Shown here in pieces: positions 1 through 64,000 of a stretch of 64,000 nt of DNA. Numbering within the stretch: position 1 is the first letter of the stretch; the number at the start of each line of letters is the position of its first letter. Below the pieces are notes generated by a model, which was given only the letters and a program-made list of their open reading frames with translations, did not search any database and was not told the DNA's origin. The stretch lies in the IMG/VR virus record IMGVR_UViG_3300044267_003893, positions 1 through 64,000 of that record; one strand, 5' to 3'. This DNA is from a virus (lineage: Duplodnaviria; Caudoviricetes). The translations under genes and the position numbers were made by a program.

Positions 1-1642
1 CAGTTCCATTATCATTAGTTAACTTAAATGAATTATGTAACGTTTGAAAGGCCACTTCTTCTGGAGGAGTTTGTGCTCCACCCACTTCAAAGTAAAATAT
101 TTTTACCGGTTTATCTGTCTCTAACCAAATAGGAAAAGTTTGTTCATATTCTCCTGGACCCATTGTGAATGTCCATTGATTATCACCCTGTACAACTCCT
201 AAGAATGAATTACCCCAACCATCAGCAGCTGCATCTCCTATCCACAGTTCATAGTTACAATTAGGATATATATCCATTGCTGTTGCATTCTCATCATAGT
301 TAAATGCATTTTCATTTATACAACCATATACATGTTCTGTAATACATGAGCCGTCATCTATAACAGCTTCTGGATTAAATTCTTGATATGCTGCATCAGT
401 ACATCCTGCAACATTATCTGTCTCACATATAATAGCTTGTTGCCATCCTGAATAAGCTACACTACCAAAACCAACACCAACATTTTCTTGTGCTGCATTT
501 AACCAAGTTCCAGAAGATAATTGAGTTATTGTATCTCCATTACAACCTCTAATAAGAACATCTCCATCTAAAGTTCCACCTGTAGTTGAACCAGCTAAAC
601 CATCACCATATGTATCTGATATAATAAATTCAAATCCAGCTTCCATTACACAGTAAGAATATGAAAATGTTTGACCTATATCTTGATAATCATAATCTCC
701 ATCAATATGTTCATCTATTACACCACCACTAATTAATGACCAACCTGTTTCACTTGGCCAATTGTCTAATGTTATATCTACTGTTATAGAAGTATATCCC
801 ACATCACATGCTTGACCTCCACAGGATCCATCATCTACTGTAGCCCATGGATTATAATTAGGAGCATCATCATCTGTACATCCTTGTGTACATGGGTATG
901 GTGTATAGGTTAAAGTATCTGACATAGTACTATCAGCAAACATTGCTTGGAATGAATATTCCTCTTCCCAATTAGGAGGCATTTGACCGTTACCAGTATA
1001 AACACCCCATATACCATTATTTATATTAACATCAAAGTTGTAAGAGTTAGTGTTTTCACCACTATAAGTTATTTGAATTACATTACAATTAGGATTATCT
1101 GAGGCTTCCCAATTCCAATAAAGAAGTGCTTGACCACCATCACATATTTGATCTACAAAGGGTTCACCCCATCCTTCACATGGTGGATATTCACATAAAG
1201 ACTGATCATTTACATCAGCATCTGGATTATAATTTGTTGCGTTTTCATCCATACAATCAATTACTGCAGGCTCTGGAGGAGCACAGGGAGCAATTGTAAG
1301 AGACTCAATTAAACCTAAACCGTAATTACCTGATGCATAAAATAAAGTATCTTGACACTCGTTAGATATTAAACAATAACCATCAGTTGGCCATGATAAA
1401 CCATCACCCCATGAATCCATTAATTCAAAAGTATAATCCCCTGAATCTAATTCTATAAATTGATAAGCGTTAGGTTGTTGACTTTCATAATAACCTTCTG
1501 GTACAGATACTGTATCTTCAGCATTATATAAACTCCATGATACTTCTTCTGCATAATTGTCAAATTGAAATTGTATTTCTACCCAACTATTTTGTGAAAT
1601 TACCAGTAAGGGTAACAGAAATAAGAATATTAGTTTTTTCAT
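1..1642 (-). CDS. Secreted-type acidic repeat protein (partial, runs off the left edge): signal peptide, repeated D-x-(W/Y)-G-D-G beta-domains and GCTD Cys repeats
   Basis: Not in the ORF track; translated by hand. ATG at 1642 gives MKKLIFLFLLPLLVISQNSWVEIQFQFDNYAEE... and the frame stays open to position 1 (...EVAFQTLHNSFKLTNDNGT). Motifs: FELMDSWGDG, FIISDTYGDG, GCTDDDAPNYNPWATVDDGSC, GCTDAAYQEFNPEAVIDDGSC. Confidence 0.85.
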   Translation of the reverse strand, partial: MKKLIFLFLLPLLVISQNSWVEIQFQFDNYAEEVSWSLYNAEDTVSVPEGYYESQQPNAYQFIELDSGDYTFELMDSWGDGLSWPTDGYCLISNECQDTLFYASGNYGLGLIESLTIAPCAPPEPAVIDCMDENATNYNPDADVNDQSLCEYPPCEGWGEPFVDQICDGGQALLYWNWEASDNPNCNVIQITYSGENTNSYNFDVNINNGIWGVYTGNGQMPPNWEEEYSFQAMFADSTMSDTLTYTPYPCTQGCTDDDAPNYNPWATVDDGSCGGQACDVGYTSITVDITLDNWPSETGWSLISGGVIDEHIDGDYDYQDIGQTFSYSYCVMEAGFEFIISDTYGDGLAGSTTGGTLDGDVLIRGCNGDTITQLSSGTWLNAAQENVGVGFGSVAYSGWQQAIICETDNVAGCTDAAYQEFNPEAVIDDGSCITEHVYGCINENAFNYDENATAMDIYPNCNYELWIGDAAADGWGNSFLGVVQGDNQWTFTMGPGEYEQTFPIWLETDKPVKIFYFEVGGAQTPPEEVAFQTLHNSFKLTNDNGT

Positions 1643-1644
1643 AT

Positions 1645-2046
1645 TTATACATTTTCTTTACATTCCCAGTGAGAAAACTCAATTGATCCTTTGCTACCAC
1701 TAGAAAGATTAGTAGCCCAAAGATCATATCCTTTTTTAAGTCTGTAAAACATTGATTCACTAGGTCCTAAAGCTCCAAATACATTACCTTTAGAACCACC
1801 ACTAGAAGCTTCATGTAAATTAAAGCCTGTAGTACCGTTATTTTTAATAACTACCATTGCATCATTAGAACCTGAATATCCTTGTTTAATAATTCTAGCA
1901 TCTGATCCGGCATTTATATATTTTATTCCTTTTGAAACGGCAGGTGCCTGAACAGTTATAGACATATGTTCAGTTATATGTGTAGGATCTGGAGTTACAC
2001 CATCTTCATTTATAATAATTTGTATATTTAATTTTGAATCAGCCAT
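1645..2046 (-). CDS. Small beta-rich putative virion protein, divergent member of the 7-gene paralog family
   Basis: 133 aa. Shares the VIKN...LGPSES.FY...IEFSHW pattern with its neighbours. Confidence 0.7.
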   Translation of the reverse strand: MADSKLNIQIIINEDGVTPDPTHITEHMSITVQAPAVSKGIKYINAGSDARIIKQGYSGSNDAMVVIKNNGTTGFNLHEASSGGSKGNVFGALGPSESMFYRLKKGYDLWATNLSSGSKGSIEFSHWECKENV

Positions 2047-2047
2047 G

Positions 2048-2548
2048 TTAATATCCTCCTGTAGTTGTTGAACTATTATTATTCATTTTGTTTGGTCCAC
2101 CTATATTTTTTCTACTAAATACTGCATAGTCTACTACTGTATTTACACCACTATTATTATAAATATTAATATTTCTACCTACATCTGTTCCTGATGCAAT
2201 AGGAGAAGCAGCATTTATCCATGTCCACTCTCCTGCATAAAGTCTTTGATTTACTATAGTTCCACCACTACCAGAATGTTCAGCGGCTTCAATATATTGT
2301 CTTACTTCAATATAACAACTAACATCTGTACTTGTATTTTTTATATAAGCAAAAGTTCCTTTTTCATTATAAGGAGGATCTGTTTCAGCATTATTTCTTC
2401 CTACTAAACTATATGATTCTCCAACAATTAGTTTATAGGATCCAGTTTCTACAATGTCACCCACTTCTAATGTCATAGAATTAGAAATGTTTATACCACC
2501 ATAAGTATCTGCATCATTCAGACTTATATTTACTTGTATTTGTCCCAT
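2048..2548 (-). CDS. Small beta-rich putative virion protein, paralog family
   Basis: 166 aa. AYIKNTST...RLYAGEWTWI...VDYAVFS. Confidence 0.75.
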   Translation of the reverse strand: MGQIQVNISLNDADTYGGINISNSMTLEVGDIVETGSYKLIVGESYSLVGRNNAETDPPYNEKGTFAYIKNTSTDVSCYIEVRQYIEAAEHSGSGGTIVNQRLYAGEWTWINAASPIASGTDVGRNINIYNNSGVNTVVDYAVFSRKNIGGPNKMNNNSSTTTGGY

Positions 2549-2553
2549 AACTA

Positions 2554-2922
2554 TTATCTGTACACATCTAATGTAAAGTATCCAAATTCTACTTTACACT
2601 GTGCAGTATCTGCTCTTAGTGCACATGCTTTTGAACTATCAACACAGAAAAAACTAACCTCTCCTGGACCAACTCTTAAAAGAGCAGTACTTGCTAGCTT
2701 AATGCTAACATAATTAGTTACATCTTTATTATACACATATACATATGCTGCTTCACCAGCAGCTGGAGTTACTACAGCTGTATCACCACCTGTTGCAACA
2801 TCTGCAGTTTGAACTTGAATAGCAGGATTTTTTACAGATAATAATTTAGTTAAATCAAAAGTAAATATTTCTGAAGAAACACTACTAGTACTTAAAGCTA
2901 TTTGTGCTTTTAATTGAGCCAT
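2554..2922 (-). CDS. Small beta-rich putative virion protein, paralog family
   Basis: 122 aa. MAQLKAQ...KNPAIQ...YVYNKDVTN...RVGPGEVSFF...VEFGYF. Confidence 0.8.
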   Translation of the reverse strand: MAQLKAQIALSTSSVSSEIFTFDLTKLLSVKNPAIQVQTADVATGGDTAVVTPAAGEAAYVYVYNKDVTNYVSIKLASTALLRVGPGEVSFFCVDSSKACALRADTAQCKVEFGYFTLDVYR

Positions 2923-2939
2923 ATCTTAAAATTTACTTA

Positions 2940-3311
2940 TTAATATTTATCTAATGTCCAATATCCGTATTCTATCTTTACTGTTCCAGTACTTGCTGTT
3001 CCTTTTACAGCTATTCCATCATGAACGCACATAAAAAGCACTTCACCTGGTCCAACCTTTAAAGTACTTGTACTACCAAATGTAACAACTAAGAAATTGG
3101 TTGCATCTGTATTTTTTATATACATATACATACCGTCAGTAGCTGTTGCTCCAGCAGGAGCAGTAGCTAAAGTAGCAATAGTTGAAACAGATAAAGTACC
3201 AGTTTGAATAGCAGGGTTCTTAACGTTTGCAATTTTAGAGCTAGTAAAACTTACTCTATCTCTTGCAACACCAGAAGTTGAAAGTTGTAATATACTTGTT
3301 AAAGTTGCCAT
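2940..3311 (-). CDS. Small beta-rich putative virion protein, paralog family
   Basis: 123 aa. MATLTS...KNPAIQ...YIKNTDATN...KVGPGEVLFM...IEYGYW. Confidence 0.8.
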   Translation of the reverse strand: MATLTSILQLSTSGVARDRVSFTSSKIANVKNPAIQTGTLSVSTIATLATAPAGATATDGMYMYIKNTDATNFLVVTFGSTSTLKVGPGEVLFMCVHDGIAVKGTASTGTVKIEYGYWTLDKY

Positions 3312-3332
3312 ATTCTTTTACTTATTTATTAA

Positions 3333-3428
3333 TTAACACTTATCTTTACAGCATGTTTTACCACACCATTTTAAACATATAGTATAGAAACTCACTATAC
3401 ATAATAATTTACATAAAAATCTTTTCAT
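3333..3428 (-). CDS. 31-aa Cys-rich peptide (7 Cys), not in the ORF track
   Basis: MKRFLCKLLCIVSFYTICLKWCGKTCCKDKC*. ATG (3428) lies 1 nt after the upstream TAA (3430-3432) and the ORF fills most of the intergenic gap. Confidence 0.65.
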   Translation of the reverse strand: MKRFLCKLLCIVSFYTICLKWCGKTCCKDKC

Positions 3429-3429
3429 T

Positions 3430-3753
3430 TTAAAATTTATTTATTATTAATTCATCAATGTATTCCTGTACTTCTTTTTTAGTGGCTTTCATTGTAAATG
3501 ATATATCTGCCTCATATCTTTCATCCTCTTCTCCATCATCTAAAATAAGTATAGTTGGTACAACAGTTATTTCATACTTAGTTTGAGCCTTACTATTTTC
3601 TGCTATATCAATATATTTTATTTCACAATCATTTAATTCATCTACCCATTTAACGTCATTAGATGAGTTCCATCCGGCATTAAAATGTATTACTTCTACT
3701 TGTGCACTAACTATGCCTGCAAGTAGCAGAAATATAATCATTAGGTTTTTCAT
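3430..3753 (-). CDS. Signal-peptide-bearing thioredoxin-fold protein lacking CxxC
   Basis: MKNLMIIFLLLAGIVSAQ signal. FNAGWN sits where FxAxWCxxC is expected, and the cis-Pro motif VVPT follows YIDI...KYEI. Confidence 0.7.
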   Translation of the reverse strand: MKNLMIIFLLLAGIVSAQVEVIHFNAGWNSSNDVKWVDELNDCEIKYIDIAENSKAQTKYEITVVPTILILDDGEEDERYEADISFTMKATKKEVQEYIDELIINKF

Positions 3754-4034
3754 TTCAAGTTGTCTATTTTTTCCTCAATCCTATCCAGATCATCTTTTAT
3801 TTCTTCAACATCTTCCTGAGTATTCTCAATAGTAAGACGTATGTTTTTATCCTTCATATCAAACTCCATTCTTGTTACATCTGGTTCAGGTGGAATAGGA
3901 AGTTTTTTAGCTTCATCTATATCAGCTTGTAACATAAACCACATGCTGATAACTGTTGCCATTGCAAATCCAATTCCCACTAAGGTCTTTATACTAACCT
4001 TAAAACCTGAGTCTTCATTTAATTCCTTTGCCAT
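3750..4034 (-). CDS. Membrane-anchored coiled-coil protein (possible lysis or envelope protein)
   Basis: 94 aa. One hydrophobic helix (LVGIGFAMATVISMWFML) and a C-terminal heptad coil. ATGA overlap with the next gene. Confidence 0.6.
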   Translation of the reverse strand: MAKELNEDSGFKVSIKTLVGIGFAMATVISMWFMLQADIDEAKKLPIPPEPDVTRMEFDMKDKNIRLTIENTQEDVEEIKDDLDRIEEKIDNLK

Positions 4035-4037
4035 AAT

Positions 4038-4409
4038 CTATGCTGCTGAGAATATTCCTACTTCCAAAACAGGATCATCACCTCCAGCTGTAGAAAATGC
4101 TTTCATATCAACTGCTGCTTTCCATGGGAAAAATGCCCATTCTCCACCACCTAATACTATTTCAGTTACTCCAGCAGATAGTTCTATATTTATATTTTCT
4201 GTACCTCTATTTTTTAAATAGATCATAGTACCCTCTGCATAATAAGTTTGCTCTACAATAGTTTCACCAGCAGTAGCAGTATCAGTAATAGTTCTACTTG
4301 TTATACCACCAGCTAATACTGTTTTAGTTTGAGATAAACCTGTGAATGAAATTGCATCAGAAGTTATTCCTGAAACACTTAAATCTAATTTTGCCGTTAA
4401 CGTTGCCAT
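4038..4409 (-). CDS. Small beta-rich putative virion protein, paralog family
   Basis: 123 aa. MATLTA...AGGITSR...YLKNR...LGGGEWAFFPWKAA...LEVGIFSAA. Confidence 0.8.
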   Translation of the reverse strand: MATLTAKLDLSVSGITSDAISFTGLSQTKTVLAGGITSRTITDTATAGETIVEQTYYAEGTMIYLKNRGTENINIELSAGVTEIVLGGGEWAFFPWKAAVDMKAFSTAGGDDPVLEVGIFSAA

Positions 4410-4437
4410 ATTATTATTATTTTTTAATTATTTAAAT

Positions 4438-4812
4438 TTATGCTGCTGAAAATACGCCAACTTCCAATATAGGAGCTTCATGTGTATTTGTTGCGTAACA
4501 AAGTAAATCTGTTGCTGCTTTCCAAGGAAACAATGCAAATTGTCCAGGTCCTAGAACTAAAGCATCAGTACCAGAAGTTATTTCTATTGTACAAGTTTCT
4601 GAAGTACTTCTATTTTTTAACCATACAATAGTACCAGATGCATAATAATCTGATTCAATAATGCTTTCTCCAGGAGTAGCTGTATCATTTATAGATCTAC
4701 TAGTAATACCTCCTGCTACAACAGTAGGAGTCATAGAAACTAAACCTGTAGCTATATCATCAGCTGTTAATCCTGATACTGTTAAACCTACTTGTGCTGT
4801 TAAAGTTGCCAT
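4438..4812 (-). CDS. Small beta-rich putative virion protein, paralog family
   Basis: 124 aa. Clear paralog of 4038-4409 (AGGITSR, FPWKAA, LEVGVFSAA). Confidence 0.8.
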   Translation of the reverse strand: MATLTAQVGLTVSGLTADDIATGLVSMTPTVVAGGITSRSINDTATPGESIIESDYYASGTIVWLKNRSTSETCTIEITSGTDALVLGPGQFALFPWKAATDLLCYATNTHEAPILEVGVFSAA

Positions 4813-4830
4813 ATCTTATATTTTTATTTA

Positions 4831-5238
4831 TTATTCAAAAATTAACATCCATTCAACTTGTGTAGTTGCAGATGTACATTTTACATTTATATCTTCAGTT
4901 CCTTGCCAAGGTAAAAAAGCCCAATCATCTGGATCTAAAAAACCTAAGCTTTTAGATCCTCCAATAGTACCAAGAGTTATTTCTACTTGTGTAGAAGAAC
5001 CGGTATCTGTATTCTTTATATATAACTTATGAGCTTTTGTATCTGTATAACTAGCAGCTGCTAATAGTTGAGTTTCTGTTGCTGCTGCAAATGTTTTTCT
5101 AGCTAAACCAGTTGTATCTTCTAAACCATCTGTAGTTCCTAATTTAGTTAATGTTGCTGTATCATCAATAGCTAATACAGAAGTTAACAAACTTCCTGCT
5201 GCACTATCTAATTTTAATTGAGCTGTAATTGTTGCCAT
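4831..5238 (-). CDS. Small beta-rich putative virion protein, paralog family
   Basis: 135 aa. MATITAQ...LYIKNTDT...FLDPDDWAFLPW...VEWMLIFE. Confidence 0.8.
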   Translation of the reverse strand: MATITAQLKLDSAAGSLLTSVLAIDDTATLTKLGTTDGLEDTTGLARKTFAAATETQLLAAASYTDTKAHKLYIKNTDTGSSTQVEITLGTIGGSKSLGFLDPDDWAFLPWQGTEDINVKCTSATTQVEWMLIFE

Positions 5239-5247
5239 ATCTTAAAT

Positions 5248-5727
5248 TTATTTTCCAGTTCTTTTCTTAGTTATATCAATAGGTTTTTGTCTACCTTGAT
5301 TGATTGTTTTTTCTTTTTGTAGTTGGATTTGATTTAAGTTTATTTGTTTTTTAAGCTGTACATTCTCAGCTAAAACTCCATCAACAGCACCTGCAATTTT
5401 TTCAGCTTTTTGTTGATTCATAGCTTCTTGCCTCATGGCTGCTGCTCTTTTTGCAGCTATCATTGTTTGTTCTCTTTTAAGAAGTTGTGCTCCCATCATA
5501 ACTTCTTGTGGAGTATACTTTGCACCATATGCTTTTTGTGCAAGTTGTTCGTTAGTCATTTGAGTTTGAGGAGTATAACCAGTATTCATATCTCTCATTG
5601 TCTGAGGAACATATCCACTCATATCTCTAGCCATCTGTGGTTTATATCCGCTCATATCTCTACCTGTTTGCGGTTTATATCCACGCATATCTCTAGTTGT
5701 CTGTGGTATGTAAGCTTTCTTAGCCAT
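5248..5727 (-). CDS. Basic, Met/Gln-rich hypothetical protein with N-terminal 11-aa tandem repeats
   Basis: RDM(R/S/N)GY(K/V/T)PQ(T/M) x4 followed by a predicted coiled coil. Confidence 0.7.
   Translation of the reverse strand: MAKKAYIPQTTRDMRGYKPQTGRDMSGYKPQMARDMSGYVPQTMRDMNTGYTPQTQMTNEQLAQKAYGAKYTPQEVMMGAQLLKREQTMIAAKRAAAMRQEAMNQQKAEKIAGAVDGVLAENVQLKKQINLNQIQLQKEKTINQGRQKPIDITKKRTGK
5565..5715 (-). repeat. About 33-nt-period tandem repeat encoding RDMxGYxPQT units
   Basis: Recurring plus-strand blocks atatcc(a/g)ctcatatctct spaced about 33 nt apart. Confidence 0.8.
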
Positions 5728-5728
5728 A

Positions 5729-6037
5729 TCAAACTCTTTTTAATCTATCATTTTCAGCCTCAAGTGATTTAACTCTTTCACGTAGAGTAGCAACTTCAGC
5801 TGTTAAGTCAATTACCTTATCTCGGAGGTCATCTTTTTCTGCTGCACTTGTTCCCAAAAGATCTTCTAATTTACAAACTCTTTGTTCTAAACTATCAACA
5901 TAAGCTCTTTCTCTTTGTTCAGCCATAGACTCTTTATTATAGTTAATATTAAGTTTTGATCTGTAATATCTCCACGCTTCTGCACTAAATAATACTGTCA
6001 GTGCTGTTATAATAACTGTAAAGATGTACTGCTCCAT
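5729..6037 (-). CDS. N-terminal transmembrane plus coiled-coil protein (holin/spanin-like architecture)
   Basis: 102 aa. YIFTVIITALTVLFSA helix, then a long heptad coil. Confidence 0.6.
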   Translation of the reverse strand: MEQYIFTVIITALTVLFSAEAWRYYRSKLNINYNKESMAEQRERAYVDSLEQRVCKLEDLLGTSAAEKDDLRDKVIDLTAEVATLRERVKSLEAENDRLKRV

Positions 6038-6040
6038 ATA

Positions 6041-6052
6041 ATAATATACTAA
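6041..6052 (-). promoter_or_regulatory. Candidate phage late-promoter motif (TTAGTATATTAT)
   Basis: One of six upstream copies of TTWGTAWATTRT, 3 nt before the ATG at 6037. Confidence 0.5.
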
Positions 6053-6056
6053 AAAA

Positions 6057-6953
6057 TTATGAAATTCCGTACTTTACTCCGTAATAAGTGTTTAATTGAT
6101 CTAATTGTACATCACTTAAAGCTTTATCCCATTGTAAAAACTCATATATTCTACCATTAAGTTGGTTAACACTACCTGGTGAACGGCCTAAATCAAAACT
6201 TACTTGTACACTGTTTGTTGTAAGGTCTTTATCTTCTGCACTATAGTCTACAGCAGTCGTGTGTACAAGATTACCATTTTTATAGATTTTTACTTGACGT
6301 ACATCAGCTCCACCAGAACTAGCTTCTCCCATTACAATAGTCCAAGATTCTACACTACCAGTAAATCCAGTACCTGAATCTATATCCATCGCAGCATATG
6401 TAGGCCAATAATGAGCTTGATTATCAGTTGATTCTAAACCAAAAAGAGCTAATCTTCTGGCTGCATTTTGATACCCAAAATAAAAAGTATCATTTGAAGC
6501 TGAAACAGTATCATTCCTTAAAACAATAGATATAGTATGATTCTCATGATTAATAGTTGCTCCACCCATTTTTCCTGTACTAACATTACCAACTGTTATA
6601 AGAGAATGAAGATATTCTCTATTACCAAAAGTTAAAAAACCAGGATCTGTAATAGTTGGAGCTGTCCATACAGGATGTAAAGCAGTGGAAGCATTTGGTT
6701 GTGCAATATATGCATTTAAAGATGTTGAGCTAGCACCATTTCCATCATATGCTTTATTATTTACACTTCTAATTCTTTGTCCATTAGTTGCTGCACCTGA
6801 AAGTGTAGCACTTGTAAATATCGTAGAAGCATCACTCATATCATACCATGCTATAAGATTAGTAGCAGATAGTGATAAAAAAGTGATTCCTGTTGGATTC
6901 TGTTGAACCCTCATAGGAAAAGTATTTTTAAAACTTAAAGATAAACCTTTCAT
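6057..6953 (-). CDS. Concanavalin A/LamG-like lectin-fold protein, likely virion-associated
   Basis: 298 aa. LIAWYDMSDASTI at the start and GRIYEFLQWDKALSDVQLDQLNTYYGVKYGI at the end are typical of LamG-like domains. Confidence 0.7.
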   Translation of the reverse strand: MKGLSLSFKNTFPMRVQQNPTGITFLSLSATNLIAWYDMSDASTIFTSATLSGAATNGQRIRSVNNKAYDGNGASSTSLNAYIAQPNASTALHPVWTAPTITDPGFLTFGNREYLHSLITVGNVSTGKMGGATINHENHTISIVLRNDTVSASNDTFYFGYQNAARRLALFGLESTDNQAHYWPTYAAMDIDSGTGFTGSVESWTIVMGEASSGGADVRQVKIYKNGNLVHTTAVDYSAEDKDLTTNSVQVSFDLGRSPGSVNQLNGRIYEFLQWDKALSDVQLDQLNTYYGVKYGIS

Positions 6954-6954
6954 A

Positions 6955-7311
6955 TTATCTCTTATAAGCTACACATTGACCACTTTTTAAAACAAGTTTA
7001 GAAAGTTGTACAAAAATAGTTGTTCCTGATGCTAGTTTAAGATCTGCATCTAAATCATATTTTGAATGAGAAGTTGTATTAGTAACAAAAGATCTTGCAT
7101 CTGGATCTCCAGTTGTAGTTGTAAAATCTATTACGCAACCATCTGCTCCTACAGCTGTTATTGCATAAAAGTCTCCTTCATTTGCTAAAGTATCGTGTAC
7201 ATAAACAGATGAGCCAGGTATAGTTTGTAGAGTCATTATGTTTCTTAATAGATCTACTGTGGCTTTAGTGTTAAAATCTAGGTTATTTAAACCTGAAGGT
7301 GAATTTGCCAT
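6955..7311 (-). CDS. Small beta-rich hypothetical (probable structural) protein
   Basis: 118 aa. C-terminal LASGTTIFVQLSKLVLKSGQCVAY pattern, recalled from small proteins of aquatic phages. Confidence 0.6.
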   Translation of the reverse strand: MANSPSGLNNLDFNTKATVDLLRNIMTLQTIPGSSVYVHDTLANEGDFYAITAVGADGCVIDFTTTTGDPDARSFVTNTTSHSKYDLDADLKLASGTTIFVQLSKLVLKSGQCVAYKR

Positions 7312-7334
7312 AATGTTTTATTTTATTATATTTG
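7304..7334 (+). promoter_or_regulatory. Bacteroidota primary-sigma-type promoter (TTTG-N19-TATATTTG)
   Basis: TTTG at 7304-7307 and TATATTTG at 7327-7334 match the TTTG-N19-21-TAnnTTTG consensus. It points into the plus-strand nrdJ island. Confidence 0.7.
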
Positions 7335-7341
7335 TATAACT

Positions 7342-7353
7342 ACAATATACAAA
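7342..7353 (-). promoter_or_regulatory. Candidate phage late-promoter motif (TTTGTATATTGT)
   Basis: 30 nt upstream of the ATG at 7311, at the head of the leftward gene cluster. Confidence 0.5.
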
Positions 7354-7381
7354 AAAATATAAGCAATTAAAAATCAATAAT

Positions 7382-7555
7382 ATGAAAAGATATGAAATAG
7401 GTTTTGAACCTCTACCAAAAAGTCCTTTAATTGGGTTATCTATAGAGCAATGTGAAATACAAATTGAAGGTCAAGAATGGAATCCTGCTATTAAAATTCA
7501 AATAGGTTTTTTATTTTTTAAAATTAACTTTGTATACATTAATTTTAACTCATAA
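7382..7555 (+). CDS. 57-aa hypothetical protein, not in the ORF track
   Basis: MKRYEIGFEPLPKSPLIGLSIEQCEIQIEGQEWNPAIKIQIGFLFFKINFVYINFNS*. Lies between the host-type promoter and nrdJ. Confidence 0.55.
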   Translation: MKRYEIGFEPLPKSPLIGLSIEQCEIQIEGQEWNPAIKIQIGFLFFKINFVYINFNS

Positions 7556-7624
7556 ATTTTCACTATATTATTATTACCTACCTCTCGTAGGTGTCATCAT
7601 TTATTAACTATTAAATAACAAAAA

Positions 7625-9484
7625 ATGGAGTTGAATAACAAGATCCTTAGTGATATTACTGTCCATATGAAATATGCACGTTATAATCCTGAATTAAAAA
7701 GAAGAGAGACCTGGGAAGAATTGGTCACTAGAAATATGGAAATGCACATTAAGTCATATCCAAAACTTATGAATGAAATCATAACTGCTTATCGTTATGT
7801 AGAAGATAAAAAAGTATTACCATCTATGAGGTCTATGCAATTTGGTGGTAAACCAATTGAAATTAGTCCTAATAGAATATATAATTGTGCATACCTTCCT
7901 ATAGATCATATAGACGCATTTAGTGAAACCATGTTCTTATTGCTTGGTGGAACAGGTGTTGGTTATTCAGTTCAAAAACATCATGTTGATAAACTTCCAT
8001 TAATTAATAAACCTTACCCAAAAAGATCAAGACGTTATCTAATTGGTGACTCTATAGAAGGATGGGCAGATGCAATTAAAATATTAATGAAATCTTACTT
8101 AAATGGTAAGAGTTCACGTATAATATTTGACTATTCAGATATTAGACCTAAAGGTGCTAGGTTAGTAACATCAGGTGGTAAAGCACCTGGTCCACAGCCA
8201 TTAAAAGAATGTATTTTAAAAATTACTGGTATATTAGATAATAAAGAAGACGGTGATCAATTAAGTACTTTAGAAACACATGATATAGTTTGTCATATTG
8301 CTGATGCTGTATTAGCTGGTGGTATTAGACGTGCTGCTCTTATTAGTTTATTTAGTGCTGATGATGATGAAATGATTGCATGTAAAGCTGGTGCTTGGTG
8401 GGAACTAAACCCACAGCGTGGTAGAGCTAATAACTCTGCAGTACTTATGAGACATAAAATAACTAAGTCTTTCTTTATGGATCTATGGAAAAGAGTAGAA
8501 TTAAGTAAGGCCGGTGAACCTGGTATTTACTTTAACAATGATAAAGACTGGGGAACTAATCCATGTTGTGAAATTGCTCTACGTCCTTTTCAATTCTGTA
8601 ATCTTTGTGAAGTTAATGTAAGTAATATTGAATCTCAAGAAGACTTAGAATCAAGAGTTAAGGCTGCTGCGTTTATAGGAACACTTCAAGCAGGATACAC
8701 TAACTTCCACTATCTCAGACCAGTATGGCAAGAGACTACAGAAAAAGATGCATTAATTGGTGTATCTATGACTGGTATAGGATCTGGTAGAATACTTGGT
8801 TATGATATGGAAAAAGCAGCTAAAATAGTAAAGAAAGAAAATGCACGTATTGCTAAATTAATTGGAATTAAAAAAGCAGCTAGATGCACAACAGTAAAAC
8901 CTGCTGGTACAACATCATTAACATTAGGAACTAGTTCTGGTATCCATGCATGGCATAATGACTTCTATATCAGAAGAATACGTGTAGGTAAGAATGAAGC
9001 TATATACGGATATCTTGTTAAGAATCATCCTGATCTTGTAGAAGATTGTGTCTTCCGGGGTCATGATACTGCTGTAATAAGTATACCTCAAGCAGCTCCT
9101 GAAGGATCTATTTTAAGAACTGAATCTGCTTTTCAGCTATTGAATAGAGTAAAAAAGGTAGCAACTGAATGGGTAAAGACTGGGCATAGATCTGGATCTA
9201 ATACTCATAATGTTTCTGCTACAATAAGTTTAAAAGATGAAGACTGGGAACTAGCCGGTGATTGGATGTGGAAAAATAGGGATCACTACAATGGTTTAGC
9301 TGTGCTTCCATATAATGGTGGTACTTATACTCAAGCTCCGTTTGAAGATATTACTAAAAAGAAATATAATGAAATGGTTAAATCATTAATGGATATTGAT
9401 CTATCTAAGATCGTTGAACAAGATGATGAAACTAATCTAACTGGAGAGCTGGCATGTGCTGGAGGTGCTTGTGAAGTCAAATAA
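7625..9484 (+). CDS. nrdJ: Class II (adenosylcobalamin-dependent) ribonucleotide reductase, monomeric RTPR type
   Basis: PSMRSMQFGG, RIYNC, GGTGVGYSV, GGIRRAALI, GTNPCCEI (radical Cys), CNLCEVN, VKPAGTTS and C-terminal CAGGAC. No ATP cone and no small-subunit gene nearby. Confidence 0.93.
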   Translation: MELNNKILSDITVHMKYARYNPELKRRETWEELVTRNMEMHIKSYPKLMNEIITAYRYVEDKKVLPSMRSMQFGGKPIEISPNRIYNCAYLPIDHIDAFSETMFLLLGGTGVGYSVQKHHVDKLPLINKPYPKRSRRYLIGDSIEGWADAIKILMKSYLNGKSSRIIFDYSDIRPKGARLVTSGGKAPGPQPLKECILKITGILDNKEDGDQLSTLETHDIVCHIADAVLAGGIRRAALISLFSADDDEMIACKAGAWWELNPQRGRANNSAVLMRHKITKSFFMDLWKRVELSKAGEPGIYFNNDKDWGTNPCCEIALRPFQFCNLCEVNVSNIESQEDLESRVKAAAFIGTLQAGYTNFHYLRPVWQETTEKDALIGVSMTGIGSGRILGYDMEKAAKIVKKENARIAKLIGIKKAARCTTVKPAGTTSLTLGTSSGIHAWHNDFYIRRIRVGKNEAIYGYLVKNHPDLVEDCVFRGHDTAVISIPQAAPEGSILRTESAFQLLNRVKKVATEWVKTGHRSGSNTHNVSATISLKDEDWELAGDWMWKNRDHYNGLAVLPYNGGTYTQAPFEDITKKKYNEMVKSLMDIDLSKIVEQDDETNLTGELACAGGACEVK

Positions 9485-9626
9485 GTTATTCTATTATGAG
9501 AAAGGAAAGGTAGTTTTTACCGCATCATACCACCGCAAAAGGGGGTATTGTTGCGGTAATGGCTGCAGACATTGTCCTTTTAAATCAGATTTAAAATTTG
9601 GTATTAAAAAAGAAGGTTTGAAATAA
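9471..9626 (+). CDS. DUF5522-like small Cys-rich protein, not in the ORF track
   Basis: GTG start overlapping the nrdJ 3' end. (M)KSNKLFYYEKGKVVFTASYHRKRGYCCGNGCRHCPFK... carries the VFT..YH..RG.CCG.GCRHCP signature. Confidence 0.8.
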   Translation: MKSNKLFYYEKGKVVFTASYHRKRGYCCGNGCRHCPFKSDLKFGIKKEGLK

Positions 9627-10184
9627 TCTTCCATCATTTATATCTTTCCCAAAATAATCTAATGATCTATGAAATAAATCTCCTCTATATAAAACTAAAC
9701 GGTTATAAACATTACCTACCATAGCAGTCATATCCCATTTATCATAATTTCTAGTGTCTGGAAATATATGTTTCTTTAATTTATTTTCATTTCTTTTACC
9801 ATTCTTATATCTTGGTGCTCTTATCCATCCTGTTTTTTTATGTTTAAATAAACCTGTACCACCTGAAACAGGAGCATTAGGAGTTAAATAGCAAACACCT
9901 GCCCATGTATTACCTGTATCTGAATGAATCCAACTTTCATCAGACTCTATAGTATATTGAAATGCTGCATTATATGTAGAACCAGTAGGCCAATGAGTTA
10001 TTGGACCAGCTGCTGTTGCAAGAATTTTTTGCATTATATTTTTTGTGTTTTCACTCCAAGGAACTGGTAGTGTTCTTTGTCCAGGAAAGTTTCCTCGTAC
10101 TTTAAAATCTTGTTTTAATGCCCACTCTCTAGTTTCATCAGGGTTATTGTAAAAATTATCTACAATTATTAAATTTGTATTCAT
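9591..10184 (-). CDS. 2OG-Fe(II) oxygenase-like protein (DUF6445 type)
   Basis: IIVDNFYNNPDE, GNFPGQRT, WIHSD (HxD), YLTPNAP..GT, YNRLVLYRGDLFH, RLFQTFFF. Confidence 0.8.
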   Translation of the reverse strand: MNTNLIIVDNFYNNPDETREWALKQDFKVRGNFPGQRTLPVPWSENTKNIMQKILATAAGPITHWPTGSTYNAAFQYTIESDESWIHSDTGNTWAGVCYLTPNAPVSGGTGLFKHKKTGWIRAPRYKNGKRNENKLKKHIFPDTRNYDKWDMTAMVGNVYNRLVLYRGDLFHRSLDYFGKDINDGRLFQTFFFNTKF

Positions 10185-10198
10185 AGTGTTAGTTTTTA

Positions 10199-10206
10199 CA
10201 AATATA
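10199..10206 (-). promoter_or_regulatory. Bacteroidota-type -7 element (TATATTTG) upstream of the oxygenase
   Basis: TATATTTG is 14 nt upstream of the ATG, with an imperfect CTTG 19 nt further upstream. Confidence 0.5.
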
Positions 10207-10211
10207 ATAAA

Positions 10212-10286
10212 TTATGATAATATTCCAAGTGCAAAAACTGAAATCATCATTAGTATATATAATATAGGAGTTACATCTATTCTCAT
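10212..10286 (-). CDS. Possible 24-aa hydrophobic micropeptide
   Basis: MRIDVTPILYILMMISVFALGILS*. The ATG is 6 nt downstream of a perfect copy of the candidate late motif. Confidence 0.35.
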   Translation of the reverse strand: MRIDVTPILYILMMISVFALGILS

Positions 10287-10292
10287 ATATAT

Positions 10293-10304
10293 ATAATATA
10301 CAAA
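10293..10304 (-). promoter_or_regulatory. Candidate phage late-promoter motif (TTTGTATATTAT)
   Basis: Intergenic, identical to the copy at 62214-62225. Confidence 0.5.
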
Positions 10305-10338
10305 TCTAATATTAAGAGAATGTTAAGGGAATATTAAA

Positions 10339-13300
10339 TTATTTAACCCAATAATTTGATACTGAGTCATATGACCACCATCTATTAAGTGCATATAATA
10401 AAGGAAGTGTATCCATAACTTCTTTACTAAGTTTTAATTGTCCTTTTCTAGGACCTCTTTGATAATAAATTCTTTTATCTAACTTAGGATCTACACCTGG
10501 AACTATTGCATCATATCCTAATATAAGTGGTGTTTGAACTCCTGTCATTAATGCTTGTCCCATTTCTTCTACCATTCTGATTGAACTAATAGGTGACTTC
10601 ATAACTTTCATAGCATCTCCTATAGATACAAACTGAAGTAACTCTGATCTTTGTCTATCTAGCTGATACATAAAAGCATTTTGAAATCTTTTTACAGTAC
10701 CTCTTCCATCTTCATCTTCATCATCCCACATTGATGCAAATATTTGTCTTAATATAATAGTTGCTAATACAAGACCTATTTCTGCAGTAGTTCTATGTAT
10801 ATTTTTCATATATCTTTCTACCCTATCCTTACCTTCTTTTTCTAGTCTTAATTGTTGAAGTTCTTCTCTTAATTCTTCTTGTTTTTTAGCACTTGTTGTT
10901 TTTACTAATTCAGCTTCTTTATTTTGTATACTCTTATCAATTTCTTCTCTAGATTTTTCTTGTGCTATATCTCCTTTCATTTTCTTCCAATCTTTAGATG
11001 CTACTCTCGCGTTTCCTAATCTCATACCAACATGTGTCATAAAACTATAAAATGTTCTATATCTACCTTCAAGCCATCCTAAATTTTCATCATAATATTC
11101 TGCTCTATATCTAGCCTTAATAGCTGGTGCAATCCATTTATGAAACTGTGCAGCTAATTGTCCTAAAGCAGATGTTTGCATAACCATTCTATCTTCGTAT
11201 GCATAGTTACCATGAATATGAATATTTGTTTCACGTATATATTGTCTTAAATCATATCTTGCTGTATTGTTTATTTTTTTATGCTTACCTGTTTGAAAAT
11301 CTATCATTACATCATAACCTTCTTTTAATTCAAGCTTTCCTGTTTTAGAATCAAAATCATAAGCATCATATAATGATATAGCATTTGTATGTCCATCAAC
11401 ATCAGAACTTTTATATACTTTAGTTGACATTAATATTGCCATACCTACTTTAGTTTGAACATTATATTCTGCTGCATCCTGTAACATATACCCCCATCCC
11501 CACATTTTATCAATAGGACCTTCTTTACTAAATTCTCTATTTAATTCACGTATATCAGCTTTTTGATCCATCATTCTATATAAGTTTACTAAAGCTTCCC
11601 ACTTACTACCATAAATTTCTTTTGAATATCTAGATGGTGATCTACCTAACATATCATTAACAAATGTTTTTCCTCCCATTTTTTTAAAGAAGTCTGGCAA
11701 AGCTCTTCTATTAAATTCTTTTGTAGCTCTAAGACCCGCTTTACTTTCAAACCATCTACCTCCTGCAGTTTCTATTATATTATTTAACCTACCTATTATA
11801 TAGTTATTTAAGTTACCCCAAGGGTTTAAACCTACATAAGTAAGAGATGTATAACTAATTAAACCTTTGGATACTTTTTCAAAAAAGTTTTCAGTTTGTT
11901 TATCATTATCATAAAATGTCATAGCCATCCACTTCCTTGCTCTTTCTACAATTCTAGGAGTTTTTCTACCCTCACCTGCTTTACTAGGAGCATCTACTAA
12001 ATTTCCATCTACATATGTTTTTTGTTTAGATCCATCAGAAGGATTATATGATCTTTTTTCAAGAATTTTAATCATTGTTTGTAATGAATCTTCTATACCA
12101 CTCATTACTTCATAATTTTCTGCCATAGCACTAAACCTCATAAGACTATCTGATAAGTCTGTACTTATCTCTTGAGCTTCTGGTCTATTTTGCATTCTAG
12201 ATCTTTTAGCTTTTAATAATTCTAATTCTTGATTTAATTCAGCTCTTTTACTTTCAGTTAATGGTTTTTTAAATTCTGCATTTAATGTGTTTATTTTATC
12301 AGTAAGTTTTTGCAAACCTTCTTCTGTTTTAGGATTACCAACATACATTATAGGTAATGTAGATACAAAATTTCCTTGACCATCAGTTAAAACTATTTTT
12401 GTAGAATGTTTTTTAGTAAGGAAATAATCTTTAATTGCTCCTGGTGCAGCTTTTGCTTTAGACCATAATCTTGCAAGTAAACCAGGTCCTTTTTTAAGGT
12501 TCTCATTAAAGTTAGCTTTTATTAAAGGTATTTTACCATGCATCTGTTGTACAACTCTCATAGGAAGTTTACCTAAAAGATCTTCTTCAAAATACTTAAC
12601 ATACATGTCATAAAAATTTTTCTGTGCTCTTTCTAATGCATTTGTAGGATTCTGAAGTTTATCCCATTTATCACTTAATAAACTTATTGTTCTACCATTT
12701 TCATCTACAAAAGAATCTTTCTTTTCTACATAAGTATCTTTAACAAACCATCCTTGTCTTTCTTCTTTTATTATACCATTAAAGCCATCTGCACCCATTG
12801 TTGGTACAGAAAATACTGTTGATCTATAATACTTAGTTCTAAATGCTAACCACTCTTCAAAAGGTATATTAGCTCTTTTATTCCAACTATGTCCATCAAA
12901 GTACATATATTTTAATCTTGCATCTTTAAACTCCTTTGAGTATTTATGAAACTTTCCTTCTTCTACTTTTCCATCTATTATTCTTTCAGCTTTCATAAAG
13001 GCTCCAAATTTTTGTTTTGCTTTACGTAAATCTTGATTTTCTTTTCTTTGTTTATCAGTTAATTGTGTACCTTTATGATATTCTCTAGGATTACCATCTT
13101 CATCTTTTAAGCCTTCTGCTGCTTTTCTTCTTTCATCATAATATCTTGGTCCAATTTTTTGAACATATCTTCCAGTAGGTATACCTTTATCATCTAATAC
13201 AAGCATAAAACTATAATCAATAACACCACCACCACTTGCTTTTTCTAGTTCAAAAGTTGTACTTCTAATTGCTTCATTTCTTTCTTCTATATTATCTAAT

Positions 13301-16299
13301 ACTTCCTGTCTTTTTCTTTTAAATATTTTATCCATTAAAGCTAATATAGTATCAGATGATGTAGCCATTGTTCCTGTTTGAAATTCTATCATTCCAATAT
13401 CTGTACCTAATTTAATTAACTCTTGTGCATCTTCTTCAGTTAATGCTCTAGATGAAAGAGACATAAGAAATTGTTTTCCAAAATTATCTATTGCAGAATT
13501 AATTAAACCTTCTCCATCTGAAGGTTTAGTTCCTTTTATTTTATCTATTTTAGCTTGAAGTTTTATTATATACTCTTGAGCGGTTTTATTTGATCCTTCT
13601 ATTCCTTCAAATTGAATAAGGCCTTCATATGTATTAATCATATTTTGAAAGTTTAAAACTTTACCTATATAATTAGGATCATTCATATAGTTATTTGCAT
13701 CACCTATATATTCTATAAAGTCATCTATTGCTTTTATACTATCTTTTAAAATTGATATAAAAACAGGTTGAACTCTATTATCTAATATACCTGCTTCAAT
13801 TGTTGTTATTGTTCTATCTATTTCTTTGGCTAATTGTTCTCCAGAAGTAAAAAGTTTATTATCATTTCTAAGTGTATCAATAGCTTCTTTTTGAGAAGTT
13901 ATCCTTTTAACAAATGTATTTAACACATTAGTTTGTCCATGTAAAGCCATTGTAGCTTTTGTTTGCTCACCAGCAATTGCTTCTTCTTCTGCTGTATCTA
14001 TCTCAGGTTCATTAGTTCCAGTTTCTTTATTTAATCTATATGCTTTATCTACAGCTGAAGAATCTAATTCAGCTTTTACAATATTTGGTAAAGCAAAATC
14101 ATTATTTTCAGGATCACCAACTAAAACATTTATTGGTCCTGTGTCTTGATTTGTATGTACAGTTTCACCTTCTACTTTAAATTGTTGAGTATATTTTTGA
14201 TTTTTTTTACCATAATTATTTATAGGGGTATGAACATGTAATGTACTAGTTGTAGTAACATTGTACCCTTGATTTTCAAGTATTTGAGCATATGAATTAA
14301 CTTGAAGATTATGATGTTGTTCTTTTGAAAATTTTTGTTGCTCTGCATGAGATTTATATGGATTATAAAAAACACTACCATATTTAACAGGAAATGAAGA
14401 ACCTTTATATTTTACTGTAGTATCAAATGTCATAGCATCAAGACTATCTTTACTAGTTTTAAGATCTATAATTTCTAATGAACCATCTTCTTTTATAAGA
14501 AGTAGATCTATAGTTCCTGCTATATTATTATTAGAATCAGATATTACAACCTGTGGTAATAATACTCCTCCATTTTCTATTTCTTTTGTAAACCTACCAA
14601 CCATTTGTTGATAAAAATTTTCAGCCACTTGTTGATCTACAACTTTTAGATTTGTAGTATCAATTCCTTGTTTTAATATTGCAGCATTTAAAATAGTATC
14701 AAAATCATTTCCTATATCAAGACTTATTTGATTACCAGTATTACCTGGAATATAAATTTCTGACATTCGTCTACCTTTATCATCTAGAAGAGTGTCGGTA
14801 TTAAAAATAGGATGATTTACTTCTCTAATTTTTTGAGGAGTTGTATTAAATTCTTTAGCTATAGATTGAATAGTATCTTTGGGTTTAATCTTATAACTCA
14901 TAGCCATTACACCACTTATTTTTGTAGTGGTGCTTGGAATTGGATTTAAATTATCTTCTACATTTAAATATGTATGATCTTCTTTTCTTAATATTACTAA
15001 AGGATGATTTGATTTACCTGACATTGAAACAGTAAAATCATCAATATTCTTTTTTGAAAGATTTAAAGCATTATTAAAAAGATCATCTATAACATGTTTT
15101 TGTTGAGGAGTTGCAGGAACAATACTATCTAATATTTTTTTCTTTTCTTTACTTAACTTAAAGTATATATTTCTATCATCTCTTATAGCTCTTTCTACAT
15201 TAAACTGTAAATCACCTGTATTTAAAACTTTAGCAAGATCTGATAATGTAAGATTACTATCTAACATTCCAGGAGCTAATATTAAATCTTTACCAACAAC
15301 ATACTTACTTAGATCTCTAAATATATCCATAAGCCATTTCATGAACTCTTTTATCTTAGATCTAAAACTTACTGTAGGTACCTCTTCATATTCTTTTTTA
15401 AAGTGTCTAGATAAAGCCTGAGTCACAAGTTCTTTATCCCTCATCTCTTTATTAAAACCTTTTGTATCAGTATATGTACCTTGAATTTCTTGATATAATC
15501 TAGGAAATGTACTTCTTGATTCTCTTACAAGACTATTAAAAAGAGAAGATCTATCTGTATAAAGAGCATTTATAAATGGATGTAGTATTTCTTCTATTGC
15601 TGTTTCTGAATTAATTCTTCCTTTTATTAATACTGCAGTACCATCTACATAAAAACTTTTAACATCATTAAAGTCTTGTTTCTTTTGAAACTGTCTTCCA
15701 TCATATTCTTTAAATTGAGGTAAGTTATTATAAAGCTTTCTAGCTTCTTTTTCATCCATTATTTTTACATCAAGATCAGGAAATAATCTTGTTAAATGTT
15801 CTATGATATCATTTGCATGTGTAACATCTTTACTTTCAAGAATTGAATCTGTTAAGTTTAAATTATTGTGAAGAATTTTTATTCTATAAGATCTTTCTGT
15901 TTTTTCTATACTAATAGCTTCTGGGTTAATTTGCCAATAATCTAATATTCTTTGAACTTTAATTCTGTTTCTTTCTAAAGTAACTGGATCCCCTTTAATA
16001 TTTTTAAATTCTTTATTTGTGTTATTAATATACCATTCTCCATTCCATTTACTGATTAATTTTTTTTCTCCTTTAGGTCCTAAATTAAATAATATAGATT
16101 CAGCAACATTTTTTCTTTCTAAATTATAAAAGACTTTTTGATTTGATATAAATTGACCTACATCAAATAGTGTAGGAATATTGTTTGATTTAGTAACTAC
16201 TTGCCAACCATTAATTAAAGTATCAACAACCATAGGAGATTCATACTTATTTAAAAGTTCTTTATATTCAGGTGTATTTCTATTAAAACATTTTGCCAT
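10339..16299 (-). CDS. Large ejection/internal virion protein (about 1986 aa) with a degenerate zincin-like motif, a PD-(D/E)XK nuclease domain and an inserted LysM domain
   Basis: Likely start is MAKC at 16299 (TAATG overlap with the upstream gene). ETAIEEILHPF (15580-15594), YKIKPKDTIQSIAKEFNTTPQKIREVN (LysM), AGTIDLLLIKEDGSLEIIDLKTS...LQVNSYAQIL. It lies directly after the vRNAP gene, as in crAss-like ejection clusters. Confidence 0.8.
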   Translation of the reverse strand: MAKCFNRNTPEYKELLNKYESPMVVDTLINGWQVVTKSNNIPTLFDVGQFISNQKVFYNLERKNVAESILFNLGPKGEKKLISKWNGEWYINNTNKEFKNIKGDPVTLERNRIKVQRILDYWQINPEAISIEKTERSYRIKILHNNLNLTDSILESKDVTHANDIIEHLTRLFPDLDVKIMDEKEARKLYNNLPQFKEYDGRQFQKKQDFNDVKSFYVDGTAVLIKGRINSETAIEEILHPFINALYTDRSSLFNSLVRESRSTFPRLYQEIQGTYTDTKGFNKEMRDKELVTQALSRHFKKEYEEVPTVSFRSKIKEFMKWLMDIFRDLSKYVVGKDLILAPGMLDSNLTLSDLAKVLNTGDLQFNVERAIRDDRNIYFKLSKEKKKILDSIVPATPQQKHVIDDLFNNALNLSKKNIDDFTVSMSGKSNHPLVILRKEDHTYLNVEDNLNPIPSTTTKISGVMAMSYKIKPKDTIQSIAKEFNTTPQKIREVNHPIFNTDTLLDDKGRRMSEIYIPGNTGNQISLDIGNDFDTILNAAILKQGIDTTNLKVVDQQVAENFYQQMVGRFTKEIENGGVLLPQVVISDSNNNIAGTIDLLLIKEDGSLEIIDLKTSKDSLDAMTFDTTVKYKGSSFPVKYGSVFYNPYKSHAEQQKFSKEQHHNLQVNSYAQILENQGYNVTTTSTLHVHTPINNYGKKNQKYTQQFKVEGETVHTNQDTGPINVLVGDPENNDFALPNIVKAELDSSAVDKAYRLNKETGTNEPEIDTAEEEAIAGEQTKATMALHGQTNVLNTFVKRITSQKEAIDTLRNDNKLFTSGEQLAKEIDRTITTIEAGILDNRVQPVFISILKDSIKAIDDFIEYIGDANNYMNDPNYIGKVLNFQNMINTYEGLIQFEGIEGSNKTAQEYIIKLQAKIDKIKGTKPSDGEGLINSAIDNFGKQFLMSLSSRALTEEDAQELIKLGTDIGMIEFQTGTMATSSDTILALMDKIFKRKRQEVLDNIEERNEAIRSTTFELEKASGGGVIDYSFMLVLDDKGIPTGRYVQKIGPRYYDERRKAAEGLKDEDGNPREYHKGTQLTDKQRKENQDLRKAKQKFGAFMKAERIIDGKVEEGKFHKYSKEFKDARLKYMYFDGHSWNKRANIPFEEWLAFRTKYYRSTVFSVPTMGADGFNGIIKEERQGWFVKDTYVEKKDSFVDENGRTISLLSDKWDKLQNPTNALERAQKNFYDMYVKYFEEDLLGKLPMRVVQQMHGKIPLIKANFNENLKKGPGLLARLWSKAKAAPGAIKDYFLTKKHSTKIVLTDGQGNFVSTLPIMYVGNPKTEEGLQKLTDKINTLNAEFKKPLTESKRAELNQELELLKAKRSRMQNRPEAQEISTDLSDSLMRFSAMAENYEVMSGIEDSLQTMIKILEKRSYNPSDGSKQKTYVDGNLVDAPSKAGEGRKTPRIVERARKWMAMTFYDNDKQTENFFEKVSKGLISYTSLTYVGLNPWGNLNNYIIGRLNNIIETAGGRWFESKAGLRATKEFNRRALPDFFKKMGGKTFVNDMLGRSPSRYSKEIYGSKWEALVNLYRMMDQKADIRELNREFSKEGPIDKMWGWGYMLQDAAEYNVQTKVGMAILMSTKVYKSSDVDGHTNAISLYDAYDFDSKTGKLELKEGYDVMIDFQTGKHKKINNTARYDLRQYIRETNIHIHGNYAYEDRMVMQTSALGQLAAQFHKWIAPAIKARYRAEYYDENLGWLEGRYRTFYSFMTHVGMRLGNARVASKDWKKMKGDIAQEKSREEIDKSIQNKEAELVKTTSAKKQEELREELQQLRLEKEGKDRVERYMKNIHRTTAEIGLVLATIILRQIFASMWDDEDEDGRGTVKRFQNAFMYQLDRQRSELLQFVSIGDAMKVMKSPISSIRMVEEMGQALMTGVQTPLILGYDAIVPGVDPKLDKRIYYQRGPRKGQLKLSKEVMDTLPLLYALNRWWSYDSVSNYWVK

Positions 16300-31200: not shown

Positions 31201-33416
31201 TTTCTTATCTCTGCTGGTTTAGAATCTGAATTTTCAAATGCGTTTGCTAGATCTACATCATTCATATTTACAAAAGCCTGTAAATGAGCTTTAAAATCAC
31301 CAGCCTTATTATGCCTAAGCATTGTATAGATATGACTAAATATTGCTTGATCTTTATAATCTTTAAAGCTCATTACATCATTATTATATGATGCCAATAA
31401 TGCTAATTGATTATATTGTCTTTGGTTTAGTGCATCTAATTTATTAATATCAAGCATGTCTATTGGATTGTTCCACATCTCATCATACATCTCAATTACA
31501 TTTTTAACATAATCTTTTTTTCTTTGAGCATATTCATCATATGATTTACGGTCTGTAGTATATCTATATAGATTAGGCATATGTTCAAACATCATTGTTT
31601 GAAATGGTTGAACTAAACCACCCATTAAAAAACCTGACATAAAAGTTTCAAAACTAACAGCTTCTGATTGCATACCTGCTCTTAAAGATTCCATCCAACT
31701 AGCATCAGCATTTTTTACTCTATCTTCTAATTCTGCACTATTCATATTCATAGAGTCTGATAATACATCATCAAGTAAATTATCATAGTAATCTCCTACA
31801 CCAGCACTAACCGCTTCTTGTGCTAATTCTTGAAAACCTTCTGCTATATTTGCTTTACTGTATGCTACAGCTGCAACTCCTAATCCTGTTAAACCACCTT
31901 TTAATCCTTCTTTGTAAATTCTTTTTAAACTTGTACCTGCATCTACAAAAGCTTTTTCTCCTGCTTTTGCTACACCTGCCTTTCCAGTTCTCATTATTCT
32001 TCTACCAAGACCTGCCTGACCTTCTTGAAGTAATCTTCCTAAAGGTTTGAATCCTCTTAATGCTGTATCAAGTACAAACTTATTACTTAAAAATATTATA
32101 GGAAAGTTAGCTAATGCTGTTTTCATTCCTGCACTTTTAGATGCATTTTGTAGTATAGCCCATTGTTCATCAGTTGGAGATTTTCCACCATTATCTCTTA
32201 CAATTTTCATGTAATTATGCTCATTAGTCTCTAACTCTCTTAAAGCTCCTTCTAATCTAGATTCAGCCCATGCAACATTAAACATTCTTAAATCTCTATA
32301 AAATCCTCCAAATGTTTGATTTACCTTAGCTAAGTTTGTTAAATTTTTTGCAGTATTTTTTGTAGAATTAACAGTTTGTATTGCTCTTGTTGTTTCAGGA
32401 GCAAGTTGTCTTACCATCCAATCAGCAGCTTTTCCTGGTTGTGTACCTTTTGCATAAGTATAAAAATCTTTAGCTTTATCTACAGCACCCACATGTCTCA
32501 TTAGATCCATTGAATAATTACCAACAGTTTGTCCTGCACCTCGTATCATATCAACACCATCAAAAAAATGTTTAAATCTTCCTGCGTTTCTTGTGGCTGC
32601 CATAGCTGGTAATGCGTATCCTCCCATAAATGCTAATGCAGCTTCTTCTACAAACATACTACCTACTATACCAAATGTATATGCACTATTTAAATAAAGG
32701 TCATTCATAAATCCTGTAACACCACCTCTAGTTGAAGAAGCAATTCTCATAGCATCTCTCATTGCTTCTCCTCCTTCATAATCCATTTTAAAAGGATCTC
32801 CATGAAGAGTATTTCTTAAAGTTCTCCAACCACTAGTAAATGCTGGTTTAAACATACTAACAAAAGCACTACTAGTTCTACTTAAATCATCCCATGCTGT
32901 AGAGTTTTGATTATAGTAAGTTTCATTGTCAACAAAAGGATGGAAACCTAAATCATTAAATGAACTATGATTCAAATACCTATCAGCATTCATTTGCTTC
33001 TTACCAAAAATTATAGGATTTTTCCAAGCACCTGAATGAGGTGTATCATTACCTATATTAGCAATTTGTTGACCAGATCTTCCAAGAAAATCTCTTCTAC
33101 CTTGTTTAGTTGTTAAATCAAATTGACCTGTTTGATCTGCAAAAGGATTTCTATTATTACTTACATTTCCAGGATATGGGGAACTAAATCTAGTTGGATA
33201 AAGAGGTGAAGTTTTATTTATAGAAGCTGCTTGATTATCCATGAACTTTATTGTGTCCATGTTGAGTTTACTATCAGGATTATAAGAAACTGTTGCTTCT
33301 CTTAAAGAATCTACAATATCATTATGATCTTTTGAAGAATATTCAATTGGTGATATATCAACTCCTTTATCTAGAGGTAAGTTATTTCCAGTATTTGTAT
33401 TTGTATTTTCTGCCAT
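16299..33416 (-). CDS. Giant (5705 aa) virion RNA polymerase-containing polyprotein of crAss-like type
   Basis: GVRIPSQDKHS...ELSGADFDIDKLF, with DFDID at 21192-21206 (the DxDxD motif of phi14:2 gp66-type vRNAPs). Also zincin YHEAFH (26562-26576) followed by SEEWLA, P-loop GISGSGKST (21075-21098) and N-terminal hydrophobic helices. Confidence 0.9.
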   Translation of the reverse strand: MAENTNTNTGNNLPLDKGVDISPIEYSSKDHNDIVDSLREATVSYNPDSKLNMDTIKFMDNQAASINKTSPLYPTRFSSPYPGNVSNNRNPFADQTGQFDLTTKQGRRDFLGRSGQQIANIGNDTPHSGAWKNPIIFGKKQMNADRYLNHSSFNDLGFHPFVDNETYYNQNSTAWDDLSRTSSAFVSMFKPAFTSGWRTLRNTLHGDPFKMDYEGGEAMRDAMRIASSTRGGVTGFMNDLYLNSAYTFGIVGSMFVEEAALAFMGGYALPAMAATRNAGRFKHFFDGVDMIRGAGQTVGNYSMDLMRHVGAVDKAKDFYTYAKGTQPGKAADWMVRQLAPETTRAIQTVNSTKNTAKNLTNLAKVNQTFGGFYRDLRMFNVAWAESRLEGALRELETNEHNYMKIVRDNGGKSPTDEQWAILQNASKSAGMKTALANFPIIFLSNKFVLDTALRGFKPLGRLLQEGQAGLGRRIMRTGKAGVAKAGEKAFVDAGTSLKRIYKEGLKGGLTGLGVAAVAYSKANIAEGFQELAQEAVSAGVGDYYDNLLDDVLSDSMNMNSAELEDRVKNADASWMESLRAGMQSEAVSFETFMSGFLMGGLVQPFQTMMFEHMPNLYRYTTDRKSYDEYAQRKKDYVKNVIEMYDEMWNNPIDMLDINKLDALNQRQYNQLALLASYNNDVMSFKDYKDQAIFSHIYTMLRHNKAGDFKAHLQAFVNMNDVDLANAFENSDSKPAEIRKRFEKMIKKIDQVQENYIKFNDKYVNPFDYEQYEEGTNLHAQEQIRWMAFEHAKMMFLFTKDTYERGVERMESILDKISANPAVTTMAANDIAALVGMSTEEGFKSAKGLQKEIDILTDEVAVAPVKTASKELKEQHKNKKEKLKILKEYRDTFLENKNYEKSGTKKQKVKKEDGSIVEEDVVEYSRRLTKAGKERIKKVFIKYLNHIAKTTGGQIADNDSINEAFEMIMDHTALKGRTADYYQASRILDNPTILNDIADRSAVAINKIWKHHKKKNVQRQKLTKFMDQQERGKIISELARKGIYTDVDDAQLFIKTGALPANWFSDENKINEITALDNPETYKTVQTVLRNYAKQKQAEEKVKEEESKDSEVVAEDVDLGDLDAADAIKEEEQYNAIDTEEDSNQTVAKDVNPLTVTSSKLIEFSNSDTSTNRILKKLYNNYTYAVNELGKTDLLDENNKPLDYSSWVIAAKGGAQILKARYHLHARYTFENLTKKRKKSFDEWLTANQAEQFFTNELNKRGLVAEEILVENVLDEIPEVEQVKKGLKSDEKLVETGDQYYNTGIKIIEKTTYNEENNQSRVHYIIRTIPDNKNAFFVYGGLKGAVDNLSEIYTDADPKVAKDKAFNAANWIKNNKPLQNEFFYNVKEGKEGKEKFITGEIVEDNKGNRYTVESKSRTVDSSGRLHVKSIDTGKSQVIDSGQFENEGWKRATDQEVEVKSSQVTKLQIIEPLKLYPYDYKSRPGETDSRDSITKENEQATLRNNINKKLQLLSPDQKDELVITIQKGDEFDDIMAVEPKDRAKLPGINKYPINPQLRKGASKYFVTIGTKDGTQLLVLASPQDVTLVDKKGNKIDPLTITYEQAQQLFRKGDIAHNKNINKQIQRNYAMAFAMEEVFGKLLEQSNTGSAVISLKKLRNEHKIVFDVTSDSPAFREVQREVDASTGKVKTTSVPGQSKIKELADNKFTLGEGTRTIDTSGKNREEEPYYIIWDQQIIIDKGGDPIESNKITNLPVTSKQDRRNFADINAKIADSMTRQGYDTTKSGRYVYFVYSPGLGDNGEYTAIQLKPAQKTFEQITALIHKLRDRMKITEDENVEVVNGERKVKDYSYTSLENDKLRHDLFISGKPGQHINFSINAYGDLEVAYINSKYLAKGQTKPWVVQKNYKYNYVNTILQNETGVQDLIRIINKDINKEVSDKQPHVADNTHAKISIQISGDNISFRESLPTNISAANNSFDFINKKTEAVITTQVRNNVQATLQSTDVAKVNIILNSTQEVERNKTEEESNKPINKGTDTSINSLDNDDYWNKIFNDGYETVDDDILEDIAKELAKNGEIQGDDKVADRKRYILEHPVVANKVEKLIKQVGDNIKDNESSNTSDASTDQTTLDEIDNLKEQSEKIYEEKYNEFLDLYGKEQLENGDNNPDYIADEGLREEQAMEAAENDPQVKALEKRIQDLDAQFKITEEFDGRDIEDINTFRKWLKDNLPSWITMADIDTLADRLQNQGITHGAFLMNLKTIGSRLQFAGQIYTSPETSFRYHEAFHAVFRLLLTNAEIKKYTKLGKEGLLKDLKSENKSIDEAIEDFRKLSPTYLKMSRKEAIDRMSEEWLADKFEEFKTKPKETKVEPEIKSLFQKIIDWIVSIFSQTSVADAEIEMSQLDTELHRLFKDIDSGRFKDVTTPEIGFNKFTKAVAESSGGISTPVYSIIKQDIITREYQVESVTRPGEFITRKRRILIPFTHHETDQLIKMTTALYYDLDKDFKPTKEQPSKDRNALIEKAVDMVIEMRRVSNPYYKQFSLSEKKIIKKKHKALLKDKTAIINGVKDYVAIGSRVENFLNTDDYLVENEDSESSYDANEKRNQQGQFKNVNELLRSMILTSSVEPREGDTFKNRVINPKDDGKKYKVKYSPDYIKVFNGLLKGLSGQKDSFKALKKMWMFAEYNEQTKAAVDVFIQHFFGPDGLKQMDKWVNGQGSVPTFKKADNARLFNLVMKAFYQFRVEYIQALRDVKSGNVSLISANKQTDEEWQLQIWSKEFDALLDEIRRDTFTGSGNNIAVKTNSKIIKKLQEFQNILNSNAPVDKATLQELGLEFSNFFRIRLGINLAPQYIEYSIAIARALDNQYAKDLVELNEGVPPINASVSADQKFSDIDSLIRSLSKGENLYNEADNENSQNTDPDQKKVTNAAQQDEGQAEGVYYRLQKWAIGNAAFDETVGSTVLYDSEGNYIYAHQVPSYHLEIAEEMNSEEGLRRLANRKGFESLKNNNLFNDERFKQLSLQGKLRIIRQLGLKDTSMKIKDGKLVEDKTLDVNTLPGRSFGNLTFNEFTASLFNMYGLHFNELTGKVKTLRYYDPATDTSNNEMAYNPLLIRVLSESNISDFQNVPMIEAIKKTLGPEGQTQFTDEYIDKWLKRIERKYNEIQYNYNRLANGERNEDDLEEGYNVIRDKKGFDITSIETVEETMSDVTTGRAYKFNYEVDGLLSIQKIIERQVSVDPEQVISIIGKDDIKFLTEGINNKKQKIFLKDKSIKGLDARNNATIIEIDGIEYYVRYEGNIQAQNSDLSEVLDGLGEGVQYSNQYDEDSGFVHKFDYNGAKYARRKTIANWFNTKDKTKKRYRIIPLEELKAEEDRQKRERDEDPLFDNQLKKHLEKNARNTKSPKTFSEAMDSYTDSKGRSGRDFIMEALMSQFNRFEDLMIHTNAIKGFDEKLLQGKLAYGTDKGVAAQALSSFGKMKLKTDDQSHNMKQIFFSNWLNTADLNEFYLGNQSMSLKDAVDAGKRAKMQNAGGASAASLVGAKEYGIEKVQKFGYITFKDPITKQTHNLEGGVSNGDRTDGQVYYTVNAFKHFWFGLGQLTRSQYELIRKIQNNEPVTAEEFFGQVGKNTLGYKQNKEYINAKKFVYGDGTVYLKMSMTILSPELDTWQDGPRKGQPKMNKMALYNMRMMAEEQERKTGKPMILVPETASKMTKRNVLNPEQASRMFNGTLDSETIDNAYDELDANFLRLQQVTPSNKDIIIEPIQIKNIITSEQSDATEVIFMGQTMTVGDIRGLYEYSIANRLKLNYIDRSNLIFDLPHAMSALQKSIEEGKATPDLQSFLDYALASLEASQTSGQLVEFFRKRKNGQNKYELNNPLSIQKYTELLLSFFQKGVIGQKQPGKSVVLMSDFGIKIYKKVEAIDENGTPIAWTVLREKQIEQKSQSELDKMNILEPEDNEQGIITGLKVGEYYIDRLRHDVTDWKRDEKGELIFDRKGNPISEGTVHTEFVLPPHTAEEMNLNPNEPIPDVIARQFGVRIPSQDKHSAVNLKLVDHLPVFMGSTGAFAYELLELSGADFDIDKLFIHNKAFYKKETEVQTKDISEAQGLLLPIGISGSGKSTYIDQLAADNSNVVVVSPDAIRRELTGDVSDQTRNKEVFKIAHERAAAAIRDNKLVVFDATNTQQYGAFGRLSLIQSIEKLADKSFRTYYKTFEVDPNTAMQRVQSAINNGVDRAKTPGFVIQRQFDQFEKDKNNLEGLVSIDEGIFYKTKTELKEYGKAEKLEDQFDEYMNYSEKEMMNTGSNLYYARIKFLSRDRDRQRRDGKDILISAENVNKEFNSYLLDSGNIIPGENPKELKQKWAEEKSKQTGLRYEYEFESDEFEPIYKERLTKREQLIGALNMLSLPTNKDDYKKFREENKRTIKLNNGQEFTLYKEPYSAAYSNNILDFKYLLLGNDSMSKPKGGRRQGIKNEPAVDTIFSDIWDSWENKLPKVYQRNRVDGYDPNNMLGQHKIYRDSKEGARNIGAVVPLNTIISWLKKNKVVLRNSNSSGESILLPRLNGHTYNKYGINYFIDPITGEEIKGKNATRIGDAMSQLISIMVDNQKNPYSGKLGLNKHAAAIMANGIGLGIDVETIALLLNHPTIVDAYERGNNKIKPEDPSPMGILLKYYNSFKDATGKDAWKQKLFEEAQELEVTDDMLIEHQDTLFEMEKEVADLTNKDRERLTDTMLRQKLAVIKQMLALNNIKTHNSLLIGVSQLEKGKMRDVNAIKDSQDTLNELGMYLSKKDYLETENPFPYNFLQNLKDPNTTVGASIEVFEHLSENVLPLLVVTSTAPFQKLENLLKDGLSHKLSRDVKQVTHTKISRDILSYLTIKAYMHQLSRVPKQKKGNFASQTLKALDNSLIYDQMGDDSSVRINQVVAKLEKYLKENKITNHFVKDFIKNQKATAKQNKTGANIIGTRNFQRLTPPQISAIVTSFLELQIDPNTREAADHMLHYLMVTHGLQNRYGAFNQAIVPILLSSYLEDASKVKDLFGDFSNIKTQEQEDARFKNIFGMTFKELAKDLARWFESSPDTHLLTKITKTIKASELKNPDVQLDLPVKTVSWDKVANKRAVIQANPQTLYVIPGILEEDGNRIGPFGEIKDYPNVIIIPVKKTLKQNYDSQDYDAAFLAIGIKIQEIVEKSDNYDSIAFPNKGIGTDLDPFFQINRNKNDQTTKLLTDLNLKLLGLFGYKNAKKEMKPVEGSTTKITIGDDGIENIEKGKQTLIFKDDSKLKKDKTDIKKGKTKLVKFGKKYYEVKYLGSKTLEEAGGQQKVLEGLGVKRIPEVNKAYTNLFTDENHRMHMFEIVGESETGPKKEMKDTTATVVSEGRVTSPLAFRSIGEKDEENTIEISIYYGTGRRTKYIKGKKRKVSMDKYKKNKKIKENAKRLRAFGFKTKKIEDDLEVVLFPPVIRVYEKDKGYTYYRYVGGETPFGTTEITDDIYDVDGGQNALYGSTASYERFVPYGSKYQWKGGFIFNVNIVDGKVETQPTQNELQENVKKNQRRTSDGIVIPDISQYTEKNTAIGDTDVSNVNVDNDGADFLLNKETGETTRNNSKNVEEIKKGMIGVVTPREGGKKATADMFSKAENKDATIKKNQISDTTIDYKELEAWWYGAKKNDIIRVAQGMNMSGITLKDFKNEFEKVKEMVNLPNYKIKDFMERIKDCM

Positions 33417-33423
33417 TGGTTCA

Positions 33424-36400
33424 TTATTGATCTTGTTGTTCTCCTGAATTTTGAGTTACATTTTCATCTCTCACGGCTTGATTAGTTATTTTTATTCTAT
33501 TTAAATCTGATATTGTCCTTGCTATTGCCTCATCTATAGCTTTAGGATCAATTGTTTGAGTTACATATACTCCAGGATCTTTTTCATATGCCCCACTTCC
33601 ATTATTAGCATTTGGATTCCAATATACAGGTGTTACAGTTCTAACAATATCCCCAGTATCATTCATATAAAAAGTTGCATCTCCTCCACCGCTAATTGTA
33701 GGTATTACATATTCATGATTACTCATTATCATTCTTTCTGCTGCACTAGGTCTTTGATTAATTGCATGCTTACTATTTATTTGAGAATCTAATTCTTGAT
33801 TAACTATTATACTTATATTTCCTGTTGCAAATAATTCTGTAGTCTCAAAAGGTTTATCTCCTTCTTCACCTGTAGGATTAAACTTTGCAAACTCATTCAT
33901 CATCTCACGATTTATACTAAACCTATAAACTGATCCATGTTCTGTATTACCATCTGCATCTTCAAATGTTGTAGGACCTTCTTGTACCCAATCTAATTGA
34001 ACAGGCCATTTATCTATCCAATCTTTTTTAGATGATATTGCAGGTATTAAATGTTCTCTTAAGAACTTTTCTGCAATTGGATCACTAATCATATCTTCTC
34101 CAAATGGTTTTTCTAAATAATCTCCTTGCACAATAGTAACTTGACTATCAGGAAGATTAATAGCAGCTAACGCACCATTGAAATTATTTAATGCATCAGG
34201 ACTAGGATTAGAATTTAATTGTGTTTGACTAATAGTTGAAGCAAACATTCCAACACCAAGCTCTTCATCTTGCCCATATAATTTATTATATACTGATAAC
34301 GTTGGAAAACCTGTACCTGCTTTAGAATTTGGATTATTCCAAACAGAATTTAATTCATCTTGTGTTTTTTGATAAAATCCATTTTCTCCTAAAATCAATG
34401 TTTCAACAGCACCTTCATCAAGATACCATCCTTGTCTTCTATCAAATTTCCAAGCTGCAGATCTAAGAGTATTATCACCAGTAAACATTGAACTAGTTTC
34501 CATAAAATCTGTATCTCCATCAGGTGCTATAGAATTTAAATAGTCCGCCATTACTTGTTTACCAGTTCTTATTATATTACCATCATTATCATATTCAGCT
34601 GGTCCAGACAATTGTGATATTTGAGCATCAACTAATTCTCTTCTTGATCTCATTATTGTTGGACTACTCCATACCGCATTATATAAATTATCACTATGTT
34701 CTAAGAATTTAGGTGCACCTGTATTAGGATCTATTGGTACAATTCCTGATTGTATAGCTCTTGGTAATATTACTTCATCCCATATTAATTTATTATAGTT
34801 TGGACTATTAGGATCCATAACTCTATCTTCAGGTCCTGCACTTAAATAAGCATTAGAAACACCTATTGATTCTAAAGCTGAAATACCACTTGTAGTTGCA
34901 ATAGGTCTGAATATTTTTTGTTGTTGTGTAAATTCACTATCAGGTTCTGTTCCCATTTTATAATTTATAGCATTTATAATATCATTTCCATATTCACTTC
35001 TAAGACCTACAGTACTTCCTGGTAGACCATTTTCATTTGAATATACATTTGCTATAATATTATTAAAAGCTAATTCTTCATCAGTTGTATATGAAGCATT
35101 TGGATTAAAATCATTTAAATAAGCATTACCTGTACCTGTTTTCTTTTCTTCAAGATCAGTATATATCCTTTCTAGAATATCATAGTTATCAGGATTATTA
35201 AGATATGATCTTGCTTCTGGATAAGAAAGATATCCTCCTTCTCCATCATTTAATTCTGATATCCACATTTGTCCTTGTGGATATGATTTTCCAACTTCAG
35301 AATTGGCTAAATATGCTTTCCAAGCTTCAGCAGTTGTACCATCTGATACCTTTGTTAAATTAAATATAAAATCAAGTTTACCATCTATAACTTCTTTATA
35401 TGTTTGATTAATAGCATTTGATGTCATATCAAATATATCAGCATCTCCTTCTTCCCCTGTTACATAACTTGAAGTTCTTACAGAGTTCATATCAACAATA
35501 CTTTGATAAGCATTAGGTGCATACTTCATTGAAAGCTCTCTTTCTTTTTGTTCTAATGTTGCATAATCCACTGCTTGTTGATGATTAAATTTTGCCCAGT
35601 TTAATCTAGTTGGATCAGGAGTAATATCCTTTTCCATAGTTTTATTGGCATATGCATTTGCTGCTGCTTCAAATCTTCCTTTCATTACATTTGCTATATA
35701 TGCTGATGAAGCTTTTTGTTGTAATATTTTTTGATTATCTGTAGGAGCTGCTATATTAACTAATCTATCATTTATTTTCTTTTTAGTTTGTAAAGCAAGA
35801 GAAACTTCATATTGTTTTCTCATAAGCTCTTCATCTTCAGATGATCCTGTAGGGATACCATGTGTTTTTTTATACTCTTCCCAATTTGCTAAGGATGCTT
35901 GATCTCCTTTAATACTTGTATCTAGTTCAGCTAGTTTTCTTAAATCCTCATCACCTTGTTTTTCTAAAATTTCTCTATCCCAAGCTGTACCTGCTGCAAG
36001 TTTATCACCATTAAAATTATTTAAGTTCTCATCAACATATCTTCTTCTGGCAACTTTTTGTGCAACTCTCATACCATTAATTATTCTAGGATCATCTCCT
36101 AAAGCATTAATTACATAATCCATTGCTATATTTTGTGTTCCCTCTTTCCATTCTCCATTTTCATCTTGATATTTTATTTTTTTATCAGTTAACGCAGGAC
36201 CATTTTTTATTTTAATAATATAGTCATCTGTCATTTGAAAATCTTTTACATCAAAATTAGCTTCTTCTAAAATTCCCATTGCTGTATTAAATATATCAGG
36301 ATTTCTAACATATTTTAACCTGTTATTATCAAACTTCATTAGATCATTATAATCTTGATTTATAAAATCAGACATAGAATAATTAATCCATTCTTCTCCT

Positions 36401-36819
36401 TCAATCCAATATTCTTTAGCAACATCTGCATTAGCTGCATTCTTTAACATATTAACATCTTTCATACTGTTTTTATATGTTTTAGTTGCAAGCATATCTT
36501 TAACTATTCTATCATCCTTATAAAAAGGACTAAATAAAGCTTTTGCAGTTGTAACATTTTGCGCTAAAGAAAGATCCATACCTGCAACTTGCTTTAATGA
36601 ATTACTTAAAGCATTAGCATATTGATCTCTTTTTTGTTTATTTTTTTGATGAGATAAAGGTGCATAGACAACTTCACCATAAAGTTTGTTTATTTCTTTA
36701 AAGTTGCTATCATATCTATCTTGCCTAGTAGACAAGACATCTTGTAAAAATTTATAATCAGGAGTAAATACTTCTGTTTGTGGTATGAAAGGTTGTACTC
36801 CAGGTAAATAAGTTGCCAT
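33424..36819 (-). CDS. Ejection/internal virion protein (1131 aa)
   Basis: The N-terminus MATYLPGVQPFIPQ...PDYKFLQDVL..RQDRYD...LKQVAGMDLS..QNV..A..LF.PFY resembles, from memory, the protein encoded just upstream of vRNAP in crAss-like phages. Gene order agrees. Confidence 0.7.
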   Translation of the reverse strand: MATYLPGVQPFIPQTEVFTPDYKFLQDVLSTRQDRYDSNFKEINKLYGEVVYAPLSHQKNKQKRDQYANALSNSLKQVAGMDLSLAQNVTTAKALFSPFYKDDRIVKDMLATKTYKNSMKDVNMLKNAANADVAKEYWIEGEEWINYSMSDFINQDYNDLMKFDNNRLKYVRNPDIFNTAMGILEEANFDVKDFQMTDDYIIKIKNGPALTDKKIKYQDENGEWKEGTQNIAMDYVINALGDDPRIINGMRVAQKVARRRYVDENLNNFNGDKLAAGTAWDREILEKQGDEDLRKLAELDTSIKGDQASLANWEEYKKTHGIPTGSSEDEELMRKQYEVSLALQTKKKINDRLVNIAAPTDNQKILQQKASSAYIANVMKGRFEAAANAYANKTMEKDITPDPTRLNWAKFNHQQAVDYATLEQKERELSMKYAPNAYQSIVDMNSVRTSSYVTGEEGDADIFDMTSNAINQTYKEVIDGKLDFIFNLTKVSDGTTAEAWKAYLANSEVGKSYPQGQMWISELNDGEGGYLSYPEARSYLNNPDNYDILERIYTDLEEKKTGTGNAYLNDFNPNASYTTDEELAFNNIIANVYSNENGLPGSTVGLRSEYGNDIINAINYKMGTEPDSEFTQQQKIFRPIATTSGISALESIGVSNAYLSAGPEDRVMDPNSPNYNKLIWDEVILPRAIQSGIVPIDPNTGAPKFLEHSDNLYNAVWSSPTIMRSRRELVDAQISQLSGPAEYDNDGNIIRTGKQVMADYLNSIAPDGDTDFMETSSMFTGDNTLRSAAWKFDRRQGWYLDEGAVETLILGENGFYQKTQDELNSVWNNPNSKAGTGFPTLSVYNKLYGQDEELGVGMFASTISQTQLNSNPSPDALNNFNGALAAINLPDSQVTIVQGDYLEKPFGEDMISDPIAEKFLREHLIPAISSKKDWIDKWPVQLDWVQEGPTTFEDADGNTEHGSVYRFSINREMMNEFAKFNPTGEEGDKPFETTELFATGNISIIVNQELDSQINSKHAINQRPSAAERMIMSNHEYVIPTISGGGDATFYMNDTGDIVRTVTPVYWNPNANNGSGAYEKDPGVYVTQTIDPKAIDEAIARTISDLNRIKITNQAVRDENVTQNSGEQQDQ

Positions 36820-36883
36820 ATATCAAAAATACTAAAATTTTTTAAGTTTTAAAATTATTTAGAATACACTTTTTAAGTGTAGA

Positions 36884-39391
36884 CTATTCAATTGTTTTTA
36901 ATCTTCTTTGTCTTCTCTTAATCCCAAATGGAGCTATTGGCACACTTCCTCCCATATTCATATATGGATTTTGTTGTTGTTGTTGCATCATTAAATATTG
37001 CATCATTTGTGGATTTTGATAAGGATTCATATTGCTATCAGCATCATAAAAACCTCTATTATAAGGATTTATAACAACATCTGCTCCAGGAGTTTCTGGT
37101 GTTTTGCTATCCAATCCTGTATTAATTAAATCAGAAAGCATAGTATCTGCAGCATCTGTACTTATAATTCCATCAGCTCTTAATTGTTTTATTCTACCTA
37201 ACTTAGTTTCGTATGCTCCTTTATCATAACTTTCTGTTGGATAAAATTTATTATAATCTATAATATCAACCATACCAGCTTTTCCAGGATCAATATCAAA
37301 ATGTGGATATAATGTATTTAAATTATAAGTTTTTGCTCTATTAGTTTCTCTATTTACAATTTGTCTTCTAATAGAATCATTAGCCTGTCTCATTGCATTA
37401 TCATAATTTTCTTCTGTTAAATTTACTTTATCAGCATAATCAGACATTGCTCTTTTATTTGCTTCTTCAAATTGATTTAATATTTGTGCATTTCTAGTTT
37501 GAGCATCTCCATATAGTTGTATGTTTTTATTATCTGTTTCTGCTTGCACATTAGCCATTTGACCCATAGCTTCTCCTTGAGCTTTAGCTACAACAGCAGC
37601 AGCTCTTTTAGGTCCAGCAAAAGCTCTAGCAGTATCTCCAGCTTGAGCAGCTAATTCTGCTATTTTAGCATATTGTCTTTTTGGATCTACATACATAGGG
37701 TCAACTAATGTAGGTTCAAATTGTGTTAATGTAGGATAACGTTTTTTAATTCCAAATTTATCTAATACAGCAGCTGATAAATTTATATTATCTTGTTTCC
37801 AATAATCAGGAACTTTGGCTTCATATTTTTTATCAACTGGTAAATTATATTTAGGAAGTTCTTCTTCTGCTTCAGGTGTATACTTTGAAGTCATATATGT
37901 ATTAATAAAATTATCTCCAGCTAAACCATCTACATTAGATAATGTTCCTTCAGCTCCTGTATTGTCATCTTGCTGTGGTCCTGTCATATTCATATTAAGA
38001 CCAATATTTTTAAAGCCTTCTTCATACATAGGCATTCTTCCCATACTATTTAAAGCAACATGAGCATTTTGCACCTTTTCAATTTCATCATTATTTAAAC
38101 CAGATCCATCAAAATCAGTTTCGTTTTTTAATCTATCAATTGCTTGATTATATTTATCATTACTTCCATCCCAATCTCCACTTTGAAAATAATCTTCTTC
38201 AAATGTATTGTGCATTAAATTTTTTATCTTATTATCTTTAACAAGTAAATTATCTATTTCTTTCTTTTGCTCTGAACTTAATTCCTCTTCACCTATTTGC
38301 TGTGCATAGTGTGAATAAAAAGCTTCTCTTAATTCTTTATTTCTATCATCATTCCAATTAGTTCCAAAATCAGTTATTGAAGGATTTTCTGTTTCTGTTC
38401 CTTCATCTGCTCTTGGTATAAATGTAGAAAGATCTCCACCAAATCTCATTATTGGTGCTGCTGCAGGTTGAGCCATAGCTTGTGGTGGAGGCATCATTTG
38501 TTGAGGTGGTGGTCCTTGTGGGGGCATCATAGATTGTTGAGGAGCAGCACCTACAGGGGGACCAGGTGGCATCATCTCTTGTTGAGGTGGTGCTTGATTT
38601 GTTTCTGGACCTCCTATAAAACTTTGAAGAATTTTAAATTTTTCTTGATCAGTAGGTTCCATTTCTAAACTTTGCATTGCCATGCTTTCTTTTTTATTTA
38701 ATTGATCTATTGTCTTTGCATATTTAGTGGGATCAATTCCTTTTTCTCTAAGATATGGATAAGCTGCAACAGGTACACCCTCTTCAAATCCTTTCTTTGC
38801 TTCTTGTATAAAAGCTAAATGAGATAATTTTTTTTTATTTTTATCTAACATATATTCTGCAGTATCATTTGCAATATGATCTGATTGAGGATCATTAAGT
38901 ATTTCAGAATATTTATTTAATGGAAATTTTTTTGAAACCCATGCTGGAGTTTTTTTCTTATTTTCATGAACATTCATTTCTGCCATTTCATCCTTACTAA
39001 GTTTCATAACTCTTGTATCAGAATAAATAAATGATTGATCAGGTAGATCTAAAGGTGTTCCACCTTCATGATGTCTTTTACCACCTATAGTATATAATTC
39101 AAATGAACCATCAAAATTTAAATCTGTTAAAACTGTTTCTCCTTTTTCAGCTTCAATATTAGATTCTTCTCTTTTATCAGGTCCTAAAGTATTTTGAACT
39201 TTACCAGCTGATGGAAAAAATGGAATTTCATTATCACCTTCTCCTCCATTCATAAATTGAGGAAATGTAACTAATCCAAATTTATATTGATCTCCTGTAG
39301 TAAATCCACCTTCTTTTACAGACTTAATAATTTTTCCATTTGATACTTTATATCCTTTTGGTAATTTATTTATTTTTACTTTTTTTTTCAT
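36884..39391 (-). CDS. Internal (cargo) virion protein with xxGG motifs and a Pro/Gln low-complexity tract
   Basis: NIEAEKGETV...GGKRHHEGGTPL signature, recalled from crAss-like cargo proteins. Motifs KEGG, MNGG, RFGG, NMGG. Confidence 0.65.
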   Translation of the reverse strand: MKKKVKINKLPKGYKVSNGKIIKSVKEGGFTTGDQYKFGLVTFPQFMNGGEGDNEIPFFPSAGKVQNTLGPDKREESNIEAEKGETVLTDLNFDGSFELYTIGGKRHHEGGTPLDLPDQSFIYSDTRVMKLSKDEMAEMNVHENKKKTPAWVSKKFPLNKYSEILNDPQSDHIANDTAEYMLDKNKKKLSHLAFIQEAKKGFEEGVPVAAYPYLREKGIDPTKYAKTIDQLNKKESMAMQSLEMEPTDQEKFKILQSFIGGPETNQAPPQQEMMPPGPPVGAAPQQSMMPPQGPPPQQMMPPPQAMAQPAAAPIMRFGGDLSTFIPRADEGTETENPSITDFGTNWNDDRNKELREAFYSHYAQQIGEEELSSEQKKEIDNLLVKDNKIKNLMHNTFEEDYFQSGDWDGSNDKYNQAIDRLKNETDFDGSGLNNDEIEKVQNAHVALNSMGRMPMYEEGFKNIGLNMNMTGPQQDDNTGAEGTLSNVDGLAGDNFINTYMTSKYTPEAEEELPKYNLPVDKKYEAKVPDYWKQDNINLSAAVLDKFGIKKRYPTLTQFEPTLVDPMYVDPKRQYAKIAELAAQAGDTARAFAGPKRAAAVVAKAQGEAMGQMANVQAETDNKNIQLYGDAQTRNAQILNQFEEANKRAMSDYADKVNLTEENYDNAMRQANDSIRRQIVNRETNRAKTYNLNTLYPHFDIDPGKAGMVDIIDYNKFYPTESYDKGAYETKLGRIKQLRADGIISTDAADTMLSDLINTGLDSKTPETPGADVVINPYNRGFYDADSNMNPYQNPQMMQYLMMQQQQQNPYMNMGGSVPIAPFGIKRRQRRLKTIE

Positions 39392-42321
39392 TATAGATAT
39401 TCTATTTCTGCTCCAAGAGCCATTAATCTTTCTATTTCATCTTCTTCTAATTCTATTGTTGTATCAACATCATCATAGTCTCTCATTCTTAATTGTTCTG
39501 TTCTACCACCTTCATCAAAATTATACTTAACACTTAAACCAAAACTAGGATTTGTAGAAGGTGCAGGAAAATATTGATTTAATACTTCTTGTGGTACATC
39601 ATCACTTACAAATCTTTGATCTTCAAAACCAATTCTTGGTGTTAAAGAAATATTAGAATCTCCTATAGGAAAGTTTCTACTAAGACTCATCCCCTTCATT
39701 TTCATATCTACATAAGGATCTATAGCTTGTTCATTCATAAACATTCCTAAATTATATTTAGGTCCCGTATATGAAGCATATTGAGGTAAATTAAGATCTA
39801 TCATTTCTGTTCCATGTGATCCTTGTCTAGCTCTTACACGTTTATCTTGAAATTGATAACCTGTATTAATATCAGTATCACCTCTACTACTTCTACTATC
39901 AGTTTGAAATTGATTTTGAGCTAATCCTCTAGCAACCATATCTGGTTTATCTGCTGCTTCACTGATTTGATTAAATAATCCCATACCTTGCATAACTGCT
40001 TCATAAGCTTTTTCAAAACCTCTACCATCTCCTTTTTCTTTTTCTTCTCTTACTTCATCTACTTCTGTTACTTGATTTTCACAAGCTTCTTGACATTTAA
40101 CCGTATCTGATGCAGGTATATTTGCATCACAAGAACATAGTTCAGAATCTTCTGATATATCTTCTGTCATTGTAGTTTGTGGAATATAATTACCATCTTC
40201 ATCTAATCTATATGCTGGTGATCCTCCTTCAGCCATTTGTTGTTGATTATAATAATCATCCATTTTAGCATAAATAAGATCTGCATCTTTATTTAATTGA
40301 CTATAAGCAGCAGGATCAATATCATCTATATTTAATCCTCCAGCTACTGCAGAAGCTCCCATAGCATAAGGTGCTCCCTTTTTTATTTGTGACCAGCTAG
40401 GCATTAAACTAGGTATTTTATCTACATATGGTGTTAGCTTTGTTGCACTAGGTGCTACTTTAGATACAAGTGGTATTGCTTTTTGTGCTGCACCTTTAAC
40501 TAAACCTGCTCCAACATATGTCATTGGATCAGTAGCTAAATCTACTGCAAGTTTTGGTAACCAATGAGAGTTTTCCATTCCTATAACATCAGATACATAT
40601 TTAGCATCACCTTGAAGAGTATCAAACTCAAAATCTCCACTCATTCTAGGCACAACACCCTTCCAATTAAACTCACCATCTCCTGTTCCTGCTAGTCCTT
40701 CTATACCTTCAACAATAAGATTTTTAGGTATACTTATTACATCTAATGCATGAGAGATAGGAGCTAAGAAAGTATCATAAGCCAGATCTCCAAGAAATCC
40801 CCAAGAGTTAGGACCTTCTCCCCATCCATAATTTACCTTTTGTTTACTCTCTGGTTCTTGTTGTACTTCATAAAGTTTTAATGCTTCTTCTGGTGTTATT
40901 CCACTTTCCGCAGCAAAAGCATCTATTGAAGCTTGAAAATCTAATTCTTCTTGAGTCATTGCTGGTCCATATAAACCTATTTCACTAATTGGTGCTGGAC
41001 CAGTATAACCAACAGAACCAGGATCTCCTGGTTTTATACCAAGCTCACGTTCACGTTCAGCCATTTTCATTTTTGCATCAGCTATTTTATTTACATCTGA
41101 ACTTGGTGCAGGACGTTGTGATAAATCTGGATGTGTATAATATGATAATAACTCATCCTCTGTTACACCAAGTTTATTTCTTACGTACTTCTTTTCAAAA
41201 CCACTAAGTGAATCATACTTTCTTTCTCCTTCTGGTTTATATCTTTCATCCCAAACTTCTTGAGAAGATACTCCAAGTAAGTCTTGAAGTTGTTTATGTT
41301 TAGCATATTCATCAGCTGATCTATAATCCCATTGACCATATTGATCATGTAAACGTTTCTGTCTTTTAGCTTCAGTTACATAATCTTCAAGGTTCATGTC
41401 TTTATACATATCACCACGTTTTTCATATACACTTTGCCAATCAATTTCCTTACCTTCTGGAGCTTGGCTTATTGTATTTATAGGTTTAGGTACATCCATT
41501 TGACTTGCTGGTGTAGGGAGAGGTTTCTCTATTTCAAAACCAATTTGTGCAGGTGAGTATGAAAACTTTCTACTAGTACCTTCACGATCTTTAGTTTCAA
41601 TATTTCCTTCTTTATCACTAATCAAACTTCCAGAAAGAGTATTGTCATCTTTATTGAATCCTATATATGCTGCACCTGGATTTTCATCACTAAATATATC
41701 TCCTTCAAGTTTATCTCCAGCATATGTTATTTCTCTTGTAGTAGGATCAAATCCTGTTACTTTTTGAAATTTTTCTGGATTAGCTTCATGTCTTGCATTA
41801 AGATTTGCTATTACATGATCACTTTTTATTTTATTCCAATAGTCTTCATATTCATCTTTATTCATTAACTTTGTTGGATTGAATTTATCATAATACATTG
41901 TTTCATCACTTGTATTATGTAATGTCCACTCTTTCTTTCTTAAAGGATTTTTTTTAGGATCAAATTCTTCTCTATAAGTACCGTCTTCATTAAACAAATA
42001 ATCTTGTTGTTTATCAAATAGTCTATTAGTTTTATTTCTATCTCTTTCTATTTTAGATGTTGTAAATTCACCTTCTGCATATGGATCAAATTCTTCTCCA
42101 TCAAGTTCTAAATCATAACCTTCTGTACCAGAAGTATAACGTTGAACTAAATGAGGATTATTAAGAAAATTAACACTAGTATCATCTATTAAATCAAGTG
42201 GATCTTGATATTGATTTAAATCTACACCTTGATTAGCTTTAACTAAACCTCCAAGGTTTAAGTAATCTAAATAATTATAAAAATCTATAGGATTAATATA
42301 TTGACTTGGATAATTACTCAT
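39391..42321 (-). CDS. Internal (cargo) virion protein with a hydrophobic hairpin and xxGG motifs
   Basis: 976 aa. LAVDLATDPMTYVGAGLVKG, NLGG, MAEGG, FDEGG. TAATG coupling to the next gene. Confidence 0.6.
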   Translation of the reverse strand: MSNYPSQYINPIDFYNYLDYLNLGGLVKANQGVDLNQYQDPLDLIDDTSVNFLNNPHLVQRYTSGTEGYDLELDGEEFDPYAEGEFTTSKIERDRNKTNRLFDKQQDYLFNEDGTYREEFDPKKNPLRKKEWTLHNTSDETMYYDKFNPTKLMNKDEYEDYWNKIKSDHVIANLNARHEANPEKFQKVTGFDPTTREITYAGDKLEGDIFSDENPGAAYIGFNKDDNTLSGSLISDKEGNIETKDREGTSRKFSYSPAQIGFEIEKPLPTPASQMDVPKPINTISQAPEGKEIDWQSVYEKRGDMYKDMNLEDYVTEAKRQKRLHDQYGQWDYRSADEYAKHKQLQDLLGVSSQEVWDERYKPEGERKYDSLSGFEKKYVRNKLGVTEDELLSYYTHPDLSQRPAPSSDVNKIADAKMKMAERERELGIKPGDPGSVGYTGPAPISEIGLYGPAMTQEELDFQASIDAFAAESGITPEEALKLYEVQQEPESKQKVNYGWGEGPNSWGFLGDLAYDTFLAPISHALDVISIPKNLIVEGIEGLAGTGDGEFNWKGVVPRMSGDFEFDTLQGDAKYVSDVIGMENSHWLPKLAVDLATDPMTYVGAGLVKGAAQKAIPLVSKVAPSATKLTPYVDKIPSLMPSWSQIKKGAPYAMGASAVAGGLNIDDIDPAAYSQLNKDADLIYAKMDDYYNQQQMAEGGSPAYRLDEDGNYIPQTTMTEDISEDSELCSCDANIPASDTVKCQEACENQVTEVDEVREEKEKGDGRGFEKAYEAVMQGMGLFNQISEAADKPDMVARGLAQNQFQTDSRSSRGDTDINTGYQFQDKRVRARQGSHGTEMIDLNLPQYASYTGPKYNLGMFMNEQAIDPYVDMKMKGMSLSRNFPIGDSNISLTPRIGFEDQRFVSDDVPQEVLNQYFPAPSTNPSFGLSVKYNFDEGGRTEQLRMRDYDDVDTTIELEEDEIERLMALGAEIEYL

Positions 42322-42352
42322 ATTTTTTATTTTTTATAAACTATTCTATATT

Positions 42353-42364
42353 ATAATATACTAA
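42353..42364 (-). promoter_or_regulatory. Candidate phage late-promoter motif (TTAGTATATTAT)
   Basis: In a 65-nt intergenic gap, 31 nt upstream of the ATG at 42321. Identical to the 6041 copy. Confidence 0.5.
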
Positions 42365-42386
42365 ATATTAAGGAGATAATCTAATT

Positions 42387-44321
42387 TTATAGTTTTGAAG
42401 TATAGCTATCATCTCTTCCTATTACTTTACCATCTCCATCAAAATCATATTTATTTAAATATTGTGATCTATCTAATACATTCTCATCTGATTGATCTTT
42501 TGGTCTTTCAAATATTCTCATAAATGCACCAGTTGCATAAGTTGGATTTTTATAATCATTTTTTAAATATTTTTCCATACTACGTTCTGTCATAGCATAA
42601 TCAATTTGACCTTGCCAATTTGTTTTCCAATCTTCTCCTACAAAGTTTTTCATTTTTTCTAATCTAGATTTATGGTGTTGAAATAATCCTCCAGATGTAC
42701 CGCTATCTCCCATTACACCTGGTCTAAATCCAGATTCATGTTCTATATTAGCAACTATACCTACTACTTGATTTTCAGTTAAATTAGGATTTTTATATTT
42801 AATATATTCATATACATCATTTGCTGTAGGTTTAGATTTATTTTTAATATATTTTTTATCTGCTTGAATCATACCTAATTTAACAAATTCATGTTTCATT
42901 GTGTTAGATATAGTATCACCAGCTAAATATCTTTTATATTCATTTTTTAATCTATTTTGTTTTTTATGGAACTTACCTTCTAGATCTCCATTAAATTCCA
43001 TCTTTTCTATTTCTTCTTTTGAATATTTATTTAAAAACTTATTAGCTATATTAGGTGGTAATGTATTTAAAATATAATGCTCAAAACTTTTTGATTCATC
43101 ATATTTTTCATTAACCTCTCTAAACTGCTTCATAAATTCATATGGAGTTTTACTTTTAGATTCAAGATCTTCTCCATATAAATCAGGAAACATTTCACCT
43201 AAAGATGATCCATCTCTATATGTACCTTCTATAAATTTTTTTGTATTAGGTTCTCCCATAAAATTAATTAATCCAGCTATTTCTGTTTGAGTATACGGAA
43301 TATTTAAATTTCTATATTCATTCTGTATTTCTTTAGCTGCTTTCTCCATACTTCTTGAATTTTCATTTAACACTCCATTAATCTTATTGTCAAATATTTC
43401 ATTTTGTTTTTCTATATCATTCTTATATTCATCTAAAGTACCGCCATATATACCAGCATCTTTTAATACAGAATAATCTTGACCATATAAACCAGAAGAA
43501 AAATCATTATATTTTTCTGTATTAATTATACCAGCTTTTAATAAATTTTTATCTACTCCAGGATACCATATATTTTCAAATTCTTCTCCAAAACCTTCTG
43601 CTAACTTATCATTTTCATGTGTTATATTTTGCCTATTAGGAATAGTATCATTATAAAAAGTACTGTCTTCTCCTATATTATAAACAAACCCATGACCATG
43701 AGGGTCTTCTACTTTATCTGGCTCTATTGAAGCTAATATATTTTTATATTCTTGAGTATCTTGATAACCATTATCTTTATAAGTTTTCCACTTATTCCCA
43801 TATGAAACAGAATTAAAACCACCAGCACCTTTAACAGAACCTTTACGTCCATCATAAAATTTATATGTTCTATTTAAGTCTACATTTTCATGGCCTGGAT
43901 TATAAAAATCTATATGAAAATGAGCAGCACCTGGTCTTCCTCTTTCATCTAATATTCTCATATTATGTTTTTTTAAAAACTCTTTTCCGTGTGGAGTTAA
44001 AGTATGTATATGGTCATGAGCATTAAATTTTTTTGTTCCTTGATTTGGTGCAATTTCATAATCTTCAAAAAAGAAATCTAATAAAGCCCTATGCTCATTA
44101 CTTGTAGAACTTATGTCTAAAGCACTTGCATGTGCGTGACTTGATGCCTTTTTATGCTTTGTTCTATATGCACTATTTAAACGAAATAAATAATCTTCTG
44201 TTTCTCCTATTTGACCCATAAGATCATAAAGAGCAACCATAGCATGTTCGTCTAGTTGTGTTTTCTGAGGATTACTTCCTATTTCATATCCTTTATCACC
44301 ATACATTTGTTTTGACTCCAT
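42387..44321 (-). CDS. Multidomain virion peptidoglycan hydrolase: N-terminal M15/LAS-type peptidase plus C-terminal phage-tail lysozyme
   Basis: LNSAYR...SSHAHASALDIS (H-x6-D) and AHFHIDF (HxH). C-terminal VVGIVANIEHESGF...GGLFQH...QIDYAMTE...FMRIFERP. Confidence 0.8.
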   Translation of the reverse strand: MESKQMYGDKGYEIGSNPQKTQLDEHAMVALYDLMGQIGETEDYLFRLNSAYRTKHKKASSHAHASALDISSTSNEHRALLDFFFEDYEIAPNQGTKKFNAHDHIHTLTPHGKEFLKKHNMRILDERGRPGAAHFHIDFYNPGHENVDLNRTYKFYDGRKGSVKGAGGFNSVSYGNKWKTYKDNGYQDTQEYKNILASIEPDKVEDPHGHGFVYNIGEDSTFYNDTIPNRQNITHENDKLAEGFGEEFENIWYPGVDKNLLKAGIINTEKYNDFSSGLYGQDYSVLKDAGIYGGTLDEYKNDIEKQNEIFDNKINGVLNENSRSMEKAAKEIQNEYRNLNIPYTQTEIAGLINFMGEPNTKKFIEGTYRDGSSLGEMFPDLYGEDLESKSKTPYEFMKQFREVNEKYDESKSFEHYILNTLPPNIANKFLNKYSKEEIEKMEFNGDLEGKFHKKQNRLKNEYKRYLAGDTISNTMKHEFVKLGMIQADKKYIKNKSKPTANDVYEYIKYKNPNLTENQVVGIVANIEHESGFRPGVMGDSGTSGGLFQHHKSRLEKMKNFVGEDWKTNWQGQIDYAMTERSMEKYLKNDYKNPTYATGAFMRIFERPKDQSDENVLDRSQYLNKYDFDGDGKVIGRDDSYTSKL

Positions 44322-44331
44322 AAATATAATT

Positions 44332-47300
44332 TTATCTTATTGATAGATTTATTTTAGTATTAACTAATTTAAGTATCATTTTTCTTGTATGAAGAAAAGC
44401 TGCTGGATCTATAGGATTTCCTAATTCATCAAATATTTCAGGAACATTATTAATATTTGTATAAATTTGTTCTCCCTCATATATACATGTACCATCATCA
44501 ACTGTTGCTTCTGGATAATAATTTAATGCTGTTGAGTCCATGCAACCACAAATAGATCCTGGAGGACATACGTTTTGAGCATATATACAAGTACAATTAT
44601 CAGCAGTAGCACCACCAAAATAATTTAATGCACTAGGATCTGTACATCCTGGAACACAACCTTCTTCAAGAATAGGTCCTTCTCCACATGGAAAACATGG
44701 TTCAGGTATTTCAGGAATTTGAATAGCAGGATTTACAAAATATTGAACTCTCTTTTTTAGAATTAAATTATTAGTATAATGTCTGAATTTTTTACGTTCT
44801 AATTGTGGTTTATCATAATTCATATAAGAAGCATTTAAGTCTCTTATATAACCATTTAATTGAGTTATAAAAATTGATTCAGATATATTTCTATCATTTG
44901 TGATATCCCAAAATTGATCAAATCTATATTTTTGTTCTACTTTACTATATAGTATTTGTATATCTTCAGTTCCTATTATTGGATATTGTAATGTGTCATT
45001 TATATTTGCTGTTTGTTGATTTAATACTAATAAGCCTGAAACCTGTTCAGAATTATATATAATAGCTTCATCAAAATTATACATTAAATCATGCCATCTA
45101 TCATCACATCCAAAATTTAATACACAACCATCTGCATCAAATTTTGGTTTATATTGATATGATTCTAATTGATACTCAATACTTCTTACTGTATTAACAG
45201 ACTGACCCATACTTTCAACAAGTTCTATTTCCCAAGGATATTGTACTGAATAATAATTATTAAATAAATCACAACGTACATTATGTTTCCATATACCTCC
45301 TCCTTGATATGTAGGTTCTACAAATGCTTGTTTATCAAATTGACACATTGCAGGATTTTCATTAACATATGTCCATTCTTCTCCTGTACCTGGATGTACT
45401 CCATAAAATTCTGAATACCCCCATAAATAAGGATCATCACAATCACCATATTCAGTTAACCATACATAAGGATCTATATCATCAGGTAGATTAGGAACTG
45501 TTAAATCATAATCTTCTAATACAGGACATGAACATTCTATCTTTATACATTTTGGTGGAAAGAAAGGATTTGTAGCTACTAGCTCACCATTTATAAGTTG
45601 ATAATTAGCAAAAGTATCACCAACTTGAGTGTATCCTTCAGGACATTCACATTCACAAGGATTAAACATGTTTTGTATCAATTGATTGAGTATAGGTCCA
45701 TAATCATCACAAGGTCCGTTTGCATATTGATACAGATAAGGTTGAGATTGAGTTGGTCCAAATCCATATGCATACTCTCCCTGATCACTACAAGATGAGT
45801 TAAGTAATCCGGCTTGAGCATAGTCTGGAAGATCTTCAAAACATGCAGCTACTGGATTAGCAAATACAGCAAATACTTCAGTTCCTGAATAACAAATATC
45901 AGCAGCATCACCACCAAATCCACCCTGACTTAATTGATCACTTAATAAAAATAAAATATTTCTAAAATTAGAACAAGAATATCTATCATTATAAGTTCCA
46001 TCACCACATTGAACAGTCGTACTACCTATTGGCAATGCAGATTCTTCAGTATTCATCAGGTTCTCAAATCCTGCATCTAATCCTTCTTGTATATCTGTTC
46101 CACCACCAAAAGGATTTTGAGCATTTGGACATATACCCCAATTTGTAAACATTGGTGTACTTTCAGATTCACCAGTATTAGACCAAAGAGTATATCCTGC
46201 TTGTATATATCCTGCATTAGCATAAGGTTGAAGTAATTCCATAAGACCACAAGCAAAACCCCATTCTGCTCCATATACACCCCCAGAATATGTTGATCCA
46301 GAAGCATCCATACTAAAAACTATATTCATTGGATCTACAGTTATTTCCGGGTCACAACAATCAACAACGTCTATATCTATTTGAGCAGGTTGAAGTTCTT
46401 GTATTTTATATTCACATTCACCTGTATCTGGATTATATAAAAATCCATCAACACAAGTAGGATATGGAAGAGGTCTTGTATTTGTTGTCATAAAATGGTT
46501 ATGACTTTGTATATTAAGTTCTGGATGCCAATCATGAAAAGATACCCATCCTTTTATTTTTGGATCATAACTTGCTGTCCATGATACATCTTTAAAGTAA
46601 TCACTATCTTGTATATCAATTTCTGTTATTACATCATTATACACAGGATCAACACACTCTCTATCTTCACAAACTTTAGCAGCACAATGAACTTGTATAG
46701 TCTCATCAAAACAATCAGTATCTGTAGCTGGTATATCTGTTCCATATAATACTAACTCATATTCTTCTCCGAGATGACTACAATCACAATATTCATCAAA
46801 AGGCTCCGGTAATGGAGGCAACTCATCACAGACAAGACATCCATCAATCAAAGCACTTTGTAATGTAGGTTTAATTTGTTGTTTTAGTTGTATAGGATTA
46901 TATTTCCAATTTTTAGAATAATCATTAACATATGCTACATTTGGAAGACAATCAGGATCACTTGCCTGATCTTCACCACACCCATAATAAGATAATATTC
47001 CTGACGCTTGAAAAGATGGTACCATATATAAAGGTCCACTTCCTATAGTTATAGGTTCAGTAGTTGGATCTGCAAGTTGGAAGAAAGGTAATTCAAAGTT
47101 ATATACAGCACCCGTTTCCATTTCAGTTAAAGGTTCAGCAGTTGTACCTTGCCATGTAACACCACAATCAAATCCTGAAGGAGATCCTCTTTTACAATTA
47201 TTTAAGGGGCCTGGTCCTGCAGCATCATAATCATAACCTGTATCATCAAGTGAATCAGGATTGTATAACCAAGGGCTAGTAAAATTAAAAGACCCTCCAG

Positions 47301-50300
47301 TACCATCTCCTAAAAATTGAAACTCTTCATCAGCTTCAAATGCTAGATCATTATGTTCATGTTTTGCTCCTATAACATGTCCTAGTTCATGTAAAAGTAA
47401 TTGTGTGCTACCATAATTACCAACATTATCATATTGATCTTGAGTTTCAATATCAAGATCCATATTAAAAGCACCTTCATTAAGAAAATCATTGCTTAGA
47501 GAAAGCGCAGCAGAATAATGAGGTCTATGATAACCTAGATCGGTTATACTATTACAACCTACACTTCCTGTAAGCCCTACACCACTATTACTAAAATTAT
47601 TAACAAAACCTGGTATACAACCGTCTGGAAATTGTTCTTCACAAGTTAAAGCTGAGTCTGTATTACATTCACAAAATCCATCCCAATTAGATAAATATTC
47701 ATATATCTCATAAGGTGAACCATCTGGCATTTCTGTGCATTGTCTTGGTCTTGTAATCCAAGTACCAACTACATCTTTTGGTATTGCAATTAAATCAGGT
47801 TCATTACTATGTAGTGTTCTAGATAGTAAATTTAAAGTATTCATACTTCCCATTAAACCTCCCCATGTAGGAGCATAAGCAAGACAATATGAATTAATAC
47901 AATCATCACCAGTATACTGAGCTCCATGAATATATGGACATTGATCTGGATCTTCATATATTGCTATACCTGCTAATGTAATTTGTGCACCAACATTTTG
48001 GAACATTATTTCACTCATTATTGCAATCTGTGCTTCTACATATGCGGTCCAAGCATCAACATCGTTTTGAGGATAAAAAGCTGGATTATAATTTGTTAAC
48101 CAGGTATTACACGTGTTACCAAAAGGTGCAGCAGCAAAAGTAAACCAAGGTATATCAACAAAATGTCTTATACAAACTTCTTCTCCATCTACAAACATTA
48201 CAGATGGATTTTGATCTAACATTCTAGATGATATATTTGATTCACCTCTAGCTGATCTTGCTGCTCTTTCTAGTTTAAAGTTTACTTCTGATTCATTTGC
48301 TTTCCAAATATTTCTTAACTCATTTCTTCTGTGTATAATTTCTTCAGGGGTTCCATCATCTGTTCCACAACCTAAATTATTAATTTCAACTACACCTTCT
48401 CCTTCTACTCTTCCTATTCTATCTGAAAATTTAAATAAACCATATTTTGAATTTTGAAGTTGACCAATATCATATTGCTCATCATTTATCATTATAAACC
48501 CTGTTATTTTAGAATTATCTTTATTACCTGAAATTATTATTTTTCCTTTATATTTATAAAGTTCATTAGTTAATATAGATTGTTCTTCTCCTCTTATATT
48601 ATAAATTCTATTAGAAGTTGGTTTACTATCTTGCATAATAATACCATCCTTAGTACTTCTTCTAACTTTAAAACTATTTAAAATAGGAGATGCTTCAATT
48701 AAATTTACAGTAAGTACTTCATCATTTTTAAATGGTATTTCTAAATGAAATTTCTTAGGTTTTTTATCCCAAATAGTATCAAAAAATATTTTAGATACTC
48801 TAAATGATATACTATTATCTTTATCTCTAGTTCGCTCTGCTTTTTGTTTTTCTATTGGATTAGTAAAAGTTTTTCTAATAAAGCTTTTTCCAAAAGAAAC
48901 CATTTCACCAGTATCTGGACTATCTTCATCATCATCTTCACCTTCAGTATCTTCAACTGGTAAAACTTGATATGCTCCAGTTACTACTGTACAGCATTTT
49001 TGTAATTCTTCATCCCATATCCAACCTCCTGGACAAGGTCTACAACAACTTTGAAGTTCTTCATCCCATTCATATTTTGGATGAGGACAGCTTCTTACTT
49101 GCTCTACTCCAAGACATTCTGTTTCATTTACAAAAAACATTTGATTTTCTGGATCAAATTGTAAACATTGATTTGTATTACAAGGTTCATAATCCTTTTT
49201 ACTAAAGTATACAATGTCATAGTTAGGATCATATACGGCTTGGCAACCAATACCTATTACAGGATTATCAGCAAATTTAGTTCCTTCTAATTCTGGAAAT
49301 GCTTTTAATAATCTAGATGGTAAATATGTATTAAACCATTGTTTCATTCCTGCATCAGCAATATTAGTTAATGACTGTGAGTAATTAAATATTTTACCTT
49401 GAGCTTGAGACATGTAATATACTCCTGCAGGTGTATTTATTACACTCAATGAATTTTCACATGATCCATATTCATGTGGTAAATCAGCTGTACTTATTTG
49501 TTGCATTGGATCATTAAATAAACCTCCATCACCAATAGTAAGCTTTGTGTTAAAGTCTGTACTTAAAGTATCAACACCTTGAAATAATTGTGGAGCTATA
49601 TGAGGAAATAAAATTAATGCTCCTGATTTAGATATAGGTTTAACTGTAGTAGGAACGTTTTTAAAGTCTTGATAATTATTTGGTAAGAATACTCTCCAAA
49701 AATCTTTTTTAGATTCTTTATTAGCTTGATTTGAATATATTATTCTTTTAGTATAGTAATCATAACATGTATCTGCTACTATAGGATCATAGTCTCTTGG
49801 TTGTATTAATCCGTAAGTTACCATTTGACTTACCATATTAGATTTACTTAAAGAAAAATCATATTTATAATAATTACCTTTCTCTATTATATCTGCATGA
49901 AATAATGATTGAATATCTGTATAGTCAGCCCAATCATAATGTTTTTGATCTGTACTTTCTCCTTGATGTCTTAATCCTACATTAAGTTCTGATTCAACAA
50001 AGAAATCATTTATACCACTACAATGAGTATACATATAAGCAGTTCTTAAAATAAACATACTATTAGTTGAAGTATTTTCTTGATTTTCAACATCTTCTAA
50101 TACAGGACCATTAGCAAGATAAACACCAGATCCAAGATCTGATGTATCACCAATAGCAAATCCAGGTGGTCTATCTAAATTACGCATTGCTGATGGAACA
50201 GCATTACCATCAGTCCAATCAAAAGAAAAGTTTGTAATAGGTGCAAGTATATTATGAATATCATATTTTGTAGTATCCATCCAATATCTTGCAAAACCAA

Positions 50301-53300
50301 CATTCATATACTGTCTATAATCAAAAGCAAATTTATCAGGTTGCCCATTTAAAAATTCCCAAAAGAAAGGCATTATAACCTTTTCATTATATCTATTTAT
50401 ATAACAATCACCACCAAATAAAATACCTGATTTAAATACTTCTCCTGGTACAAATGTATCATCATCTAAATTTTCAGTAAATGGAACTAAAGTATCTGGT
50501 GTAACTTCAACATCTTCAACATACACACAAGTACAATCATCATTAGTGGCAGTTGAATTATAGTTAACTGCTAATGGATCTGTACAACCTGCAATACAGT
50601 TTCCTAATATCCAATCATCTCCTTGACAAGGAGAACATGGTTCAGGTTCTTCTGTAAATCCTGGTCTAATAAATTTTTGAGCACAAGGTACAGGTAGTTG
50701 TTTAATACCATCTAATTGACCATATTGATTATCCATTGCAAACTTTAATCCTACATAATGAGCACCAATATATGATATATAACTTTGAGTAGGAGTAGTC
50801 CAATTCTCTAAAGTACCTATTGTAAATCTAGATGAATCAAAGTTATTACCATCTTGCCATATTGGAGTTTGAATATTTCCAAAAGTTCCTGCAGTTTGAA
50901 TAGTAACAGTAGCAGGTCTATGTAAATTATTAATTTTAATATTCTCAGTAGTATTAGTGGATCCAAAGTCTTGTAAGGTGTTACCTACATATCTTCCTTT
51001 GGTTATATTATTTCTATATACAGATCCTTCTTGAAGTTCAAATGTATCTGAATACAGACCATATGAATTATATTTATAGGCATGATTTCTTAATCCTGCT
51101 ACATTATATATAAAGTCAATTATTATATCTCCACCTACAGCAGCATAATGGAATGTCATAAATACACCACTTATAATCTGTCCTAAGTTAGGTAGTGATT
51201 TTACATCAGTACCTTCAAACTTAATTTTTCTATTACCTATTGCTTCACCAAAAGCAGCTTGTTGTATAAGGTTAAGAGGTTGAAGTGTACCGTCTAATAT
51301 TGTACCTGTACCTGAGTAATATGCAGCTTCAGCTATACCTGGTGTAGCAAGAGAACCCTGTGTAAATCCAGTTTCTGCAGCTTCTATAAGTAAATTATTT
51401 ACAATACCTGGATTAGGACCAAATAAGGGAGGTGGAGCTCCTATTCCTGTTGCTACTTCAAGTTCAGTAGCTCTTTTACCACGCATTTTACTAATTCCAT
51501 AACCTACACCGACCACTGCTGCAATGATAGCTGCAAAGTCTCGTAATAGTGTAACTTTAGGATGTCCTTCGGAAGGTCTAAAAGATCCTGTTTGAATACC
51601 CCTTGTCCATCCGTAAGTCTTAACTTCAGCAGGATTTAAATAAGGTCTTTGGAAAGATGTCTCAGGTGAATGAAAAGTATAAAAATTATTACAATTCAAA
51701 GGATTAGTACTATTACCACAATATCCTGTACCTGGTTGTCCCATAGGTTGTGGGTTTGTATTATCCCAAAATTGTGGTGCAGCTGTTGTTAAAAAAACAT
51801 CATTGTTAGTACTATTATATGGATAGTTAGCATGAAGACCTACAGATCCTTGAGCAATTCCATCTCCAAAAGTATCTACTAGAGGATATTGTTTCATGTT
51901 TCTAAATAATCCTTTTGATAGTATAGATTTGTTACCTTCTCTTGATCCAACTAAAATTTCATAACCTACAACATTTGATATTGGTTTACCAGAATTATCT
52001 ATAGGCCAAGCAATATTATCAAATTCAACTCCTAAAATACGTATTCTTTGATTATTATTATTAGATCTATCAACAGTCCATTCTGTAGTATCTGTTTGTT
52101 CTTCTGGAAATTTATGATGTCTAATAGGTTTACCACATAAATCTCCCCATCTTCCATGAGGATCTTCTGAAGGATATAATTCTGTTGATTCCCAATATCC
52201 CATTTGACCTTTAGAAAGTATAACACCTCCATCATCTGTTGTTGTTACTCCATCAAATTCATCTACAGATGCTGTATTAGAAACTTGCCATGGTTCTGTT
52301 TCATTTGATCTAAGTATATTATTACCATCTGTAAGTGTAGAATCTTTTTCATCATCAGTTGCTTCACGTCCAGGAATATGATATGAACTAGATTTTTCAC
52401 CAGTTTGATAAATAAATCTAATAAAGAAAGCATATTGTTCATCTCTCATAAATGTTGGCTTATTACCACCATTCTTATAATACTCAGCAGGATATTCTAC
52501 AGAAACCCATTTAGCAGTTATGTTATTTGCTAAAGGTTGATAATTAAAATCAAAATTTGTTGTTGGACTTATTCTAAGAAGATAATCATTAAGAGGTATC
52601 ATCTTATCAGATTTTTCATATGCAGGATTTTGTAAAGTTAAATTCTGCAATGGAACTTGTTGTGATGTAGCTTTATTTGTAGGGATATAATCAATACTAA
52701 TAGTTGTTTGTTTTGTACTGTAAAATCCCACTTGAACAGCTGTTGGTTGTTGCTGTTGATTTGATAATATAACTAATTTATAAAAATCAAAATTTTCATC
52801 TAAGTTAGAAATTTTTATATTTAATGAACAGGCTGTACCATCATTATCAAATAAAGGTTGAATATTAGATACACCAATATAATCACCTATTTGTTGTTCA
52901 TTTATTGTATATGCAACATAGGCTTGATAAGATCCATTAGGTAATTGTCCAGGACTATCTCCTTTCTCAATATCAATACATGGAGTTTTCATTAATGGTG
53001 CTAAACGTATAAGATCACAATTGAGTCTTTTTGGTTCTATGTCTTCATAAACATAACAATCAGAACCATCAATTCCAGGACCTGAAACTTGTTCTTGAAA
53101 CCAAGGAACATATTCATTTTCAGGTATACTATTAGCAAAACCTAAATTAAGAGTTCTAGAAGGATTTAAACCATCATCCCAATATATTTGCCAAGTACAA
53201 TCATAGTTTTCTTTAGCAGCTCCTGTTATAAGATTAGAATGTCTAAAGTTTAAACATTGATCATTTACTAATGTAGTATATTCACATTTACTATCATCAA

Positions 53301-53601
53301 ATAATCCTATCTCACTTCCCCAATTATCATTTCCAGAAAATATTATCCAACTATCTCCATATAAATAAATGGCACCTATAATAACAAATCCTGTTTGAAC
53401 ACATATAAGATTAGCAGGTTCATTACCTATAGTACCAGCATCACCTTTTGCAGAATTATTAATACAATTTCTACAGTGTACCCAGTTTTCTTTTCCCACA
53501 AAACTTTTATGAGAATCTTTTATCATACCTTTTACAAATACATCAGTATCTACATTAGAGGTATCATTAGGTTTAAAGTTTTTACTTTTATTCTCTGCCA
53601 T
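44332..53601 (-). CDS. Muzzle/tail-stabilisation-like protein (3089 aa) with inserted metzincin protease, vWA and Cys-rich repeats
   Basis: Core motifs FVKGMIKD...NCINN...IGNE, RDEQYAFFIRF, SWTASYDPKIKGWVSFHDW and IWKHN...FNNYY. Inserted HELGHVIGAKH (47359-47391) and VFSMDASGS (46294-46308). It follows the two ring-like genes. Confidence 0.8.
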   Translation of the reverse strand: MAENKSKNFKPNDTSNVDTDVFVKGMIKDSHKSFVGKENWVHCRNCINNSAKGDAGTIGNEPANLICVQTGFVIIGAIYLYGDSWIIFSGNDNWGSEIGLFDDSKCEYTTLVNDQCLNFRHSNLITGAAKENYDCTWQIYWDDGLNPSRTLNLGFANSIPENEYVPWFQEQVSGPGIDGSDCYVYEDIEPKRLNCDLIRLAPLMKTPCIDIEKGDSPGQLPNGSYQAYVAYTINEQQIGDYIGVSNIQPLFDNDGTACSLNIKISNLDENFDFYKLVILSNQQQQPTAVQVGFYSTKQTTISIDYIPTNKATSQQVPLQNLTLQNPAYEKSDKMIPLNDYLLRISPTTNFDFNYQPLANNITAKWVSVEYPAEYYKNGGNKPTFMRDEQYAFFIRFIYQTGEKSSSYHIPGREATDDEKDSTLTDGNNILRSNETEPWQVSNTASVDEFDGVTTTDDGGVILSKGQMGYWESTELYPSEDPHGRWGDLCGKPIRHHKFPEEQTDTTEWTVDRSNNNNQRIRILGVEFDNIAWPIDNSGKPISNVVGYEILVGSREGNKSILSKGLFRNMKQYPLVDTFGDGIAQGSVGLHANYPYNSTNNDVFLTTAAPQFWDNTNPQPMGQPGTGYCGNSTNPLNCNNFYTFHSPETSFQRPYLNPAEVKTYGWTRGIQTGSFRPSEGHPKVTLLRDFAAIIAAVVGVGYGISKMRGKRATELEVATGIGAPPPLFGPNPGIVNNLLIEAAETGFTQGSLATPGIAEAAYYSGTGTILDGTLQPLNLIQQAAFGEAIGNRKIKFEGTDVKSLPNLGQIISGVFMTFHYAAVGGDIIIDFIYNVAGLRNHAYKYNSYGLYSDTFELQEGSVYRNNITKGRYVGNTLQDFGSTNTTENIKINNLHRPATVTIQTAGTFGNIQTPIWQDGNNFDSSRFTIGTLENWTTPTQSYISYIGAHYVGLKFAMDNQYGQLDGIKQLPVPCAQKFIRPGFTEEPEPCSPCQGDDWILGNCIAGCTDPLAVNYNSTATNDDCTCVYVEDVEVTPDTLVPFTENLDDDTFVPGEVFKSGILFGGDCYINRYNEKVIMPFFWEFLNGQPDKFAFDYRQYMNVGFARYWMDTTKYDIHNILAPITNFSFDWTDGNAVPSAMRNLDRPPGFAIGDTSDLGSGVYLANGPVLEDVENQENTSTNSMFILRTAYMYTHCSGINDFFVESELNVGLRHQGESTDQKHYDWADYTDIQSLFHADIIEKGNYYKYDFSLSKSNMVSQMVTYGLIQPRDYDPIVADTCYDYYTKRIIYSNQANKESKKDFWRVFLPNNYQDFKNVPTTVKPISKSGALILFPHIAPQLFQGVDTLSTDFNTKLTIGDGGLFNDPMQQISTADLPHEYGSCENSLSVINTPAGVYYMSQAQGKIFNYSQSLTNIADAGMKQWFNTYLPSRLLKAFPELEGTKFADNPVIGIGCQAVYDPNYDIVYFSKKDYEPCNTNQCLQFDPENQMFFVNETECLGVEQVRSCPHPKYEWDEELQSCCRPCPGGWIWDEELQKCCTVVTGAYQVLPVEDTEGEDDDEDSPDTGEMVSFGKSFIRKTFTNPIEKQKAERTRDKDNSISFRVSKIFFDTIWDKKPKKFHLEIPFKNDEVLTVNLIEASPILNSFKVRRSTKDGIIMQDSKPTSNRIYNIRGEEQSILTNELYKYKGKIIISGNKDNSKITGFIMINDEQYDIGQLQNSKYGLFKFSDRIGRVEGEGVVEINNLGCGTDDGTPEEIIHRRNELRNIWKANESEVNFKLERAARSARGESNISSRMLDQNPSVMFVDGEEVCIRHFVDIPWFTFAAAPFGNTCNTWLTNYNPAFYPQNDVDAWTAYVEAQIAIMSEIMFQNVGAQITLAGIAIYEDPDQCPYIHGAQYTGDDCINSYCLAYAPTWGGLMGSMNTLNLLSRTLHSNEPDLIAIPKDVVGTWITRPRQCTEMPDGSPYEIYEYLSNWDGFCECNTDSALTCEEQFPDGCIPGFVNNFSNSGVGLTGSVGCNSITDLGYHRPHYSAALSLSNDFLNEGAFNMDLDIETQDQYDNVGNYGSTQLLLHELGHVIGAKHEHNDLAFEADEEFQFLGDGTGGSFNFTSPWLYNPDSLDDTGYDYDAAGPGPLNNCKRGSPSGFDCGVTWQGTTAEPLTEMETGAVYNFELPFFQLADPTTEPITIGSGPLYMVPSFQASGILSYYGCGEDQASDPDCLPNVAYVNDYSKNWKYNPIQLKQQIKPTLQSALIDGCLVCDELPPLPEPFDEYCDCSHLGEEYELVLYGTDIPATDTDCFDETIQVHCAAKVCEDRECVDPVYNDVITEIDIQDSDYFKDVSWTASYDPKIKGWVSFHDWHPELNIQSHNHFMTTNTRPLPYPTCVDGFLYNPDTGECEYKIQELQPAQIDIDVVDCCDPEITVDPMNIVFSMDASGSTYSGGVYGAEWGFACGLMELLQPYANAGYIQAGYTLWSNTGESESTPMFTNWGICPNAQNPFGGGTDIQEGLDAGFENLMNTEESALPIGSTTVQCGDGTYNDRYSCSNFRNILFLLSDQLSQGGFGGDAADICYSGTEVFAVFANPVAACFEDLPDYAQAGLLNSSCSDQGEYAYGFGPTQSQPYLYQYANGPCDDYGPILNQLIQNMFNPCECECPEGYTQVGDTFANYQLINGELVATNPFFPPKCIKIECSCPVLEDYDLTVPNLPDDIDPYVWLTEYGDCDDPYLWGYSEFYGVHPGTGEEWTYVNENPAMCQFDKQAFVEPTYQGGGIWKHNVRCDLFNNYYSVQYPWEIELVESMGQSVNTVRSIEYQLESYQYKPKFDADGCVLNFGCDDRWHDLMYNFDEAIIYNSEQVSGLLVLNQQTANINDTLQYPIIGTEDIQILYSKVEQKYRFDQFWDITNDRNISESIFITQLNGYIRDLNASYMNYDKPQLERKKFRHYTNNLILKKRVQYFVNPAIQIPEIPEPCFPCGEGPILEEGCVPGCTDPSALNYFGGATADNCTCIYAQNVCPPGSICGCMDSTALNYYPEATVDDGTCIYEGEQIYTNINNVPEIFDELGNPIDPAAFLHTRKMILKLVNTKINLSIR

Positions 53602-53606
53602 TTTAT

Positions 53607-54521
53607 TTATCTTACAGGAGGATAACTTCTAAACATATCATAATAATTATGATATTGTGCTTTTCTATTTACACTCCATATTTTTTGCATGTCTTTAAAG
53701 TCTGGAGTATTTATAAATCCTAATGCATTATTACGTGCTGCTCTTAATTTACCTTGCATATATTTTAATTTTTGAGAAACATCTTCTCCATCAAATAACA
53801 TGTTTTCTAATATTCTTTCTTTCAATGCATATTCATAGTATTCATTACAATAAGGATGATCTAATACTAATAATTCTCCTTCTTCATTCTCCATTGCTCC
53901 TTGATAATTCATGTATACTTTTCCTGTATCAAAATTAGTTAATAAAAATCCATCTTTTATTTCTGCAATATCAACAGCTTCAGCATTAATATTAGGACAA
54001 CCGTTTTCAATAACTGAAGTACTATTTTTTATTCTTAATGGATAAAATCTTGTAGAAGTTCTATATTGTTCAGCACCCATATATTGAACTACCATATATT
54101 GATTAGTATATACAGTTTCTCCATTTTCTTCTTTAGGACAAGTTTTAACTACACAAACATCTTTACATGTAGGATCATCACAAGGACCAACGTCTCCTCC
54201 ATCAGGAGATGGTACATACTCAGTTTGAGTTGTGTCAACATGTGTACCAGAAGGAAATGTATTTACAGTTTTAAATTCATCACATACAAAAGCATAATTT
54301 AGATATTTAAAATCAGAGGGTAATTTAACTTTACTATGTTCAACTTCTAATACATCTTCTTTAGTTCTATGTATTTTTAATCCTAAATCATAATTAACTC
54401 TGATTGCAACTTTAATTAATTGCTGAGGTTCAACCATCCCTTCTAAAGCTTGACTAGAAAAGTCAATACTAACATCTTCCATTAATTGATTAAATGTTCT
54501 ATATTTATGTGAAATTGCCAT
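53607..54521 (-). CDS. Tail ring/tube adaptor-like protein (crAss-like ring protein)
   Basis: 304 aa. YRTFNQLMEDV...LIKVA...GFLLTNFDTGKVYMNYQG...LVLDH...EYALKERIL. Position upstream of the muzzle gene. Confidence 0.65.
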   Translation of the reverse strand: MAISHKYRTFNQLMEDVSIDFSSQALEGMVEPQQLIKVAIRVNYDLGLKIHRTKEDVLEVEHSKVKLPSDFKYLNYAFVCDEFKTVNTFPSGTHVDTTQTEYVPSPDGGDVGPCDDPTCKDVCVVKTCPKEENGETVYTNQYMVVQYMGAEQYRTSTRFYPLRIKNSTSVIENGCPNINAEAVDIAEIKDGFLLTNFDTGKVYMNYQGAMENEEGELLVLDHPYCNEYYEYALKERILENMLFDGEDVSQKLKYMQGKLRAARNNALGFINTPDFKDMQKIWSVNRKAQYHNYYDMFRSYPPVR

Positions 54522-55192
54522 TATCTATTTAAATTTTGTTTATTATCTGAATCTTCTGAAGGAACTTTTAATGTATTAAATGTTTCTTGCATTACTTGTT
54601 GTTCTATTTCTGCAAATAAGAATTCAGGTATAAACATTCTTTGTTTATATCTTGGTATACAGTTATCTGAAGGATCACAATTAAAATTTGAAATATCATT
54701 TTCCCAAACCCCTTCTATTTTTACAGCATCCCAATCTATATTAGGAAAATATAAATAATCATTTAAAAACCAAAAGTATTTAGTTGTGTTATATTTAAAT
54801 GTAGTTGACTTAGTCATTGATGCATAAGTTCCTGGTGCAGTAGCTTGACACTCTGTACAACCATCAATTGATGATACAGTTCTAATTAATGGACCCCAAT
54901 ATCCTTCTTGAAATGCTGGAAGTTTTAATTTTGTACGTTTAATAGTTATATCACTTTTTATTCCAATATAATCTGATTCTATTTTATCTATATCAACTAA
55001 TTCTACATAATCTAAACTTTGCCAAATACCATTAAACTTCATTAGCTTATTAGCATTATCTTGTCTTCTCATGTATAATTGAGCATATTTTTTAATCAGA
55101 CTATAAAGATATCTATCTGTAACAAATGCATCTTCAGATTCAGCTTTTATTTGACCTCTGACCCGAGATACTATATCTCCTATTGTTTGCAT
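54521..55192 (-). CDS. Tail ring/head-tail adaptor-like protein
   Basis: 223 aa. MQTIGDIVSRVRGQIK...TDRYLYSLI...KYFWFLNDYLYFPN...FIPEFLFAEIEQQV. Coupled (TAATG) to the next ring gene. Confidence 0.65.
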   Translation of the reverse strand: MQTIGDIVSRVRGQIKAESEDAFVTDRYLYSLIKKYAQLYMRRQDNANKLMKFNGIWQSLDYVELVDIDKIESDYIGIKSDITIKRTKLKLPAFQEGYWGPLIRTVSSIDGCTECQATAPGTYASMTKSTTFKYNTTKYFWFLNDYLYFPNIDWDAVKIEGVWENDISNFNCDPSDNCIPRYKQRMFIPEFLFAEIEQQVMQETFNTLKVPSEDSDNKQNLNR

Positions 55193-55197
55193 ACTAT

Positions 55198-55719
55198 TTA
55201 ACTTTTATTTTTATACATATGAGCAACTCTTTTCTTACTTTCCATAACAATATATTTAGGCCATTGTTCAGGATATGTTTTTGCTACAGCTCTTTTAAAT
55301 TGTCTAACAGCTTTAAATTGCCACAGTTCTCTATTTTTAAATCTATATTTAGTTGCTAAATTTGTATAAAATATTTTAGCAATTTTACCATCAGTTGCAT
55401 GATTTCTATTTTGAAGAACTTTACCATATTGTTTTGAAAGAGAATAATTAGTATTTACACTCTTTGCAGCAGGACATGTTCCTATAAATAAATAACCTAG
55501 GGAATCAGGTAATTCTACACCTTCTCTGCTTTCTATAACTTCTTCCCACAACTTTGTATTATATAATCTAATAATTTTTTTAAGCTTAGAATTGTCTATA
55601 TTACTATATACAGGATACTTATCTTTAAATTCTTTTATCAATTCTGAATTTAATAAACTTAAAACTTTTTCCCTGTATCTAGGAGCATTTAAATTTGGAG
55701 CTTTAAAATTACTTATCAT
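55198..55719 (-). CDS. IHF/HU-like DNA-binding protein
   Basis: KKIIRLYNTKLWEEVIESREGVELPDSLGYLFIG resembles the IHF helix-strand core. Crassvirales typically carry IHF-like genes next to ring genes. ATG at 55719 is preferred over TTG at 55728. Confidence 0.55.
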   Translation of the reverse strand: MISNFKAPNLNAPRYREKVLSLLNSELIKEFKDKYPVYSNIDNSKLKKIIRLYNTKLWEEVIESREGVELPDSLGYLFIGTCPAAKSVNTNYSLSKQYGKVLQNRNHATDGKIAKIFYTNLATKYRFKNRELWQFKAVRQFKRAVAKTYPEQWPKYIVMESKKRVAHMYKNKS

Positions 55720-55729
55720 ACTATACAAT

Positions 55730-55741
55730 ATAATTTACAAA
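55730..55741 (-). promoter_or_regulatory. Candidate phage late-promoter motif (TTTGTAAATTAT)
   Basis: Intergenic, 10 nt upstream of the ATG at 55719. Confidence 0.45.
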
Positions 55742-55776
55742 AAAAAGAGGATTAATAAAAGTTTAAACCCAATAGA

Positions 55777-56985
55777 TTAGTCTGGTGAATAAGTTAGTTC
55801 ACATATATTACCTTTATTATAATCATGTAATTCTATTACACCTGATCTTTTAGATCCTACAAACTTATTATGATAATGCCAATAATCTGTTCTAGAAAGA
55901 CTTGGAAGTATCTTTAGCATAAAACCTGTACGTTCATTTGTAGTAATATATTCTACTTTCTTTTTATGATGCAAATGACCTGTAAATAAGGTTCTATTTG
56001 CAGTTATACCCCATTGTTGTGCAAACTCTGTAGCATAAAGTAAAAGAGAGTTTTTAGTATTTACATCACCATGTTCAAAAGCAAAGAAATTATCACCCCA
56101 TGTATATACTTTTCTTTCAAGATATGTTACATCCCAAAGTATATTAGGATCATCTATAGCTCTAGATAAAGCATGAGTTAAATGAAATGAAGATAATCTA
56201 TCATGGTTACCAGGAATATATACAACCTGAAGATCATCACAATATTGTTTTATAAAATTTATACTCCAATATATTGCATCAAATGCTTGCATATATGCAT
56301 CTGTAGCAGTAGAACAATTATCTAATGGTGTACCACTAGTAGTAGTACCTGCCCATGTATCCATATTCATTAGATCTCCTCCTACTACATAAAATATTTT
56401 TTTAAGATTATGGCCAGAATGTGCTCTTTCTACAAGATCCATAATAGTTTCTTCAAAATCTTTATCTATAGTTTCGTTACCTTGTTTACCAAAATGAATA
56501 TCTTGTAAAGATAAAATAGCACATACATCTTTTTTACTTTGACTTTTAATTCTTTTAACTGGAGAGAATTTTTTAGGTTTCCAGTTTTCAAGTAATTGTT
56601 CTATATGAGCAGTATCATCATTTTTAAGTTTTGTAATTAAAGCTGATATACGCCAATGATCTGACATTTGTTTATTCCAATATTGAGATAACTTCCATTG
56701 TGTTGTGTCAATATTTAATATTTGTATAATTTCTTCAGGAGATTTAGGTTCTGTATGTGATATTCCAGTAATTTTTCCTTGACCATTTTCCATGTCATAT
56801 GATGATGTACAATCATCTGTGACATATCCCATCTCTTTTTCTTCTTTTCTTTTTTCTCTTTCTTCTGCATAAATTTCTTTTTTTATTTTATCAAATTCTT
56901 CTTCTGTTATTCCTAATCTCTCTGCACAATATTCTGAATTCTTTTTCCATTTTAAAGCATTTTTTACTTTTTCTTTTAAATTCAT
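55777..56985 (-). CDS. Calcineurin-like metallophosphoesterase with an N-terminal HTH-like region
   Basis: QDIHFGK, GGDLMN, PGNHD, FEHGD and FTGHLHH motifs. N-terminal NSEYCAERLGITEEEF. Confidence 0.85.
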   Translation of the reverse strand: MNLKEKVKNALKWKKNSEYCAERLGITEEEFDKIKKEIYAEEREKRKEEKEMGYVTDDCTSSYDMENGQGKITGISHTEPKSPEEIIQILNIDTTQWKLSQYWNKQMSDHWRISALITKLKNDDTAHIEQLLENWKPKKFSPVKRIKSQSKKDVCAILSLQDIHFGKQGNETIDKDFEETIMDLVERAHSGHNLKKIFYVVGGDLMNMDTWAGTTTSGTPLDNCSTATDAYMQAFDAIYWSINFIKQYCDDLQVVYIPGNHDRLSSFHLTHALSRAIDDPNILWDVTYLERKVYTWGDNFFAFEHGDVNTKNSLLLYATEFAQQWGITANRTLFTGHLHHKKKVEYITTNERTGFMLKILPSLSRTDYWHYHNKFVGSKRSGVIELHDYNKGNICELTYSPD

Positions 56986-57034
56986 AAGATAGCTATATTA
57001 ATTAGTGCTGCTAATATATAAAAAAAATGTTAAT

Positions 57035-57067
57035 AAAAAAAGAGCCCCAGATGAATATCTAGGGCTC
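57035..57067 (-). terminator. Intrinsic (rho-independent) terminator
   Basis: Minus strand GAGCCCTAGAT-ATTC-ATCTGGGGCTC-TTTTTTT: 11-bp stem with one G-U pair and a U-tract, about 45 nt after the stop at 57113. Confidence 0.85.
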
Positions 57068-57112
57068 AAGCGGTTTGTAGAGTAAAACCAACAAAAAATC
57101 TCTACTTCCTCG

Positions 57113-57751
57113 CTATGGAATTGTTACATATAATATTACTGATGCCGGATCATATGTATTAATTGTATCATTTGGACCTGGACCAGTTGTAATAAATTTT
57201 AATTTATAAGTTGTACCTGAAACCATTGAATTATTAAGAATTAATCTAAATGTGTTATTCATCATAGGATTTCCTGAATTAAAACTTTGCCATTCTTGCC
57301 AATCATCTGTACCATCAGTTGCAAACCAAAGTCTCATATCTGTTATATTAGATGAAAAATCATAATATATAATATCTATAAGATCTTTTGTTACTTGGCT
57401 TATATAGAAATTTTTAACCATATATGGATATGCTGTTGGATCACTTTGTGCTAATGCTAATTTTTGTAGAAAATGATCTAATCTTTCACCTTTGTTCATA
57501 CATACTTCTACTGCAGAATATAGATCATCTTGTCCATCAGGTCCTCCCCAATCTGTTACTTGTATATTTGTACACCATTTATTTTGTTGATGACAATTTC
57601 TTACACATTCAGAACACGTTACTTCACTACACGGTTCTGAAGGAGTTCTACAAGTAGAATCTCCATATACTGCATTTGCAGGTATTGTATAGGAAGTACC
57701 TGCACAATTACATGTATTAGGTGTAGAACAAGTTCCGTTTTTACAAGCCAT
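57113..57751 (-). CDS. Cys-rich putative structural (fibre-associated) protein
   Basis: 212 aa. N-terminal Cys cluster PCSEVTCSECV...CMNKGERLDHFLQKL and a C-terminal Fn3-like strand GTTYKLKFITT. Confidence 0.6.
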   Translation of the reverse strand: MACKNGTCSTPNTCNCAGTSYTIPANAVYGDSTCRTPSEPCSEVTCSECVRNCHQQNKWCTNIQVTDWGGPDGQDDLYSAVEVCMNKGERLDHFLQKLALAQSDPTAYPYMVKNFYISQVTKDLIDIIYYDFSSNITDMRLWFATDGTDDWQEWQSFNSGNPMMNNTFRLILNNSMVSGTTYKLKFITTGPGPNDTINTYDPASVILYVTIP

Positions 57752-57770
57752 TTTTTTTAATTTTTAATTA

Positions 57771-60700
57771 TTAACAATCTGCTACATATTTTATATTAAC
57801 CCAATAAATACCAGTAGTAGCTCCATCTCTATCATATTGTGCAACTCTTCTAACTGAATTTGTAGTAGCAGCTCCATGTTGTGCATAATATGCTCCATCT
57901 ACTGGCTGATCAGTTACAGCTCCAGCATTTCCTCCTGCTGCAGATAAATAAGCTGGTACACTTGGATCAAATTGAACTCCTGTTGTATTATATAAGTTTA
58001 TACAATTACTTGCAGTTACCGCAGCAGTTCCTGCTTTAGTACAATTTGTGGTATCACCTGAATCAGTAGCATATGTTGAAACCGGATCTCCATTAAGTGT
58101 TCCTGACATAATTTGTACAGAATCAGTACCTGTTGGACATTTTGTATCAGTAGTTAATTCCATGCCAGAAGTATCAATACCTGTTACACGCATTATTGCA
58201 TTACCTATAAAGTTTGATTGATCTCCTCCAGAATGTAAATTAGAATCAGTTGTTAAATAACTCTTATCTATAAAAGGAACAACTCTAAATCCATAATTAT
58301 ATAAACCACTAATAGTATTAGATCCACCTACAGTTGTTCCTGTATATGGAACCATTTGAGATGAGTTAGGTCCAATATAACCATCTATATTAATTGGATT
58401 TTTAACACTACCAGTAGGGAATCCTTTTAATCCTGTTTCTGATAATACTGTTCCTGTTAAAGCACCTGCTGTTTGTAATACTGTTGCAGCACTTCCATCT
58501 TGTGATGAAGAAACTATAGGTACCAATACTTGTTTTAAATCAAACTTTTTATATGTACATCCTTGAGCAGTTCCCCAACTAGTTCTTGCAGAACCATTAA
58601 CGTATAATATATCTAATAATTCATCATAATTTTGTTGATACTTAGCAGTAGGTTGTGAACCCCATCCTGCTGATAAAGTTGCACCACCATAATTACCTTT
58701 AGAATTAACATCTCCAATAAAGCAAATTAAGTATACAGTACTTGGTACAGAACCTCCAGATGCCCAATAAGAAGGTAAACTCTTAAATGAAGAATATCCT
58801 GGTGCTACAGTTATACTACCACTTGCTCCATTAGCTTTATCTACCATTGATTTAGTATATTCCATATAATCACCAGAATTACCACCTGCTACAGGTACAT
58901 AATTAATAGTTCCTGTCCATGTTGAACAATTAGATTGAATTAATGTTTTAACTCTTTCCATTTCTGTTTTTATAACAGCTGCTTCATCTTCACTTAATAT
59001 ATTAGTATCAACAAATACAGTAATATCCGTATCTGTATTTTGAACTGTTGAAGCATCAACTATAGGTATTGTTATAGTATTAATAGTTCTATTACCTGGA
59101 TTACCTATAGTACAATCTGTTTCTGCATATACCTCTACAGAATCAATTCCACTAGCTGGACGTGTAGAATTAGGAGTATATTTTAATTGAACAGTTCCTC
59201 CTAAATTAGAATCATATGTTGAATCAGAAGGTAAAACAAAAGAAGTTGTACCACCTAAAGTAGATGTAGCATTCCATGTAATTGGAGTAGTTTGTGTTGA
59301 ATATCCTACTATATCAATAGGGATTCTTAAAGTTTTACTAGCAACTGCATACCATGCATGTCTATCTGGTGCATATGCTTCTGAAGTTGAAATTGTAGAA
59401 GTATCTCCATATTTAGTTCTTACATAAGATGGCTTGCAATCACAACAAAAAACAACTTGATCTATAGTTTTATTGACAGTATTAGCTAAAGCATAAATAT
59501 AATATGTTGTAGCTCCTGCTTTTTTTAGAGATCCTACATATTGCCATCCGTTTTCATTTGAATTCATTGTAGTAGTCATTCCACTAGCTGGATATGCTAC
59601 ATTTCCACAACTTATACTAGTTGTAGGATTATCACTAATAGCTGTTGTATTAAGAACAAAATGACCATCTGTTCCTGTTTCAGTACTATCTGTACCTTTA
59701 TAAACTTCAGGTAATCCTGTAGAAGAATTAAATCCTACTATCCATGCTGTAGTTGTAGCTCCACTTCTATTAGTAGCTAATGTTAATTTTGTAGTACCTA
59801 TACTTGATATTGTTGAAAGATAATCAGAAGATGTTTTACTATAGGATGTACAAGTAGCAGAAGTAGTTGTAAATGTAGTTCTATCACAAGTTGAAATATT
59901 TCCTGATAAACTTGTTGTTTGAACATAAATATCATATTTAGTTCCTGCAATTAATCCAGCTGTTTTTCCAGTTGTAGAAGTTGCTGTTGGTGATTTAATA
60001 GTTTGTTTAGAAATCATACTTCCTGATTGATCCTCAACTATAACTTCATAAGTAGATTTTGAAACAGTACTCATTTTAGTTACACTATATTCTACAGATG
60101 TTTCTCCTGTAGTAGTTAAAGTAACTGTAGGACATGCTGATGAATTTTCTAATGTAAATTCCATAATACGTTCACATTGATGAGAACCATCTGTAAAACA
60201 AAAATCTATTTTTATTTTAAAATTACTATTTAAATCTAATCCTTTACCATTTAAACCTGCAATACTAAAACCTCTAGTATTTGTTAAGTAATTATTAACT
60301 TGTACATAATCTATATAAGTATTAAGAGATGAGTCTTCTACAGTAATTTTTGTTCCTTTTACTTTATCACAATCATAAAATCCATCAGGAATTACCATGC
60401 TTGTAAATAAAAATTTAATACTTGATACAGCTCCTGTTGTTTGATTTTTAACTAAACTTACTTTTGGATCATATGTAAATCCAGTACATCCAGAAGGAGT
60501 TACAGTAGTTTGTAAACTATCAAGTGCTGTTCTCATATCACATATAGTTTTCCATGCATTACTAAATGATTGAGCTAAATTTGATGGTGAAGTATTCCAT
60601 CCTGGAATTGATGTCATGGTACCATTACCACTTAAACGATCTTTAGTATTTAAACCAACACATGAAGCTTTAGAAGCTTTTAAAATTTCTGGAGCAGTTC

Positions 60701-62171
60701 CTAATGCTTGTTTTAATTTACCATAATCTTTTTCTAAGAGTTCTAGGAGTTGATTCATCTCCATTCTTTGACCCTTCTTACCTATATATTTTGGTACAAC
60801 TTTAGGTGGAACGTATGCAGCACCTCCTTTACCTCTTTCTATTTCTCTTATTTGATTTTTAAGTGTTGTAATAATAGGTAGTCTAGCTATGTGAGAATTG
60901 CTAACTCCCGTACCAAATCCTTGACTTTCTCCTACTATTGTAACATCACCTGTATCTACTGTCCCCATTCCTGGTTTAGGAGCACACGAACCATGACTAG
61001 CATTTAATAAACAACATATCTTTTGATTTACAAAATCTGTCCAACCACTATATTGATATTCTTCTACTGTTGTACTAGCATTGTCATCAAAATCACCATA
61101 ATTATCTGGATCATAAGCCCAATTTATTATTTCAGAATAATAATCATCTTCAAGAGTTTGCAAGAACATAGTGTCACCTGCTACAAGTGGGGTATTTTGA
61201 TCTGGATCATTTATGTTGTTATATAAATCACCAACTAATTGTGAACTGCCACTACTAGTATAACCAGTAAAAAAACATTGTGGTAATACCACCTTAATTA
61301 TTCCTGGATCTCCAGGTTCACCTTGTAGACCTTGTTCACCCTGAATAGTTTCTCCTGTAAAAGATGTACCATCACTATATAACCAAGTAAATGTACCATC
61401 ACCATTATCTGTAGTACTTATAATTGTTATACCATCTGCACCTTGTTCTCCTTGTAAACCTTGCTCTCCTTGTAAACCTTGCTCTCCTTGTATACCTTGC
61501 TCTCCTATTGGTCCTTGCCATAAATCAATTACATAAGGCTCATCTCCTGAACAAGTTGTATAAATTAAAAAAGTATTATTATCATTTTGTACAACATTAC
61601 TTATACCACAACCATCTGGCCCAATATCTCCTTGTAATCCTTGTAATCCTTGTAATCCTTGCAATCCTTGTGCACCTTGTGGTCCTTCTGGTCCTTCTGG
61701 TCCTTCTAAACCTTGTAGTCCTTGTTCTCCTTGTAGTCCCTGTTCTCCTTGTGCTCCAGACAAACCCTGCACACCTTGTAAGCCTTGCGGTCCTACAGCT
61801 CCTTGTGGTCCTTGTTGTAATTCTAGTCCATCTATATCTGCTATTATTTCTTGAATAGCATCAATATTAAAATTTACTTGATTTTGTACATTACATAATG
61901 TATAAATTATATCTTGAGTAATTTCTTGAATTGTAGTTCCTGGAGCTTCCTCATCTAAAGTACAAAGTGGTAAAATACCACTTACATCAACAGAAGCTTC
62001 TAATCCATTTTCTATTAAAGAACATATTAATTCAGCAATTTTTGCAATAACAGTGCTTACATTATCACCATTACATACATTAATACAGTTTAAATCTGGC
62101 CCTTGCCAAATAACACATTCAGATGATATAGGATTGCATCCTCTTGTAGCCTGAGTACTTAATGGTAACAT
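57771..62171 (-). CDS. Collagen-repeat fibre protein with a Cys-rich N-terminal domain and an Fn3-like domain
   Basis: 1466 aa. Gly-X-Y blocks of about 22, 9 and 4 triplets. Fn3-like [15 protein letters not shown]. Thr/Ser-rich distal region. Confidence 0.8.
61611..61811 (-). repeat. Collagen Gly-X-Gln repeat (22 triplets), with smaller blocks at about 61435-61518 and 61303-61345
   Basis: 9-nt periodic ccttgt-type repeats, e.g. (ccttgtaat)x3. Confidence 0.9.
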
Positions 62172-62213
62172 AAATTTCTTTTTTTTATTTTTCTTCTGAA
62201 ATTACTATATATA

Positions 62214-62225
62214 ATAATATACAAA
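62214..62225 (-). promoter_or_regulatory. Candidate phage late-promoter motif (TTTGTATATTAT)
   Basis: In a 74-nt gap, 42 nt upstream of the collagen fibre ATG. Confidence 0.5.
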
Positions 62226-62245
62226 AGATTTAATTAACAACCAAG

Positions 62246-64000
62246 TTATTCACATTTTGATATATTGTTACATTCAGCTTTACTAACTGTAGTATCAATT
62301 ATATTATTATCTGTAATAACTAACTTTATATATTTTTGAGAACACCAACCGGTTGTTTCAAAACAATAACATACATTAATTGTATGATTTGTATTAACTG
62401 ATGCATTTTCTATAGTAGTTTTAAATCTTCCAAATTCATCAGTAAAACCAAAATTTCCTCCATCTAATATTATTTCGTAGTTTGGTATTGGAGTTCCGTT
62501 TTGATTTACAACTTCAATAAATAGAGTTTCTATATCCTCAACACAACTAACTTCAGGATATGGGGTTATTTCTATTTCTGTACTAACCCATTGACCATTA
62601 GAACATGTTTGATTTGGTGCAACACATCCCAACATTGGATGAATCATATCTAATGTTGTTTGATATCCAAGACAAGTAGTTACTGGAGCAGGTATTTGTT
62701 CACAAGAAATATCTTGTCCACCAGCACTTGTTAGAAAAATTAAATTCGTACCTTCAGGACAACAACATGTTGAATTAGTATCTATATCACTAGGATTACA
62801 ATCTACTGGTATTGGTCCGTGACTAATAAATTCAAAAGTATAATTTTCATTTTCATTAAGTGGATCAAAACTACTCCAATTTCCATAAATAAGAAGAGGT
62901 CCTGGTTGAAAAGTTTCTACTTCTGAAGCATTAGGAATAATAGTAAATCCTTCTAAAAGACAGGGAGTATTACTTACACTTGTTCCTTCATCAGAATAAA
63001 CACCAGTAACAAAATTATCACCAGAATCAAGTGTGGCAGTGTATGATGGTTCATAAAAAGTTGTTCCTTGTGCGCAATCATATGAACATGTTCTTTGAAG
63101 TATTGATTTTTCAGCTCCCATTAAACCCCAATTTGCTTGAGGACCACAACCACTCCAGAATATACTATCTATATCTGTTACTCCTATACTCCAAGAAGGC
63201 ATATAAGTTCCAGAAAATATATCAGCATCATCAAGAACAGACTCTGGAGTAGGTAATTCTTCATAATTATTATTTTCATCAATTTCACTAGAATATTTTA
63301 AATCATAAATATTATCTCCATCTACATATACTACAGTTATTGGTCTAGGACCATTCGCTTCACCTCCATTTAATTTAAATGAATTATAATCTTTATTAGT
63401 ATTTCCAAATAAAGTAAGAGCTACTATTAGAGCTTCTCTATTTTCTCCAGTTGCCCCTTCACTTGGTGCTGTACTAAAATGATTATAATCAATATACCAA
63501 ACATCTCCATTTTCATCTGTATATTCTGTTAAACCAACAGTACCATAACCTTCAGTTGGATCATATAATCCAGTTTCATCATCATAAAAATCTTCAGAAG
63601 ACTCTATATAAAAACGCATATTTGGATCGTTATATTTAAACCACGCACCTATTGTACCAGCTTTAGGATGACCTTCTGGATAAGGTTTTAAATAGAATTG
63701 AGCAATAGGAATTTTATAAACAGGTCCATTTGGATCAGGAGAATTGCTTGGATCATAATCAGGATGATCTTGCCATTCATTTATAAAACCAACTGGATCT
63801 ACTGTATAATAAAAAGTAACTTGACCTTCTCCAGACTTTACTGGAAAATGATATAGAGGTTTAAAAAAAAGAGTTCTACTAATATTGATACCACCACCAC
63901 TATTATATCCACTACCTAATGGACCTTCTCCACAATCATTATTATTAAGTTGTTTAGCATTTGGTATAAAAACTTGAGGTTTTGGACAACCATTATTACA
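62246..64000 (-). CDS. Large acidic Cys-rich putative structural protein (partial, begins beyond the right edge)
   Basis: The frame of the track ORF 62246-63619 has no stop through 64000 (CNNGCPKPQVFIPNAK...WFKYNDPN-MRFY), so 63619 is an internal Met. C-terminal VVNQNGTPIPNYEIILDG..FGFTDEFGRF is a carboxypeptidase-regulatory-like beta-sandwich pattern. Confidence 0.75.
   Translation of the reverse strand, partial: CNNGCPKPQVFIPNAKQLNNNDCGEGPLGSGYNSGGGINISRTLFFKPLYHFPVKSGEGQVTFYYTVDPVGFINEWQDHPDYDPSNSPDPNGPVYKIPIAQFYLKPYPEGHPKAGTIGAWFKYNDPNMRFYIESSEDFYDDETGLYDPTEGYGTVGLTEYTDENGDVWYIDYNHFSTAPSEGATGENREALIVALTLFGNTNKDYNSFKLNGGEANGPRPITVVYVDGDNIYDLKYSSEIDENNNYEELPTPESVLDDADIFSGTYMPSWSIGVTDIDSIFWSGCGPQANWGLMGAEKSILQRTCSYDCAQGTTFYEPSYTATLDSGDNFVTGVYSDEGTSVSNTPCLLEGFTIIPNASEVETFQPGPLLIYGNWSSFDPLNENENYTFEFISHGPIPVDCNPSDIDTNSTCCCPEGTNLIFLTSAGGQDISCEQIPAPVTTCLGYQTTLDMIHPMLGCVAPNQTCSNGQWVSTEIEITPYPEVSCVEDIETLFIEVVNQNGTPIPNYEIILDGGNFGFTDEFGRFKTTIENASVNTNHTINVCYCFETTGWCSQKYIKLVITDNNIIDTTVSKAECNNISKCE

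Follow-up and report, generated by a model that had tools for sequence, protein, structure and literature searches.

The closest described counterpart of the protein analyzed here is the muzzle of the phage crAss001, gp44 (PDB 7QOK/7QOL; PF25731), a hexameric protein of 1371 aa with a 'Crass fold' domain inserted in IG2. In crAss001 ring protein 1 (R1, gp43) is followed by the muzzle (MUZ, gp44), which gates the exit of cargo and DNA and needs a rearrangement to open; length variation among crAss-type muzzles has been placed in the IG2 and crass domains (PMC10172136). The window (the whole 64,000-nucleotide stretch of viral DNA analyzed) encodes a muzzle more than twice as long (3089 aa), whose large inserts lie in the C-terminal propeller region, unlike the variation given for gp44. 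Two of its parts, a protease zymogen and a vWA-like domain, have no counterpart in the description of crAss001 gp44 (PMC10172136).

The zymogen has its own described counterparts. ADAM17/TACE and the P-I snake-venom metalloproteinases (MEROPS M12B) have the prodomain and catalytic architecture and fold in common with it, and the M12B signature is HExxHxxGxxHD, in which Asp immediately follows the third zinc His. Bacteroidota also secrete reprolysin-like peptidases through the T9SS (Reprolysin_3/4/5 plus Por_Secre_tail), but these are free proteins with sorting domains. As to phage tails, tailspike and tail-fibre depolymerases and virion-associated peptidoglycan hydrolases are enzymes covalently part of tail proteins and carried by the virion to the cell surface. 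Their substrates are polysaccharide or peptidoglycan, and they do not require a zymogen stage, whereas the module in the window has the predicted fold of a protein-cutting endopeptidase and retains a putative inhibitory prodomain. Most of the enzymes known from virions to date cleave either sugars (capsule, LPS, exopolysaccharide) or peptidoglycan.

The identity of the 3089-aa protein as the crAss-type tail-tip muzzle of an uncultured marine crAss-like podovirus is strongly supported. The genes run in the order Ring_2, Ring_1 and then directly the muzzle (Table 1), and the same order is found in L007, L010 and crAss001. When the N-terminal 450 aa were scanned alone, Pfam crAss_MUZ matched with 39.9 bits (E 2e-10; gathering cut-off 27 bits), although it was absent from the Pfam listing when the full protein was scanned whole; the relatives P0023 and P0012 scored 86.3 and 57.6 bits. 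The matched segment corresponds to the ring-joining domain, the first propeller blades and an IG1-like part. In agreement with this, hhalign of the family profile A3 against residues 8-397 of crAss001 gp44 gave 95% probability (E 3.6e-8), while the middle of the protein (residues ~400-1050) had no hhalign match to gp44. The product is also about 24% identical both to gp042 of Cellulophaga phage phi4:1, a virion protein proven by MS, and to the annotated 'Muzzle protein' of csAssE-Sib, and the nearest cultured relatives of its core infect Cellulophaga and Flavobacterium.

The propeller was analyzed on the C-terminal part of P0065, a relative 54% identical in the core (model mean pLDDT 44.8). 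Its top Foldseek matches were 7qok_A (E 7e-6) and 7qol_P, and VIA gave Z 10.9 to residues 1117-1371 of crAss001 gp44 and Z 10.4 to chain 8jov_A of the phage GP4 portal-tail complex. The region of core block A folds in P0065 as beta-propeller blades matching gp44 1117-1371 and podovirus nozzles. These matches support the muzzle identity of the flanks that the preliminary description had proposed.

Table 1. Features of the muzzle gene and its upstream neighbours in the window
Feature	Residues	Position	Strand	Basis or remark
Whole muzzle gene		44332..53601	minus	Single ORF, 3089 aa (P0001)
Tail ring protein 2, upstream of muzzle		54521..55192	minus	Pfam CrAss_Ring_2, 63.5 bits
Tail ring protein 1, upstream of muzzle		53607..54521	minus	Pfam CrAss_Ring_1, 40.3 bits
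N-terminal muzzle core	19-285	52747..53547	minus	Pfam crAss_MUZ PF25731
Core block A, upstream flank	1381-1472	49186..49461	minus	BLASTP, found in all relatives
YDPNYDIVYFSKKDY in core block A	1457-1471	49189-49233	minus	
Entry linker	1473-1580	48862..49185	minus	9 Cys, then acidic run; read from sequence
Acidic run VEDTEGEDDDED in entry linker		48922-48957	minus	
Prodomain, beta-rich	1581-1750	48352..48861	minus	AF2 and fold match to ADAM17 prodomain
Cys-switch candidate of LGCGT	C1745	48367-48369	minus	Alignment
Linker prodomain/catalytic domain	1751-1799	48205..48351	minus	Predicted helical, RAAR/RSAR
RSAR in this linker		48247-48258	minus	
Adamalysin-fold catalytic domain	1800-2262	46816..48204	minus	VIA; Pfam Reprolysin_5 below cut-off
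Zinc motif HELGHVIGAKH (H2071, E2072, H2075, G2078, H2081)	2071-2081	47359..47391	minus	
Met-turn equivalent GILSY	2201-2205	46987..47001	minus	Leu2203 replaces Met
Exit linker	2263-2335	46597..46815	minus	6 Cys
Core block B, downstream flank	2336-2400	46402..46596	minus	BLASTP-mapped in 116 relatives
SWTASYDPKIKGWVSFHDW in core block B	2340-2358	46528-46584	minus	
Second insert	2401-2755	45337..46401	minus	vWA-like domain with DASGS (DxSxS)

Core blocks A and B are separated by 863 aa in the window. Mapping of the flanks by BLASTP indicates that this stretch is a true insertion into the muzzle, since the spacer measures only 31-60 aa in 36 of 116 relatives; in others it reaches up to 1797 aa. 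In the simplest relatives the A-B loop is about 35 residues long and joins two C-terminal beta-propeller blocks; on the virion it probably faces outward. An insert of about 850 aa had been predicted here, and all the motifs named for it were found where they had been placed, within one minus-strand ORF. The evidence strongly supports a complete zymogen-type metalloprotease module on Cys-rich stalks, with an ADAM17-like prodomain followed by an adamalysin/reprolysin-fold domain. The entry stalk is common in full only to a relative 86% identical to the window, which also has an identical (100%) core block B, and the exit stalk occurs in P0003, P0004, P0008, P0009 and P0017 as well.

An AF2 model of the module, partly of low confidence (mean pLDDT 54), matched both the adamalysin fold and the ADAM17 zymogen. 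In the prodomain it reached pLDDT 74-89 (module positions 11-140). The four top Foldseek matches of the module were all ADAM17 zymogens (E 1e-5 to 7e-5), the prodomain chain 8snm_A was among the structure matches, and prodomain and catalytic domain together (model 9-682) gave VIA Z 18.9 to the ADAM17 zymogen, so that the region previously called prodomain-like does align with a prodomain. Using phmmer, the prodomain segment was found in 17 proteins, with the zinc-motif domain just downstream in every complete chain. The sole Cys of the prodomain, C1745, does not vary in any of the 21 module sequences (an alignment that includes the window and the 86% identical relative) and lies where a Cys switch is expected. 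It remains a candidate switch at the level of the motif, and the AF2 model leaves the segment around it and the large loops unmodelled, with no Cys-zinc contact. The linker to the catalytic domain is of low pLDDT. Residues 1761-1810 are identical at 50 of 50 positions to the 86% identical relative (dN = 0), and RAAR/RSAR in this linker might be a processing site.

The catalytic domain alone gave VIA Z 14-14.7 (rmsd 3.1-3.5, 187-196 residues aligned of about 200) to P-I snake-venom metalloproteinases, matched over their whole length, and also matched the catalytic domain of ADAM17/TACE; the best 50 rows of the VIA list were all M12B proteins, ADAM22 among them. H2071, E2072, G2074, H2075 and H2081 are invariant in all 21 module sequences, which strongly supports an intact set of predicted zinc ligands and catalytic Glu. 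By this alignment the motifs of the module are not chance occurrences, because C1745 and the zinc-motif residues are invariant throughout it. A profile that included the window retrieved, at E 7e-13 to 4e-6, cellular proteins whose precomputed Pfam annotation lists Reprolysin and Por_Secre_tail (T9SS) domains, and these have the prodomain Cys, the zinc motif and the Met-turn pattern in common with the module family. Reprolysin-family domains are precomputed on 11 relatives, and the sister module of P0012 passes Pfam Reprolysin_5 with 34.4 bits. These results support the assignment as a reprolysin-like metalloprotease, a putative zinc-dependent endopeptidase.

On the other hand, the window diverges from its family. 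Its identity to M12B adamalysins is about 10-16%, Reprolysin_5 stays below the gathering cut-off (24.4 against 27 bits), with its sub-cut-off matches in model order, and the domain bears two large lineage-specific loop expansions, the third zinc His and the Met-turn position being 122 residues apart. GILSY aligns with [TS][ILV]M[SGN] of the 19 other sequences, all of which hold Met where the window has Leu2203 (pLDDT <50 there), and Leu occurs only in the window and its 86% identical relative; the Met-to-Leu replacement noticed earlier is borne out by this alignment. In the window the residue following the third zinc His is Glu (HEHND) instead of Asp; this position is mostly Thr in sister modules and cellular relatives, and a family-conserved Cys four residues past this His is Asp. 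Altogether the window departs from the family at 15 of 46 family-conserved positions. The branch leading to its lineage is 2.16 changes per site long, and the zinc motif was kept along it. Against the 86% identical relative, dN/dS was 0.76 in the structured catalytic core and 1.04 in its loops compared to 0.32 in the muzzle core, and the prodomain was the best-conserved part of the module (0.59). By these ratios constraint on the catalytic domain appears weak, or selection diversifying. With respect to the digestion of a proteinaceous barrier, as suggested in the preliminary description, this is mild evidence against an enzyme under strong selection.

Of 121 related marine muzzles 14 contain the module, which occupies one or the other of two insertion sites; all 14 have the prodomain and every complete one has the zinc motif. 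Together with one stand-alone protein, P0005, the muzzle modules group as a clade of their own (support 100/99), separate from the T9SS-secreted peptidases. The preliminary description knew of no muzzle with such a domain; our literature search likewise found no paper describing a protease module in a muzzle, but the window is not a one-off, as the module occurs in at least 13 further muzzle proteins from public marine data. In most relatives the two sites are occupied by vWA domains. The second insert of the window had no Pfam match; it is homologous to the B-C region of P0008 and P0009, which matched a vWA HMM built from Pfam-VWA-positive relatives (E 5.6e-7). Profile A5 against PDB gave only five sub-threshold matches (E 0.2-0.8), all of them vWA domains. 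Comparison of these relatives shows two apparent insertion hot spots in the crAss muzzle propeller, which take up vWA and protease modules.

The best explanation of the whole is that the muzzle carries a tail-tip zymogen protease that cuts proteins of the host surface coat, a reading whose prospects we judge evenly balanced. As crAss001 gp44 is hexameric, six copies of the module would encircle the tail tip beside six vWA-like domains from the second site. While the particle is assembled in the reducing cytoplasm, the prodomain would silence the enzyme through a Cys-zinc switch, and outside the cell oxidation, contact or a cut in the conserved linker that joins prodomain and catalytic domain would release this switch. 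Once active, the enzyme would cleave host surface-coat proteins, most likely adhesins or surface proteins that a marine Bacteroidota host exports by its T9SS, allowing the muzzle to reach the outer membrane or freeing the virion from decoy receptors. Such a module would be a protein-cutting counterpart of the tailspike depolymerases, and since a zinc protease is built into the tail-tip protein, the virion may be able to cut host surface proteins besides binding them. However, unlike in ADAM17, the module lies within a structural protein of the virion and has no furin system available, and the prodomain is tethered at both ends and unable to diffuse away, which counts against the proposed zymogen activation. 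The broader proposal of a bind-and-cut 'protein depolymerase' class, in which marine crAss-like phages bear a latent tail-tip endoprotease at either muzzle loop that is activated extracellularly by oxidation or displacement of its Cys switch, cuts surface proteins of the host and acts with vWA adhesion domains, is tentative, and we lean slightly against it.

The same fold could serve for binding only, as an adhesin or receptor-binding surface comparable to the catalytically dead ADAM22, with proteolysis lost or irrelevant and host range set by the variable loops and the vWA domains. The presence of ADAM22 among the fold matches, the dN/dS values of loops and core, the very long branch, the loss of the Met-turn Met and other family-conserved residues, and the usual filling of both sites by vWA adhesion domains all agree with this. 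Yet the three zinc His, the catalytic Glu and the prodomain Cys were kept along that branch and in every complete module, and an inhibitory prodomain, needless for a pure adhesin, is nonetheless the part of the module that is conserved best; we therefore consider binding alone unlikely, though far from negligible. Alternatively, the protease might act on the phage's own proteins. It might open the channel by cutting the muzzle gate, linkers or tail cargo once a receptor is touched, or mature the muzzle, and the rearrangement needed for opening in crAss001 (PMC10172136), the giant cargo proteins encoded just downstream and the 100% conserved linker with RSAR would suit such a role. However, about 88% of related muzzles function although they lack the module, those with a 31-60 aa loop among them, so it cannot belong to the core opening mechanism, and its occurrence at either of two sites fits an accessory surface role better than a precisely placed internal one, which makes a self-directed protease improbable. 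Digestion of non-host protein (marine gels, particle matrix or mucus), easing the passage of virions through particles that house Bacteroidota hosts, is very improbable: the relatives come from marine metagenomes, e.g. Tara, and the nearest cellular homologues have Reprolysin and T9SS sorting-domain Pfam matches, as expected of secreted proteases, but six enzyme copies fixed at a tail tip are ill placed for bulk digestion and the present evidence fits cell-surface targets equally.

If cleavage of host coat proteins is the correct reading, an ADAM/snake-venom-type protease at the tail tip would mean that the barriers which phages clear with enzymes include proteins as well, and would raise the question of how a zymogen becomes activated on a virus particle. 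The two putative hot spots should help to predict what determines host range in the marine crAss-like phages of Bacteroidota, which are abundant but mostly uncultured; they may also provide a natural scaffold for enzyme display on phage tails. As to the surroundings of the muzzle gene, the next gene after it encodes a Phage_lysozyme2 protein, and the giant cargo proteins are encoded just downstream.

The gene that carries the insert encodes a crAss-type muzzle protein. The two genes upstream of it passed the Pfam models CrAss_Ring_2 (63.5 bits) and CrAss_Ring_1 (40.3 bits), and crAss001 has the order ring protein 1 (gp43), muzzle (gp44), cargo proteins (PMC10172136). Pfam crAss_MUZ was absent from a scan of the whole muzzle protein and was passed by the N-terminal 450 residues scanned alone (39.9 bits, cut-off 27), and a 15-member family profile (A3) aligned with gp44 residues 8-397 at 95% probability in hhalign. 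Only hhalign, Pfam and fold search gave the link to gp44; with PDB sequences as the target, phmmer of the whole protein returned nothing relevant, and hmmsearch with profile A3 missed gp44. With gp042 of Cellulophaga phage phi4:1, an MS-proven virion protein, the muzzle core shared about 24% identity, and it was similarly related to the annotated 'Muzzle protein' of phage csAssE-Sib.

The fold of the C-terminal part was tested on P0065, a short relative of 1698 aa with the Ring_2/Ring_1 synteny seen here, of which the last 759 residues were modelled. The best Foldseek matches of its AF2 model were the crAss001 muzzle chains 7qok_A (E 7e-6) and 7qol_P (E 3e-5), and VIA aligned model residues 376-758 with gp44 1117-1371 (Z 10.9) and segment 365-540 with generic propellers and with chains from podovirus tail complexes. 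With a pLDDT of 44.8 this model is too poor to place the insertion blade or the loop direction. Taking all these lines together, the conserved blocks A and B that flank the insert are part of the muzzle's C-terminal propeller region, which is what the preliminary description had assumed.

At E <= 0.001 the conserved muzzle part had 1247 relatives, most of them of marine metagenomic origin, and the core blocks of the window protein were mapped by BLASTP on 120 listed relatives of these. Block A ends at residue 1472, block B spans 2336-2400 and block C starts at 2755. The A-B spacer, 863 residues in the window, was only 31-60 residues long in 36/116 relatives, so that related muzzles lacking the insert do exist; it measured 201-600 residues in 48/116 and more than 600 in 20/116, with a maximum of 1797. 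The B-C site is also variable, its spacer ranging from none to 778 residues, and an HMM built from the Pfam-positive vWA domain of the relative P0023 matched 81 relatives, 73 at B-C and 42 at A-B. Thus the marine-clade muzzle has two loops that accept accessory domains. The B-C insert of the window gave no Pfam match; it was tied via P0008 and P0009 to Pfam-positive vWA domains, and all five of its weak PDB profile matches were vWA. The A-B insert of the window holds the protease module. Counting the window protein together with the 120 listed relatives, 14 proteins carry this module: it lies at A-B in eight complete proteins (the window protein, P0002, P0004, P0008, P0009, P0015, P0034 and P0055), is represented by a prodomain at A-B in the truncated P0036, and lies at B-C in five (P0010, P0012, P0017, P0078 and P0107). 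Outside the 120, the split fragment P0003 has the module at A-B.

Features of the muzzle gene and its surroundings in the window
Feature	Window position	Muzzle residues	Strand	Remark
Muzzle ORF	44332-53601		minus	one open frame of 3089 codons
YDPNYDIVYFSKKDY		1457-1471	minus	upstream core segment quoted in the preliminary description
Cys of LGCGT	48367-48369	1745	minus	prodomain Cys
Linker, prodomain to catalytic domain	48205-48351	1751-1799	minus	holds RAAR/RSAR, with RSAR at residues 1782-1785
HELGHVIGAKH	47359-47391	2071-2081	minus	zinc motif
GILSY	46987-47001	2201-2205	minus	Met-turn equivalent
SWTASYDPKIKGWVSFHDW		2340-2358	minus	downstream core segment quoted in the preliminary description
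vWA-like second insert, between blocks B and C	45337-46401	2401-2755	minus	DASGS (DxSxS)
23-residue Cys motif, copy before propeller part	50521-50589		minus	GC[TM]D..A.NY...A..D..C.Y
23-residue Cys motif, copies near muzzle C-terminus	44581-44649; 44479-44547		minus	
Gene after muzzle	42387-44321		minus	644 aa
Giant ORF	16299-33416		minus	5705 codons
Giant ORF	10339-16308		minus	1989 codons
SbcD-like DNA repair exonuclease gene	55777-56985		minus	402 aa

All motifs named in the preliminary description were found in the ORF 44332-53601 at the positions it gave. The only Pfam match on the insert was Reprolysin_5 (24.4 bits, below the cut-off of 27), and split Pfam scans gave two weak Reprolysin_5 matches in the same order as in the model. 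No match to the insert was found by tblastn in 50,697 phage records; a word-indexed search returned one protein, the 86% identical P0002, and exhaustive phmmer against 1.84 billion representatives only 4 matches. The catalytic domain of the window lineage is too divergent for single-sequence searches. A search of IMG/VR with the module profile gave no confirmed locus, the back-translated patterns being too weak to indicate absence. The same module was recognized in the muzzle fragments P0004 and P0003, and P0005, a stand-alone 940-aa protein, has clear Pfam matches to Reprolysin_3/4/5. The prodomain-like segment is the best-conserved part of the module and was matched by phmmer in 17 proteins; a zinc motif followed 320-490 residues past it in each protein with a long enough chain, although in P0010 the Gly of this motif has become Arg (HELGHNIRSPH). 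A five-module profile that included the window matched cellular proteins (E 7e-13 to 4e-6) whose precomputed Pfam assignments include Reprolysin families, mostly accompanied by Por_Secre_tail, a type IX secretion sorting domain.

The invariant columns of a 21-sequence alignment were C1745, H2071, E2072, G2074, H2075 and H2081, leaving the zinc site of the window protein intact. The Met-turn [TS][ILV]M[SGN] has Met in 19/19 other sequences, and Leu2203 of GILSY stands in the Met column in the window protein and its close relative P0002, which bears out the proposed replacement. In other metzincins, changing this Met to Leu lowers stability more than it abolishes activity. The proposed Cys switch remains a candidate: C1745, the sole Cys of the 170-residue prodomain (the linkers and catalytic domain hold 32), is invariant, and the region round it was modelled with a pLDDT below 50. 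The linker that follows the prodomain is far longer than in sister modules, is identical at 50/50 positions to the 86% identical relative over residues 1761-1810, and may serve in processing or regulation.

The AF2 model of the 755-residue module, built with the 21-sequence alignment, had a mean pLDDT of 54, with values of 74-89 in the prodomain, about 65-87 in the helices and strands of the catalytic core, and below 50 in two large loop expansions. The four significant Foldseek matches (E 1e-5 to 7e-5) were ADAM17 chains with prodomain and metalloproteinase domains, from zymogen or sheddase complexes (9q7y_B, 8snl_A, 9o58_A) and a prodomain-metalloproteinase construct (9o54_A), followed by an ADAM17 prodomain chain, profragilysin and adamalysins. 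VIA aligned 338 residues with the ADAM17 prodomain-metalloproteinase (Z 18.9) and 187-196 residues with entire P-I snake-venom metalloproteinases (Z 14-14.7, rmsd 3.1-3.5), and M12B proteins made up 50/50 of its listed matches. The architecture of the insert is therefore that of an adamalysin zymogen, in agreement with the reprolysin-like protease with prodomain originally proposed. On the other hand, M12B proteins have Asp after the third His and Met in the Met-turn, whereas the window has Glu and Leu, and it scores below the M12B Pfam gathering score. Because these three defining features are absent, we call the domain a divergent reprolysin-like metzincin and not a certified M12B member, meaning that it descends from the M12B group and putatively works like it.

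The invariant columns, together with the match in fold, led us to reject a chance occurrence of HExxH. Removal of the insert as an intein or intron was also rejected, since the frame is single and uninterrupted and the domains have homologues; no His-Asn/Cys splice junction was seen at the insert borders on reading the sequence. As to activity, the zinc ligands, catalytic Glu, Gly and prodomain Cys were all retained on the branch leading to the window protein and P0002, which is 2.16 changes per site long. The chance of keeping four given residues is about e^(-2.16x4), or 2e-4, a rough figure that assumes the average rate and ignores rate variation. Family-conserved positions were identical in these two proteins in all but one case, and identity was 89% in structured blocks vs 75% in loops. 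The retained active-site residues and conserved positions count in favour of an active enzyme, as judged from sequence. Counting against it, the structured catalytic blocks had a pairwise dN/dS of 0.76, from only 29 changes, and the loops one of 1.04; the values for the prodomain and the muzzle core were 0.59 and 0.32. This pattern fits a surface diversifying under host pressure and also fits relaxed constraint. The dS of the insert (0.145-0.165) was 2.5 times that of the muzzle core (0.058), suggesting that related phages exchanged the insert regions by recombination and that these regions have a separate recombination history. Along the gene (44332-53601 vs L007:2170-11427, from a relative genome) dS was uneven, rising from about 0.06 in the core to 0.10-0.17 in the two inserts, protease and vWA-like.

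A maximum-likelihood tree grouped P0005 with the muzzle modules in one clade (100/99) apart from cellular proteins. Within it the modules of the A-B and B-C sites branched as a polytomy, compatible with single or repeated capture. The cultured phages with a related muzzle core have Cellulophaga and Flavobacterium as hosts and, because of these relatives and the type IX secretion (T9SS) link, a marine Bacteroidota host is suggested. P0005 (L005:5131-7950) consists of a prodomain, a reprolysin domain and LRRs, and its gene adjoins SprB/CHU_C-type genes; it nests within the muzzle-module clade with P0078/P0107 (90/95), a placement that points to phage-cell transfer.

Given a zymogen-like module with an intact zinc site inserted in a muzzle protein, the following mechanism can be envisaged. 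By analogy with the crAss001 hexamer, six copies would be present at the tail tip, and their size and Cys-rich linkers suggest that they face outward on disulfide-stabilised stalks; the crAss001 tail is disulfide-bonded too (PMC10172136). The prodomain Cys would cap the zinc in the reducing cytoplasm, shielding host and phage proteins during assembly. Activation outside the cell could proceed by oxidation, contact displacement or cleavage in the invariant RSAR linker, a scheme complicated by a prodomain that is tethered at both ends and unable to leave. The activated enzyme would then cut host surface proteins beside the vWA-like domain in a bind-and-cut arrangement.

Full-text literature searches turned up no account of a muzzle protein with a protease domain or of a phage tail bearing a metzincin. 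Muzzle length variation in the crAss001 paper concerns the IG2 and crass domains, not the propeller (PMC10172136). Tail proteins with a built-in enzyme are already known; here a putatively protein-cutting zymogen occupies a new site in the muzzle, a tail protein itself described only recently. The module recurs in public metagenomes yet had gone undescribed.

The window, which contains no tRNA genes, takes up the first 64 kb of a single contig of 86,070 bp and 30% G+C. G+C was 34.7% at 46001-48000, over the catalytic domain, vs 26-31% in most 2-kb windows, as would suit either a foreign origin or a different amino-acid composition. In L006:2-7067, on one metagenome contig with 4x coverage, the muzzle was called as two genes (1508 and 844 aa) with a frame change exactly where the prodomain starts; the split is either natural or due to a sequencing error. 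The 23-residue Cys motif present in three copies in the muzzle was also found in the exit linker of P0004 and at the C-terminus of P0005.

The product of the gene after the muzzle has a C-terminal Phage_lysozyme2 domain (63.8 bits) and is probably an ejected peptidoglycan hydrolase; at its position the relative genome L010 encodes a protein of 2057 aa that carries LysM and YkuD domains. Nearly all large genes of the window are on the minus strand, among them the two giant ORFs. These are located downstream of the genes for tail and cargo proteins, a position occupied in crAss001 by the virion RNA polymerase subunits. The SbcD-like gene (PHROG 704, E 1.6e-46) lies within the structural module, flanked by a gene for a collagen-like tail fibre on one side and the ring protein genes on the other.
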